Source of the DNA: a virus
Taxonomy: Duplodnaviria; Caudoviricetes
Length of the DNA: 55,032 nucleotides
IMG/VR virus record: IMGVR_UViG_3300045996_000451
Span: 1-55,032 of that record
Direction: 5' to 3' (one strand)
A program made the translations under genes and the position numbers. Shown here piece by piece: positions 1 to 55,032 of the stretch. Each line of letters starts with the position of its first letter. The stretch's first letter is position 1. Below the pieces are notes generated by a model that worked only from the letters and a program-made list of their open reading frames with translations, did no database searches and was not told the DNA's origin.

Positions 1-108
1 CTCCGTGGAATCTTGCCCGAGTTGCCCGATACGGGCTACCGTCACGACGCCGCAGGGTACATTCAGGAATTTAACCGCGTCAGACACCTAAAGGAGATAC
101 CGCAGTGA
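1..108 (+). CDS. 3' end of the coiled-coil protein whose full copy is 54237..54485
   Basis: Same sequence as 54378..54485 (LRGILPELPDTGYRH...EIPQ*). Confidence 0.7.
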   Translation, partial: LRGILPELPDTGYRHDAAGYIQEFNRVRHLKEIPQ

Positions 109-365
109 ACCCCGCCCTGATATCAATAAGCAGCATGCGCACAATGTCGAACCTGGATTTGATTAAATCCGCGCGTCAGTTCGACCGTTTATCAATACTC
201 GAAACCGAACTGTTAAAGCGGCTCGATGTTTTCGAGCAAGAGGAAATCCGCAAGGCCGAACGCACTCTCAAGTTCATGGCACGGACGAAGGACGAGGAAG
301 TGCGTAAAATAGTGGACTGGGCGAAGGCCCGGGACGTTAAACAAATGGAGACACAGCAAGCATGA
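105..365 (+). CDS. Hypothetical early protein (allele A of 54482..54787)
   Basis: GTG start with AAGGAG RBS; first ~62 aa nearly identical to 54482..54787. Confidence 0.7.
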   Translation: MNPALISISSMRTMSNLDLIKSARQFDRLSILETELLKRLDVFEQEEIRKAERTLKFMARTKDEEVRKIVDWAKARDVKQMETQQA

Positions 366-772
366 ACACCTTCCGCTGTGTCGGCTGCGGGTCGCAGTCC
401 ACGCTACACGGTAGCCTTCGGTGCCGTAGTTGTTTCGAAGACTACTTAAAGCAGAAATCTAACCCTACGGGTGTAAACATGAAAACGTACTTCGCAATTC
501 TCGCCGTACTAATGGTTATCAGCTTTACCAGCGGTTACGCTTCGGCGGAAATGCCAACCCTGTACGAAAGCTACGAACGGGGGCTGCGCGACGACCAGCA
601 ACAGAACGCCGTGCGCAACACCATGCAGCGTCGCATGAACCAGCAATACTATAACGACCGTCTGCAGAACGAAATCCAGCAACAGCAGGACGACATGAAC
701 TACTACCAGCAACAGGAACACATGCGGAACCAGGGATGGGGACGCCCGGGACTCGACGGGGGTGCAAGGTGA
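362..772 (+). CDS. Exported Q/N/Y-rich protein (likely start 479), preceded in frame by a CxxC..CxxC peptide
   Basis: MKTYFAILAVLMVISFTSGYASA looks like a signal peptide; the allele at 54784 starts at this Met. Confidence 0.65.
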   Translation: MNTFRCVGCGSQSTLHGSLRCRSCFEDYLKQKSNPTGVNMKTYFAILAVLMVISFTSGYASAEMPTLYESYERGLRDDQQQNAVRNTMQRRMNQQYYNDRLQNEIQQQQDDMNYYQQQEHMRNQGWGRPGLDGGAR

Positions 773-1203
773 GAACATTTCAAGAATGGGCGGCGCATTG
801 CCGGTACGTAGAGGGCACTCTTGCGTACGAACATGCACTCAACGGGTATCAGGCCGGTCTAGCCGCCGCCCCGACGCCAGAGGTTGAGCCGGTTGCCGTA
901 GTTGACATGTACCACGGCGTAGGGGGAGTCGTATGGGGCAACGACGGTATCCCCGTGGAAGGCACCAAACTTTACACCCACCCCGCCCCATCCGACGAAC
1001 TGGTGAAGGCGGCTAGGGAATTGCTTACCGCGTGTAACGAAGCGTTACCTTTCATGCCGCACAACTTGGACGGTTTAATGGCGAACCTAGACGCCCAACT
1101 CACCAAGCACCAACCCGCCGAACCGAAAGCCCCGCCCACCCAGGCAGAGCTATACGACATGGAGTCCGCGATTAACAGGCACCTGAACGGGGGCGGACGG
1201 TGA
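769..1203 (+). CDS. Hypothetical phage protein
   Basis: GTGA overlap with the upstream stop; EPVA...GTKLYTHP motif typical of phage early hypotheticals. Confidence 0.65.
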   Translation: MRTFQEWAAHCRYVEGTLAYEHALNGYQAGLAAAPTPEVEPVAVVDMYHGVGGVVWGNDGIPVEGTKLYTHPAPSDELVKAARELLTACNEALPFMPHNLDGLMANLDAQLTKHQPAEPKAPPTQAELYDMESAINRHLNGGGR

Positions 1204-1406
1204 AAAGCCCCAAGGACAACATAGACGATCCGTCAACCATTGTTGACCGGCTGAACGGGATATACCCGGCATGGGTTCCCGGAGTCTATAAGCCTACGCC
1301 ACTGAACACGGAAGCCGCGCGGGAAATTGTACGGTTGCGGGGAGAATTAGCAAAGTTACGGGAAGAGGTAGAGCAAGTGGAATACGACTTCAGAACTAAC
1401 GATTAA
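1200..1406 (+). CDS. Hypothetical protein with C-terminal coiled coil
   Basis: GTGA overlap, operon-like packing. Confidence 0.6.
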   Translation: MKSPKDNIDDPSTIVDRLNGIYPAWVPGVYKPTPLNTEAAREIVRLRGELAKLREEVEQVEYDFRTND

Positions 1407-1634
1407 ATGAATAGCTACGACGAAATATTATCATCCGACGAGGTTTCGGCAATCACCGGACGGAAGCACAGGGCTGAACAAATCCGGTGGTTGACGGACA
1501 ACCGGTGGCGGTTCGAGTTGAACGCCGCGCAGGATCCGGTTATCGGCCGCTGGTACGCTCGCATGAAGCTGGCCGGCGTGGACCTCGCGGCCATGGCCCC
1601 CGGCAAGTTGCCGGACTTTGCTAAGATACGATAA
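1407..1634 (+). CDS. DUF4224-family excisionase-like protein
   Basis: LSSDEVSAITG..Q..WL...W.F motif; stop overlaps the integrase ATG. Confidence 0.75.
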   Translation: MNSYDEILSSDEVSAITGRKHRAEQIRWLTDNRWRFELNAAQDPVIGRWYARMKLAGVDLAAMAPGKLPDFAKIR

Positions 1635-2716
1635 TGCCCCGACCCCGAATAAAAAGCCGTGACTTGCCGCCCCGCATGGCGTTGCGGTTGCGGAAAAATA
1701 AGCATGGCACCGTCGAATATTACTTCTACGACCAGCGGGTAGGCGGGAAGCGCACCTTGTTGCCCTTGGGTACCGACTTGCTTACCGCGAAAACCAAGTG
1801 GCTAGAACTCGAGCGGAAGTCCAAACCCGAATCCGTGTTCCACGATGACGAACGGACGGTATCTTCCCTGTATGGGCGGTACATGGACTGGGCACGGAAT
1901 CTCGAACAGTCCGGACTGTCGCCCCGCACCATAGATGACCGGGAAAAATACTGGAAGCAACTCCAACCGGTTTTCGGTGAAGCCGATGCGGACGCGATAA
2001 AGCCGGAACACATGATGCGGTACTTTGATACCCGGTCGGCGAAGGCTTCCGCCAAAAAGGAAATCAAGTTCCTGTCCGTAATCTTCAACTGGGCGCGCGC
2101 CCGTGGGTTCATGACCACCGCGAACCCCGTAACGGGGACCACCCGCCAGATGAAACTCAAGGAAGGCCGGGACATTTACGTAACCGATGAAATGCTGGCA
2201 CTCGTATATGACCACGCCGTACCGGTCATCCAGGACGCTATCGACCTCGCCTACCTTACCGGCCAGCGTCCCGCCGATGTGCTGAACCTGCGATGGGACC
2301 AGGTGAAAGACGGCGCCCTATGGATTGAACAGGGCAAGACCAAAGCGAAAATACAGATTGACATTACGGGTGAACTGGCGGCCGTTATCGACCGTATCAA
2401 GGCGCGGGGCGTGGTCGGTATGACGGTACTGTGTGACCCCAAGGGGCAGAAGTTGAAGCCCTTCGGGTACTTCCGCAGCCAGTTCAAGCTGGCGCGCGAC
2501 CGGGCACAAGCCAAGGCCGCGGAACTGGGAATCGAGTTCGTGCGGTTCCAGTTCAAGGATTTGCGGGCTAAGAGTGCGTCGGACATAGTGAGCATGGCGA
2601 GTGCCCGGAAACTGCTAGGACACTCCACCGAATCGATGACCACAAAGTACGTCAGAAACCGGGTCGGTGAAAAGGTTTCGCCGGTACTGATTTCCGGTTA
2701 CAAGCCGAAATCGTAG
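1634..2716 (+). CDS. int: Tyrosine recombinase (phage integrase)
   Basis: LTGQRPAD (catalytic R), FKDLRAK, LLGH, catalytic Y in TTKYVR; attP lies immediately downstream. Confidence 0.95.
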   Translation: MPRPRIKSRDLPPRMALRLRKNKHGTVEYYFYDQRVGGKRTLLPLGTDLLTAKTKWLELERKSKPESVFHDDERTVSSLYGRYMDWARNLEQSGLSPRTIDDREKYWKQLQPVFGEADADAIKPEHMMRYFDTRSAKASAKKEIKFLSVIFNWARARGFMTTANPVTGTTRQMKLKEGRDIYVTDEMLALVYDHAVPVIQDAIDLAYLTGQRPADVLNLRWDQVKDGALWIEQGKTKAKIQIDITGELAAVIDRIKARGVVGMTVLCDPKGQKLKPFGYFRSQFKLARDRAQAKAAELGIEFVRFQFKDLRAKSASDIVSMASARKLLGHSTESMTTKYVRNRVGEKVSPVLISGYKPKS

Positions 2717-2914
2717 GAAACGTTTTCTAAAACTATATTCAATGTTTTTGTAAGTTATTGATTTTATGAGGCGGGAACCGGATTCGAACCGATGTTATAC
2801 GGCTTTGCAGGCCGCAAATCATTTGTTTCAAATCAATAGCTTACAGCGTTTTTCGTTTCCTACACCCCTATTTTCGAGCCTTATTTGACGCCGTTTTCCG
2901 AATCGTAGGAAACG
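2709..2914. promoter_or_regulatory. attP accessory sites: integrase arm-type repeats and two IHF sites
   Basis: GTAGGAAACG at 2713 (+), 2854 (-) and 2905 (+); WATCAANNNNTTR matches at 2751..2763 (-) and 2831..2843 (+). Confidence 0.8.
2768..2815 (-). other. attP core: 3' half of a tRNA-Cys(GCA) gene
   Basis: Minus strand reads GCGGCCTGCAAAGCCGTATAACATCGGTTCGAATCCGGTTCCCGCCTC: anticodon arm with GCA, TTCGAA T-loop and 3' acceptor strand; no 5' half. Confidence 0.88.
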
Positions 2915-2951
2915 GTTTTTACGGTACCGGAAACGCGGTTACATTTAACGG

Positions 2952-2980
2952 TTGCATAATACAGTATCGTGTGATACATT
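2952..2980 (+). promoter_or_regulatory. Sigma70-type rightward promoter with overlapping palindromic operator
   Basis: TTGCAT-17-TACATT; GTATCGTGTGATAC at 2964..2977. Confidence 0.65.
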
Positions 2981-3015
2981 GCTAAACACCATTCACAACG
3001 AAGGAGTAATAAACC

Positions 3016-3462
3016 ATGTCACTGGAACAAGCAATGCAAGAACTTGCGGCAGCATTAAAAGAGAACACCGCACTAGTACGTGAACTGAGCGTTTCCGTCG
3101 ATAAGCTCATTTTGCAATCGTCGCCCACCGAAGTGGACCGCCGCGTGAACGACGACCACAAGGAAGTCGCCGAGAAGGTTATCGAATCCGTAAAAAAGTC
3201 TGCCCCTGCGGAAGCCCCTGTTTCGTCCCCGAGTGGTGCGACGCCCCCGCAGGAAACGGCGCCCGCTGCGGAAGACGAAAAGACCGAACGGCTTATTGAC
3301 CTAATGACCGACGTGGTACCCGTGTTCCAAAAGCTGTGCGTGAACAAGGGTCGGGACGCAGGCGCGGCTATCCTCGCCAAGTGGTCCGTAGCCAAGCTGT
3401 CGCAAGTTCCGGCCGACAAGCTGGGTGAACTCCTGGTGGACATCCAGAAGGCGGCCGCTTAA
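3016..3462 (+). CDS. Conserved hypothetical protein upstream of the DUF2800 gene
   Basis: Strong AAGGAG RBS; coiled coil, Ala/Pro linker and small helical C-terminal domain typical of this locus. Confidence 0.75.
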   Translation: MSLEQAMQELAAALKENTALVRELSVSVDKLILQSSPTEVDRRVNDDHKEVAEKVIESVKKSAPAEAPVSSPSGATPPQETAPAAEDEKTERLIDLMTDVVPVFQKLCVNKGRDAGAAILAKWSVAKLSQVPADKLGELLVDIQKAAA

Positions 3463-3815
3463 TGGACGCCCCAGTACACTCACATGCCCGGATCCTCGCG
3501 CTATACGCCGCCGCTGCGCTGGCGTCTTCGCTGAAGGACCAGGCCGGGCTAATCCTTGCCCAATCGAACCTTAACAATTACCGGTCGCGCGGCCACGGCA
3601 AGGAAAATACGATGTCGGTATCCTTCGCCAGCAACACGAACCGGCAAACCCGTAGCAAGTACCTGCCCCACGTCGGGGCGAAGGAGATAGCCCGCCACAA
3701 TCGAACGTTAGATTTCTACGGCGTTCGGCAACTGTGCCACCGCGATAAAACGCTACTGGACAACGCCCGCCGGCTCGCTAAGCGGATGGCTAGATACGGA
3801 GTACAACATGTCTGA
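3462..3815 (+). CDS. Hypothetical protein (possible internal start at 3612)
   Basis: Overlaps neighbours at both ends; AAGGA before the internal ATG. Confidence 0.55.
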   Translation: MDAPVHSHARILALYAAAALASSLKDQAGLILAQSNLNNYRSRGHGKENTMSVSFASNTNRQTRSKYLPHVGAKEIARHNRTLDFYGVRQLCHRDKTLLDNARRLAKRMARYGVQHV

Positions 3816-5100
3816 ACACGCGAAACTGTCCCCTTCGGGGGCTGAAAAATGGATGACCTGCCCGGGGTCCGCCGCACTCGAAGCCGGGGAACCGGACTCC
3901 TCGACCGACTACTCGGACGAGGGAACCGCTGCGCACTTTTTGGCATCCGAATGCCTGGTCACGAATACCGACGCGGAAGGGTACGTAGGGCAGGTTATTG
4001 GCATCTGGGGTGGTAAAGCCGCATGGTTATATGGGGTTGAGAACTCGGACAACCGCTTCGAAGTCACCGACGACATGGCCATGTACGTGCAAATGTACGT
4101 TGACAAGGTGAAGGAGTACGCTAACCGCGGTGTGGGCTTACACGTCGAACAGCGTATGGGTATCGGACACTTGACCGGCGAGAAGGACGCGGCGGGTACC
4201 GCCGATGCTGTGGTAATCCAGGACGGCGAAATAATAGTAATAGACCTGAAGTACGGGATGCGGGAAGTTAACGGCGAGCGGAACAAGCAGTTGATGCTAT
4301 ACGCCCTCGCCGCCCTGGAAAAGTTCCAAATGTACGACGGCGAGTTTTCTACCATCCGAACAGTAATTATTCAACCGCGCATCGGTCACTTCCCCGAGTG
4401 GTCATGTACTGTTGACGAATTACTCGCCTTCGGTGCGGAAGTTCGCCATGCGGCGGCCGAGTGTGCCAAGGCTGTCGAGTTCAACGAAGGCGGAATCCGG
4501 GACATGCGCGGCTTCCTGGTACCGGGCGACCATTGCAAGAAAAACTATTGCAAGGCACGCCACAAGTGCCCAGCGTTGAAAGCCCAGATAGCCGAAACCG
4601 TGTTCGACGATTTCGAAATGCTTGATAAACCCTTCGTCGAAAAAATCGTAGCGATTAACGACCTGTCAAACGAACAGCTAGCGCGCTCGCTCGATAAGGT
4701 ATCGGTAATCGAAGACTGGTGCAAGGCGGTCCGCGCGAAGGTGGAATCCGAACTGTTCTCGGGTCGCCCGGTCCCCGGCTACAAGCTGGTGCAAGGCAAG
4801 AAGGGGAACCGTAAATGGTCCAGCGAATCGGAAGCCGAAGCCATGCTGAAGGGGTTCAAACTGAAGGTCGAGGAAATGTACGACTTGAAGCTGGTAAGCC
4901 CCACGACCGCCGAGAAGCTGGCCAAGGCCGGTACCATCGGTCCCCGCCAGTGGCCGAAGCTGCAGGGGTTCATTACCCAGTCCGAAGGATCCCCGAGCGT
5001 CGCCCCGGAATCAGATAAGCGGCCGGCGTTGGAAATCAAACCGGCGGTCGATGATTTCGAGAACCTGGAACCGCAGGACGACTTCGCGGATATGGTGTAG
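3808..5100 (+). CDS. DUF2800 Cas4-like PD-(D/E)xK nuclease
   Basis: HAKLSPS..W..CP, EGTAAH, GTADAV, IDLKYG, QLMLYA, C..YC.....CP. Confidence 0.9.
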   Translation: MSEHAKLSPSGAEKWMTCPGSAALEAGEPDSSTDYSDEGTAAHFLASECLVTNTDAEGYVGQVIGIWGGKAAWLYGVENSDNRFEVTDDMAMYVQMYVDKVKEYANRGVGLHVEQRMGIGHLTGEKDAAGTADAVVIQDGEIIVIDLKYGMREVNGERNKQLMLYALAALEKFQMYDGEFSTIRTVIIQPRIGHFPEWSCTVDELLAFGAEVRHAAAECAKAVEFNEGGIRDMRGFLVPGDHCKKNYCKARHKCPALKAQIAETVFDDFEMLDKPFVEKIVAINDLSNEQLARSLDKVSVIEDWCKAVRAKVESELFSGRPVPGYKLVQGKKGNRKWSSESEAEAMLKGFKLKVEEMYDLKLVSPTTAEKLAKAGTIGPRQWPKLQGFITQSEGSPSVAPESDKRPALEIKPAVDDFENLEPQDDFADMV

Positions 5101-5102
5101 CC

Positions 5103-5309
5103 ATGTACTCAGCTTACGACAAATACCGGGATGATCCCTTCGAAGACGACGGGGAACCCGGCGAAGGACCGGAAGCGTGCAAGTATTGCGGGGCCGACGG
5201 TCTGTACTGGGTAGAAGTGGGGTTCGATGAATGGCGGCTACACGACTCCCATGGAAACCCGCATTTTTGTGAACCGAATGCGGACGACTTCGAGGACATT
5301 TCACCATAA
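5103..5309 (+). CDS. Small Zn-binding acidic protein
   Basis: CKYCG...W...H.C motif; acidic ADDFEDI tail. Confidence 0.65.
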   Translation: MYSAYDKYRDDPFEDDGEPGEGPEACKYCGADGLYWVEVGFDEWRLHDSHGNPHFCEPNADDFEDISP

Positions 5310-5312
5310 CAC

Positions 5313-5341
5313 TTGACAGTTACGTTATCCGGTGATATATT
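5313..5341 (+). promoter_or_regulatory. Sigma70-type promoter for ssb with operator
   Basis: TTGACA-17-TATATT; TTATCCGGTGATAT at 5325..5338. Confidence 0.75.
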
Positions 5342-5379
5342 AATTCCTGTTTCAGTTATCAACTTAAGGAGTATAAAAC

Positions 5380-5943
5380 ATGAAGGTAGTGCTAAAAGAT
5401 GTACGGTTATCCTTCCCCGACCTGTTTGTGCCACAAATTTACAAGGGCAAGACCGATTCCAAGCCCCGTTACAGTGCATCGTTCCTGGTCGAACCGGGTA
5501 GCGAGAACGACAAGAAAATCCGCGCCGCAATCAAGGACGCCGCAACGGAGTCCTACGGGGCGAAAGCGGCAGCGCAACTGAAGGCGATGGAAAACAACAG
5601 CAACAAGTATTGTTACATGGACGGAGACCTGAAGGACTACGACGGTTACGCGGGCATGATGGCCCTGTCGTCCCATCGCAATGCGGACCAGGGCGCCCCC
5701 AAGGTGGTGGACCGTAACAAGGAAGTGGAACTGAAAGCCGCCGACGGCAAGCCGTACGCCGGTTGCTACGTGAACGCCAGCGTGGAAATTTATGCACAGA
5801 AGGGCGAGTACCCCGGCATTAGGGCTTCCCTCATCGCGGTTCAGTTCAGCAAGGACGGCGACGCCTTCGCGGGCACCCCGGCCACCGCCGAAGACTTCGA
5901 CGACTTGGCGGTACCCGAAGACGAAACCGCAGACATGATTTAA
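5380..5943 (+). CDS. DUF2815 single-stranded DNA-binding protein
   Basis: VRLSFPDLF, YAGCYVNAS, L.AVQF.KDGDAF and an acidic C-terminal tail. Confidence 0.9.
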   Translation: MKVVLKDVRLSFPDLFVPQIYKGKTDSKPRYSASFLVEPGSENDKKIRAAIKDAATESYGAKAAAQLKAMENNSNKYCYMDGDLKDYDGYAGMMALSSHRNADQGAPKVVDRNKEVELKAADGKPYAGCYVNASVEIYAQKGEYPGIRASLIAVQFSKDGDAFAGTPATAEDFDDLAVPEDETADMI

Positions 5944-5948
5944 AGGTA

Positions 5949-5973
5949 TCCCGCCCTTCGGGGCGGGACTTTT
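5949..5973 (+). terminator. Rho-independent terminator
   Basis: TCCCGCCC-TTCG-GGGCGGGA followed by CTTTT. Confidence 0.85.
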
Positions 5974-5974
5974 C

Positions 5975-6254
5975 GGAAGGGGTTCTTAAGTTGATGCGGG
6001 GTTTCGGGCGATTTCCCAGCGGGCGCGTAAGAACCTCTTCCAAAAAGAACAATAGTGGTTGCCGGGGTTTCTCCTAGAGAGCCTTAAAGCCGGAACTGAA
6101 CCCCCGGCTCGGTAGCCCTGAATCGCAACGCGGATTTCCTTCCACAAGGCTTGTAGGGGAACCGCGACGCGCAACCCGTCCCGGCATAATTCATTAACGG
6201 GCAATTCAGGGAAGAGGTTTACGGACCCGGATACGTTGCTGCGTATCCGGGACC
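5975..6254 (+). ncRNA. Putative structured RNA / 5' leader of polA
   Basis: Four stems: 5975-5988/6028-6041, 6061-6071/6098-6108, 6116-6126/6201-6211 (multibranch), 6226-6235/6242-6251. Confidence 0.45.
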
Positions 6255-6274
6255 ACTTACATGAGGACAAGAAA

Positions 6275-15545: not shown

Positions 15546-15574
15546 ACTATAGCAGAATTTTTATCGTGTGATAT
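15546..15574 (-). promoter_or_regulatory. Extended -10 promoter with an operator over its -35 region
   Basis: TGcTATAGT on the minus strand; TTATCGTGTGATAT at 15561..15574. Confidence 0.55.
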
Positions 15575-15602
15575 ATAGTCCGAATGGTTGTTACCTTTTT
15601 CC

Positions 15603-16106
15603 TTAAGGGGTAAGTCCCTGTGCCCACGTCTTCGCACCGTCTAGTTCTATGGTTGAGTTTGAGCCTTCAATAAGGAGTTCCGTAGTCTCTCTTTCGAATC
15701 CTCTTTCCTCTTCAGAATATCGTTCCATCGCTCCAACAAGCTGGGCGAGGTCGTAAGAGGTTTCTTTAGGATTTCCGGGACTTGGGGCGGGGGTGGGCAG
15801 TAAGCTGCGACCGGGACGCTTTTGATTGTTCCGCAACTTGTCAGCGTAAGCAAGCAGACTACCGCGAGCGAGATTAATTTCATGGTCTGAGTCCTTCTTG
15901 TGTTGTTCATATTTCTGGTTCTTCAAACGTCCCTGTAAATCGGCTACTACCCCGACCGCGTTGGTTTCCGCTACGAACGCATCGAACTGGGATTTGGTTA
16001 TGTCAAGCTGCGTCCCCTGGTACCAGTACAAGCCGCTAACGATGGTCAGCAACAAGCAAACCGCCGCTAGTATATAGTGGATCGGATTTAGGCTTATTCC
16101 ACCCAT
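15603..16106 (-). CDS. Rz-like inner-membrane spanin
   Basis: N-terminal TM plus coiled coil; downstream of the endolysin; contains an embedded lipoprotein gene. Confidence 0.8.
   Translation of the reverse strand: MGGISLNPIHYILAAVCLLLTIVSGLYWYQGTQLDITKSQFDAFVAETNAVGVVADLQGRLKNQKYEQHKKDSDHEINLARGSLLAYADKLRNNQKRPGRSLLPTPAPSPGNPKETSYDLAQLVGAMERYSEEERGFERETTELLIEGSNSTIELDGAKTWAQGLTP
15647..15883 (-). CDS. Rz1-like outer-membrane spanin lipoprotein (embedded)
   Basis: MKLISLAVVCLLTLTSC lipobox and Pro-rich CPPPPQVP, in an alternate frame inside Rz. Confidence 0.8.
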   Translation of the reverse strand: MKLISLAVVCLLTLTSCGTIKSVPVAAYCPPPPQVPEILKKPLTTSPSLLERWNDILKRKEDSKERLRNSLLKAQTQP

Positions 16107-16164
16107 ACTACCCCCTTACCTGTTGAATTTAGATCGATTGTAGGGCTTTGTAGTCGCCTGATTT

Positions 16165-16482
16165 TTAAGCGTTTTCACGTGTTACGCCTTCGGCGGTAAT
16201 GACTATCTTGTATGGCTTTTCACCTTCCTTGTGACGCCGTAATACCACTTTCTTGAACCCGAGCGGTACCAACTGGCGTACCATATCCCGCTGGTGCGAC
16301 GGCTTGAAGTCGAAGTCGGTAGCCAGCTTTGCTTCGTATACCCCTGGTTCTGTCTGGTGGAGTAGGAACCCGTTTTCATACGGTGCGAACTCGCCCCATG
16401 TCGTCGGTACATCGTGTAGCCGCACCACCACGGTTAAGAACTCAAGCGTTACTGTTCCCTTAGTCTGCATACTTTCCCTCAC
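16165..16482 (-). CDS. Hypothetical protein in the lysis cassette
   Basis: ORF between endolysin and spanin. Confidence 0.6.
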   Translation of the reverse strand: MRESMQTKGTVTLEFLTVVVRLHDVPTTWGEFAPYENGFLLHQTEPGVYEAKLATDFDFKPSHQRDMVRQLVPLGFKKVVLRRHKEGEKPYKIVITAEGVTRENA

Positions 16483-16948
16483 ATATTGCGCGTTCTTCTG
16501 CGCGGCGTTTAACCAGGCCCGGGTATACCACCCCGCCCGACTTTTTGAATGCGTCGATACGTGCGCATGCTTCTGCGTACCGTTCGCTGTTAATCAGGTC
16601 TATGATGTTAGGGGGCTTACCGGGTTTTGCGGCATTGCAGAACCGGGCTACCCCGACGTTATATGTAAGGGATACATAGGCCGCGAACTCATGCTGGTGG
16701 AGTGGTACCTTCACGCAGTTTCGTACCCCTTGCGCGTAGACGGTATCGACTTCCTTCAGCAACCGCATCAAGGAGCGTTCGGGGGTTGTCTTGTCCCCCA
16801 TCTTTACGCCCGTAGTCGAACCGAACCCGATAGTAGGGACATCGCCCGGGACCGGGATCATAGCCGTACCGACGTACCCTTCATGTAAAGCAATCCCCAC
16901 CAATGTAGAAGCGGCAAGCAGAATTCCTTTTACGGCTTGCCTGTTCAT
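16460..16948 (-). CDS. GH24 lysozyme (endolysin), probably SAR type
   Basis: Weakly hydrophobic N-terminus, then HEG..GDVPTIGFGST, YNVG and GLVKRRAEE. Confidence 0.92.
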   Translation of the reverse strand: MNRQAVKGILLAASTLVGIALHEGYVGTAMIPVPGDVPTIGFGSTTGVKMGDKTTPERSLMRLLKEVDTVYAQGVRNCVKVPLHQHEFAAYVSLTYNVGVARFCNAAKPGKPPNIIDLINSERYAEACARIDAFKKSGGVVYPGLVKRRAEERAICEGKYAD

Positions 16949-17208
16949 ATCCTTGGTAGAAGCGTATCGTCAACCGGCGGCATAACATCCTTCGGCGCGA
17001 TAGTCGGCTGGTCCCATATCCGAGCGAACACGGCGGCACTGCCGCACAGTGCGGCGAGTCCGGCGAACATCCCCGGCGGGGCGCCGAACGCGTAATCGCT
17101 CATGGCCAGGAAGAACGCTTCCATTCCGCCAAGTACCGCCGCTGCGATAGCGAACCGTACGCTCCATGCTTTTTGTAATACTTCTTGCCAGTTCGAGATA
17201 AAGTTCAT
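16945..17208 (-). CDS. Holin-like two-TM protein
   Basis: NW..V...WSVR plus two TM helices, directly upstream of the endolysin. Confidence 0.7.
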   Translation of the reverse strand: MNFISNWQEVLQKAWSVRFAIAAAVLGGMEAFFLAMSDYAFGAPPGMFAGLAALCGSAAVFARIWDQPTIAPKDVMPPVDDTLLPRI

Positions 17209-17483
17209 GCGTCGTCCTTTTCTGTTAGTCTTTTTACGCAATCAAGTTTCAGTAGGAACTCTTCTTTTTTGTCGTCGCTTGACTCATCGCACGGGGGGCG
17301 ACGGTTTACCGCTGCCCTGCGGATTGGTTTGGTTTTCAGTGGTTCGAATAGGGGTGACTCGCGTACCTCTATTTCCTGCAGGGCGATTACGGGCAAGGGA
17401 TCCGGGGCGATGTTGTTGGGTTCCTTGGTACCGACGCCCGAACAGGCGACCAGTAAAATAGCGGATAGGCAATACTTAATCAT
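17205..17483 (-). CDS. Lipoprotein
   Basis: MIKYCLSAILLVAC lipobox. Confidence 0.65.
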   Translation of the reverse strand: MIKYCLSAILLVACSGVGTKEPNNIAPDPLPVIALQEIEVRESPLFEPLKTKPIRRAAVNRRPPCDESSDDKKEEFLLKLDCVKRLTEKDDA

Positions 17484-17764
17484 TTGCGGTGCCTATCCGC
17501 TATATAGTTCAACTTATCAATCGCTTGCTTATGGAACTCGTCTTGACCCCGTTCGAGGTTGGATAACCGCTGGTCGAACGTATCCAGGCGGGCGTCGCGC
17601 TTATCGTCGAGCCGCGCACTCGCGGATTGCTCTTGTTTGATTAATGCCTGGTCTGTATACATTTGGAACGCCGCGCCAGCGATGGCGATGAATGCGGACG
17701 TTAGAACCGGGGTAAACCACTTCGGAAACGCAAACCCTTTGTCTCCATCCTTATCATCGCGCAC
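17480..17764 (-). CDS. Single-TM coiled-coil protein
   Basis: TM helix followed by a heptad-rich segment. Confidence 0.6.
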   Translation of the reverse strand: MRDDKDGDKGFAFPKWFTPVLTSAFIAIAGAAFQMYTDQALIKQEQSASARLDDKRDARLDTFDQRLSNLERGQDEFHKQAIDKLNYIADRHRK

Positions 17765-17779
17765 GCCAGCACCGGACTA

Positions 17780-17962
17780 TTAGCAGGCGAACGGGAGAAC
17801 GGCCGCACCGCCGAAGGCGAGCAAAGCGACCACTACACCCAAGGCTATCCAGCCCGTAGCGGGATGTTTCACCCAGCGGACCAGTAACGAATCCATTTCT
17901 ACGTCTAATTTCTTGTCGAGTTCTTTCACTCGTGCTTTAACTTCGTCCGTGTTAATGTCCAT
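17780..17962 (-). CDS. Small membrane protein
   Basis: GGGGAGG RBS before MDINT; C-terminal TM. Confidence 0.6.
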   Translation of the reverse strand: MDINTDEVKARVKELDKKLDVEMDSLLVRWVKHPATGWIALGVVVALLAFGGAAVLPFAC

Positions 17963-18044
17963 GTGATACCTCCCCTGTCGTTGGTAACGTGTCATGTAAC
18001 CCTCTCTTGTCCGCGCATTTTATCACCGTAAAATTAATATATGT

Positions 18045-19262
18045 TTAGGCGGCGACCGATACCCATTCCGTTTTCTGTTCCGCTTTTGCCTTGTCTACGA
18101 ACACCGGCATACGGAAAGTAATCCGGTACTTCGGGTGCGTAATCCATAGGGCTTGTTGCGGCGGCTCGAAACCGAAGTTGTTGTTATACGCGTACTCGTC
18201 GTACCCTTTTAAAGAGCCGTTGACGATAACGCGGGAGTGGTGGATGTATTGGTGAAAATGTCCTAGGAGCATGGTATCGTAACCCATTCCCACTTGAGCG
18301 TTCCGTGAACGCTTCTTATGATCGCCGCGAATAATAGGACCGAGTGCGCCTATCATCCCGTCGCCGCCCCGGAACTGGTCGCCGTGGGTCATCAGGTAGC
18401 GGTGCCCGAAAATGCGGTAGTAGGCGTCCGGACCGTCGGGTATGAAGAACGTAATGCGCTTGTCGTTCTCGAAATGCTTAGCCAGGAAGGAATAAAGCAA
18501 CCAGTCGAACGACGTAGCGTGGCGGTCCTTGTTCCATATTTTATGGGTGTCGCGCCCGTGGTTCCCGGACACGCAAGGAAGGAACACGCGCCCGAAGTTA
18601 TCGGCCAGCGTATTGATAAGCCATACCAGGATCCCGTACAGTTCCAGCACGGTAGGCATGGTGTTTAATTCGTTGGTGGCGGTTAGCTCGTCATGGATAT
18701 TTCCCGAAATCATGTCGCCGCCGAGCGGACAAACGATACCTGGATAGTCCATCTTCGGGCTGATAATGCGCAGCAATTCGATTGCGGACGCGGCTAGGTT
18801 CTTCACCCGTTCCCGCATAATGCGCATGTTGAAATCATTCACATGATTAATTTGTGAAGGCTGGACGACTTCGCCCGTGTGCCAGTCCGAACAGAAGAGA
18901 GTCGGTACCCCGGGGGAAGCATGCTGGGACGACTCCTGTACCATCCAGTCGGGCGGTACAAGCTTAGTTACCCGGTTGTCCATGCCAATGATATGGGACC
19001 GTATGGCGTTCTCGTCCAGGGCGTTTTCTTGTGCCTTGGTCAATTCCGATTGCAGTAGCTTTATCTGCCGCTTGAGTTCCGCCGGATTGGAATCGCTTAC
19101 AATATTTTTGGATGGGGTAAGCCCCATTCCCTGTGCGTCTCTTACGCGCATCTTCAACGTAGATTGCGCTATACCGCTTTCTGCCGATGCTTTCGAATAG
19201 TTGTTATCGTTCTTCACGTAAAGGTCTAAGCTTTCTTGTGCTAGTGCTTTTGATGTCGGCAT
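18045..19262 (-). CDS. Calcineurin-like metallophosphoesterase with N-terminal HTH
   Basis: SDWH, GGDMISG, SGNHGR, THGD, GHFH. Confidence 0.85.
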   Translation of the reverse strand: MPTSKALAQESLDLYVKNDNNYSKASAESGIAQSTLKMRVRDAQGMGLTPSKNIVSDSNPAELKRQIKLLQSELTKAQENALDENAIRSHIIGMDNRVTKLVPPDWMVQESSQHASPGVPTLFCSDWHTGEVVQPSQINHVNDFNMRIMRERVKNLAASAIELLRIISPKMDYPGIVCPLGGDMISGNIHDELTATNELNTMPTVLELYGILVWLINTLADNFGRVFLPCVSGNHGRDTHKIWNKDRHATSFDWLLYSFLAKHFENDKRITFFIPDGPDAYYRIFGHRYLMTHGDQFRGGDGMIGALGPIIRGDHKKRSRNAQVGMGYDTMLLGHFHQYIHHSRVIVNGSLKGYDEYAYNNNFGFEPPQQALWITHPKYRITFRMPVFVDKAKAEQKTEWVSVAA

Positions 19263-19270
19263 TTACTACC

Positions 19271-20095
19271 TCACTCGTCTATGTAACTCGGCCACTGTCC
19301 TTGGTACTGGAATAGATCGCCCGTGCAATTCTGTAACCCCGGCCAAAAGCCGGCGTCTTCTATGTATGGGGTATTTTCTTGTATGATCCCCTTATCGCGT
19401 GCCAGGTACAGTTCAATGGCGTACGAGTTGTAGTTCAGGTACGACTGGTAGTAAACGCCCTGCGCGGCGACCGCACCGACACAGCGTACCGGAGCGGGCA
19501 CCGCTTTCCGGGTACCGTGATACATGACAATGTGCGCCACGTCGTAATATGTTTTGCCGCACCCCGCGCCCCATGTCCCGTCAGTACAACGGCCATACGG
19601 CGGCGTGTAGCTTTCCAGGTGTTCGACCAGTCCTACTTTACTGTATGCGTCATGCCCGGAATCAGTAACCGACGCGCCCGGGGTGTTCTGGCGGAACACA
19701 TCCATTTCGGCAATCGTGGCCAGCTTCGACAAGCCGCCGCCCGGGGACCACACCAGCCCGTAGTTAACGCCCGAGTTCTTGTACCCGAGCATGGTGTTAG
19801 GCTGGCACGGTACGGAACTGGGCATCCAATCGCCGGTTTCCTTTATGCTGCCATCGTCCCCGAAGAAAAGAACGGCGTATGTCTCCGTACACCAGGCTTC
19901 CGCTTTCCAGTATTGCTTACGCCACATGTATGTGTGTCCGGCTTGGTTCAGATTCATGTAACCGTAATAGAGCGAATCGACCGGCGTAGGCGCCGGTTGG
20001 AAAGTGTATTTGGCATAGCTGTTGCCGCTTGCCTTCCTGTATTCAATGACTTGGGTTTGCTGCGGGAAATATTGCTGAAGGTCTACTGAGTCCAT
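19271..20095 (-). CDS. Hypothetical protein (Tyr/Gly/Trp/Cys-rich)
   Basis: 274-aa ORF downstream of its own promoter. Confidence 0.7.
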   Translation of the reverse strand: MDSVDLQQYFPQQTQVIEYRKASGNSYAKYTFQPAPTPVDSLYYGYMNLNQAGHTYMWRKQYWKAEAWCTETYAVLFFGDDGSIKETGDWMPSSVPCQPNTMLGYKNSGVNYGLVWSPGGGLSKLATIAEMDVFRQNTPGASVTDSGHDAYSKVGLVEHLESYTPPYGRCTDGTWGAGCGKTYYDVAHIVMYHGTRKAVPAPVRCVGAVAAQGVYYQSYLNYNSYAIELYLARDKGIIQENTPYIEDAGFWPGLQNCTGDLFQYQGQWPSYIDE

Positions 20096-20145
20096 TTAAT
20101 GTCCGCGTGATTTGTTCTTGTAAAGTGTTACCGTAACGCACGCGA

Positions 20146-20174
20146 ACTATATGCGGGAATCATTAATATATCAA
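20146..20174 (-). promoter_or_regulatory. Leftward promoter, TTGATATAT family
   Basis: TTGATA-17-TATAGT. Confidence 0.7.
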
Positions 20175-20183
20175 GGGCAAAAG

Positions 20184-20213
20184 AAAAGCCGCACAGTGTT
20201 TATCTGTGCGGCT
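20184..20213 (-). terminator. Rho-independent terminator after the giant gene
   Basis: AAGCCGCACAG..CTGTGCGGCTT with a T-tract on the minus strand. Confidence 0.75.
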
Positions 20214-20291
20214 TATAATAGGGGGTAATGTTAGGTATTCCCCCTCCCCCACCTAACCCGAACCACGACCGGGTTTTCAATCGGAAAGGCG

Positions 20292-23200
20292 TTACTTCTT
20301 AGGCGGTCCCGCGACGAGTGCCGGGAGTATCCCCATGCCGTCTACCTTCCCTTCCTCTATCGCCATGATACCTTCGACTGTTGCGTTGATCTGTCCCGCG
20401 GGGTAGTGGAGTAGCGCGCCGCCTACCTGGTTCGCTGCTTTGAAAAATGCCATATCCGCGTCGCCCTGGTTCGCCTGTTGACCCAATTTATAAAGGTCGG
20501 CGAAGAACCGCAAGCCCGCCGGACCCTGGTACCCGAACCCCTGTCCCCCGGCCGCGACATCGATAGCCACGCCCATTTCGCGCAATAGCACCATTTGCCC
20601 GAACAGGAAGCCGAGTTGTTCGTGTCCCAGTTTCTTGGTAAGGCATTCCAGGTCTTCCCCGCATTCACCCTTCAACAGTTCCTTAAGTGCCACCGAGAAC
20701 AGAACGGGTACCGAGTTCAGTAGCACCAGGTCGGTAGCCAGCATCGCCACCTGTGAAGGCGACTTGAAACTGGTGCGGCGTACCGCTTCGACGTTCAGGT
20801 TATACGTCGCGGAAAAGTAGCTATAGAAATTGGTGAAAATCTTCTGTAGCGGGGATCCCCTTTGCACCTTGGCTAAGTCCTTCAGTTGCCCGCCGGATTG
20901 CGCATCGAGTACCGACTGGTCGGCAAGTGCGGCCGCCTGTTCTTCGATTGCCTTGCGCTCGTCCGCGCTCCCCGCGTTCTGTAGGTTCAATTGATCGGTC
21001 GCTTTCTCGTACGCACCCAGCCACGTAGGAATGTCCACAGTGCGCTGCATCTTGCCGATAAGGGTAAAGTAGCTCGCCTTGAACGCGCTAACCTTGTCGC
21101 CCGCCCGGATGGTATTCAGCACTTCGTTTATTTCCCGTTGCATGGTGCGGCCACGGTCGGTCATCAGCTTGGACTTGCTGTTCACGAATTCCCCGCTGGC
21201 AAGGGGCGACTTCATGAACTGGGCAACCCCGCGCGCCATGTACTTACCGCCGACTCGTACCCAGCTTTGAGCAAGTCCGGACGGTTGCAGTAATGCGGTC
21301 GTTACCCGCCAGCCCATACCCACCACCGTGGACCCGACCCGCAAACGGTTGATAGCGGTTTCCGTTCCGTTCTTCGCCGGCGCGTCGCCCGCCGCGATGT
21401 CCACCACGGTATCGCGCAGGGTGCGCAGGATTTCGGCGCCGTAGTGTTGGCGTATAGGGTTGTCGAGTGCTTTCAGTAACCGGTTCGAATCGATAAGCCA
21501 TTCTTGCCACGCTAGCCGGTGCGTCACTTCACTGACATGCTGGGCGATGGCGTTGTAACTCAACAAAATAGGCCGGTTCATTACCGCGTCCGCCCGAGCT
21601 TTGGTGAACCCGTTGCGCGTGGCCGAAGCGTTGAAGGCGCCCTTCATGCCCATGCGTAGGTCGGTCGCCGCTTCGAAGGATTCCGAACGGCTGGACAGTT
21701 CCGCGTCGTACTTGACCGGGAAGTACCCGCCCTTGTACGTGCCGTACTTCGTCTTGATTGGTGCCGGTTCGATCCATTCCGGTTCCACTCCGGTAAGCCG
21801 CCGCTCGAGTGCGGCTACCTGCGGTTTGAATTCGGCGATATAGTCCCATACCCCCTGGACGAAATTCCATTCCGCTTCCGTCAAGGTGTCGAGTACCGCT
21901 TCCGCTTGTTGAATGGATAGCGCGCGGTTGCCGGTAATCCCGCCGTCCATTAGCCGTTGGCGGTTGCCTTCATTGCCCCAGTTCATCGCGAACATAATCC
22001 GCTGTTCGTGAGTCATGGAAAGATTGGTACCGGGTACCATGCGCTTTTTGGCGTACAGGTTTCCGGTGACGGGGTTCGTGGTTATCTGCTTGAACAGTTT
22101 CGCTAGGGCTTCGGTAGCCGCGGCTTTCATTTGCGTTTCGTTGTCCCCGGCTTCGTTCATGGGCTTCAGGAAGAAGTTGAACATGAACCCGTTGTCCTTG
22201 CCCCCGTCCATTTCCCGCATGATGGAAGAGAACTTCCGGTGGTCGGCGGTCATCTGGCGCCACCATTTGCCCGCTATGCCTATGGCGTCGGTCGGGGTTG
22301 CCCGTTCCTCTACTGTCCGGTTCGCGTTCGCTTCGATGGCGTCCAGCCCTTCCAACACGATGGCATCGAACTCGCGCTGGTCCTTGGCGAGAAGTAGTTT
22401 TTTCTTCAGGCGTCCCAGGTGTTCGATTTGCTTTATCGAATCCGCGAACCCGCGCAATTCTTCGACCGTCATATTTTTGTATGACTTGAGTTTCGCCGCG
22501 TCCAGTAAGGCGGGGTCGATTGCCGGTTCGAAACCCATTGCTTCTTGTTGGCTTACCCAGTCTGCAAGGCTTTGCCGCTTGTCTATCTGGCTAAGGGTCT
22601 GCCCCTTGCGGAAATCGAACGGGCGCAACAGGTCGTCAATCTGTTCCATGTAGTCGATGTCCAACGCCTTGCGGGTGCCTTCCGTCTGGAACTTGGCGAC
22701 GTACCGGAGAATCTTTTCCACTTCCTTGGAAGCTTCCGCCGCTGCCTTGGCTAACCTGTTATTCAGTAACGCTGCCCGCTGTGCGGATACCGCCGCTTTG
22801 GGATCCTTCGCCGCGAGTTTCAAGGCTTCCTTGTTGGCTTTCGTTTCCGCGCGCTCGTATTGCGCGGGGCGCAAGTCGCGAACCTTCCGGCTGGCGATTG
22901 CGTTTTCCGCTGCGGCTTTCGCTGCCCGGTTTATTTGCGTCGCGGGAATCGGGGACTTGGCTAGAATCTTCAAGCCCGTGGCCATGAACTTGGCTCGTGC
23001 TTCGTTGTGTATCGCGGCTTCGGCTGCCCGTTCGATATCCTCTTCACTGGACAGTTCGCCGTGGCGTTCCAGCATGCGCTGGTCGGTCGTGCCTTCTATC
23101 TTGTCTTTTGCCGATTCCGAGTTCGCGAGGTCGAGTATCAACGACTCGCCGCTGGGGTACCCGAACATTTGCGCGGCGAGGTCCGGGCTTAGACCGTCCT

Positions 23201-26200
23201 TAGCCGTCATGCCGCGTAGCTTGGCACGGTCGAGGGTTACGGTACCCCCGGCGGGGAACAGTTCGTCCAAGGCCGCTGTGTCGAGTTTAAACCCGGCTTT
23301 GCTGCCCCTTGAAATTTCTGAAAGTGCCGCCGCTTCTTCTGGCTTTAATTCAAAGTTGAAAGTGAAACCCTGCTTAACCCCTTGGTCTTCGTAGTCCGGA
23401 TTGTTTACCCGCGGGTCGTTCTCCGGTAGGTCGGTATAGAACAATGGGAGGTCGGCGCGGTAGTCGGAAGCATAAGTACGGTCGGTGCTAACCCATCGCC
23501 CGTCGGTTCCGTTCCCGGCTGAACCACTATGGTAGACCCGCACCATTCCGGGAACTAGCGGCGGTTCTGTCTGCATGCCGGGTAGTTCCCCGGTCTTCAG
23601 GAACGTGCGCGCTACTTCGATAGGTTCGGCCATGACTTCGCGGCGTACTTCCTCTTCGACCGCTTTACGTTTCGCTTTAGCTTCGTTCTGCAATTCTTTG
23701 ATTACGCGTTCCTTCGCGTTACTCAACCACTTCATATCCCGAAGGCTACGGGCGGATAGGTCATCGATAGCTTGTTCGGTGGCTTGCTCGCCCAAGTCGA
23801 TATATTCCTGGAACTGCTTAGGTGTTACCCCTGCGTCTTCCGCCGTTTCGAATAACGGGGCGTATCCCCGCACCGCTTCCGTAGCCTTGATGGATTCTCC
23901 AGCGGCGATGAGGCGAGCGAAGATACCCCGCACTTCGTCGTTCAGTTTCCCGGCTAAAGGATTCTGTTTAAGAAACGCTTCTAACGACTTGTATACGTTC
24001 AACATCCACGCACGGAAACGCGCGAACACAGGTTGCAGTTCGGTGGTCGGGGCTTTCCCTTCCAGCATGTACCGTTCAAAGGATTGCGCCCACTGTTCAT
24101 GGTAGGGGCGTTTCTGGTCGAGGGACATGGACGCCCATACTTCTTCCGGGGTACGCCCGGGCGGAAGGTCGCCGGGGGTTCCCGGGTCGCCGCCTTGGTT
24201 CAGTATGTTGTTCTTGCTGGTATTGAACTTGCCTTTGTTACCCAACGCGCTTTTTACTTGCGTTTCTTCGAAAGGGATATAGACCGGTGCAACAACCCCG
24301 CCGCCTTTATTTTTCCCGGACCAATCGACAATGCCGTCGTAACCCAGTGATTTAAGAACCTCTGTTACCTTATCGGGTATGCTCGTCCATACATGGGATT
24401 CCTTGCCGTTCGCGTTATTGAACTCTTCCACCCAGTCGCGCATGGTGCGGTTGTTCTTGTCCCACGCGTCGGCGCCGCCTAACTTTGCCTTGCTCCGGTC
24501 GCGCTTTGCCGCGGCGTTCAACGCTTCGCCCACGCTCGCCGGAATATCGCTCGTGACTAGCGGGCTACGCATCGCGATATAGTTTTTATAGACGAACGGG
24601 AAAGATGAATGGGGCGAGTCGTACGTTACGTCCTTCATGGGCATGCCCGCTTCTTTCAGTACGCGCATGAACAGTTCTTCATTGTTAAACAGTGTTCCGC
24701 TGCTTAACCAGTCTTCCACCAACGCCCTTAGAGGATTGCCGCGACGGTCGTAATACGTGCGGGTCTGTTGGACGTTGTAGTCATAACTGCCGTTACCGGA
24801 AGTGTTGCCGTCTTCCGATATGACATTTTCCGCGTCATCGTCTAGACGAAGCGTAGGGGCAATCTCCGCTATGCGCGCCTTTGTTTCGGAATCCAGCGAG
24901 TACCACGCGCGGGCAATATCTACCGGGTTACGCGAACCGGGAACCTTAACCTTGAACCAGTTGGAGTAATCCTGGTCTTCGTTTGCAAGGCTGGTATCCA
25001 TCTTCCCGCTTGCGTAATTGGACGCAAGAGCGGGGCTACTGGTGTGGTACGCCATAGGGCCGCTGGTGGCGCGTTTTTTCAGGAACTTATCGCCTACGCG
25101 GTCGGGGCGTCCGGTGCCGTGGAAGGCTTCGACAACAATCTTTTCGCCCGTCTTGAACTGGTGGGTTTCAGCTTGCGCCGAAGTAACCAGCGGGGCGTTG
25201 TTACTCCACACCCGGAAATTCTCGTTCAGCGGCGACTGCCCCAAGTCCCCGCCCCGGGTACCGCCGTCTGTGTTCTCGTTCCCGGTTATGCCGAACCATT
25301 CCAGCGTCTTGCGGAAGTCGTCCTTTATCTGTTGCGGGGCTTCCGGTCGGCTTGCCAGGTCTGCCAGGGCTTCAAGGTAGAAGTGCGCGCCTTCGTGCAA
25401 GGTGGATGAAAGGTCGGCGCCCTTCAGTAGCGAAATGGTGAACGTGTCGGGGTTGTACCCGGCGCGGTTTTCCTGGTTCAGAAGAGTATCGCCCGCGAAC
25501 TGTCCATTATTACCAATGGCTGATTTAATCTGATCGGGGCTGAAGGCTATCACTTCGTAGAAGTCCGCACTTTCAGGGTCCGCGTATTCGTTCGGCACTA
25601 TTACCCCGTCGTGTCCCGCGGCTAGCAGTTCTTCGGTTATTGCTTTCGTTTCTTCCGCATTGGTCGCCGCTACCCGACCTTTAGGCCAGTAGTAAGGATT
25701 TTTCAGGGATACGTAAACGGGCATTACGTTGGCCCCGCCGGACTCCGCAAACTTATCTTTTTTGGATTCGTAGGTGGCGTACCCGCTGGCCGCATGCGTG
25801 TCCGCCGTAAGGTATATCCCCTTGCCGTACCATCCGGAATCTTTCTGTCCGAATTTCTTTAAGTCGAACTTATCGAAAGTCTTATCGGTCCCGTGGAATA
25901 GCCTTAGGGGGTTTCCTTCCGCGTCCACTACCTTGGAATCCCCGAACCACGCTTTGAACTCCGGGGTTTCTGTTTGCGGTATCATGGGCGACTGCGCCAA
26001 TTCCCGCATCGCGTCCAGCTTTTCGCCGTTGCGCTCAAGCAATGCCACCTTGTCGATGGTAGGCTGATCCCATAGCACGTAGTTGTATGTGCCCTTCCCG
26101 TCCGCGCGCGAGCCGCCGTCCAGGTAGCGGTTTCCGACTATGCCGATAGACGCAAGGTATTCGGAAGCTGCTTTATCATGCCTATTCACTTCTGAAGGTG

Positions 26201-28946
26201 AAAAACTCCTTTGCCCCGGATTCGCTTTTTCCGCCTGTAGTTCCTTGATGTATGAGTATATTTCCTTGCCGTCCATGTATTTCGGGTCGGGCAATTTAAT
26301 ACCCTTCAAGGCTTCCCGAACTTCAGGCGTCTGTTCGCTTAACGGTTTATCCCAATCCAACAGGCGCGGCAATACGGAATCGGGGATGTCGAGGGAGTAG
26401 AGGGAACCTTCATTTTCGGGTTCCCCCCTCTTCCGTCGCCCTAATTGGTCTAGGCTTTCTTTCGTCAGCTTAATGAAACTGTCCCGCCTATCGCTTTGCG
26501 GCATGGCTTCATAGCCCGATAGCCTTTTCTCTAACCCCGCGATGGCTTCGTCCAATCCGCCAAACTGGTTTATGAAGTTATCGGCTTGCGCTGCGGAAGC
26601 GGTAAGTTTTTCCCTGTACTCTCTTGCTACCCCCTGATTCTCAGCACTGTACCACCCCCATCCGAACGCTTGCGCGCCCTCGCCCGTGCCCATCTTGTCG
26701 AGCCGGGGGCGCCCGTGCGGGAATCCCGGTTCCGGTGCCCATACGTGCGGGGTACCGTGGAATACGGACTGGTTGAATACTTGGGGTTCCCTGCGCATTT
26801 CCGGTTCGCCTAGTGCGTTTATGGTCCGCCCGGTCTTGACGAACCCTAGCGATTCATAAAACGTTATCAGCTTGCCGGTACTGGTTTTCTTGTCCAGCGA
26901 AGACGCGTCCAAGGTAACGGCTTTCCCTTCCCGGTCGGCTTGCTGTAGGAACTGTACCATTGCTTGCCGTGCGCTGCCCTTGCCGCGTTTGGCTTGCGGG
27001 GTACGTACAGAGTAAATCTTTAGCGCGCCGTCTTCCATTCCATAGGATAAGGTGCTGTCCCCTACTTTCGCGTCCTTGATTCCGGGCGAGAAATCGAACG
27101 TGTCTTCGCCCTGGTTCAAAATATTCCCGGTATTCATCGGCGCGAAATTCAACGGCATTTGCTTGTACAGTTCCGAAGGCGTAATCCCCATCTTCGCCGC
27201 GTTGACGGCGTAGAATTCCCGGAACGGCACAGCGTACGCCGCGTTCACTTCGGACGTAAACCGCCCTGCCTTGTTCATTTGTTCCAGTATGGTGTCGTGG
27301 ACTTTTTGTACATCGGCTTTATATTCTTCCGTGGTACCCGCGTCTGCCATCAGGCTCGCGGCTTGCGCACTCAAGTCGTCTTTCTGTGACTGGTAGAACT
27401 GCTGGGCTTCCGTGTATGTCAAGCCGTCCGGGGACGCGCGCAAGTGGTCGATGATTCCTTTTTCGACATCGGTACCCGCCACATACGTAGCGTAGTCCGC
27501 CAAGCTGATACGCACTTCGCCGTTTGTCTTCGCCGCTTCGCCTAGCTGCTGGGCGACTTCCGGCATTTTCCGTTCAATCTCAGCCATGTTAACGCCGGAC
27601 TGGTTGAGTACATTTTCCAGTGTTTTACCGTCCACGTAAACGTCCGACAGGTTCCCGTCTTCCGACATGGTGGATATGAAATCGTGGAAGGCTTGCGGGT
27701 CGCGCTCGCGCAGCGGGTGCTTGCCGGCCATTTCGCCCAATTGCTGAATGGTCAAGTGGTTTTCTTCCGCGCGCTGGGCTTTACCCAAGTCGGTGGCCAG
27801 TGAACGCTGCAGGGTTTCCATGCCCTTGGCTACCGCCTTGGCGCCGCCTACCTGGATGGACCCGCCTACCGCCGTGGCGATAAGGGTTTCGAGTGCGGCT
27901 TCCGGGCGTTCTGCCAGGTAATCGCTGAACGGCTTTTCCGGGTTCAGGGTCGCCCACTTGTCCAAGTCCTGCAGGGCGGTTGCCGCCTGTTCGCCGACGC
28001 CTTCCCGAATCATGAACTCGGTAGCGGTACGCACCAGTCCCGTTTTCATTGTCAAGTTCTTAACGAGGTTCCCCATCGGGAACAGTTCGGTAGCGTATTC
28101 GATGACGCCCTGTTTCGTGGCGTGGATCAGGGCTTCGTTCAGTGGTAGCCCCTTGTCGGTCGCTTCCCCGAGTGCGTTACCTGCGGTAATGCCGGATAGC
28201 CCCGCCAGGATGGGCACAGGCGAGCCGCTAGCCACGGATAGGGGCAACGCCATCAGTGTGGTGGCTGCGGACTCCACGCCGCTGTATACACCCCGTTCCA
28301 GTACACTCAAACCGCTCTGGTTCGGTCGCAAGTCTTTCGCCATTCCCAATTGGCGGTTACGGAAATCCGCCGCCGTGCTTCGCAGCATTTCGCCCACGTC
28401 CGGCGAACCGATGGTATCGGCTAGCGGCTTCGTGGCGTTGACTGACAATATCGAACCGGCCGCCTGTACGAAACTCCAAATAGCCGCGTTCGCGTTCGGC
28501 AATGCGGCGGCCGCGGATCCGGCGAGGTTCTTACCGACTTGCAGGGCGTCGCCCGCGAGTGACGGCAACCCGCGGGCGGTGGTTTCAATCTCGCCCAGGG
28601 TGAGTATGTCCTTACCAGCTACCGCTGCGTAATTGGGGTTCTGTGCCCACTTCGCCAGAGCGGGGTACTTCGTCATGATGTCCTGTGCGCGCGTGTTCTT
28701 CAGGAACGCCTGTTCCTCTGCCTGTGCGGTCGGCGGGAGTATGGCGGCGGGCATGCCCAGTTCGCCGGACAACTTGCGCCGCTTGGCTTCGTCTACCGGG
28801 TTCGCGGTGGCCGCGCGCTGCAGGTTCATGCCGAGCGTATCCAGTGCCGGGTTCACCGGGGCGGGTACGGCGGGAAGCGGTGCGGGGGGTAATCCTTTGC
28901 GCTGGTTGTCGATGTCGTCCAGAATCTTTTCGTAGTCGTATGGCAA
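20292..28946 (-). CDS. Giant internal virion/ejection protein with polyvalent effector domains (GNAT, three ART-PolyVal, zincin-like HExxH)
   Basis: Follows the tail tube and ejection genes; RGKGSA..FYESLGF GNAT; FHGT...GxY...GxDG ART repeats; LHEGAH...HEQ. Confidence 0.85.
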   Translation of the reverse strand: MPYDYEKILDDIDNQRKGLPPAPLPAVPAPVNPALDTLGMNLQRAATANPVDEAKRRKLSGELGMPAAILPPTAQAEEQAFLKNTRAQDIMTKYPALAKWAQNPNYAAVAGKDILTLGEIETTARGLPSLAGDALQVGKNLAGSAAAALPNANAAIWSFVQAAGSILSVNATKPLADTIGSPDVGEMLRSTAADFRNRQLGMAKDLRPNQSGLSVLERGVYSGVESAATTLMALPLSVASGSPVPILAGLSGITAGNALGEATDKGLPLNEALIHATKQGVIEYATELFPMGNLVKNLTMKTGLVRTATEFMIREGVGEQAATALQDLDKWATLNPEKPFSDYLAERPEAALETLIATAVGGSIQVGGAKAVAKGMETLQRSLATDLGKAQRAEENHLTIQQLGEMAGKHPLRERDPQAFHDFISTMSEDGNLSDVYVDGKTLENVLNQSGVNMAEIERKMPEVAQQLGEAAKTNGEVRISLADYATYVAGTDVEKGIIDHLRASPDGLTYTEAQQFYQSQKDDLSAQAASLMADAGTTEEYKADVQKVHDTILEQMNKAGRFTSEVNAAYAVPFREFYAVNAAKMGITPSELYKQMPLNFAPMNTGNILNQGEDTFDFSPGIKDAKVGDSTLSYGMEDGALKIYSVRTPQAKRGKGSARQAMVQFLQQADREGKAVTLDASSLDKKTSTGKLITFYESLGFVKTGRTINALGEPEMRREPQVFNQSVFHGTPHVWAPEPGFPHGRPRLDKMGTGEGAQAFGWGWYSAENQGVAREYREKLTASAAQADNFINQFGGLDEAIAGLEKRLSGYEAMPQSDRRDSFIKLTKESLDQLGRRKRGEPENEGSLYSLDIPDSVLPRLLDWDKPLSEQTPEVREALKGIKLPDPKYMDGKEIYSYIKELQAEKANPGQRSFSPSEVNRHDKAASEYLASIGIVGNRYLDGGSRADGKGTYNYVLWDQPTIDKVALLERNGEKLDAMRELAQSPMIPQTETPEFKAWFGDSKVVDAEGNPLRLFHGTDKTFDKFDLKKFGQKDSGWYGKGIYLTADTHAASGYATYESKKDKFAESGGANVMPVYVSLKNPYYWPKGRVAATNAEETKAITEELLAAGHDGVIVPNEYADPESADFYEVIAFSPDQIKSAIGNNGQFAGDTLLNQENRAGYNPDTFTISLLKGADLSSTLHEGAHFYLEALADLASRPEAPQQIKDDFRKTLEWFGITGNENTDGGTRGGDLGQSPLNENFRVWSNNAPLVTSAQAETHQFKTGEKIVVEAFHGTGRPDRVGDKFLKKRATSGPMAYHTSSPALASNYASGKMDTSLANEDQDYSNWFKVKVPGSRNPVDIARAWYSLDSETKARIAEIAPTLRLDDDAENVISEDGNTSGNGSYDYNVQQTRTYYDRRGNPLRALVEDWLSSGTLFNNEELFMRVLKEAGMPMKDVTYDSPHSSFPFVYKNYIAMRSPLVTSDIPASVGEALNAAAKRDRSKAKLGGADAWDKNNRTMRDWVEEFNNANGKESHVWTSIPDKVTEVLKSLGYDGIVDWSGKNKGGGVVAPVYIPFEETQVKSALGNKGKFNTSKNNILNQGGDPGTPGDLPPGRTPEEVWASMSLDQKRPYHEQWAQSFERYMLEGKAPTTELQPVFARFRAWMLNVYKSLEAFLKQNPLAGKLNDEVRGIFARLIAAGESIKATEAVRGYAPLFETAEDAGVTPKQFQEYIDLGEQATEQAIDDLSARSLRDMKWLSNAKERVIKELQNEAKAKRKAVEEEVRREVMAEPIEVARTFLKTGELPGMQTEPPLVPGMVRVYHSGSAGNGTDGRWVSTDRTYASDYRADLPLFYTDLPENDPRVNNPDYEDQGVKQGFTFNFELKPEEAAALSEISRGSKAGFKLDTAALDELFPAGGTVTLDRAKLRGMTAKDGLSPDLAAQMFGYPSGESLILDLANSESAKDKIEGTTDQRMLERHGELSSEEDIERAAEAAIHNEARAKFMATGLKILAKSPIPATQINRAAKAAAENAIASRKVRDLRPAQYERAETKANKEALKLAAKDPKAAVSAQRAALLNNRLAKAAAEASKEVEKILRYVAKFQTEGTRKALDIDYMEQIDDLLRPFDFRKGQTLSQIDKRQSLADWVSQQEAMGFEPAIDPALLDAAKLKSYKNMTVEELRGFADSIKQIEHLGRLKKKLLLAKDQREFDAIVLEGLDAIEANANRTVEERATPTDAIGIAGKWWRQMTADHRKFSSIMREMDGGKDNGFMFNFFLKPMNEAGDNETQMKAAATEALAKLFKQITTNPVTGNLYAKKRMVPGTNLSMTHEQRIMFAMNWGNEGNRQRLMDGGITGNRALSIQQAEAVLDTLTEAEWNFVQGVWDYIAEFKPQVAALERRLTGVEPEWIEPAPIKTKYGTYKGGYFPVKYDAELSSRSESFEAATDLRMGMKGAFNASATRNGFTKARADAVMNRPILLSYNAIAQHVSEVTHRLAWQEWLIDSNRLLKALDNPIRQHYGAEILRTLRDTVVDIAAGDAPAKNGTETAINRLRVGSTVVGMGWRVTTALLQPSGLAQSWVRVGGKYMARGVAQFMKSPLASGEFVNSKSKLMTDRGRTMQREINEVLNTIRAGDKVSAFKASYFTLIGKMQRTVDIPTWLGAYEKATDQLNLQNAGSADERKAIEEQAAALADQSVLDAQSGGQLKDLAKVQRGSPLQKIFTNFYSYFSATYNLNVEAVRRTSFKSPSQVAMLATDLVLLNSVPVLFSVALKELLKGECGEDLECLTKKLGHEQLGFLFGQMVLLREMGVAIDVAAGGQGFGYQGPAGLRFFADLYKLGQQANQGDADMAFFKAANQVGGALLHYPAGQINATVEGIMAIEEGKVDGMGILPALVAGPPKK

Positions 28947-28955
28947 GATAACCCC

Positions 28956-29126
28956 TTATTTTATGTCGGCCGTCTTTTCGTAATACCAGATGTGTTCTAG
29001 CGGGTAATTCCGCACTGCCCCGTCTTCCATCACGATTGCGAGCGTGTGACCCTCTTGGTAGTAGGTTTTCACGTTGTCAAACTCAATTTTACAAAGCGTG
29101 TCTTTAGGGCTTACGAGTATCTTCAT
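28956..29126 (-). CDS. Small hypothetical protein (56 aa)
   Basis: ATGA overlap and AAAGGA RBS; MKILVSPKD...TADIK. Confidence 0.55.
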   Translation of the reverse strand: MKILVSPKDTLCKIEFDNVKTYYQEGHTLAIVMEDGAVRNYPLEHIWYYEKTADIK

Positions 29127-30886
29127 TTCGGTATCCTTTTTACGTTTTCACTTTCCCCGTTCTGCATTTGCAGGTACGCGGCTATCGCTTCGGCTTCGGT
29201 CGGTACGGTCCGCTTCTTCAATCGCGCAATCTCGCGCATACCGGACACGAACCCGTAGGCGTCTTCCATCTTCGCGATGTCGTTACCAAAAATCCCCTTG
29301 ACTTGCGCATGGAAGGCGGCGGGTACCGCTTTCCGTGCCGGGTCGAGTGCGTACGCTTCCCGCTCGTTGGTACCGAAAAACCGTCCCGCTTCAATGTATG
29401 TTTCGCTGCCCGTGCGCAAGAGTGCTTTTTGTTCTTCCAGTGTCGGCTTCCTTTTTTCTGTCTCTAAAAACTGTTGCAGTTTCGATTCTACCACGCCTTT
29501 ATATGCGCGTGTCTTTTGTGTGTCACCTTGCGCGCTCGCGGGTACGGAACTGTTAAACAGGTCGCTATCAATCTGGAATTTGGCTACCCCCGATTGCTGG
29601 TTCTTCTGTTCGGCAAGTAATTGCTTCACCAGTGGCGCCCCTATCTGTGGTGACATGGCGTAAATCTGCGCGCGTGACATGCTGGCAAATTCCGGCGATT
29701 CCAGCGTATCCAGGAACGCGGCGTATATCTTCGGGTCTTCCGCTTTCTTCGCCGCCGCGCGGTCGCTCGCTACCCGGTTGAATTCGCTCGTCGCCTGTGC
29801 GTTCTTGCGCATGTATTCGGCCACCGGACCCCGTTGTTCCGGCGTCAGTGCCCGGTACTCGGGGCTGTTCATTATGCTGTTCATGGCCGCCGTGTTCGCG
29901 CCATTGGTCGAAAACTTTTCGATAATCGAACCCTTCGCGTTCTCGTCTTGCACTTTGACCGCCTGTGTCAATTGTCCGAAGATGGATTGCGCTTGCTGGT
30001 GTATGCCGGGAGTATCCGCCTTGCTTATGAGATACGCTTCCACGTCAACAGCACTCTTACCCGATTGCAGCATCTTGAAGGCTTCAGTGCCCAAGTCGCG
30101 GCCGCGCGCGAAGTCGGTAGCGGGCTTGATTTGCCCTTCGACCGCTTTACGCTGTTGCGGCGTCATGAATTCCTTGTTTGCGTCGTAGTACGATTTCGCG
30201 TACCCGGCGTTATCGTTGTTTATCGCCGCGAGTACGACCGCCGAATGCACGCCGCCCTCTACCTCTTGTTGTTGGACGGCGCGTATGGTCGGGTCTTTCA
30301 TCCCGAGCCGGTCGAGCCGGTCCGCCGTGGCGACGTTCGCCTTTATCACTGCGGCTTCGATAGCCTTGGGATCCTGCCATGTGGTCGCCGCCGCGTTCTG
30401 CGTCGCGGCTATCGTGCCGTTGTAAACCTGATCTTCATACTTCACCGACTCGCCGATGGCGTGTTGCATCATCCCGGCTTGGAACTGTACGCGCTGCTGT
30501 TTCGCGTTCTGTTCGAACAACAAACGTTGTTGCGGCGTCAGTTTGGTAGCCAGCCCCATTACGGCGGTGTCGAATGCTGAGACGTGCTGTTTATGGTAGT
30601 CGGGGGTCAACACATCCCCGCCCATCGCCCGTTTATATCCCTTCTCGCCCAGTGTCATTTCTTGCTGGTGCGTCTCAAGCTGGTTGAGTGCGTCCTGAAC
30701 CCGGACCTTATCCAGGTGGTCCTGTTGCCGCGCGACCGTGTATTGCAGGTTGTTGCCCTGGTTCTCGATGACCCCACCCATCTGTTGCAGTGCGGCGCCG
30801 ACATGCCCGCCGCGGTAGGTGGCCACCGTGGTATTGGGTTGAACCGATAGCCGGTTCAGTGCATTGGGATCTGGTAGTTGTGGCAT
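29123..30886 (-). CDS. Internal virion (ejection) protein
   Basis: Helical Ala/Gln-rich protein; MPQLP start overlaps the upstream stop; conserved position in podoviruses. Confidence 0.7.
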   Translation of the reverse strand: MPQLPDPNALNRLSVQPNTTVATYRGGHVGAALQQMGGVIENQGNNLQYTVARQQDHLDKVRVQDALNQLETHQQEMTLGEKGYKRAMGGDVLTPDYHKQHVSAFDTAVMGLATKLTPQQRLLFEQNAKQQRVQFQAGMMQHAIGESVKYEDQVYNGTIAATQNAAATTWQDPKAIEAAVIKANVATADRLDRLGMKDPTIRAVQQQEVEGGVHSAVVLAAINNDNAGYAKSYYDANKEFMTPQQRKAVEGQIKPATDFARGRDLGTEAFKMLQSGKSAVDVEAYLISKADTPGIHQQAQSIFGQLTQAVKVQDENAKGSIIEKFSTNGANTAAMNSIMNSPEYRALTPEQRGPVAEYMRKNAQATSEFNRVASDRAAAKKAEDPKIYAAFLDTLESPEFASMSRAQIYAMSPQIGAPLVKQLLAEQKNQQSGVAKFQIDSDLFNSSVPASAQGDTQKTRAYKGVVESKLQQFLETEKRKPTLEEQKALLRTGSETYIEAGRFFGTNEREAYALDPARKAVPAAFHAQVKGIFGNDIAKMEDAYGFVSGMREIARLKKRTVPTEAEAIAAYLQMQNGESENVKRIPK

Positions 30887-31440
30887 TATGCGAACCCCGA
30901 CAAGCCGCCGCCGGTCGTGGCACTGTATCCGCCGTACCCACTGGGGGAACCCTGTCCGAACCAACCGCCGTTATTGAACTTGGAACCGGCCATCGCCGCG
31001 TTTCCGGCACCACCTAGCATGGTGGTCAACGCCGCCAGCTTGGAAGCCCGCTTCGCTTGCTTGGCTTCGTACATGCCGACCGCCGCCTGGTTGCGCATGC
31101 CGCGCGCGGATTCGTTCGCGTTATACATTGCAGTATCGGCGGCGAGTTGTCCTTCCCCGGCAAGCCCTGAGATAATCCGCAGTACGTCGGGATCGACCGC
31201 ACCGGCACCGGACGCACCGGCCACGGCTAGGGCGCGCGATTGCGTCAACGCGGATTGGCGCATTTGCACCTGCGCGTCGCGCTGCCCCGCGCCTTCCGCT
31301 TGGTTTGCGTTCTGCCGTAGCTGGTTCGCCTGGAACTTCGCCGCTTTGTATTGTTCCTTACCCTGCTCTAGTGTCCCGTAAGCACTTAGCAGCGAACCCC
31401 CTATCGCCATCCCGCCAGCTATTGCCGCCATTTGAGCCAT
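30886..31440 (-). CDS. Small internal virion (ejection) protein
   Basis: GGAGG RBS; Ala/Gly-rich, resembling T7 gp14-position proteins. Confidence 0.7.
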   Translation of the reverse strand: MAQMAAIAGGMAIGGSLLSAYGTLEQGKEQYKAAKFQANQLRQNANQAEGAGQRDAQVQMRQSALTQSRALAVAGASGAGAVDPDVLRIISGLAGEGQLAADTAMYNANESARGMRNQAAVGMYEAKQAKRASKLAALTTMLGGAGNAAMAGSKFNNGGWFGQGSPSGYGGYSATTGGGLSGFA

Positions 31441-31784
31441 CGATAGACCTCCTCCCCTTCGCTGTTCACTTCCACGAACTCGAAACCGAATCTTGCCATT
31501 AACCGTTTCGCGCCCTTTTCTTGTTTGTTTGCGACCGCATACACGATACTGTATCGCTGCATTATTTCGTATACCATAAGTGCGGCTTTGACGATACTCT
31601 TTTTGTATTTGCGGGCTTCCTCTTTGAATTCCGAGAATACTATTATGTTGTCGTGATCGAAACAAACCCCGGCGATACCGACTACCTTACCGTCCAGCAG
31701 CCCGACGATTCCCCGCACCGACATTATCGGCTTGCCGCCGTAATACTCTTCGACGTGCTTCTGTGAGGCAGGTACCAGTTCCAC
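31419..31784 (-). CDS. GNAT-fold virion morphogenesis protein
   Basis: GIAG...RLMARFGFE; T7 gp13-like position. Confidence 0.6.
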   Translation of the reverse strand: MELVPASQKHVEEYYGGKPIMSVRGIVGLLDGKVVGIAGVCFDHDNIIVFSEFKEEARKYKKSIVKAALMVYEIMQRYSIVYAVANKQEKGAKRLMARFGFEFVEVNSEGEEVYRWLKWRQ

Positions 31785-34444
31785 TACCTTGTCCCCTTGT
31801 CCACGCTCACGACCGCCGCCATGACCGTACAGGGGCGCGGTGCGGTACCCTTAAGGTACAGCCGGGTATCCGTGGTCTGGAAGGTGCCGTTTAGGGGAAA
31901 CGAGCCCTGGTCGTAGCTATCCCAGATGTAGTCCGCTGCCGTTTCGGTACCGTCTTCCATCAGGGGCAGGTTGTCCAGGTGGTCGGCGTCCTGCCCGTAC
32001 TCCAATCCCTGGTAATGCGTGTTGGCGAGTATCAAGCCCAGCCGGTCGATACGCTTGGTCTGTGTCAGCACTGCGGGACCGTATATGGAAACCCCTATCT
32101 TCGCACTGTTGAACCGGGCTTCGTACCCGAGTCCGGCAATTGCGTAGGTGGTGGCTTCGGGCAGAGTGATGGTACCCCCGCCGGACACGGTGAAGGTGCC
32201 CTGGTCTTTCGAGTTCGCCCAGCATACAACGGATTCACCAACAAGGTGGCCGAGTCCGGTTATGGTCGTGGTGGACGCGCCACTGTACACGACATAGGAA
32301 TCGGCCATCTTGTTGATGACCCCGCCTTCTGCTTCACTGGCCAGTGCCCAGCGTTCGAGGTACCGCACCGTGGATCCGTTGACGGTGCGATTCACGACAT
32401 AGTAAACTTGATCTTCAGGGGCGCCCGGGAGTACGACCACATCTTCTATAAGCCCGTCGGTTTCTATCGTCAACAAGCACTTGACATCTTCCGCACGGTC
32501 GAATATCAACATGACCACAACACCGTCGGACCGTACCAGGTGGATACGGGTATCCGGGCGCCGCTGTACCCCCATGCGCACAATCTCGGGTAGGCATATT
32601 TCCGGGTTGATAACCGTCAATTCTTTTGTCTCGAGCGTTGCCGAGTCCGTTACCACTTCCATCACGCGCGAGCCGGTGCGGTCCACGAAGATACCGCCCG
32701 AGTCTATCTTCGTCGCTTCGACGTTGCCGGATCCGTAGGTAGTGGATTCCCGCATGTTGAAGTTGTTGGGGGTAAGCGGTTCTTCCAGGCTGGACGAGCG
32801 GCACAGGAATTCGGCGCCTTGCGCCCCAAGGGTCAACGTTTGCAGGGGCAGTAACCAGTTTATCGAGTCCACCGGACCGGCGCCGATACTCCGGTTAATC
32901 GGTCCGGCGTCGCCCAGGTATTCTTCGTCGAAGTCGTTGAACGCATCGACAACGGAACCTTGTACCCTGTCCTTCCCGGCCCACCACAACCGCCCACCGA
33001 AGAACGTAGCGGCGGAAGGGTATCCGCGGTAGTCCGACCAGGAACCTTCCTGCCAATCCGCGCTCGCGGTGGTCGAGCCGAAGTCGCGCAGTACAACCGC
33101 TGTTAACTGGGTGGAACTTACAAAAGATGTTGCGCGGGCGGTGCCGGATATTGAACCGGTCGAAATGGACAGGCTTACCGCTGCGGTCCCGCTGGTGTAG
33201 TTGCCGGTCTTGATCCCGATGCGGTAATAGATGATCTGGTTATCGTATCCGTCTTCGTGCGTCAATGCCTGGTTGGTCGTGTAGTTCACTACGTCGGTCC
33301 ACGAACCGGGGGCGCCCGGGGACCGTTGCACCGTTACGGTCGCGGTCCAGGTGCCTGTTATCGTGATGGTGAAGCCGCGCGATGCACCAATACCCGTGAC
33401 ACGGATAGGGTTCGAGAACGTATCCGCCGCCGAGATGGAGGAAGATACGGTTTGCCCTTGGCTGTTGATCTTGAATAACCCACCTACGTGGGTGGATTTG
33501 AACATGGGCTTACTGGCTACCAGGTTTACGTTTCCATTCAAGGCACTGGGCGCGAGGGTTATGGTTCCGCTATTCGCGGCGCGGAATGGTCCCGTTTCCG
33601 AGACGTAATCCACCATGGACCAGCTTGTAGACGAACGGCGTTCAATCCGTTGCTGCCGGTGCGTCACTCCACAGGCGAGGAACAGCACATCGCCGGATTG
33701 CGTATACCGTACGTCGTCGATCAAATCGGCGGTAAGGGTGGTGGTTACTTCCATCGCTCCGGCGGATTCGATAGCGCACGAGTCCACGTCGCAAAGATAG
33801 TTATTGCGGTTCATGAACCGGACGTAAAAGTTCGCACCCGTCGGGGTGAACGTCAGTGAATGCCAGCCGTACGCCAGTTCGGTTTCTTCGATGTACTCTT
33901 CCCCGCCCGACGTGCTGCCCACCCGCAGTAATACCGTGCCGTTTATTATATGTATCTTGAGGGCGTGTTCCACGTTCCGGTCGGCAAGGGCGACGGCCAC
34001 GGTTTGTTCGCGTCCGGCGTAGTTCGTGCCGTCCCCGGTCAGCCCCATGTACCCGCCGGTCCGCCATGCCGATGTCCCGCCTACCTCATCCACGTCACCC
34101 CAGTTTGTGAGGTCGGTGGTGAAGCTGCCGTTAGATATGGCGGTGGATACTGAAGGGCGGGTAATCAGTGCGTCGTCTACCCAAACCCGCATCACGTTGT
34201 TTGTGAGTTCGATCAGTGCGGTATCGGTGGTAGAGAATACGAACGGCAGGAACCGGGCGGCCGCGTTGCTTTTCGTGGCACCGAGGTACCCCAGTCCGGG
34301 ACGCACGGACATGGGACCGAGGGTACGGGCTACCCAGTTACATTGTTCTTCGGCGGACATCGCCACGCGCTTGATGTCAACGCGTGCCAGTGCCTTGGGG
34401 CTTACTACCCCGCGGTTGAATGTCAACTGGATATCATCAGCCAA
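31784..34444 (-). CDS. Tail tubular protein B (nozzle)
   Basis: FNRG..SP, RPG..Y, YTQSGDVLF, YP....F..RLW; size and position. Confidence 0.85.
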   Translation of the reverse strand: MADDIQLTFNRGVVSPKALARVDIKRVAMSAEEQCNWVARTLGPMSVRPGLGYLGATKSNAAARFLPFVFSTTDTALIELTNNVMRVWVDDALITRPSVSTAISNGSFTTDLTNWGDVDEVGGTSAWRTGGYMGLTGDGTNYAGREQTVAVALADRNVEHALKIHIINGTVLLRVGSTSGGEEYIEETELAYGWHSLTFTPTGANFYVRFMNRNNYLCDVDSCAIESAGAMEVTTTLTADLIDDVRYTQSGDVLFLACGVTHRQQRIERRSSTSWSMVDYVSETGPFRAANSGTITLAPSALNGNVNLVASKPMFKSTHVGGLFKINSQGQTVSSSISAADTFSNPIRVTGIGASRGFTITITGTWTATVTVQRSPGAPGSWTDVVNYTTNQALTHEDGYDNQIIYYRIGIKTGNYTSGTAAVSLSISTGSISGTARATSFVSSTQLTAVVLRDFGSTTASADWQEGSWSDYRGYPSAATFFGGRLWWAGKDRVQGSVVDAFNDFDEEYLGDAGPINRSIGAGPVDSINWLLPLQTLTLGAQGAEFLCRSSSLEEPLTPNNFNMRESTTYGSGNVEATKIDSGGIFVDRTGSRVMEVVTDSATLETKELTVINPEICLPEIVRMGVQRRPDTRIHLVRSDGVVVMLIFDRAEDVKCLLTIETDGLIEDVVVLPGAPEDQVYYVVNRTVNGSTVRYLERWALASEAEGGVINKMADSYVVYSGASTTTITGLGHLVGESVVCWANSKDQGTFTVSGGGTITLPEATTYAIAGLGYEARFNSAKIGVSIYGPAVLTQTKRIDRLGLILANTHYQGLEYGQDADHLDNLPLMEDGTETAADYIWDSYDQGSFPLNGTFQTTDTRLYLKGTAPRPCTVMAAVVSVDKGTR

Positions 34445-35066
34445 TTAGATTTGTCCTCGATCCGCGGTCGCCGCGCCCGCCGGAACGGGAACGTACCCAG
34501 CTACCGGACGGTAGAAATTGCGTCGGACCCGAAACCGCATCCTTCGCTTGCGCGTCTTCCTTGGCGATGTTCAGTTGCGTCATGATGGAACGGGTATCGA
34601 GGTTCGGACGCAGCCGGGGCGCGACACGGGTAGCCAGATAGAGGGACACGTACAGGGTGAACGTTTCCGGCCATAACGCATAGTCCGTTCCGTAGGCCGC
34701 GTCGTCCGATACGTAGGCCACATACAGGGTATCGGCGTTCGTATACCAGTATTCCGCGGCTTCGGACATGCCGACCAGCGGCACCTGGAAGAATTCGTCC
34801 AGGCACATTTTCGATAGCTTCACCATGTCGGTGGGTTTCGCGAATGCGCGGTTATAGCCGAATGACGGCGTAATCAGGGGGTCGTACGACAGTTCGGCTT
34901 GCTTCATTGCGAACTTCCAGTGCGCGTGTTCCAGGCAGTACCGGCGAACCCCCGGCCACATCTGGTCGAGAATGCGGCGGGGTTCGGTGTTCTCGGATAT
35001 ATTGGCAAGCAACCGCTCGCCGATATGCCCGAGTGCATCATTGTACAGAGTGAGTTGTGTGGTCAC
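34437..35066 (-). CDS. Tail tubular protein A (adaptor)
   Basis: N.AL..IGE, W.FA, P.D motifs; position. Confidence 0.85.
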   Translation of the reverse strand: MTTQLTLYNDALGHIGERLLANISENTEPRRILDQMWPGVRRYCLEHAHWKFAMKQAELSYDPLITPSFGYNRAFAKPTDMVKLSKMCLDEFFQVPLVGMSEAAEYWYTNADTLYVAYVSDDAAYGTDYALWPETFTLYVSLYLATRVAPRLRPNLDTRSIMTQLNIAKEDAQAKDAVSGPTQFLPSGSWVRSRSGGRGDRGSRTNLIG

Positions 35067-35485
35067 TTGATGTCAGCTTCGTACGTGGCGAGCCAGGTTT
35101 TTGCTTCGGCGGCGGAAGCAAATCCGGCTTTGACTACCACCTTGTCGGCGGTACGCACTACCGAATGCTTGTGTACCATGCCGCGCCACACGACCACGTA
35201 TTCGGCCCCGGGTGCCTCTTCAGGCTGGCTTTCGCTCATTTCCACGAAACGCAAGGGAAAGACTTTCGCCCAGTTCTTGCCGCAGGAAAGGACGATGAGT
35301 TCGGCGAACCATGCGCCGTCTTCGGCCAAAACTTCGATACGGTCGGTCGGGTGAAGGGTTGGTGCTACGTGCGTCCAGTATCTCGGGTCCAGTACGTCGT
35401 CGTATTTGGTCCCTATTTCCGGTGTTGCCGAGAAGATATTACGTACATATTCTGCGCTCTTGACACGGTTCAGTAAGATGGGCAC
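35063..35485 (-). CDS. Hypothetical structural-region protein
   Basis: CAGGAG RBS; ORF between head and tail genes. Confidence 0.65.
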   Translation of the reverse strand: MPILLNRVKSAEYVRNIFSATPEIGTKYDDVLDPRYWTHVAPTLHPTDRIEVLAEDGAWFAELIVLSCGKNWAKVFPLRFVEMSESQPEEAPGAEYVVVWRGMVHKHSVVRTADKVVVKAGFASAAEAKTWLATYEADIK

Positions 35486-35502
35486 TGTTCTACTCCTGAA
35501 TT

Positions 35503-35530
35503 AAAAAGGCGGACATGTTTCCATGTCCGC
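35503..35530 (-). terminator. Terminator-like hairpin
   Basis: GCGGACATG..CATGTCCGC with a T-tract on the minus strand. Confidence 0.65.
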
Positions 35531-35532
35531 AA

Positions 35533-35560
35533 ATGGTAGCACTATGCTTTAATATATCAA
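35533..35560 (-). promoter_or_regulatory. Leftward promoter, TTGATATAT family
   Basis: TTGATA-16-TACCAT with TG extension. Confidence 0.55.
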
Positions 35561-35563
35561 GGG

Positions 35564-35851
35564 TTAATCGCCGGTGGTGGCCGACCCTACAGTGGTGCCG
35601 AGGTTCAGGTTCACGGGGTACGGATAGGTGGAACCGACCGTGAGTACCACGTGAGTGGTGGTCACTTGGTCGTCAGTGTCGCGATAGAACAGGATGTCAC
35701 CGACTCGCATGCCGCGGCTTCCACCATCCGAGATAAAATCGGCTGCGTCCACATCGGCGGCCGCGTCCGTTCCATGAAGGGTCCATTGTTGGCCGGCGCC
35801 GGTCAAAGGCGCGCCGGAAACCAGGTTCAAATTACCGGGTACGTATGCCAT
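35564..35851 (-). CDS. Putative capsid decoration protein
   Basis: AAGGAG RBS; directly follows the major capsid gene. Confidence 0.6.
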   Translation of the reverse strand: MAYVPGNLNLVSGAPLTGAGQQWTLHGTDAAADVDAADFISDGGSRGMRVGDILFYRDTDDQVTTTHVVLTVGSTYPYPVNLNLGTTVGSATTGD

Positions 35852-35918
35852 GTTTAATACTCCTTTAAATTCGTTTTCAGGGGTGCCCGGTTAAGGGCAC
35901 CTGTTCACAACCGGCGGA

Positions 35919-36749
35919 TTACTGCGCGGCGAAGTTCGAACCGTCGTGGTTGATTACGACGATACCGGTACCCTGCAGCGTTTCCGAACCCATGTGGGCC
36001 GAGCAACGCGCGAAGCTGTAGCCGTGTTCGCTGTTGTAGTCCACAAAGTTCTCGATGCCCTTGGTATCGATAGCGTGGCCGATTGCCGTTTTGTGGAACA
36101 TGAAGCATTTCTCGGCGTTGGTACCGAAGCCGGGAAGGTTCGGGTGTACCACCCAGTTAACGTTCATCCAGCGGAACGAATTCAGGGCGCCGGTGAAGGG
36201 CTTGTTGTTGGTGTAGTCCACGTTGGTGAATTCTTTCGTCTGCATGAGATAGGCGAAGAATGCCGGGGTAATCAGGGCGTTGACGTTTCCGTCGAGTGGC
36301 ACCTGGTTGTTACCGAGAATCGTGTAGGCGTACAGAGCCAGCGACAGGCTGGCGGTTTGCGCCGCGCCGGTGTCAACCGTGCTGGTGTTCAGTTCGGTGA
36401 TGATGTCCGAATCCATCTTGCGGTTAATCACGCCCATCGTCGTTTCTTGCATGATGCGGCGTTGGTCGCCTTGGGACGCGTAAATGTTGAAGTCGGTCTT
36501 ACGTACCAGGTCGTGCCATTCGACCAGTGTTGCGGTCTTTTGTGTCAGGTTGTCGGCACGGGCGGGGATAAGACCGTTCAGGCCGCGGGTAACTGCGGTC
36601 GCGCCGCCGGAATCGGCGACCAGGAATACGGCGGAATTGCCCTTAAGGACGGCTTCGGTCGTAACCATGTTACGGACCAAAGATTGACGTTGCTCAAAGC
36701 CACTCAGGAATTCCTGAGAATATTGTGTTTGGAATGCACTATCTGCCAT
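35919..36749 (-). CDS. Major capsid protein
   Basis: F..QY..EF...F.Q..S start and typical C-terminus; follows the scaffold; AGGAG RBS. Confidence 0.88.
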   Translation of the reverse strand: MADSAFQTQYSQEFLSGFEQRQSLVRNMVTTEAVLKGNSAVFLVADSGGATAVTRGLNGLIPARADNLTQKTATLVEWHDLVRKTDFNIYASQGDQRRIMQETTMGVINRKMDSDIITELNTSTVDTGAAQTASLSLALYAYTILGNNQVPLDGNVNALITPAFFAYLMQTKEFTNVDYTNNKPFTGALNSFRWMNVNWVVHPNLPGFGTNAEKCFMFHKTAIGHAIDTKGIENFVDYNSEHGYSFARCSAHMGSETLQGTGIVVINHDGSNFAAQ

Positions 36750-36884
36750 GATCGGACTCCTAAAATTGGGTTAATGAAAATCTCACTACCGAACTTTCGG
36801 GGTGTCCTTTCTGTGGCTTCGCGGGTGTCCTAGTAACGGGGGTCGCTGGCTTCCAGTTGGGTGCCTACAGTGGTATTACAAGAA

Positions 36885-36913
36885 ATGCTACAAGTAATAC
36901 TTTAAGATATCAA
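36885..36913 (-). promoter_or_regulatory. Capsid promoter, TTGATAT family
   Basis: TTGATA-17-TAGCAT. Confidence 0.65.
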
Positions 36914-37608
36914 GGCATACTTGTCCAATACCGATTTCCTTTGCGGGCGTTTTCTTTTCCGGGGATTACCCGGACGTTGAATTCGCAGTGTAGGCCGCAG
37001 ACTATTTTGCTTTGGAGCGGTACGATATGGTCTACATGGTGGACTATTCCAGTAACTTTGGTGCGCAACTGCGCGAGTTCGTAGGCTTCCGAGATAACGA
37101 ATTCATCTGCCCACGTTGGGGTGGCTTGGAGTTTCACCGCACGGTGTTTTGAATTACGTGCGTTGGCCTTGTGGGGGTACCGTTTGGCGTACCTCCGGTG
37201 CCTCTCGGCGATCTTTTCGGGGTTAGCCTTTTTCCATAACGTGTTGTACTCCTTTACCCTGTCTTGATTAGCCTTCCGCCAAAGCGACATAACATGAGGA
37301 TTCACAAGGCGGTACTCAGCTACCCGCTGCTTTACTGTTTCTTTATTTGCTTCGTAATACGCGGCCTGTTTAATCCGTACCGCGTCCCGTTCGGCTAGGT
37401 ACCTAGTCGCTTTCTTAGTCGCTATCAGTTCCCGGTTCTCCCGCGCGTACTTCGCTTTCCGTTCGCGTATCACGTCGGGGTTCTCGTTCCTAAATTTAGT
37501 GACGCGCTCTATTACTTCCTGCCTGTTCTTTTCATACCATTGCCGGTGGTACTCTTTCATATACGCCTTGCGTGCGGCTTTGCTTGCCGCCTTTTGTTCT
37601 TCGGTCAT
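36910..37608 (-). CDS. Free-standing HNH homing endonuclease 1
   Basis: HVDHIVPL...VCGLH...N...EN.RK.N; N-terminal Y..AN.E repeats. Confidence 0.88.
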   Translation of the reverse strand: MTEEQKAASKAARKAYMKEYHRQWYEKNRQEVIERVTKFRNENPDVIRERKAKYARENRELIATKKATRYLAERDAVRIKQAAYYEANKETVKQRVAEYRLVNPHVMSLWRKANQDRVKEYNTLWKKANPEKIAERHRRYAKRYPHKANARNSKHRAVKLQATPTWADEFVISEAYELAQLRTKVTGIVHHVDHIVPLQSKIVCGLHCEFNVRVIPGKENARKGNRYWTSMP

Positions 37609-37637
37609 TTCTTGTTCCCGCAATATGTAACCCGTTC

Positions 37638-37666
37638 ATGTTACTGTATAGTGCCGTAAATGTCAA
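37638..37666 (-). promoter_or_regulatory. Promoter for HNH 1
   Basis: TTGACA-17-TAACAT. Confidence 0.65.
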
Positions 37667-37686
37667 ACCGCCCCGAAGGGCGGTTC
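37665..37686 (-). terminator. Terminator after the scaffold gene
   Basis: AACCGCCCC-GAA-GGGGCGGTT. Confidence 0.7.
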
Positions 37687-37693
37687 TGGTTTA

Positions 37694-38623
37694 TTAACGG
37701 GTTACTTTCGACCGCGCCGTAATCAGGTCGCGGTACCGTGCCTGATTCTTTTCCGCGTTCGCGCCTTTCCAGTATTCGCTGGTCTGATCCCCCATCCAGC
37801 CTTCAAGCTTGGATATCTCGCTTTCCATGGCTTGCTGTGCGTTCGCCCCGCTGCCCGGTACCACGGTGGCCATGGGGTTGAGTTCGCGTGCCATTGTCGC
37901 CAACCATTGCAGGGTCGGCACATGGTTGCCGAGCGGCGAACCGTCGGCTAAACGGGCGCCGTTCAATTGCTCCTTGACGCCCTGCGGGGCCCCGTTCAGC
38001 ATGCCGTTAATTAGGTTCAGGTTCAGTTCTACTTCGGAACCCCATACTTCGGGACTCTTCAGGGCGGCGTCCGCATTTACATGCGATTCGTGATCGGCTA
38101 TCGCGCGGGCTTGTATGTCCTTCTCGCGCAGTTCCAAATGAGCGGCCGCCAGCTTGTTGACCTGTGCGGGGGTCAAGTTCTCTTCGTGCGCTACCTTGGT
38201 GAATGCGTCAACGTAGGGCTTATCCGCTTCGCCCAGTACGATACCGTCGGGCAGGTTGAATTCATACGCGTCCGGGGATTCCGGTATCCCGTTCAGTTCA
38301 CGGTAGGCGGCGACTTCTTCCGGCGTTGCGTCCTTGCCCGGGCGTGCGCTCATCGAGCCGATTTTGTTCTGCGCTTCCACGCCGGCGCGGATTGCTTCCT
38401 GCAGCGTGCCGTATCGTTCCAGGCGTTTCAATACCTTGGTGTCTTCGCCCGCGAGCTTCGCCCGCATGCTTGCCCAATCATCGACCGCGGGTGCGGCGGG
38501 CGCGGCTGCTGGTGCGGGGGATAGGGTTGTGGGTGCTGCGGTGGTGTTCGGTGCTGCTACCGGTGCCGCGTTATTTTCCAGGGTGACGGTTTCATCCGTG
38601 CTGGTGGTGTTTTCTTCTGCCAT
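37694..38623 (-). CDS. Capsid scaffolding/assembly protein
   Basis: Ala/Pro-rich N-terminus, G.PE.PD.Y motif; lies between portal and capsid. Confidence 0.75.
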   Translation of the reverse strand: MAEENTTSTDETVTLENNAAPVAAPNTTAAPTTLSPAPAAAPAAPAVDDWASMRAKLAGEDTKVLKRLERYGTLQEAIRAGVEAQNKIGSMSARPGKDATPEEVAAYRELNGIPESPDAYEFNLPDGIVLGEADKPYVDAFTKVAHEENLTPAQVNKLAAAHLELREKDIQARAIADHESHVNADAALKSPEVWGSEVELNLNLINGMLNGAPQGVKEQLNGARLADGSPLGNHVPTLQWLATMARELNPMATVVPGSGANAQQAMESEISKLEGWMGDQTSEYWKGANAEKNQARYRDLITARSKVTR

Positions 38624-38652
38624 GTGTACTACTCCTTTGCGTTATGAAAAAG

Positions 38653-38934
38653 TTACTTCTTCTCCTTGAAAGCCGCGGTATTCAGTTTCAGCATTTTCAA
38701 TACTTGCAAGCCGACGAACCGCCGACCGCTGGCGAACGCATGGTCCCGGGGTTCTGTGCGGTACTCGAGGTCGTAGGTACCAGCCGCGTTATAGATAACC
38801 CAGTTGATAGCCCGCTGTTGCTGGTCCGCCGTCGCGTCGCCCCGTACCAGTGCTTGCAGGGCGGACGCGTCGGCTAGTTCCCATTTGGCTGGTTCGAATA
38901 CTTCCGGTGCTTTTGGTGTCCGTTTCGTACTCAC
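38653..38934 (-). CDS. Bbp19-like conserved protein
   Basis: AF.SGRRFVGLQ motif; position after the portal. Confidence 0.7.
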   Translation of the reverse strand: MSTKRTPKAPEVFEPAKWELADASALQALVRGDATADQQQRAINWVIYNAAGTYDLEYRTEPRDHAFASGRRFVGLQVLKMLKLNTAAFKEKK

Positions 38935-40580
38935 ATCGCCCCCATGCCGAGTCCGGGATTAGCGCCCGGGTTGACGTTGGCTTCGGATACCGTCTTCGCT
39001 ACGTCCGCCCCCTGTTGCATTTGCGCCAACAGTTGCGCGGTCTGGGCTTGCTGTTGCTTCTCTGCCGCAAGCTGTTCGACCATTGATTCGGACCGTAGCC
39101 ACGCCGCCGGTACGCCGGTACCCTGCAGGGTGTCGCGTACCGCCTTTTTCGTGTCCAGCATGAACGGTACCGTCTGGTCGAGCGGTGCGGCTTGGGAAAT
39201 AATCGAAGCTGCTTCCAGGAACCGTTGACCTTTTGCGCGCTCTATCGCGTCGTGCAATGGTGACTCGAACGCGAATGTGTATTCCATCCGGTGCAGTTCT
39301 TCGGGTATCTCCGTAATCGGTCCGAACACGCCCGCACGCAACAACAGTTCGAACGTGTTCTCGCACAAGGGACCGTTGTATTGGGCTTCCATTGGTTCGA
39401 ACAGGGGCGTGGCTTGGCGTATGTACTCTTCGACCCGCTGCCCTACCTCGTAGGCCGTCATTTCCTGGTCCGGTGCCGGTAGCGCGATCTTGTTCAGGTA
39501 GAAGGCTTCGGCAATCATCTGCCGCGTGTCCTGTGCCATTTCAAGGCCCAAGGGGATGCCGCTCTTGTCCTGCGTCAAGGGGCGCAATACTTCGCCCAGT
39601 CGTTCGTCGTATTCGGTATCAACCCACGTTACGCCCCCGGCCAGTATGTTGAGGTCCGAGCGTAGCGCCCCCTGTACCGCGATCATGGGCGGGCTAACCG
39701 CCTTCTCGCCGGCTTCGAGCAGAACGCCGGTCATGGTCTGTAGCAAGCTGGCGTCGGACATGGCGATAACAGCAGCCGGAGAATAGGCGTACTGGGATCC
39801 GCTCACGGTCTGCCAGCGGGGGATTACGTATTCCATGTTCATCAAGCCGACTTCTTCCATCTTGTGTTTCTGTTCAACGTCCAGGTAAATGGAAATGAAC
39901 GGCGTGCGGAACTTCTTACCGTCGCTGGGGTAGTAATCGGACGGTACAATGCAGTGCCACACTTCGACTTCCTTGTGCGGTTCCTTTTCGATCTTGTCTA
40001 CCCAGGCTTGGTGTACCTTGCCCGGGAACAGACGCATAAGGTCGGCAATCGTGGGTTTCCATTTGCGGTAAACGGTACCGATTTTCCCGTTCTCGTCTTC
40101 CATCCATGCCACGTCGCGCAAGTGCCAGCAACGGTACAAAAGCCCGTTGGCTTTCGAGTTGAGGGATGTTTGTATACAGGTCTGTCCGAACGCTGCGTAG
40201 TCGTGGTCGGCTTCCTTGGTGGCGCGGGTGAACTGGGTATCCTTGTGGTACATCGCGCGCCGCTGGCGATTCTCGGCCATCTCTAACCATGCCCGGGCTT
40301 CGCTGCCCAGTTGTTCCCACCGGTCCGTCGTCCTGATATGAAACCAGTTCTTGCTGGTGGGGCGTAGCATGGTGCCGAACGCGTTACCCAGATCCCGGCG
40401 TGCGAGTTGCGGGTACCCGGTATTGAGCCAGTCCCCGAACTCGGCACCGATATTGCGAACCGTAGTAAAGTCCGCGCGTTCCGGGTAGAAGTTTTCCGCC
40501 ATGCGTTGCCAGAGAGACAGCAGGGATCCGCGTTTACTGAAAAGCTCCCCGCCTTGTTTGACCAGGTATTCAGCACCCAT
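38931..40580 (-). CDS. Portal (head-to-tail connector)
   Basis: 549 aa; PRW..SG..Y.YSP and MTAYEV..R.EE motifs. Confidence 0.9.
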   Translation of the reverse strand: MGAEYLVKQGGELFSKRGSLLSLWQRMAENFYPERADFTTVRNIGAEFGDWLNTGYPQLARRDLGNAFGTMLRPTSKNWFHIRTTDRWEQLGSEARAWLEMAENRQRRAMYHKDTQFTRATKEADHDYAAFGQTCIQTSLNSKANGLLYRCWHLRDVAWMEDENGKIGTVYRKWKPTIADLMRLFPGKVHQAWVDKIEKEPHKEVEVWHCIVPSDYYPSDGKKFRTPFISIYLDVEQKHKMEEVGLMNMEYVIPRWQTVSGSQYAYSPAAVIAMSDASLLQTMTGVLLEAGEKAVSPPMIAVQGALRSDLNILAGGVTWVDTEYDERLGEVLRPLTQDKSGIPLGLEMAQDTRQMIAEAFYLNKIALPAPDQEMTAYEVGQRVEEYIRQATPLFEPMEAQYNGPLCENTFELLLRAGVFGPITEIPEELHRMEYTFAFESPLHDAIERAKGQRFLEAASIISQAAPLDQTVPFMLDTKKAVRDTLQGTGVPAAWLRSESMVEQLAAEKQQQAQTAQLLAQMQQGADVAKTVSEANVNPGANPGLGMGAM

Positions 40581-40584
40581 AGAT

Positions 40585-40794
40585 TTATCCTAATTTGTCG
40601 TAGCTGTCGGATAGCATGGTGCTTGCGCGCCCCTGCCGCTGTTGCTGGTTAATCATGGCCTTTTTGCGGGTATCGGCTATCTTGTCGCTGTCCGCTTCCG
40701 GCATGATGGGCGCCGGTTCGATGGTGGGTTGCTTCGCGGGTTTGCCAAGCACGGTTTTCATAATCAGTTTGGGAAGCGCAAATATTTCACTCAT
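40585..40794 (-). CDS. Small virion-associated protein (paralogue of 40797..40979)
   Basis: MP..D...GRAST.L...KLG. Confidence 0.65.
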   Translation of the reverse strand: MSEIFALPKLIMKTVLGKPAKQPTIEPAPIMPEADSDKIADTRKKAMINQQQRQGRASTMLSDSYDKLG

Positions 40795-40796
40795 GG

Positions 40797-40979
40797 TCAG
40801 CCCCCGCCCAGTTTTTCGCCTTCGCCCGCCAGGACGGTGCTAGCCCGTCCGCCGCGTTCGGTTGCTGTCGTGTTGGCTTTCCTCTTTGCTTTCTTGGTGG
40901 CTTCCGTGTCTTCCAACGGCATGACAACCGGTGCCAATACCGTTGGTGCTTTCGCTTTCCCGCCGACTAATCCGCTCAT
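40797..40979 (-). CDS. Small virion-associated protein
   Basis: MP..D...GRAST.L...KLG; AAGGAGG RBS. Confidence 0.65.
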   Translation of the reverse strand: MSGLVGGKAKAPTVLAPVVMPLEDTEATKKAKRKANTTATERGGRASTVLAGEGEKLGGG

Positions 40980-40992
40980 GGTGTACCCTCCC

Positions 40993-42540
40993 TTATGTCC
41001 TGTGCTTTTTCATGATTACTGCCGGTGCCCTGTTGCTGCCAAAATTCTTCCATCCGCCTGCGATGTTCGCCCCGCGTACCCCGTCGAACCAGGCCATAAC
41101 TACAGCGTCGCCCTTATCGGTGGAGCGTCCGAGTCGCTTTACGAGGTCGGCTTTTGCTTCCACCTTGATACCCCCCGAACCCACGTCGTATGTGGGCGCG
41201 CAGAGATCCGCTACGAGTTCAGAATCAGGCGGTAACGCAATCGTGGACCCTTGGGGTTGCGATGGGTCTAAGGCTTCCCGGAGTCGCCAGTACGCTTCTG
41301 AACGGACGTTGAAGAACCCCAGTTGCCGGTCTACCGTTCGCCGTGTCGATTTCTTGACGCCCATGTAGCTGATTACGTCTACGCTGTTTTCTTTCAGGTG
41401 CCCGTAGGCGTCGCCCCCGTACCCACCGCCTACGTCTATGATTACCTTCGCTTCGTTCCGGCGATTGGTGATTACCAAACCGGCTACTACTTTCCCGTCC
41501 GGTGTCTGGTTTCCGGGTACGGATATAATCGGTGCGTACCATCCGTCGTGTCGAATAGCTAGTGTCGTTTTGTCCTGCCCGCCCTGCGCAACGTCAACCC
41601 CGATACAGCACATCGGTACGCCTACCGGGGGCTGGGGCTTCCAGCGTTCCTGTGCCGCCTTTACCCAGGCGGACGGTATGCACTGGAACGCGTCGTCTAC
41701 TTTGGCTACCCCGAAGTCGCCGTAAAGCAACTGTGTTCTGAGCGGTTCCGGTAGCGACTGAAGCTTCGCTCGATACTCCGGGGTATCCCGGTATGGGTTG
41801 TCGCTCAGCTTCGCGGGTATGAACGTAAAGGAAAGGGGCTTCCGCATTTCGCCTTCTATGTTCACGTCGTCCGGTCCCTCTACCCAGTGCGGTTCCCCGC
41901 CGAGCATTACCGCGTACCGCAATTCCCCCGGCGCGGCTGGCTTGTAGTGTGTCGGGTCTATCCATGGTCCGAACCACAGTGTTAGCCAATAACCGTCGCT
42001 TGAACGGGGCGGGTTCGATGCAAGCACTATCCGGCAACGCTGTCCCTGCGGTCCGCGGTTCCAAGCCATTAATGACGAAACCTGTTCCTGTAAGAACTCG
42101 CCCGCTTCGTCGAACCCTATCAAGTCCCGCTCGCGTCCGGCGTGTTTCAACCAGTCGCCGGGTTCTTTTATCCCGGCCAGCTTTAAAGAACGTCCATCGG
42201 TCCAGGTCCACTCGGGTAGTGGTGCGCTTCTGAAATTCGCGCTATCCCCTATAATCTGTTTCCCGGCTTCCGCGAGTCCGTCGGTCTGCGACGATTCCCG
42301 GCGGAACACTATGCTTCTGGTATGCTCTTGCGACGCTAACCCCATGAGCAGGAAAGATTTCCCGCCCCCTGCCGCGCCGCCGTACAGTAGTACATCTGCC
42401 TGAGTCAGATACGCATCGGTCTGCGGCCCCGGTAGCGGCACAAATCGCATGGTCGCTTTCTGCTTCTCCAAGATGCCCGATACTTCGGCGCGTTCTTTTG
42501 CGGGCAGTGCGTTTAAAGCCTTCAGTATTTCGTCTAGCAT
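40993..42540 (-). CDS. terL: Terminase large subunit
   Basis: GGAAGGGKS Walker A, FDEAGE Walker B, ASNPP, IGVDVA nuclease, D.GDA. Confidence 0.92.
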   Translation of the reverse strand: MLDEILKALNALPAKERAEVSGILEKQKATMRFVPLPGPQTDAYLTQADVLLYGGAAGGGKSFLLMGLASQEHTRSIVFRRESSQTDGLAEAGKQIIGDSANFRSAPLPEWTWTDGRSLKLAGIKEPGDWLKHAGRERDLIGFDEAGEFLQEQVSSLMAWNRGPQGQRCRIVLASNPPRSSDGYWLTLWFGPWIDPTHYKPAAPGELRYAVMLGGEPHWVEGPDDVNIEGEMRKPLSFTFIPAKLSDNPYRDTPEYRAKLQSLPEPLRTQLLYGDFGVAKVDDAFQCIPSAWVKAAQERWKPQPPVGVPMCCIGVDVAQGGQDKTTLAIRHDGWYAPIISVPGNQTPDGKVVAGLVITNRRNEAKVIIDVGGGYGGDAYGHLKENSVDVISYMGVKKSTRRTVDRQLGFFNVRSEAYWRLREALDPSQPQGSTIALPPDSELVADLCAPTYDVGSGGIKVEAKADLVKRLGRSTDKGDAVVMAWFDGVRGANIAGGWKNFGSNRAPAVIMKKHRT

Positions 42541-43148
42541 GGCATGCCAGGCCAAACACGATTACTCTTTACTTGGTTTTCACGCCCCGGTATTACCTGT
42601 AAGTTGAACTCGCAATGGAGTCCGCAAACCAGTTTACTTTTTAGCGGTACGATATGGTCAACATGCCACCTTCCGCCACAAACCTTCTTGCGCAATTCGG
42701 CGAGCCGGTAGGCTTCCACTATGGCGAAACCGTCCGCCCATGTCGGGGTAGCTTTCATCTTTTGCGACCTTCGCGTCGCTGTAATATTGTTTGCTTTCTC
42801 GGGGTTGTTTTTCGCCCATGAACGGTTGTACGCCTGTACCCGTTCCGAATTCTCTGTCCGGTACCGGGCGTTGTATTCGCGCCTATGTTCCTTGGTGGCT
42901 TCCCGGTACGCCGCGCTCTGTGCCTTTATTTGCTCTTCTCGCGCCTTTCGGTACTCCGCTTTGTAGGCGGCCGCCTTCTCTTTGTTCGCTGCGTAATATG
43001 CGGCCTTACCCGCTAGCACTTTATCCCGGTTTCGCTGTTTGTACTCTAGGCTCTTTTTGCGTAACTCTTCTCGATGCGCGGCGCGATACCGTGCCTTTAT
43101 TAGCCTTCGTCCTTCTTTCTGTTCGTCTGTGAGTGTCCGCTTTTCCAT
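42534..43148 (-). CDS. Free-standing HNH homing endonuclease 2
   Basis: HVDHIVPL...VCGLH...EN..K.N; paralogue of HNH 1. Confidence 0.88.
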   Translation of the reverse strand: MEKRTLTDEQKEGRRLIKARYRAAHREELRKKSLEYKQRNRDKVLAGKAAYYAANKEKAAAYKAEYRKAREEQIKAQSAAYREATKEHRREYNARYRTENSERVQAYNRSWAKNNPEKANNITATRRSQKMKATPTWADGFAIVEAYRLAELRKKVCGGRWHVDHIVPLKSKLVCGLHCEFNLQVIPGRENQVKSNRVWPGMPC

Positions 43149-43156
43149 AACCCGTA

Positions 43157-43184
43157 AGCGTATACCAAATCATTCATATATCAA
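43157..43184 (-). promoter_or_regulatory. Leftward promoter, TTGATATATGAATGA family
   Basis: TTGATA-16-TACGCT, ending 8 nt before the HNH 2 ATG. Confidence 0.55.
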
Positions 43185-43185
43185 G

Positions 43186-44520
43186 CTATTGTCCTACACC
43201 CATTAGGCTGAGTAGTTTCAATACCCCCGCCACGAAAGCGATGTATACAGCCCCTAGTGCGCCGGTCGGCGTTATCGATCCTGCTAAGGACTTCAATACT
43301 TGGTAACTCGTTGTTACCGCCCCGGATACCGTTACACTACCGGATAACGCCCTAGCGGTAAGTTTGGCCAGTGCCCCGGTCATGGTAAGTTCGCCGCCCA
43401 GTCCCTTGGCTGTCATCTTCGAAATAGCGCCCGCGAGCGTGGTAGCCCCGGCCAATGCCTTAATGGTCATCTTCGCTATCGCCCCGCTGGGAGTTATCGA
43501 GCCGTCGAGCGAAGCCGTGAACAGAATCATGGTCGCCAGATTGCCGGTTCCTGTTATCGAACTTGACAATGCGCGCTGCGTCAACTTGACAATGTTTCCC
43601 GCATAAGTGATTGATCCGCCGAAGGATTTAGAAATCAACCTTGTCAACGCCCCGGACGGTGTACTGCTCCCGGCTACCGCTTTATTCGTTTGCTTCGTCA
43701 GGGCCCCGGCTATGGTGATCGAGCCGTCTATTGACTGGTTGTACGTGGTTCCGCCTACCGCCCCGGGGAAGAACCAGTACAGCGGTTCCGGTTCCCATAC
43801 CGCTCGCATGTTCAGGGATAAATCCTCTACCTCTGCGGCGGTACATTCGCGGTTCAGTATCACTACGTCGTATATCTCGCCGAAAAATTGATTGGCGTTA
43901 GCCGTGTTCATCCCTATCTTGAGTGTGGCAGTGGTCGTCGTGGGGGCGCCGGTCCCGGATCCACCGAACTTGTTCACAGGCGAGCCGGTATCCAGTACCC
44001 CGTTTATGTAGAACTTGGGGGCGGTGCCGATGTTCGAGCCTTGCGTAACGGCTACAGCGGACACGACGAGCGACGGGACGGTGGCTACACTATTCCATAC
44101 CCGGAATCCGCCGTTAGCCCGGTTCAGCGATAGCGCCCCGTTCTCAAGCAGGAATCCGAGCGGCGTAGCCGTGCCCCCACCCGCCGCGTCCTTGCTTACG
44201 ATAGACATTTGCGTGATGGTGGCGTTCGGCTTGGCGATTGCTACTACCGTCAACCCGCCCAAGGTGTTGTAGTCCGACAGGTCGGGGAACTGAACGTAAC
44301 TACTTGCCGCCCCAGGAACTACCCATTTCCCCGGTGCCCCGGAGCCCAATACAACGGTTCCGGTGAAGGAACCGCGGTTATTTGGGTGCTTTCCGTCTAA
44401 GCGGGGTAGTGATGGGGAGTAAGCGAATACTAGATTACGGTAGGCCCAATGGTCCGGGTCCAGCGGCAGTACGTACTGCGGCTGTTCTGTCCGTTTCGCC
44501 CGCCCAAGGAGATACGGCAT
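43186..44520 (-). CDS. LamG/ConA-like lectin domain protein with C-terminal ~22-aa repeats (fibre/adhesin)
   Basis: FYING..IG...F.GEIYDV.I.NR..T.AEV LamG signature; L.GSIT..G.L.K repeats. Confidence 0.75.
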   Translation of the reverse strand: MPYLLGRAKRTEQPQYVLPLDPDHWAYRNLVFAYSPSLPRLDGKHPNNRGSFTGTVVLGSGAPGKWVVPGAASSYVQFPDLSDYNTLGGLTVVAIAKPNATITQMSIVSKDAAGGGTATPLGFLLENGALSLNRANGGFRVWNSVATVPSLVVSAVAVTQGSNIGTAPKFYINGVLDTGSPVNKFGGSGTGAPTTTTATLKIGMNTANANQFFGEIYDVVILNRECTAAEVEDLSLNMRAVWEPEPLYWFFPGAVGGTTYNQSIDGSITIAGALTKQTNKAVAGSSTPSGALTRLISKSFGGSITYAGNIVKLTQRALSSSITGTGNLATMILFTASLDGSITPSGAIAKMTIKALAGATTLAGAISKMTAKGLGGELTMTGALAKLTARALSGSVTVSGAVTTSYQVLKSLAGSITPTGALGAVYIAFVAGVLKLLSLMGVGQ

Positions 44521-44523
44521 GGG

Positions 44524-45000
44524 CTAGGTAGGTGCGAGCGTGAAGGGCGTTATCTTTACCGTCGTGGGATTGCTGCTATAACTGATTTGCTGCCCTGAAT
44601 TGTTCTTGATATAGAACTGGGCTTTTTCCACGCCTAGCAGGGAAATTACAATCGGCTTTATGAAGGCTACGTCCTGGTTATCCACCACGAACGAACCGAC
44701 AAGCTTAGCCAGGTAGTCTACGTCCGTCGCCCCGGGCAACGCGGTTTCGTCCGACGTACCGTCGATATCGTCCATCGACATGTAGAGGTCCACGGTGCCG
44801 CCCGCTGTGGGCGCGGCGGCGAAGGTATCCGGAATGCCGAGTACCGCACGCGCGTAGGGATAGTCCAGTGTGCTGTTATCAAGTTGCGTCATGGTGCAAC
44901 CCGACAGGCCGGAATAGGTATTCGCGGCACTGGCCAGGGTTGCAGCGTGGCTGATAACCGTGGTCGGGCTGCCGTATACCTGTTTCAGTTCGTTCGCCAT
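44524..45000 (-). CDS. Putative structural beta-sandwich protein
   Basis: Operon packing next to the LamG gene; Thr/Ala-rich. Confidence 0.6.
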   Translation of the reverse strand: MANELKQVYGSPTTVISHAATLASAANTYSGLSGCTMTQLDNSTLDYPYARAVLGIPDTFAAAPTAGGTVDLYMSMDDIDGTSDETALPGATDVDYLAKLVGSFVVDNQDVAFIKPIVISLLGVEKAQFYIKNNSGQQISYSSNPTTVKITPFTLAPT

Positions 45001-45002
45001 GG

Positions 45003-45482
45003 CTAGACCGCGAACCGGTTCATGGCTTCGGAAACTTCATGTATCGATACCGTGCCTTGGAAATTCAGTTTCAAGGCAGATACTACCGGGTTGGCGGTCG
45101 CTACCGTGGTGTACCCGAGGTACAGTTCGGCGCGCGTTGCTTTGTGTAGGCACCCTTCCAGTACGGCTTTACTGTTCGTCGTGCCCCATGTGTCGATGAT
45201 TGCTTTGCGCATCTTCGCCCGGGTCATGTCGATAGGGGCGTTGTCCATCATCAGTTGCCATAATGCCCGCTTGCCGGCCGTGAGGTTATCGAACAGCGTA
45301 ACGTCGGTCGCTTCGAACAGTTCGCGCTTATCGCAATGTGAATGCCACGCGTCGGTCGTGGTTTCGGTGTTCACCCATTCGGTCAAGAAAACGTCGTTGC
45401 GCACATCGCGCCAGCCGACTAGCACGGGGTCGGTTTCCGCCATGATCCCGGCGGCGAGTAATTGCAGTTGTGCGTCTAGCAT
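45003..45482 (-). CDS. Hypothetical protein
   Basis: AAGGAG RBS. Confidence 0.65.
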   Translation of the reverse strand: MLDAQLQLLAAGIMAETDPVLVGWRDVRNDVFLTEWVNTETTTDAWHSHCDKRELFEATDVTLFDNLTAGKRALWQLMMDNAPIDMTRAKMRKAIIDTWGTTNSKAVLEGCLHKATRAELYLGYTTVATANPVVSALKLNFQGTVSIHEVSEAMNRFAV

Positions 45483-45506
45483 GTTGTAACTCCTTGAATG
45501 TAAAGA

Positions 45507-46031
45507 CTATCCTCCGCTGGGGAGTGTGAGTACGTAAGTAAACTGTATCGAGTCGCCGTTTACCACATTGATAGCCGCGAACACCGAACGGTCTATCAGG
45601 GTGGCGCCCGAAGACGCGGTGAAAATCCCGTGTTCGGTAATCGCTAGACTGCCGGTGTAAGTCTGCGTCCCGACACTGGTATAGGTATTCGTGCTAGGGG
45701 TTTGTGAACCCGTGGCGCGGGCTATGCCGCTATCCGTTTCCATCGTGGTATCGGATGCGTTTTCCGCTGTGGTTCCGGTACCGGAAGCATGGAACTTCAC
45801 ATCCCCGGATGAAGTACCCGCCAAAAGGGTCGCCAGCCACGCTACGCCGGCCGTGGTTACGAGCTTGGTGGATATCAAGCCGATATCATGCCGGTTGCCG
45901 TCCGCGTCGATCTTGACCGCGTACAGGCGGCCGATTGCCGTAATATCGCCCTTCCATATCCGGGCGGGGACTTGTGCTGCCATGCGGCACCGTAACGCCA
46001 GTTCCATATACAACGTCTTGATTAGATTCAT
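45507..46031 (-). CDS. Fibre-attachment / tail-collar-like structural protein
   Basis: VTTAG..LA, GTGTTA...DT, ITEHGIF, INVVNGDSIQFTY pattern. Confidence 0.6.
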   Translation of the reverse strand: MNLIKTLYMELALRCRMAAQVPARIWKGDITAIGRLYAVKIDADGNRHDIGLISTKLVTTAGVAWLATLLAGTSSGDVKFHASGTGTTAENASDTTMETDSGIARATGSQTPSTNTYTSVGTQTYTGSLAITEHGIFTASSGATLIDRSVFAAINVVNGDSIQFTYVLTLPSGG

Positions 46032-46195
46032 TCCGTCCTCCCCCTTGGCGCCTTGCCTGTCATGATTTCCCGATGCAGTTTCCGGGATTTGCGTTTTTCG
46101 TTTATGTGCTTCAGTTTCTTTTCGATTGCGGTACGCTCGCGTCCGCCCTGGTGTTCGGGTGCGCCTTTCAGTTTGGCGAGTAGCTTTCGAATCAT
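46028..46195 (-). CDS. Small basic protein
   Basis: Lys/Arg-rich ORF with ATGA overlap. Confidence 0.4.
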   Translation of the reverse strand: MIRKLLAKLKGAPEHQGGRERTAIEKKLKHINEKRKSRKLHREIMTGKAPRGRTE

Positions 46196-46268
46196 CGGCG
46201 TGCGATTACCACGACTTGATATAAACAGTACGCAAGCCACAAGCCGGAAAGTATTAGAAGTAGTTCGC

Positions 46269-46604
46269 TCATACCGTCGTCAGAATGTATGTTATGGACA
46301 CGCCCACCGCGTTGGCGCCGGACAGGTTCACATTCAGGGCTTCGTTAGCCGCCGTGCTGAACCACCCGGACCGGTTCTCGTTGAGTACCATTCCGCCGTT
46401 CGCAGCGAACGCGAACAGTGCGGAAATGTCCGTAGTCGCTGATTGGAGTTTCATGCTTGTGGCCGCTACGCCGCATACGGCTACCAGACTGAGAACTCGT
46501 ATCTTCAGTCCGGCGCCGGGTGCGGCCACCAGTTGATTGTTACCCGACGAGTTCGCGTTAACGAAACCGTATTTGATATTGTGATTTGGTACTGGTACGG
46601 CCAT
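46269..46604 (-). CDS. Putative structural beta-sandwich protein
   Basis: LVAAPGAGLKIRVLS motif; has its own promoter. Confidence 0.65.
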   Translation of the reverse strand: MAVPVPNHNIKYGFVNANSSGNNQLVAAPGAGLKIRVLSLVAVCGVAATSMKLQSATTDISALFAFAANGGMVLNENRSGWFSTAANEALNVNLSGANAVGVSITYILTTV

Positions 46605-46633
46605 GTTTTATGTCCCTGTATCTGATTCGCGTG

Positions 46634-46662
46634 ATACTGCTACGTAATCATTCATATATCAA
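46634..46662 (-). promoter_or_regulatory. Leftward promoter, TTGATATATGAATGA family
   Basis: TTGATA-17-CAGTAT, just downstream of a terminator. Confidence 0.55.
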
Positions 46663-46664
46663 GT

Positions 46665-46688
46665 AAAAACCGCCCCTCGTGGGGGCGG
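46665..46688 (-). terminator. Rho-independent terminator
   Basis: CCGCCCC..GGGGCGG with TTTTT on the minus strand. Confidence 0.75.
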
Positions 46689-46709
46689 CGATTTGCTGCT
46701 GGGTATTTG

Positions 46710-47504
46710 TTATACGCGGGTTTGGCTGGCGTGAATGTAATCCAGATCCGCCGTGAAGCTCGAGGTGCCGCTGACGTTACCTACCATCACGGTCGGGGTA
46801 AGCAGAGCCGCCGCTGTTACAGCGCCGGACATTGCTGTACCCACCTGTACGCCGTTGCGGAAGAACACCGCTACGCCGCCCGTGGTCAACTCGATACGGA
46901 ATGTTTCGTAGGTGTCGGCGACCGGTGCGTATGCGGTGGCTTGGCGGGTTGCGTCCACGTCGGTAGCGACTCCTACCAGGTGCCACGTATCTGTTGACAT
47001 CCGAGTATCAAAAAGAAAACCGCACGCGTCCGTGGCGTTCGTGGTAATGGTGTCCGCGCTCGAGGCCGAGTATATCGGGACTTCAAGCGTAGTAACGTCG
47101 GTAAACCCAAGGAAGGCGTAAGCCAGTGTGATACGGCTCATCTTGAAGCGGGCTTCGAAGCACAAATTACCGTTCGCTGCTTTCCAGTTCAGGTAGCTGG
47201 TAAGTTGTACGAAGTCGGCCGCGTTACCGGTACCCGCATCACCGGTTGTGAACCGGAATATCCCGCCGTTACCACTGGCCAGTACCGCGCCGTCGGATGT
47301 AGCCGAGTCGGTACCCTCAACGAAGTTCCATTGGTCGGCTACCACGTCGCCCAGGAAGTCGTCGAACAATGCGACGGTAGTAGGAGACGGGCTTGCAATT
47401 TGCGAACCGTCGTTACCCGATACTACGCCCTTGGGTGCGACCAGGCGGCGTTGGCTGTCGAGTCCTATTTCCTTACCGTGAAGTGATGTGAGTATTTTTG
47501 ACAT
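46710..47504 (-). CDS. ConA-like beta-sandwich structural protein
   Basis: AAGGAGG RBS; FDDF...FEAR...FF.NG..DYI pattern. Confidence 0.65.
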   Translation of the reverse strand: MSKILTSLHGKEIGLDSQRRLVAPKGVVSGNDGSQIASPSPTTVALFDDFLGDVVADQWNFVEGTDSATSDGAVLASGNGGIFRFTTGDAGTGNAADFVQLTSYLNWKAANGNLCFEARFKMSRITLAYAFLGFTDVTTLEVPIYSASSADTITTNATDACGFLFDTRMSTDTWHLVGVATDVDATRQATAYAPVADTYETFRIELTTGGVAVFFRNGVQVGTAMSGAVTAAALLTPTVMVGNVSGTSSFTADLDYIHASQTRV

Positions 47505-47582
47505 GGTGAAACCTCCTTTATATACGCCGGATGGGTACGGCATTGCTTATGCTTCGGATTGCCAGTGTCCGACTGGCGGCGG

Positions 47583-48836
47583 TTAAATTACGTATTGCGC
47601 CCCTGCCGTGGTGTACAGCACTTCGCCGTTCGCTAATCGCGATACCGATTGAACGGTTCCGCTCATCAGCAATTCGCGTATCGAATTGTGGTATGCAGAT
47701 ACTACCGAGCGGTTCTTGTACCCATAGCCGTCTAGCTCGTCCCGGTCCCATTGATACCATAGGGTGCGTGCTATGCCCTTCGCTGCCGCTGTGAGCATGA
47801 ACCGCGCCATGTGTGCGCACACTTTCGGATCCAGGTACGCGCTGGCTTGGGATGAAATCATCGAGCTTTCCGTGTCCCATGTCGGCAAGGCCGAAACGCC
47901 GGCTGTCGTCTTGGAAGCGTCGATACGGTCGATCATGCCGGCTAAGTCCTGTACCTTGTTCGAGGTCGGCAGGTACAAATGCACGCCGATGATGTCTACC
48001 CAATCGGCCATCGTGCCGCTTGCCCCATCGCTAGCGGCCATCATCCCCGTGAAATAAGTATCCGTGGCGCCCGCCGTTGCCGTCCAGCCTTGTGTGTTCG
48101 GGCAGATAATCTTCGCCGTCGGGTCCACCGCTTTGATTGCCTGATTCGCGCGCCGTACCATTTCGGACAGCTTCGCGTAGGAACCGGTGAAGTACGCCGC
48201 TGTGCCGGTAGCTGCCGTACCGTTGTTCTGGTAGTTAACCTCGTTCCATACCTCGTAATACCTGATCTTGCCGAGGTAGCGGGTAGCAACGGCGGCACAG
48301 TATGCGGACCAATCGGCCATATCCAAGGGTTCGGCACCTATGCCGCGGTTGAATTCAATCTCGCTACCGGGCTGGTCCGAGTATGCGTTCCGCTCTGTCG
48401 GTCTTGCCGAAGCCCAGTCCGGGGTTCCGAAAAGCCCGAAGATCATATCCCGGCCCGCTGCGTAATGCGTGTTCACCAAATCGTCGAGGTCGGCCCAATC
48501 CCAGTTATCAGTATCCGGGTCGTCTTCCGGTTGAATGAACTGCCAGCGGGCTTTTCCGCCGTACATGTCATGAATGCGAACCGTCTTGTAGGTAGCCGGT
48601 AACAATGCATCATTGTCGCGGTAATAGACGTGGGTACCGAAGAACTCTTCACCGACTGATACTGGCGACGCGGATAGAACCGTGAACGGAAGACTGGGGA
48701 TGGCGAGTACGTTTGCGTCCATGGCGGCAAGGTCCGCCGATTCGCAAAACGTAGCTCGCGAACCGGTGAAATGCGCACCGTAATGCTTTACCGGGTTGGT
48801 GGCACTGCGACCGTTTGTAACTACGTAGTCGGTCAT
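47583..48836 (-). CDS. Clan GH-A glycoside hydrolase (GH39/GH5-like), putative depolymerase
   Basis: YYEVWNEVN acid/base, IGVHLY, WDTES nucleophile, WYQW; ATGA overlap at 48836. Confidence 0.78.
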   Translation of the reverse strand: MTDYVVTNGRSATNPVKHYGAHFTGSRATFCESADLAAMDANVLAIPSLPFTVLSASPVSVGEEFFGTHVYYRDNDALLPATYKTVRIHDMYGGKARWQFIQPEDDPDTDNWDWADLDDLVNTHYAAGRDMIFGLFGTPDWASARPTERNAYSDQPGSEIEFNRGIGAEPLDMADWSAYCAAVATRYLGKIRYYEVWNEVNYQNNGTAATGTAAYFTGSYAKLSEMVRRANQAIKAVDPTAKIICPNTQGWTATAGATDTYFTGMMAASDGASGTMADWVDIIGVHLYLPTSNKVQDLAGMIDRIDASKTTAGVSALPTWDTESSMISSQASAYLDPKVCAHMARFMLTAAAKGIARTLWYQWDRDELDGYGYKNRSVVSAYHNSIRELLMSGTVQSVSRLANGEVLYTTAGAQYVI

Positions 48837-49333
48837 ACCCCGGGGCGATGCACTATCGAGTAGCCGCGCAACTTTATGGTTTGCAGTAGGTCGCCCTGTG
48901 CTAACGACCACTTCGCCTTGAAGTCGATGGTCACGTCTGCCGACGTGTCTATGGACGCGGTAGCACGGGCGATGGATTGGACCCCGTAGGACGTGCTGTT
49001 GAATGCAGTCTGTGAGTTCAGCGAGTTCATGTTCGATATCACGGTGCGGCATGATATGGTAATCGTGCCCCCGGATATGCCTGTCGCCCCGCCCATGTTC
49101 GTGCCGCCGAAGTCTATTCCCATCGACTTGGTGCCGGTGGTGAGTACGTCCCATTCGGTTTCAATTATCAGGTCACTGTTCGGCCCCATGGTCCCGGCCC
49201 GCAATACGACGGGCTTCAACACCGTGTATGACGCGTCCGCGGCACCGGCCACCGACTGCAGCGTGTAGGCGACACGCGATTGGGCGATAACCACCATTCC
49301 GTTTCCAATCCCCGCCGATGCGCGGGCTACCAT
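48833..49333 (-). CDS. Hypothetical structural-like protein
   Basis: Operon packing; Thr/Ser/Gly-rich. Confidence 0.6.
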   Translation of the reverse strand: MVARASAGIGNGMVVIAQSRVAYTLQSVAGAADASYTVLKPVVLRAGTMGPNSDLIIETEWDVLTTGTKSMGIDFGGTNMGGATGISGGTITISCRTVISNMNSLNSQTAFNSTSYGVQSIARATASIDTSADVTIDFKAKWSLAQGDLLQTIKLRGYSIVHRPGV

Positions 49334-49630
49334 CTAGTTGCCCACCCCGGGAGTGACATACAGGGTTGAACCGGCGCCGGCTGCGATTGCGCAAATGGTG
49401 TCGGTGGACGGCGGTACGGAAACTGCTACTTGCGAATTGGGAAGCAAGGGGCAGTCCGCGCTTGCCGAAGCCCCGCCGGTTCCGACTTTCCAGAATATCG
49501 TCTGGTTGCCTATGTTCGTCAGTAGCAGGGTATGCGAACGCTTGACTATGGTTATGTCTGCCGCGACGCCTGTTACCGCACCGCTTACCGTGCCTTGGGG
49601 AACCGGGGTGAAATTGAAAAGGGTTGACAT
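49334..49630 (-). CDS. Small beta-rich structural-like protein
   Basis: AAGGAG RBS; TLYVTPG.G C-terminus. Confidence 0.65.
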   Translation of the reverse strand: MSTLFNFTPVPQGTVSGAVTGVAADITIVKRSHTLLLTNIGNQTIFWKVGTGGASASADCPLLPNSQVAVSVPPSTDTICAIAAGAGSTLYVTPGVGN

Positions 49631-50293
49631 TTATTCTCCTTTTTTCTGCATTGCCGATGCCAGTACGAAGGCAATGCGGCGGGCTGTTTCCTGGTCGGAC
49701 ATTTGCGTTTCAGTAGCCGGCTTATCCGAATCCCCGTTTGCGTTGTCGGAAAGGCCGTACGCTTGCCGCTTCAATCCGATTAGGGTTTTGAGGGAATCGG
49801 TTAGCGATTTCATGGCCGAAACCCGGCTCGGCATGCTCACTGATTTCAGATAAATTTCGTTCAACTTGTCCACGCCTTTGTCGTTCGGGGAGTACATCAA
49901 AACCCCCAGTTGCGTGAACAATTCCCGGTTGTTGGTTGTCTCTTCCAGTTCGGTAAGCAGGTTGTAAACCAGGTTCAGAACTCGCTGGATGTCGGTCCGG
50001 GTGGACAGAACTACGTCTACCTGCTTGTCCGCATTGGCTTCAACTACTCGTTCTTCCCTCTCAACCTTGTCAGTGTCAAGCTTGACGTCAAGCATTGCAG
50101 CGTTAAGCTTGGCTTCTGTCGCTGCCTGGATTCGGGCTTTCAAGTCCCGTTCCCATCCCAGCTCTTCGGCAATCTGCAGAACCCTTGCCCCGCTAATCCC
50201 GAACTCTGAACCGAGGGCACGAAGAGACTTGATACCGGCCCGGTATTCAAGTTCAAGCGCCTTACGGTCTACGTCCTTCGGTTTAGCGGCCAT
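49631..50293 (-). CDS. Terminase small subunit (putative)
   Basis: EYRAG..SLRAL...GIS...A...GWERDL N-terminal HTH typical of TerS. Confidence 0.72.
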   Translation of the reverse strand: MAAKPKDVDRKALELEYRAGIKSLRALGSEFGISGARVLQIAEELGWERDLKARIQAATEAKLNAAMLDVKLDTDKVEREERVVEANADKQVDVVLSTRTDIQRVLNLVYNLLTELEETTNNRELFTQLGVLMYSPNDKGVDKLNEIYLKSVSMPSRVSAMKSLTDSLKTLIGLKRQAYGLSDNANGDSDKPATETQMSDQETARRIAFVLASAMQKKGE

Positions 50294-50338
50294 GTGTACC
50301 CCTGTTGTGAATTGGTTTTACTACCGTGTCGCCTCAGG

Positions 50339-50395
50339 ATCCCGCAATGGGCTGGCTTGGCTTTGAGTCCCAGTATCCCGCCATGGGCTGTCTTG
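50339..50395 (-). repeat. Pair of 21-bp imperfect direct repeats in the terS leader
   Basis: ATCCCGCAATGGGCTGGCTTG at 50339 and ATCCCGCCATGGGCTGTCTTG at 50375. Confidence 0.8.
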
Positions 50396-50409
50396 ATCTC
50401 AGTGTCGCG

Positions 50410-50438
50410 ATAGTGCTACCGTTTCATTCATATATCAA
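50410..50438 (-). promoter_or_regulatory. Late-operon promoter, TTGATATATGAATGA family
   Basis: TTGATA-17-CACTAT. Confidence 0.55.
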
Positions 50439-50463
50439 GTCCTAGTAAATTGTTCCAGTGGCA

Positions 50464-50653
50464 TTACAAGTTTCGATTCTTGTAACGTTACTGTATTCAC
50501 CGATTCGCGACTACGGTGTATTCACGTATTCATCCCCTAAAGGGGATATGAATACATGAATACAATTTTCCGTAGTTTTGTCCCTTGTATTCACGTGTAT
50601 TCATGAAGACCGTGAATACACTTGAAACTTGTAATTACAAGTAATACTTGTAG
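50464..50653. repeat. Putative replication origin: iterons and a palindrome
   Basis: Eight GTATTCA/TGAATAC copies, inverted repeat 50518..50563, TTACAAG/CTTGTAA copies, AT-rich, next to the primase 3' end. Confidence 0.65.
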
Positions 50654-50657
50654 CTTT

Positions 50658-52658
50658 CTATGCTTCGGACAGTGAAACAAACCCGTTTTCGACGGTAAAA
50701 ATTTCCCTTTCCACGAGTTTGTCGAACGCCCGACGCATGTTTACCTTCCGCTGTGCCGTCCGGGTTGCAGATTCCGGTAGCCTTTCCACGGCTTCGTTAA
50801 CCAGGGTATCGATGGTAGGCCACTCGTTGTCGCGGTCGAAAAGGTCTTGCAAAGTGTCCACCAGCACACGTTCGTTATCGCCCATTTTCTGTTTTTTCTC
50901 GTGGTTAGCACGCTCGCTAACTTCCGCTTCTTCGACCACACAACTGGTCACTTCGTCGCCGTCTTCATCCACTCCGATAGGTACCGATACCAGCTTGAAC
51001 CCGAACGCGGGGCTGTCGTCCCCGTCCTTCAATTTGGTAATGGTAGCCACACGGCCACTATCGTTACGTACTACTTCCAGTTCACAATCGGCCGCCGCAC
51101 GAAGCCCGGACCACCCCCGGGCGCCTTTGGCCGCATCCTTACCACTGTGGTGTACCAGCACCACCATGGCGCCCGTAGCCTTGCTCAGTGCCCTGCAGTG
51201 TGCCAATGCCTTGCCCATGTCTTCGCCGCTGTTCTCGTTGGCCCCAGGCGTCACCTGTGCCCAGGTATCCACTACTACTATGGAACAGGATCCGAAAGCC
51301 TTCACGGACGCTATAACGTCGGCTACATCCTTCTTTTCCAGGAAGTTGGGCGCGGCCGGGATAATGCCCAGACTATCGTCAGGTATGGTATGGCGAGCGG
51401 CGTAAGCCTTGATACGGTTGCGGAACCCGCCCGAGCCTTCGGCCACGATATAGACTACCCGGGCTTGACGAACCCGACGCCCGCGCCACGGTTCACCGCG
51501 AGCGATTGCGCAAACCATATCGAAGGTGAAGAACGATTTACCCGAGCCGCTAGCCCCATAGAACACGGCAAGATCCGCAACCGGGAGTACGCCCTTTATA
51601 AACCAGCCGGGCGATTCGGTAGCACGGAACTCGCTAGGCTTGAGTACGGCGAACCGCAACGGGTCCGATATCGGAATCACGATATCGGGCTCGCTGGTTA
51701 TATCTTCGAAGTCGTCCGCGGTCGGGGCGTCGATCCACCCGGCGTCTGTCGCCATCTTGTACAGGGTTCCGCCCGTAACAGGCGCGGCACTGGATAGGCC
51801 GAAGGTATCCCATTTGGCTTCTAGCTCTTCGAAGCCGGGATAGTCGGCACCGCCTGTACTCCAATCGTCCCAGAGTAACAAGCCGTCGCGGTCCCCTTCA
51901 GTCTCGTGGTGGATAGCCTGCCCTACCTTTACCCAATCCGTGTACGGCATGTTCGGATCCAGTTTAAGAACTGCAGAACCTATCCGCCCCACGTCCCCGG
52001 TCGGCATGCTGCTAGCTTCACGTTCCGGCTTCACAACCACAGGCACCGGGCTGGATACCGGCCATTGGACGGGATAATCCCGCGGCATGCGCTGGTAGTC
52101 GGCCATCGGTTCGAGGGGCACGGACTCGCCGGAATAGGGCAGGATGAACATATTGCCGAACCCGTCCACGGGTACGCTGTCCTGCTTGGGGAAAATCTCT
52201 ACCTGGTTGTTCGATACCCCGCCCGCGCCGTCTGATAACCCCTTGATTTTTAACGTCGATCGTAAAAACTCGCGGACGGAATAGGCGTCTTGTGGCTCGT
52301 CCCACAATAAGTACAAATGGATACCTTGACCCCCAGACGAACTAAAAGGTATGACGTTGGCACCTTTACTTTCAAGTGCGATCGACAATTCCGCAGCAAC
52401 GGTACCCATACCCATCCACGAGGTTTCCCCCTTGTGGCTGTCCAGGTCCAGAACCGCAACCCGGGTAGTGGACTCCCCCGCCTTGATGGGGCACACGCCG
52501 CGCGCGATGTCGCCCGCCAGATGGTGTTCCAACATAGCATCGTTGAGAGGTCGCTTGATACAAGACGGAGCTTCCCCTGGATTCTTCCGCCAGTGAACAT
52601 CAGTACGGACGCGCGAAACCAGCGGTTCCAATACCGATAGTGGTAGTGTGTCGGTCAT
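50658..52658 (-). CDS. Primase-helicase (AEP primase, PriCT-2, AAA_25/RepA-like helicase)
   Basis: LDLD, SSGGQGIHLY, W..VG.A.H..W..WS, GASGSGKS, VVVDT, VHHSGK; GAGGT RBS before ATG 52658. Confidence 0.9.
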   Translation of the reverse strand: MTDTLPLSVLEPLVSRVRTDVHWRKNPGEAPSCIKRPLNDAMLEHHLAGDIARGVCPIKAGESTTRVAVLDLDSHKGETSWMGMGTVAAELSIALESKGANVIPFSSSGGQGIHLYLLWDEPQDAYSVREFLRSTLKIKGLSDGAGGVSNNQVEIFPKQDSVPVDGFGNMFILPYSGESVPLEPMADYQRMPRDYPVQWPVSSPVPVVVKPEREASSMPTGDVGRIGSAVLKLDPNMPYTDWVKVGQAIHHETEGDRDGLLLWDDWSTGGADYPGFEELEAKWDTFGLSSAAPVTGGTLYKMATDAGWIDAPTADDFEDITSEPDIVIPISDPLRFAVLKPSEFRATESPGWFIKGVLPVADLAVFYGASGSGKSFFTFDMVCAIARGEPWRGRRVRQARVVYIVAEGSGGFRNRIKAYAARHTIPDDSLGIIPAAPNFLEKKDVADVIASVKAFGSCSIVVVDTWAQVTPGANENSGEDMGKALAHCRALSKATGAMVVLVHHSGKDAAKGARGWSGLRAAADCELEVVRNDSGRVATITKLKDGDDSPAFGFKLVSVPIGVDEDGDEVTSCVVEEAEVSERANHEKKQKMGDNERVLVDTLQDLFDRDNEWPTIDTLVNEAVERLPESATRTAQRKVNMRRAFDKLVEREIFTVENGFVSLSEA

Positions 52659-52803
52659 CGTTACCTCTGTGTTAGCTAACCATTCAGCTTCATGCGCCGC
52701 GCCGTGAGGCAATACCGGCAGGGGCTTATCTTCACTACCCACCCGGTACCCGACCGGTGCCATTCCGCGTACAGTTGCCTGGAACAGCATTCGCAATATG
52801 TTT

Positions 52804-52962
52804 TCATTTGGCTACCGTCCCTGTCGGCTTGCACTCAAACCATTTAGACGCTATTTCCGTTTTGCCGAAGTTCCGGCAGTCGTAAATCACGTCGGTTTTC
52901 GCCCAAATGTAACCGCCCATTAGGGCAACGATTAATCCGATAACAACCTGAAAGTTATCCAT
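52804..52962 (-). CDS. Small single-TM protein (52 aa)
   Basis: GGGGAG RBS; overlaps the cro-like stop. Confidence 0.45.
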   Translation of the reverse strand: MDNFQVVIGLIVALMGGYIWAKTDVIYDCRNFGKTEIASKWFECKPTGTVAK

Positions 52963-53207
52963 CACACGCTCCCCTTTTTCTTCGATAGCACCGCCAGGTC
53001 GTCGATAGTTACGTGCGGAAGGATCGTGTGCCCTTGCATCGCACGCGTCCCCCTACTGATAGCCAAAGCCAAACGCACCTTCGGGTTCTCCCGGTGTCCG
53101 TAAGCCAGTAACCGTAAATATCCTACGGACGTGCCCGCTCGAAGTGCTAATTCTTCTTTCTCTTCTTTCGATGCTAGACGCATCCATTCTGCTAGTTTTG
53201 TTGGCAT
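52962..53207 (-). CDS. Cro-like HTH regulator
   Basis: EELALRAGTSVGYLRLLAYG HTH; GGAG RBS; first gene after the leftward promoter. Confidence 0.8.
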   Translation of the reverse strand: MPTKLAEWMRLASKEEKEELALRAGTSVGYLRLLAYGHRENPKVRLALAISRGTRAMQGHTILPHVTIDDLAVLSKKKGSV

Positions 53208-53234
53208 TACTGTATCTCCCGGTGAAAAGGGGGA

Positions 53235-53262
53235 ACGATACACTGTCACGTTCATATATCAA
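53235..53262 (-). promoter_or_regulatory. Leftward promoter for cro/primase, TTGATATATGAA family
   Basis: TTGATA-16-TATCGT. Confidence 0.6.
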
Positions 53263-53298
53263 GTGATAAATACTGTAACGTTCACGTCTCTATTCCTG

Positions 53299-53327
53299 TT
53301 GACAGTTACCGTATCACGTGCTACATT
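53299..53327 (+). promoter_or_regulatory. Rightward early promoter with operator
   Basis: TTGACA-17-TACATT; GTATCACGTGCTAC at 53311..53324. Confidence 0.75.
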
Positions 53328-53378
53328 TGAAACCGTAACGAGATAACTAACCCAGTACCTAACAAGGAGAAACGAAAA

Positions 53379-53522
53379 ATGAGCAAACAACATAAAACAC
53401 TTTGGACCGTAACCCACTTGCGCACCGGCGGGGTTCTTTACTTCGAAACCGAAGAAGGAGCGAGGGCATATAGTTTTACCGCCGCCGGTCCGGTAAGTAT
53501 CCGCCGCCCGATCTACGGATAG
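53379..53522 (+). CDS. First early gene, 47-aa hypothetical
   Basis: AAGGAG RBS; MSKQHKTLW...PIYG. Confidence 0.55.
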   Translation: MSKQHKTLWTVTHLRTGGVLYFETEEGARAYSFTAAGPVSIRRPIYG

Positions 53523-53583
53523 TCTGACAATTCGTACCCCTCTAACCGGGGGTACCGATTGGTAGATTACAGGATTGGGGAAA

Positions 53584-55032: not shown

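Follow-up and report, generated by a model that had tools for sequence, protein, structure and literature searches.

A giant ejection-protein gene and its modules

The window, i.e. the whole 55,032-nt stretch of viral DNA analysed here, carries on its minus strand a giant gene (20292..28946, TTG start) encoding a 2884-aa protein of the IVP-D / T7 gp16 / BPP-1 Bbp10 type, a reading frame that the initial annotation had proposed and that proved to be real. All features of this protein given below lie on the same strand and residue numbers refer to it, residue i corresponding to window positions 28946-3i+1..28946-3(i-1). Annotation of the neighbouring ORFs makes the gene part of the phage structural module, with the minus-strand order portal, capsid, tail tube A, tail tube B, internal virion protein, lysozyme-type protein and giant gene. 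A nucleotide search with the gene against phage records returned no match and a sequence search with the whole protein against the PDB returned nothing at a useful E-value; tblastn aligns the protein to BPP-1 Bbp10 (40.2% identity, E 1e-173, ~59% of length covered), and residues 1602-2871 match phrog_9880. Bbp10 is listed as an IVP-D homologue in excerpts of PMC4819975, where IVPs are also said to host cytoplasm-destined domains (PMC4819975; Hardies et al. 2016). Gene position and homology to this accepted member are those of an IVP-D / T7 gp16-type protein, and the LPD22 domain, two ART-PolyVal domains and GNAT fold found in the one polypeptide (polyvalent proteins having at least two effector-type domains) join synteny and Bbp10 homology in supporting the polyvalent ejection-protein identity put forward earlier. 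Judged by homology and gene order, the gene encodes a large internal-virion (ejection) protein of a BPP-1/epsilon15-type podovirus, a carrier for enzymes predicted to be delivered with the DNA. Its conserved C-terminal ejection-protein body (20295..23303, residues 1882-2884) is recognised by homology to Bbp10 and relatives and by phrog_9880.

The N-terminal module (27111..28946, residues 1-612) ends in PMNTGNILNQ, where BLAST ends pile up (590-620), and includes an LPD22 domain (28566-28820, residues 43-127; Pfam 46.4 bits against a cut-off of 28.6). Next comes an acetyltransferase cassette of the mini-GNAT AcrVA5 type (26769..27110, residues 613-726), recognised by its fold. Although its Pfam scores stay below threshold (best Acetyltransf_CG, 20.4 bits against a cut-off of 30, with four more GNAT families also below), the AF2 model (pLDDT about 76-88) bears out the GNAT assignment of the initial annotation: 11 Foldseek matches have E <= 0.001 (best 1.5e-4), all of them GNAT-type acetyltransferase chains including AcrVA5, and the best structural match is AcrVA5 6iuf_B (VIA Z 13.2, 93 of 95 residues, rmsd 2.1, 22% identity), a spermidine acetyltransferase reaching VIA Z 11.3. 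The cassette contains R-G-K-G-S-A, which we take to be the stretch where GNATs bind acetyl-CoA.

The following ART1-type module (25992..26768, residues 727-985) has an ART-like start, VFHGTPH...GWGWYSAE, and then a helical insert. Of the ART identity claimed for it the start stands, with an hhalign probability of 96% to ART2 (E 2.6e-9, 41 columns) in which the first ~50 residues alone align; a Pfam hit (none for 727-985) and a full-length match to the ART2 profile were both lacking. The module reaches VIA Z 9.8 to 9k3a_B, from the cyanophage A4 pre-ejectosome, and the ART fold was not among its fold-search matches, the lists being filled by GNAT matches. The GNAT/ART1 region was modelled from alignment A5, alignment A4 having been set aside with ART2-like rows misplaced on ART1 columns; profile A5 found nothing at a useful E-value among PDB sequences. 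The other two ARTs of the initial annotation both exceed the ART-PolyVal (PF18760) cut-off of 31.2 bits. ART2 (25473..25991, residues 986-1158) scores 85.9 bits over 1008-1150, to which a tail, GNNGQFAGDTLLNQ, is added, and ART3 (24195..25235, residues 1238-1584) scores 36.0 bits and aligns to ART2 at 99.7% in hhalign; no confident AF2 fold was obtained for ART3, which the alignment did not cover.

ART3 is nested inside a HExxH (zincin-like) domain, whose flanks are contiguous in BPP-1, SR18, CP2, L018 and others. The first half (25236..25472, residues 1159-1237) holds the single HExxH copy of the protein, HEGAH (25383-25397, residues 1184-1188), and has at its end an adaptor finishing DLGQ; the second half (23571..24194, residues 1585-1792, YHEQWAQSFERYMLEGKAP...) was analysed with alignments A1 and A3. 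The initial annotation had named an HExxH segment here: the motif is present and invariant, whereas the segment is half of a domain split by ART3. H26, E27 and H30 (alignment numbering) are invariant in 53 of 53 aligned relatives, as are H458, E459 and E466 downstream, and this pairing of a conserved HExxH helix with a conserved downstream Glu helix is, by sequence, that of a zincin-like metallopeptidase. AF2 confidence is good in the first half (pLDDT 73-96 at 1159-1224) and high at 1599-1793. No Pfam model covers the domain; all Foldseek matches had E-values of 2.6 or above (anthrax lethal factor rows at E about 5, 73 columns), and the VIA list was filled by one long helix (rows cover 548-621 only). 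For Bbp10, a profile match of residues 700-1000 to a zincin-like family is reported in an excerpt of PMC3650047. Processing at both flanks of ART3 would break the HExxH domain at a point between the two catalytic helices, which is a counter-point to any cutting there.

A ~90-aa mobile unit (23304..23570, residues 1793-1881, PLVPGMVRVYHSG...SEISRG) lies between the HExxH domain and the C-terminal body, with no x-Gln motif at either flank. It is absent from the 128 homologues of the first set and from close relatives, and is widespread elsewhere (69 other proteins, 58-75% identity). Of the fourth ART-like unit that had been placed here, the sequence is real; as to its ART nature, hhalign gives at most 13% (70-row alignment: ART2, 24 columns), Pfam gives no hit, and the language-model neighbours Tox-ART-HYD1 (0.88) and Arr-ms (0.87) both fall under the tool's lead-only level of 0.9. 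A sequence search against the PDB found nothing at a useful E-value, and AF2 pLDDT is <50 in a model whose alignment did not cover the unit. Its sequence distribution marks it as a separate mobile unit, for which an ART nature is only a lead.

A hydrophobic-x-Gln motif at module boundaries

The cassettes are bounded by ILNQ (27111..27122, residues 609-612, then G613), VFNQ (26769..26780, residues 723-726, then S727), LAQ (25992..26000, residues 983-985, then SP) and LLNQ (25473..25484, residues 1155-1158, then E1159); the nested cassette is flanked upstream by LGQ (25236..25244, residues 1235-1237, then SP) and downstream by ILNQ (24195..24206, residues 1581-1584, then GGDPGTPG). Each of the six junction positions that had been marked is the last base of a Gln codon (Q612, Q726, Q985, Q1158, Q1237 and Q1584). 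A seventh copy, VLNQ (27600..27611, residues 446-449, then S), had been overlooked inside the N-terminal module. Gln occupies the Q612 column in 104 of 114 aligned relatives and the Q449 column in 91 of 114, and Q127 of alignment A5 (the VFNQ junction at 726) is nearly invariant; as BLAST detects no homology breakpoint at Q449, the VLNQ copy may be a structural element. AF2 pLDDT drops below 50 at 600-615, 723-726 and 973-1000, which are linkers between confident domains.

The (L/F)xQ definition under which these junctions had been grouped turned out not to be specific: the loose tripeptide occurs 23 times in the protein against a shuffle mean of 15.6 (sd 3.6; 70 of 2000 shuffles reach 23), at equal density inside and outside the cassette region (1.59 vs 1.59 per 100 aa). 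This even density, together with other conserved Gln columns in the N-terminal module, indicates that position, not the tripeptide alone, carries the signal. A strict pattern picked after inspection of the data, [ILV][LF]NQ[GSE], is found five times against a shuffle mean of 0.03 (0 of 2000 shuffles reach 5) and nowhere in 19 other ORFs of the window (8815 aa). On these counts and the linker enrichment described below, a chance origin of the motif was rejected.

Cassette boundaries in homologues, and cassette gain and loss, coincide with the x-Gln motifs, as the initial annotation had supposed. Ten pairwise global alignments to close relatives contain 31 gaps of at least 50 aa, nine of which are whole-cassette gains or losses with both ends at most 7 aa from a listed junction, one more being 16 aa out on both sides. 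Loss of the GNAT in P0007, L015 and L020 maps to 610..724, a 197-aa insertion in P0003 to 724, and loss of ART2 in P0005 and P0006 to 986..1159. BLAST ends and starts pile up at 612, 726, 985, 1158, 1220-1245 and 1585 (90 ends in the bin 1150-1159 and 52 in 1580-1589). The downstream VFHGTPH module occurs after differing upstream modules and always follows x-Gln: NILNQ|SVFHGTPH is seen after an ART, a MuF_C-like domain or a GNAT, and VLNQ|AVFHGTPH straight after the N-terminal module. Cassettes of the relatives include PBECR1, MuF_C-like and unnamed domains, and the same Gln ending closes unrelated modules (N-terminal, GNAT, MuF_C-like, an ITPEMR..PLFQ module and the adaptor before nested cassettes). 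When the upstream modules were clustered by single linkage, most fell into a single family, an uninformative result.

Across 194 non-redundant relatives, hydrophobic-x-Gln is present in 45.8% of 415 linker intervals, against 17.1% (sd 1.8) of random windows; it is missing from the other 54%, and controls with E, N, K or S in place of Gln were not enriched. This linker-interval test replaced one at fixed offsets from the BLAST pile-ups, where the Gln signal was weak (0.11-0.12 vs a background of 0.049) because BLAST ends stop short of the variable linkers. The middle residue is free (LNQ, LEQ, FDQ, LTQ, LGQ and FYQ all occur). Upstream of the HExxH domain the motif, Gln included, persists in 133 of 135 unique contexts where overall identity is 25-40%, cassette-less relatives included; a logo of 128 contexts has Gln at P1, a variable P2, L (74), F (30) or I (15) at P3, and G (48) at P1', whose residues are otherwise broad (E, S, T, Q, N, D, P). 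Autoproteolysis by a Ser, Thr or Cys nucleophile after the site was rejected on this range of P1' residues, which includes G, E, P and D.

The basic architecture, that of the cassette-less relatives, is an N-terminal module, hydrophobic-x-Gln, the HExxH domain and a helical ejection body. In these relatives there is exactly one site, at the boundary between the N-terminal module and the HExxH domain (e.g. ANALNQ|EARGKLSF). Empty insertion sites inside the HExxH domain show no motif; every filled site shown has gained ..LGQ|S or ..LAQ|S upstream, and three of the four with a readable downstream end have also gained ..LNQ|GGDPGTPG, while the filled site of L020 ends in VEVQ|L and departs from the P3 rule.

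The last residue of the ART-PolyVal tail co-varies with the HExxH domain of the carrier: it is Gln in 106 cases and Ser in 2 among 138 carriers with this domain, against Ser in 68 and Gln in 4 among 56 carriers without it, where the ending I-R-x-Ser is seen. On a FastTree tree of 184 ART cores (a short domain, tail excluded, with sequences related by descent and patterns defined after inspection of the data), independent pairs differing in carrier type show the tail changing the same way in ~9.6 and the opposite way in 0 (sign test, median p 0.002). Carrier/tail co-variation is also expected from recombination within the tail, the last residues coming from the recipient, a counter-point to processing. 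A longer motif drawn from these tails, DPxxPxI[LR]x[QS], gives about 220-230 matches against 3-12 in shuffles; we rejected it as a general junction model, as 222 of 256 matches directly follow ART-PolyVal domains and it finds one of the seven sites in the window protein: it describes the ART tail.

Putative processing sites and alternative readings

We lean, at a little under an even chance, towards the motifs being processing sites, the probable protease being the protein's own HExxH domain. A conserved candidate site motif stands at the domain boundaries, as it does in a self-processing polyprotein. Cassettes, each with its own hydrophobic-x-Gln end, sit where the N-terminal module meets the HExxH domain or within a loop of the latter. 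A cut after Gln, with L, F or I at P3, would detach the N-terminal module, and the enzymes individually, from the ejection body that spans the membrane, whether inside the capsid or following ejection; the likeliest protease would be the invariant HExxH domain of the same polypeptide. From these patterns we infer cutting, its exact place, its timing and its protease. A complex predicted for a 51-aa peptide spanning Q612 and both halves of the HExxH domain (score 0.00, mark 0.32) bears neither way.

Zincin-like domains with variable inserts between two catalytic helices have been proposed to process polyvalent proteins in a section of Iyer et al. 2017 (PMC5512222). Our literature search found no direct cleavage evidence for any family member, did not find the junction strings and, for podovirus internal-protein processing, returned a giant-myovirus paper only; virion proteomics of the giant protein was absent from the accessible portions of PMC3863775, PMC3974807, PMC8143317 and the OANV1 preprint, as was a site-motif description from those of PMC5512222 and PMC9503650. 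A wider proposition, possible though on balance doubtful, is that this is a phage polyprotein whose exchangeable anti-host enzymes are self-freed by a built-in HExxH protease reading hydrophobic-x-Gln, with other lineages using other protease/site pairs; the I-R-x-Ser ending of carriers without this HExxH domain would be an example.

Rather unlikely, in our estimate, is that the motif is a conserved linker left uncut, serving as a strand or cap for module folding, in ordered unfolding and threading through the tail channel, or in pre-ejectosome docking. The related vRNAP of phage N4, with the same kind of HExxH subdomain (PMC13434306), is reported in an excerpt of PMC5512222 to be packaged unprocessed, which suits such a linker, as does Q449, conserved inside a module where homology does not break. 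The concentration of longer-motif matches behind ART-PolyVal domains suggests that the signal could largely be a domain tail, but the Pfam model stops 8 residues short of Q1158, the same ending closes unrelated modules, and the motif falls in residues of pLDDT <50 that do not pack against a domain. Were it a structural cap and nothing else, one would hardly expect its last residue to alternate between Gln and Ser according to the HExxH domain of its carrier.

We consider it improbable that the motifs are joints for in-frame cassette shuffling, their conservation being recombination history and not peptide function. Cassettes are indeed gained, lost and replaced exactly at the motifs, and consecutive BLAST matches overlap on them (e.g. 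q3-725 and q720-1167 in P0003). ART tails have up to ten residues in common (DPNNPNILNQ), about 30 nt of possible homology between relatives, a crossover inside the tail would explain last residues that match the carrier, and the two Q|SP junctions are alike at 12 of 15 nt. Among the seven copies of the window protein, however, the codons differ at the hydrophobic positions (Leu, Ile, Val), and the DNA microhomology version is weak because AAC CAG alone recurs, AAC and CAG being preferred codons of the giant gene. Degeneration of the motif to hydrophobic-x-Gln across relatives points to a conserved peptide property and not to DNA, and the upstream Gln, retained at such low overall identity even where there is no cassette, would need direct selection on the protein. 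Putative cleavage sites, a peptide-level mechanism, fit better than microhomology: conservation is confined to Gln and the hydrophobic residue two before it, with a variable middle residue and variable codons.

That the motifs are cleavage sites for a host protease or another phage protein, and not for the HExxH domain, we consider very improbable. A preference for Gln at P1 is more familiar among serine and cysteine proteases than among zincins, and a 309-aa ORF between the portal and capsid genes (37694..38623) weakly matches the protease-annotated phrog_458 (E 4.1e-5), but its best match is phrog_3742, a family of unknown function, it falls in no Pfam family, a scan of 29 window ORFs revealed no further protease family, and the Gln ending tracks the HExxH domain of its own polypeptide. 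BPP-1 capsid proteins are uncleaved according to an excerpt of PMC3863775, so a head-maturation protease has left no sign in this group.

Implications and comparison with known systems

Polyvalent proteins presumably bring in counter-defence enzymes together with the invading DNA, and how a 300-kDa fusion becomes working enzymes has only been guessed at since 2017; a defined junction signal makes the guess directly testable. Were the signal confirmed, mature products would become predictable for thousands of giant phage proteins, effector domains of unknown kind could be delimited, the 90-aa unit included, and the loading of cargo into phage ejection proteins would have a design rule taken from nature. 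If the polyprotein reading is true, the motif would be a portable 'cut here' code with which a new cassette works once inserted; if the protein stays uncut, the motif would still be a reliable domain-boundary marker for this ejection-protein family.

One close likeness is to the polyvalent proteins of phages and conjugative elements, which have many effector domains per virion-delivered polypeptide (ART-PolyVal, LPD22 and GNAT; PBECR1 in BPP-1) and a zincin-like HExxH domain with inserts between its catalytic helices, for which processing was proposed; the excerpts of PMC5512222 give no site motif, and our analysis adds a junction signal, position rules and co-variation with an HExxH subfamily. 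Coliphage N4 vRNAP gp50 is likewise a protein of giant size that is ejected; its embedded enzyme lies upstream of an HExxH subdomain and its C-terminus is IVP-D-like (excerpts of PMC4819975 and PMC13434306); in contrast to the processing that we favour here, it is reported to be packaged and to work uncut. Bbp10 of BPP-1 shares the gene position after tail-tube and internal-virion genes and retains the sites, QQFDQ|E and KFYQ|GGG, but has one cassette (PBECR1) against four to five in the window protein, of which one is nested. The anti-CRISPR AcrVA5 (PDB 6iuf), also a mini-GNAT, resembles the 114-aa GNAT of the window protein in fold alone.

In phage T4, Alt and internal proteins are cut by the prohead protease gp21 at (L/I)-x-Glu. 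Alt is an ADP-ribosyltransferase packaged in the head and injected, and its site likewise pairs a hydrophobic residue with an acidic or amide one across an unconstrained middle position. In T4 the prohead protease is a protein apart, separate genes are involved and the site residue is Glu; the window protein is a single polypeptide, has Gln and carries its candidate protease within that chain. The 3C and 3C-like sites of viral polyproteins end in Gln before Gly, Ser or Ala, and resemble the present motif in P1 Gln, a hydrophobic residue upstream, a small residue as the commonest P1' and placement between domains; 3C-type proteases are chymotrypsin-like, and our analysis found no such domain. 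Pre-toxin junction motifs of polymorphic toxins, such as VENN in CdiA, also are short conserved motifs that mark the exchange point of variable cassettes. They form one junction before a C-terminal toxin, whereas in the window protein every module, the nested one included, ends with the motif.

The giant ORF and its neighbourhood

The 2884-aa ORF (20292..28946, minus strand) comes last in a minus-strand podovirus structural order that includes the large terminase (40993-42555), portal (38931-40580), capsid protein (35919-36749), tail tube A (34437-35066), tail tube B (31784-34444), an internal virion protein (30886-31665) and a 613-aa lysozyme-type protein (29123-30964). A tblastn search against phage records matched 68 of them, none covering 80% of the query: the closest, Caulobacter phages SR18, BL94, Jess A and RapA, were 38.3% identical across 70% of its length, and Bbp10 of Bordetella phage BPP-1 40.2% across 59%. 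Hardies et al. 2016 (PMC4819975) count Bbp10 among the homologues of T7 internal virion protein D and note that proteins of this type carry cytoplasm-bound domains, the N4 virion RNA polymerase (vRNAP) being an example. Because of this synteny and homology, the prediction of a giant ejection protein is well founded.

Two ORFs (36910-37623 and 42534-43148, both minus) have a C-terminal family in common (phrog_26577, E 4e-24 and 9e-27, respectively) and are placed among the structural genes in the manner of homing-endonuclease insertions; the second additionally matches endonuclease VII (phrog_1035). Past the terminase gene lie a Laminin_G_3 (concanavalin-like) protein (43186-44520, minus) and a GH5 cellulase-like protein (47583-49154, minus), which may be receptor-binding or depolymerase proteins away from the tail genes. 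A 274-aa ORF (19271-20095, minus) without PHROG or Pfam family matches directly follows the giant gene, in the place that tail fibre or spike genes take in relatives. The record of Limnohabitans phage DC33 (L007, PQ492659.1, 39 kb) bears Inoviridae in its taxonomy line, yet encodes a 3125-aa Bbp10-type ejection protein; this assignment looks like a labelling error.

Module borders and the hydrophobic-x-Gln motif

With residue i at window positions 28946-3i+1..28946-3(i-1), each of the six junction coordinates proposed in the initial annotation is the final base of a Gln codon (Q612, Q726, Q985, Q1158, Q1237 and Q1584), and a seventh copy not listed there, VLNQ|S, occupies residues 446-449. The (L/F)xQ definition proposed with them is too loose, since [LF]xQ occurs 23 times against 15.6 expected, a count that 70 of 2000 shuffles reach. 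The strict form [ILV][LF]NQ[GSE] is found five times where 0.03 would be expected, no shuffle out of 2000 reaching five, and is absent from 19 other window ORFs (8815 aa). Of 114 N-terminal modules aligned, 104 have Gln in the Q612 column, a fact that by itself proves little because Gln columns 449, 467 and 556 of that module are likewise conserved.

That gain and loss would map to these motifs held for whole cassettes. In a comparison set of 119 collection proteins (from the best 120 of 1115 matches) and 9 phage proteins, BLAST ends and starts cluster at 590-620, 720-729, 980-999, 1150-1159 (90 ends), 1220-1249 and 1580-1609, and further at 1780-1799 and 1880-1889. Ten global alignments to close relatives contain 31 gaps of at least 50 aa. 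In nine of these a cassette is cleanly gained or lost, each end falling no more than 7 aa from a listed junction: GNAT is absent (610..724) from the collection protein P0007 and the viral loci L015 and L020, ART2 (986..1159) from P0005 and P0006, and the first HExxH half plus ART3 (1153..1579) from P0002, while 197 aa are inserted at 724 in P0003 and 325 aa and 265 aa at 1151 and 1157 in L020. The nested cassette and its linkers are absent from L017 (1221..1600), 16 aa out on each side. Another 8 gaps involve a 90-aa unit and are more than 200 aa away from any junction, and 13 fall within ART3, ART1 or GNAT, at places where the alignment had to pair cassettes that are non-homologous or divergent.

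One downstream module follows varied upstream modules with x-Gln always between them: ..NPNDPNILNQ|SVFHGTPH after an ART, ..NPFDPNILNQ|SVFHGTPH after another domain and ..GDVLNQ|AVFHGTPH directly after the N-terminal module, with LEQ, FDQ, LDQ, ASQ, LWQ, LYQ and LFQ as other endings. Cultivable relatives keep such sites: in Caulobacter phage SR18 (SR18 and its relatives grow on C. vibrioides CB15) ..NSLTQ|GEAS comes ahead of an ART and then the HExxH domain, and in BPP-1 QQFDQ|E and KFYQ|GGG enclose PBECR1. Fifteen examples of the empty site between the two HExxH halves show ..L(D/E)WFGV-x-DL..W.. free of x-Gln. In filled sites (our protein, L013, L014 and L020), ..GITGNE..(D/T)L(G/A)Q|S serves as adaptor ahead of the cassette, and ..LNQ|GGDPGTPG follows it in our protein, L013 and L019 (downstream end only). 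Numbering the Gln P1, the preceding residues P2-P4 and the next one P1', the nested cassette of L020 ends in ..VEVQ|LPPGR and breaks the P3 rule. Release of the insert by cutting would require just this arrangement, a motif on either flank and none where the site is empty.

With a profile of the second HExxH half, 460 relatives were recovered from IMG/VR, and 80 loci were kept; the giant ORF is complete in 70 of the 82 loci of two IMG/VR scans (L011-L092), and removal of near-duplicates retained 194 of 211 proteins. Hydrophobic-x-Gln is present in 45.8% of 415 linker intervals (median 10 aa) between BLAST pile-ups, compared with 17.1% of size-matched random windows (sd 1.8, maximum 21.4, 200 draws), and the pattern with Glu, Asn, Lys or Ser replacing Gln shows no enrichment in these intervals. 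More than half of the automatically called intervals are without the motif; many of these calls probably do not mark real borders of modules. Ahead of the HMM-located HExxH domain, where the modules are very diverse, the motif is found in 133 of 135 unique 37-aa contexts. The logo of 128 contexts has Gln at P1, a free P2, mostly L at P3 (74, with F 30 and I 15), often I at P4 (37) and, at P1', G in 48 contexts ahead of E, S, T, Q, N, D and P. In four cassette-less relatives a single site links the N-terminal module to the HExxH domain (e.g. ANALNQ|EARGKLSF). Once restated as hydrophobic-x-Gln ending modules, the junction motif is real, and stronger than a reading of the sequence alone could show.

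This HExxH domain occurs in 138 of the 194 proteins, the remaining 56 being other polyvalent proteins found via their ARTs. In carriers of the domain, ART-PolyVal tails terminate with Gln in 106 cases and with Ser in two; carriers without it give Ser 68, K 7, E 7, R 6, D 5, G 5 and Gln 4. On a FastTree phylogeny of 184 ART cores from 94 proteins, a quick tree of a short domain with the tail excluded, independent pairs differing in carrier type changed their tail in the same direction in about 9.6 cases, in the opposite direction in none and not at all in 6.3 (median p 0.002). Of the 56 carriers without this domain, 30 have another HExxH whose hydrophobic surroundings are typical, so different protease/site pairs across polyvalent proteins are possible. 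In P0029, P0037, P0041, P0054, P0058, P0064, P0078 and others, all without the HExxH domain, tails end in DPxNPDIR(F/Y)S and not in ..ILxQ, with about ten such tails in P0078 alone; this ending may be a second junction code.

Effector modules and an apparently mobile 90-residue unit

Of the domains initially assigned from the sequence alone, the ART-PolyVal units at 1008-1150 and within 1238-1584 and the GNAT fold stood, ART1 was left without a Pfam family and a fourth, degenerate ART found thin evidence. Pfam places LPD22 at residues 43-127 and ART-PolyVal in ART2 (1008-1150, 85.9 bits) and ART3 (1238-1584, 36.0 bits), against a cut-off of 31.2 bits; ART2 and ART3 match each other in hhalign at 99.7%. 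The GNAT cassette (114 aa, residues 613-726; 26769-27110, minus) scores no more than 20.4 bits in Pfam. When residues 600-1000 were modelled with AlphaFold2 (13 aligned rows, mean pLDDT 67), ~620-720 formed a confident domain that matches GNATs (Foldseek E 1.5e-4), and its top structural match is the anti-CRISPR mini-GNAT AcrVA5 (6iuf_B; structure-alignment Z 13.2, 93/95 residues, rmsd 2.1, 22% identity). This modelled likeness suggests a delivered protein-acetylating counter-defence enzyme.

ART1 (727-985; 25992-26768, minus) has no Pfam match; its first ~50 residues align with the start of ART2 (hhalign 96%, E 2.6e-9, 41 columns), by which profile match it is ART-like in its first part. Among the structural matches listed, its only one outside the GNATs is chain B of the cyanophage A4 pre-ejectosome (9k3a_B, residues 1419-1600; Z 9.8, 156 residues, rmsd 3.8), read from residue numbering as the large ejection protein gp27; sequence similarity between them is nil. 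ART1-type modules have a nearly invariant Asn (YNYV, column N356 of the alignment behind the 600-1000 model) in place of the ART2 Glu (YEVI). The single cassette of BPP-1 Bbp10 (residues 620-775; L003 4321-4788), whose record is annotated 'crystallin beta/gamma motif-containing', is a PBECR1 predicted RNase (37.6 vs 27.6 bits). Stretches of pLDDT below 50 in the 600-1000 model include 600-615, 723-726 and 973-1000, three junctions between confident domains; in the model of 1159-1900, junctions 1237 and 1584 lie in low-confidence sequence, as does all of ART3, uncovered by the alignment.

Residues 1793-1881 (23304-23570, minus), taken earlier for the fourth ART, are not junk but a recurrent sequence unit. 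None of the 128 homologues of the first set (the 119 collection and 9 phage proteins) has a segment covering 70% of it, and relatives 85% identical on both flanks also lack it. Sixty-nine large and otherwise dissimilar proteins, 225-1990 aa long, carry the unit (..EPPVPxGMVRVYHSG....LKEISR..) with 58-75% identity, in varied positions, mostly amid Ala/Pro-rich linkers and with ends devoid of x-Gln. It has no Pfam family and no PDB sequence match, its pLDDT is below 50, and hhalign against ART2 gives 13% over 24 columns (70-row alignment); language-model neighbours include the small ARTs Arr-ms and Tox-ART-HYD1 at 0.87-0.88, a level of leads only. It has the look of an unnamed mini-domain, mobile and very conserved. 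The site 1788/1882, between the post-HExxH long helix and the C-terminal body, is a second insertion hot spot, at which P0022 and Vibrio phage 1.185.O have 130-180 aa inserted. As the insert of our protein there has no flanking x-Gln, the junction rule is not followed by every insertion.

Proposed processing sites and alternatives

The HExxH segment proposed at the outset is present and conserved, but is only half a domain. Counterparts of residues 1159-1220 and 1602 onward are contiguous in BPP-1, SR18, CP2, phage AF, two Manatee Spring podoviruses, DC33 and many IMG/VR loci; on this comparison, ART3 with its linkers is a nested insert that has the HExxH helix on one side and another conserved block, YHEQ(F/W)A..FE.Y..EGKAP, on the other. 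The H, E and H of HExxH are invariant in a 53-row alignment, likewise H458, E459 and E466, and both halves are confidently modelled (pLDDT 73-96 and about 85-94). An older survey matched Bbp10 700-1000 to a zincin-like family by profile comparison (PMC3650047).

Of the two mechanisms first offered, cleavage site and recombination joint, we tentatively favour the former, given the conservation at the peptide level: the junctions would be processing sites, and the invariant HExxH domain within the same chain the candidate protease. With no clear protease family among the 29 window ORFs searched and the BPP-1 capsid and cement proteins uncleaved (PMC3863775), this domain would be the best candidate. 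Three points speak against it: N4 vRNAP is packaged unprocessed, as PMC5512222 notes; cuts at both ART3 flanks would nick the HExxH domain itself; and fold searches gave no clear zincin match for it, with nothing below E 2.6 in Foldseek, where chains of anthrax lethal factor came in at E about 5 (73 columns), and a structure-alignment list occupied by one long helix. Cutting by another protease is very improbable. A 309-aa ORF located between portal and capsid has a weak protease match (phrog_458, E 4.1e-5) but is better matched by a family of unknown function, and PHROGs and/or Pfam searches of the 29 ORFs found no other protease family.

The main alternative, appreciably less likely than cleavage, is a linker element that stays uncut, in the manner of N4 vRNAP. 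A motif serving as a domain tail accounts less well for its presence on both sides of the insert and absence at the empty site.

Third, and improbable as the sole cause, is a pure recombination joint. Cassettes surely moved by recombination, the longer ART tails (DPxxPxILxQ) could supply homology between relatives, and crossing over within the tail would yield the same pattern of carriers and tails. A by-product of recombination, however, leaves the near-constant Gln upstream of the HExxH domain, at 25-40% overall identity, unexplained. Moreover, the P4 and P3 codons of the seven copies are GTA CTC, ATT TTG, GTA TTC, GAA TTG, CTT CTG, GAC TTG and ATA CTG, the five NQ-type copies have only AAC CA(G/A) in common, AAC and CAG are the most frequent Asn and Gln codons of the gene, and P2, encoded by GCG in LAQ and GGG in LGQ, is free across relatives. 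Codon by codon, the conserved element is a property of the peptide rather than of the DNA.

The general idea of self-processing polyvalent proteins is already published: Iyer et al. 2017 (PMC5512222) propose in general terms that the zincin-like domain processes them. The literature passages searched yielded no defined junction-site motif, and the one described here turns this standing guess into a simple experiment. The same paper describes zincin-like domains of polyvalent proteins in which variable inserts separate the two catalytic helices, and places one such domain in N4 vRNAP; the HExxH layout of our protein, with its nested ART3, fits these domains, that of N4 vRNAP included.
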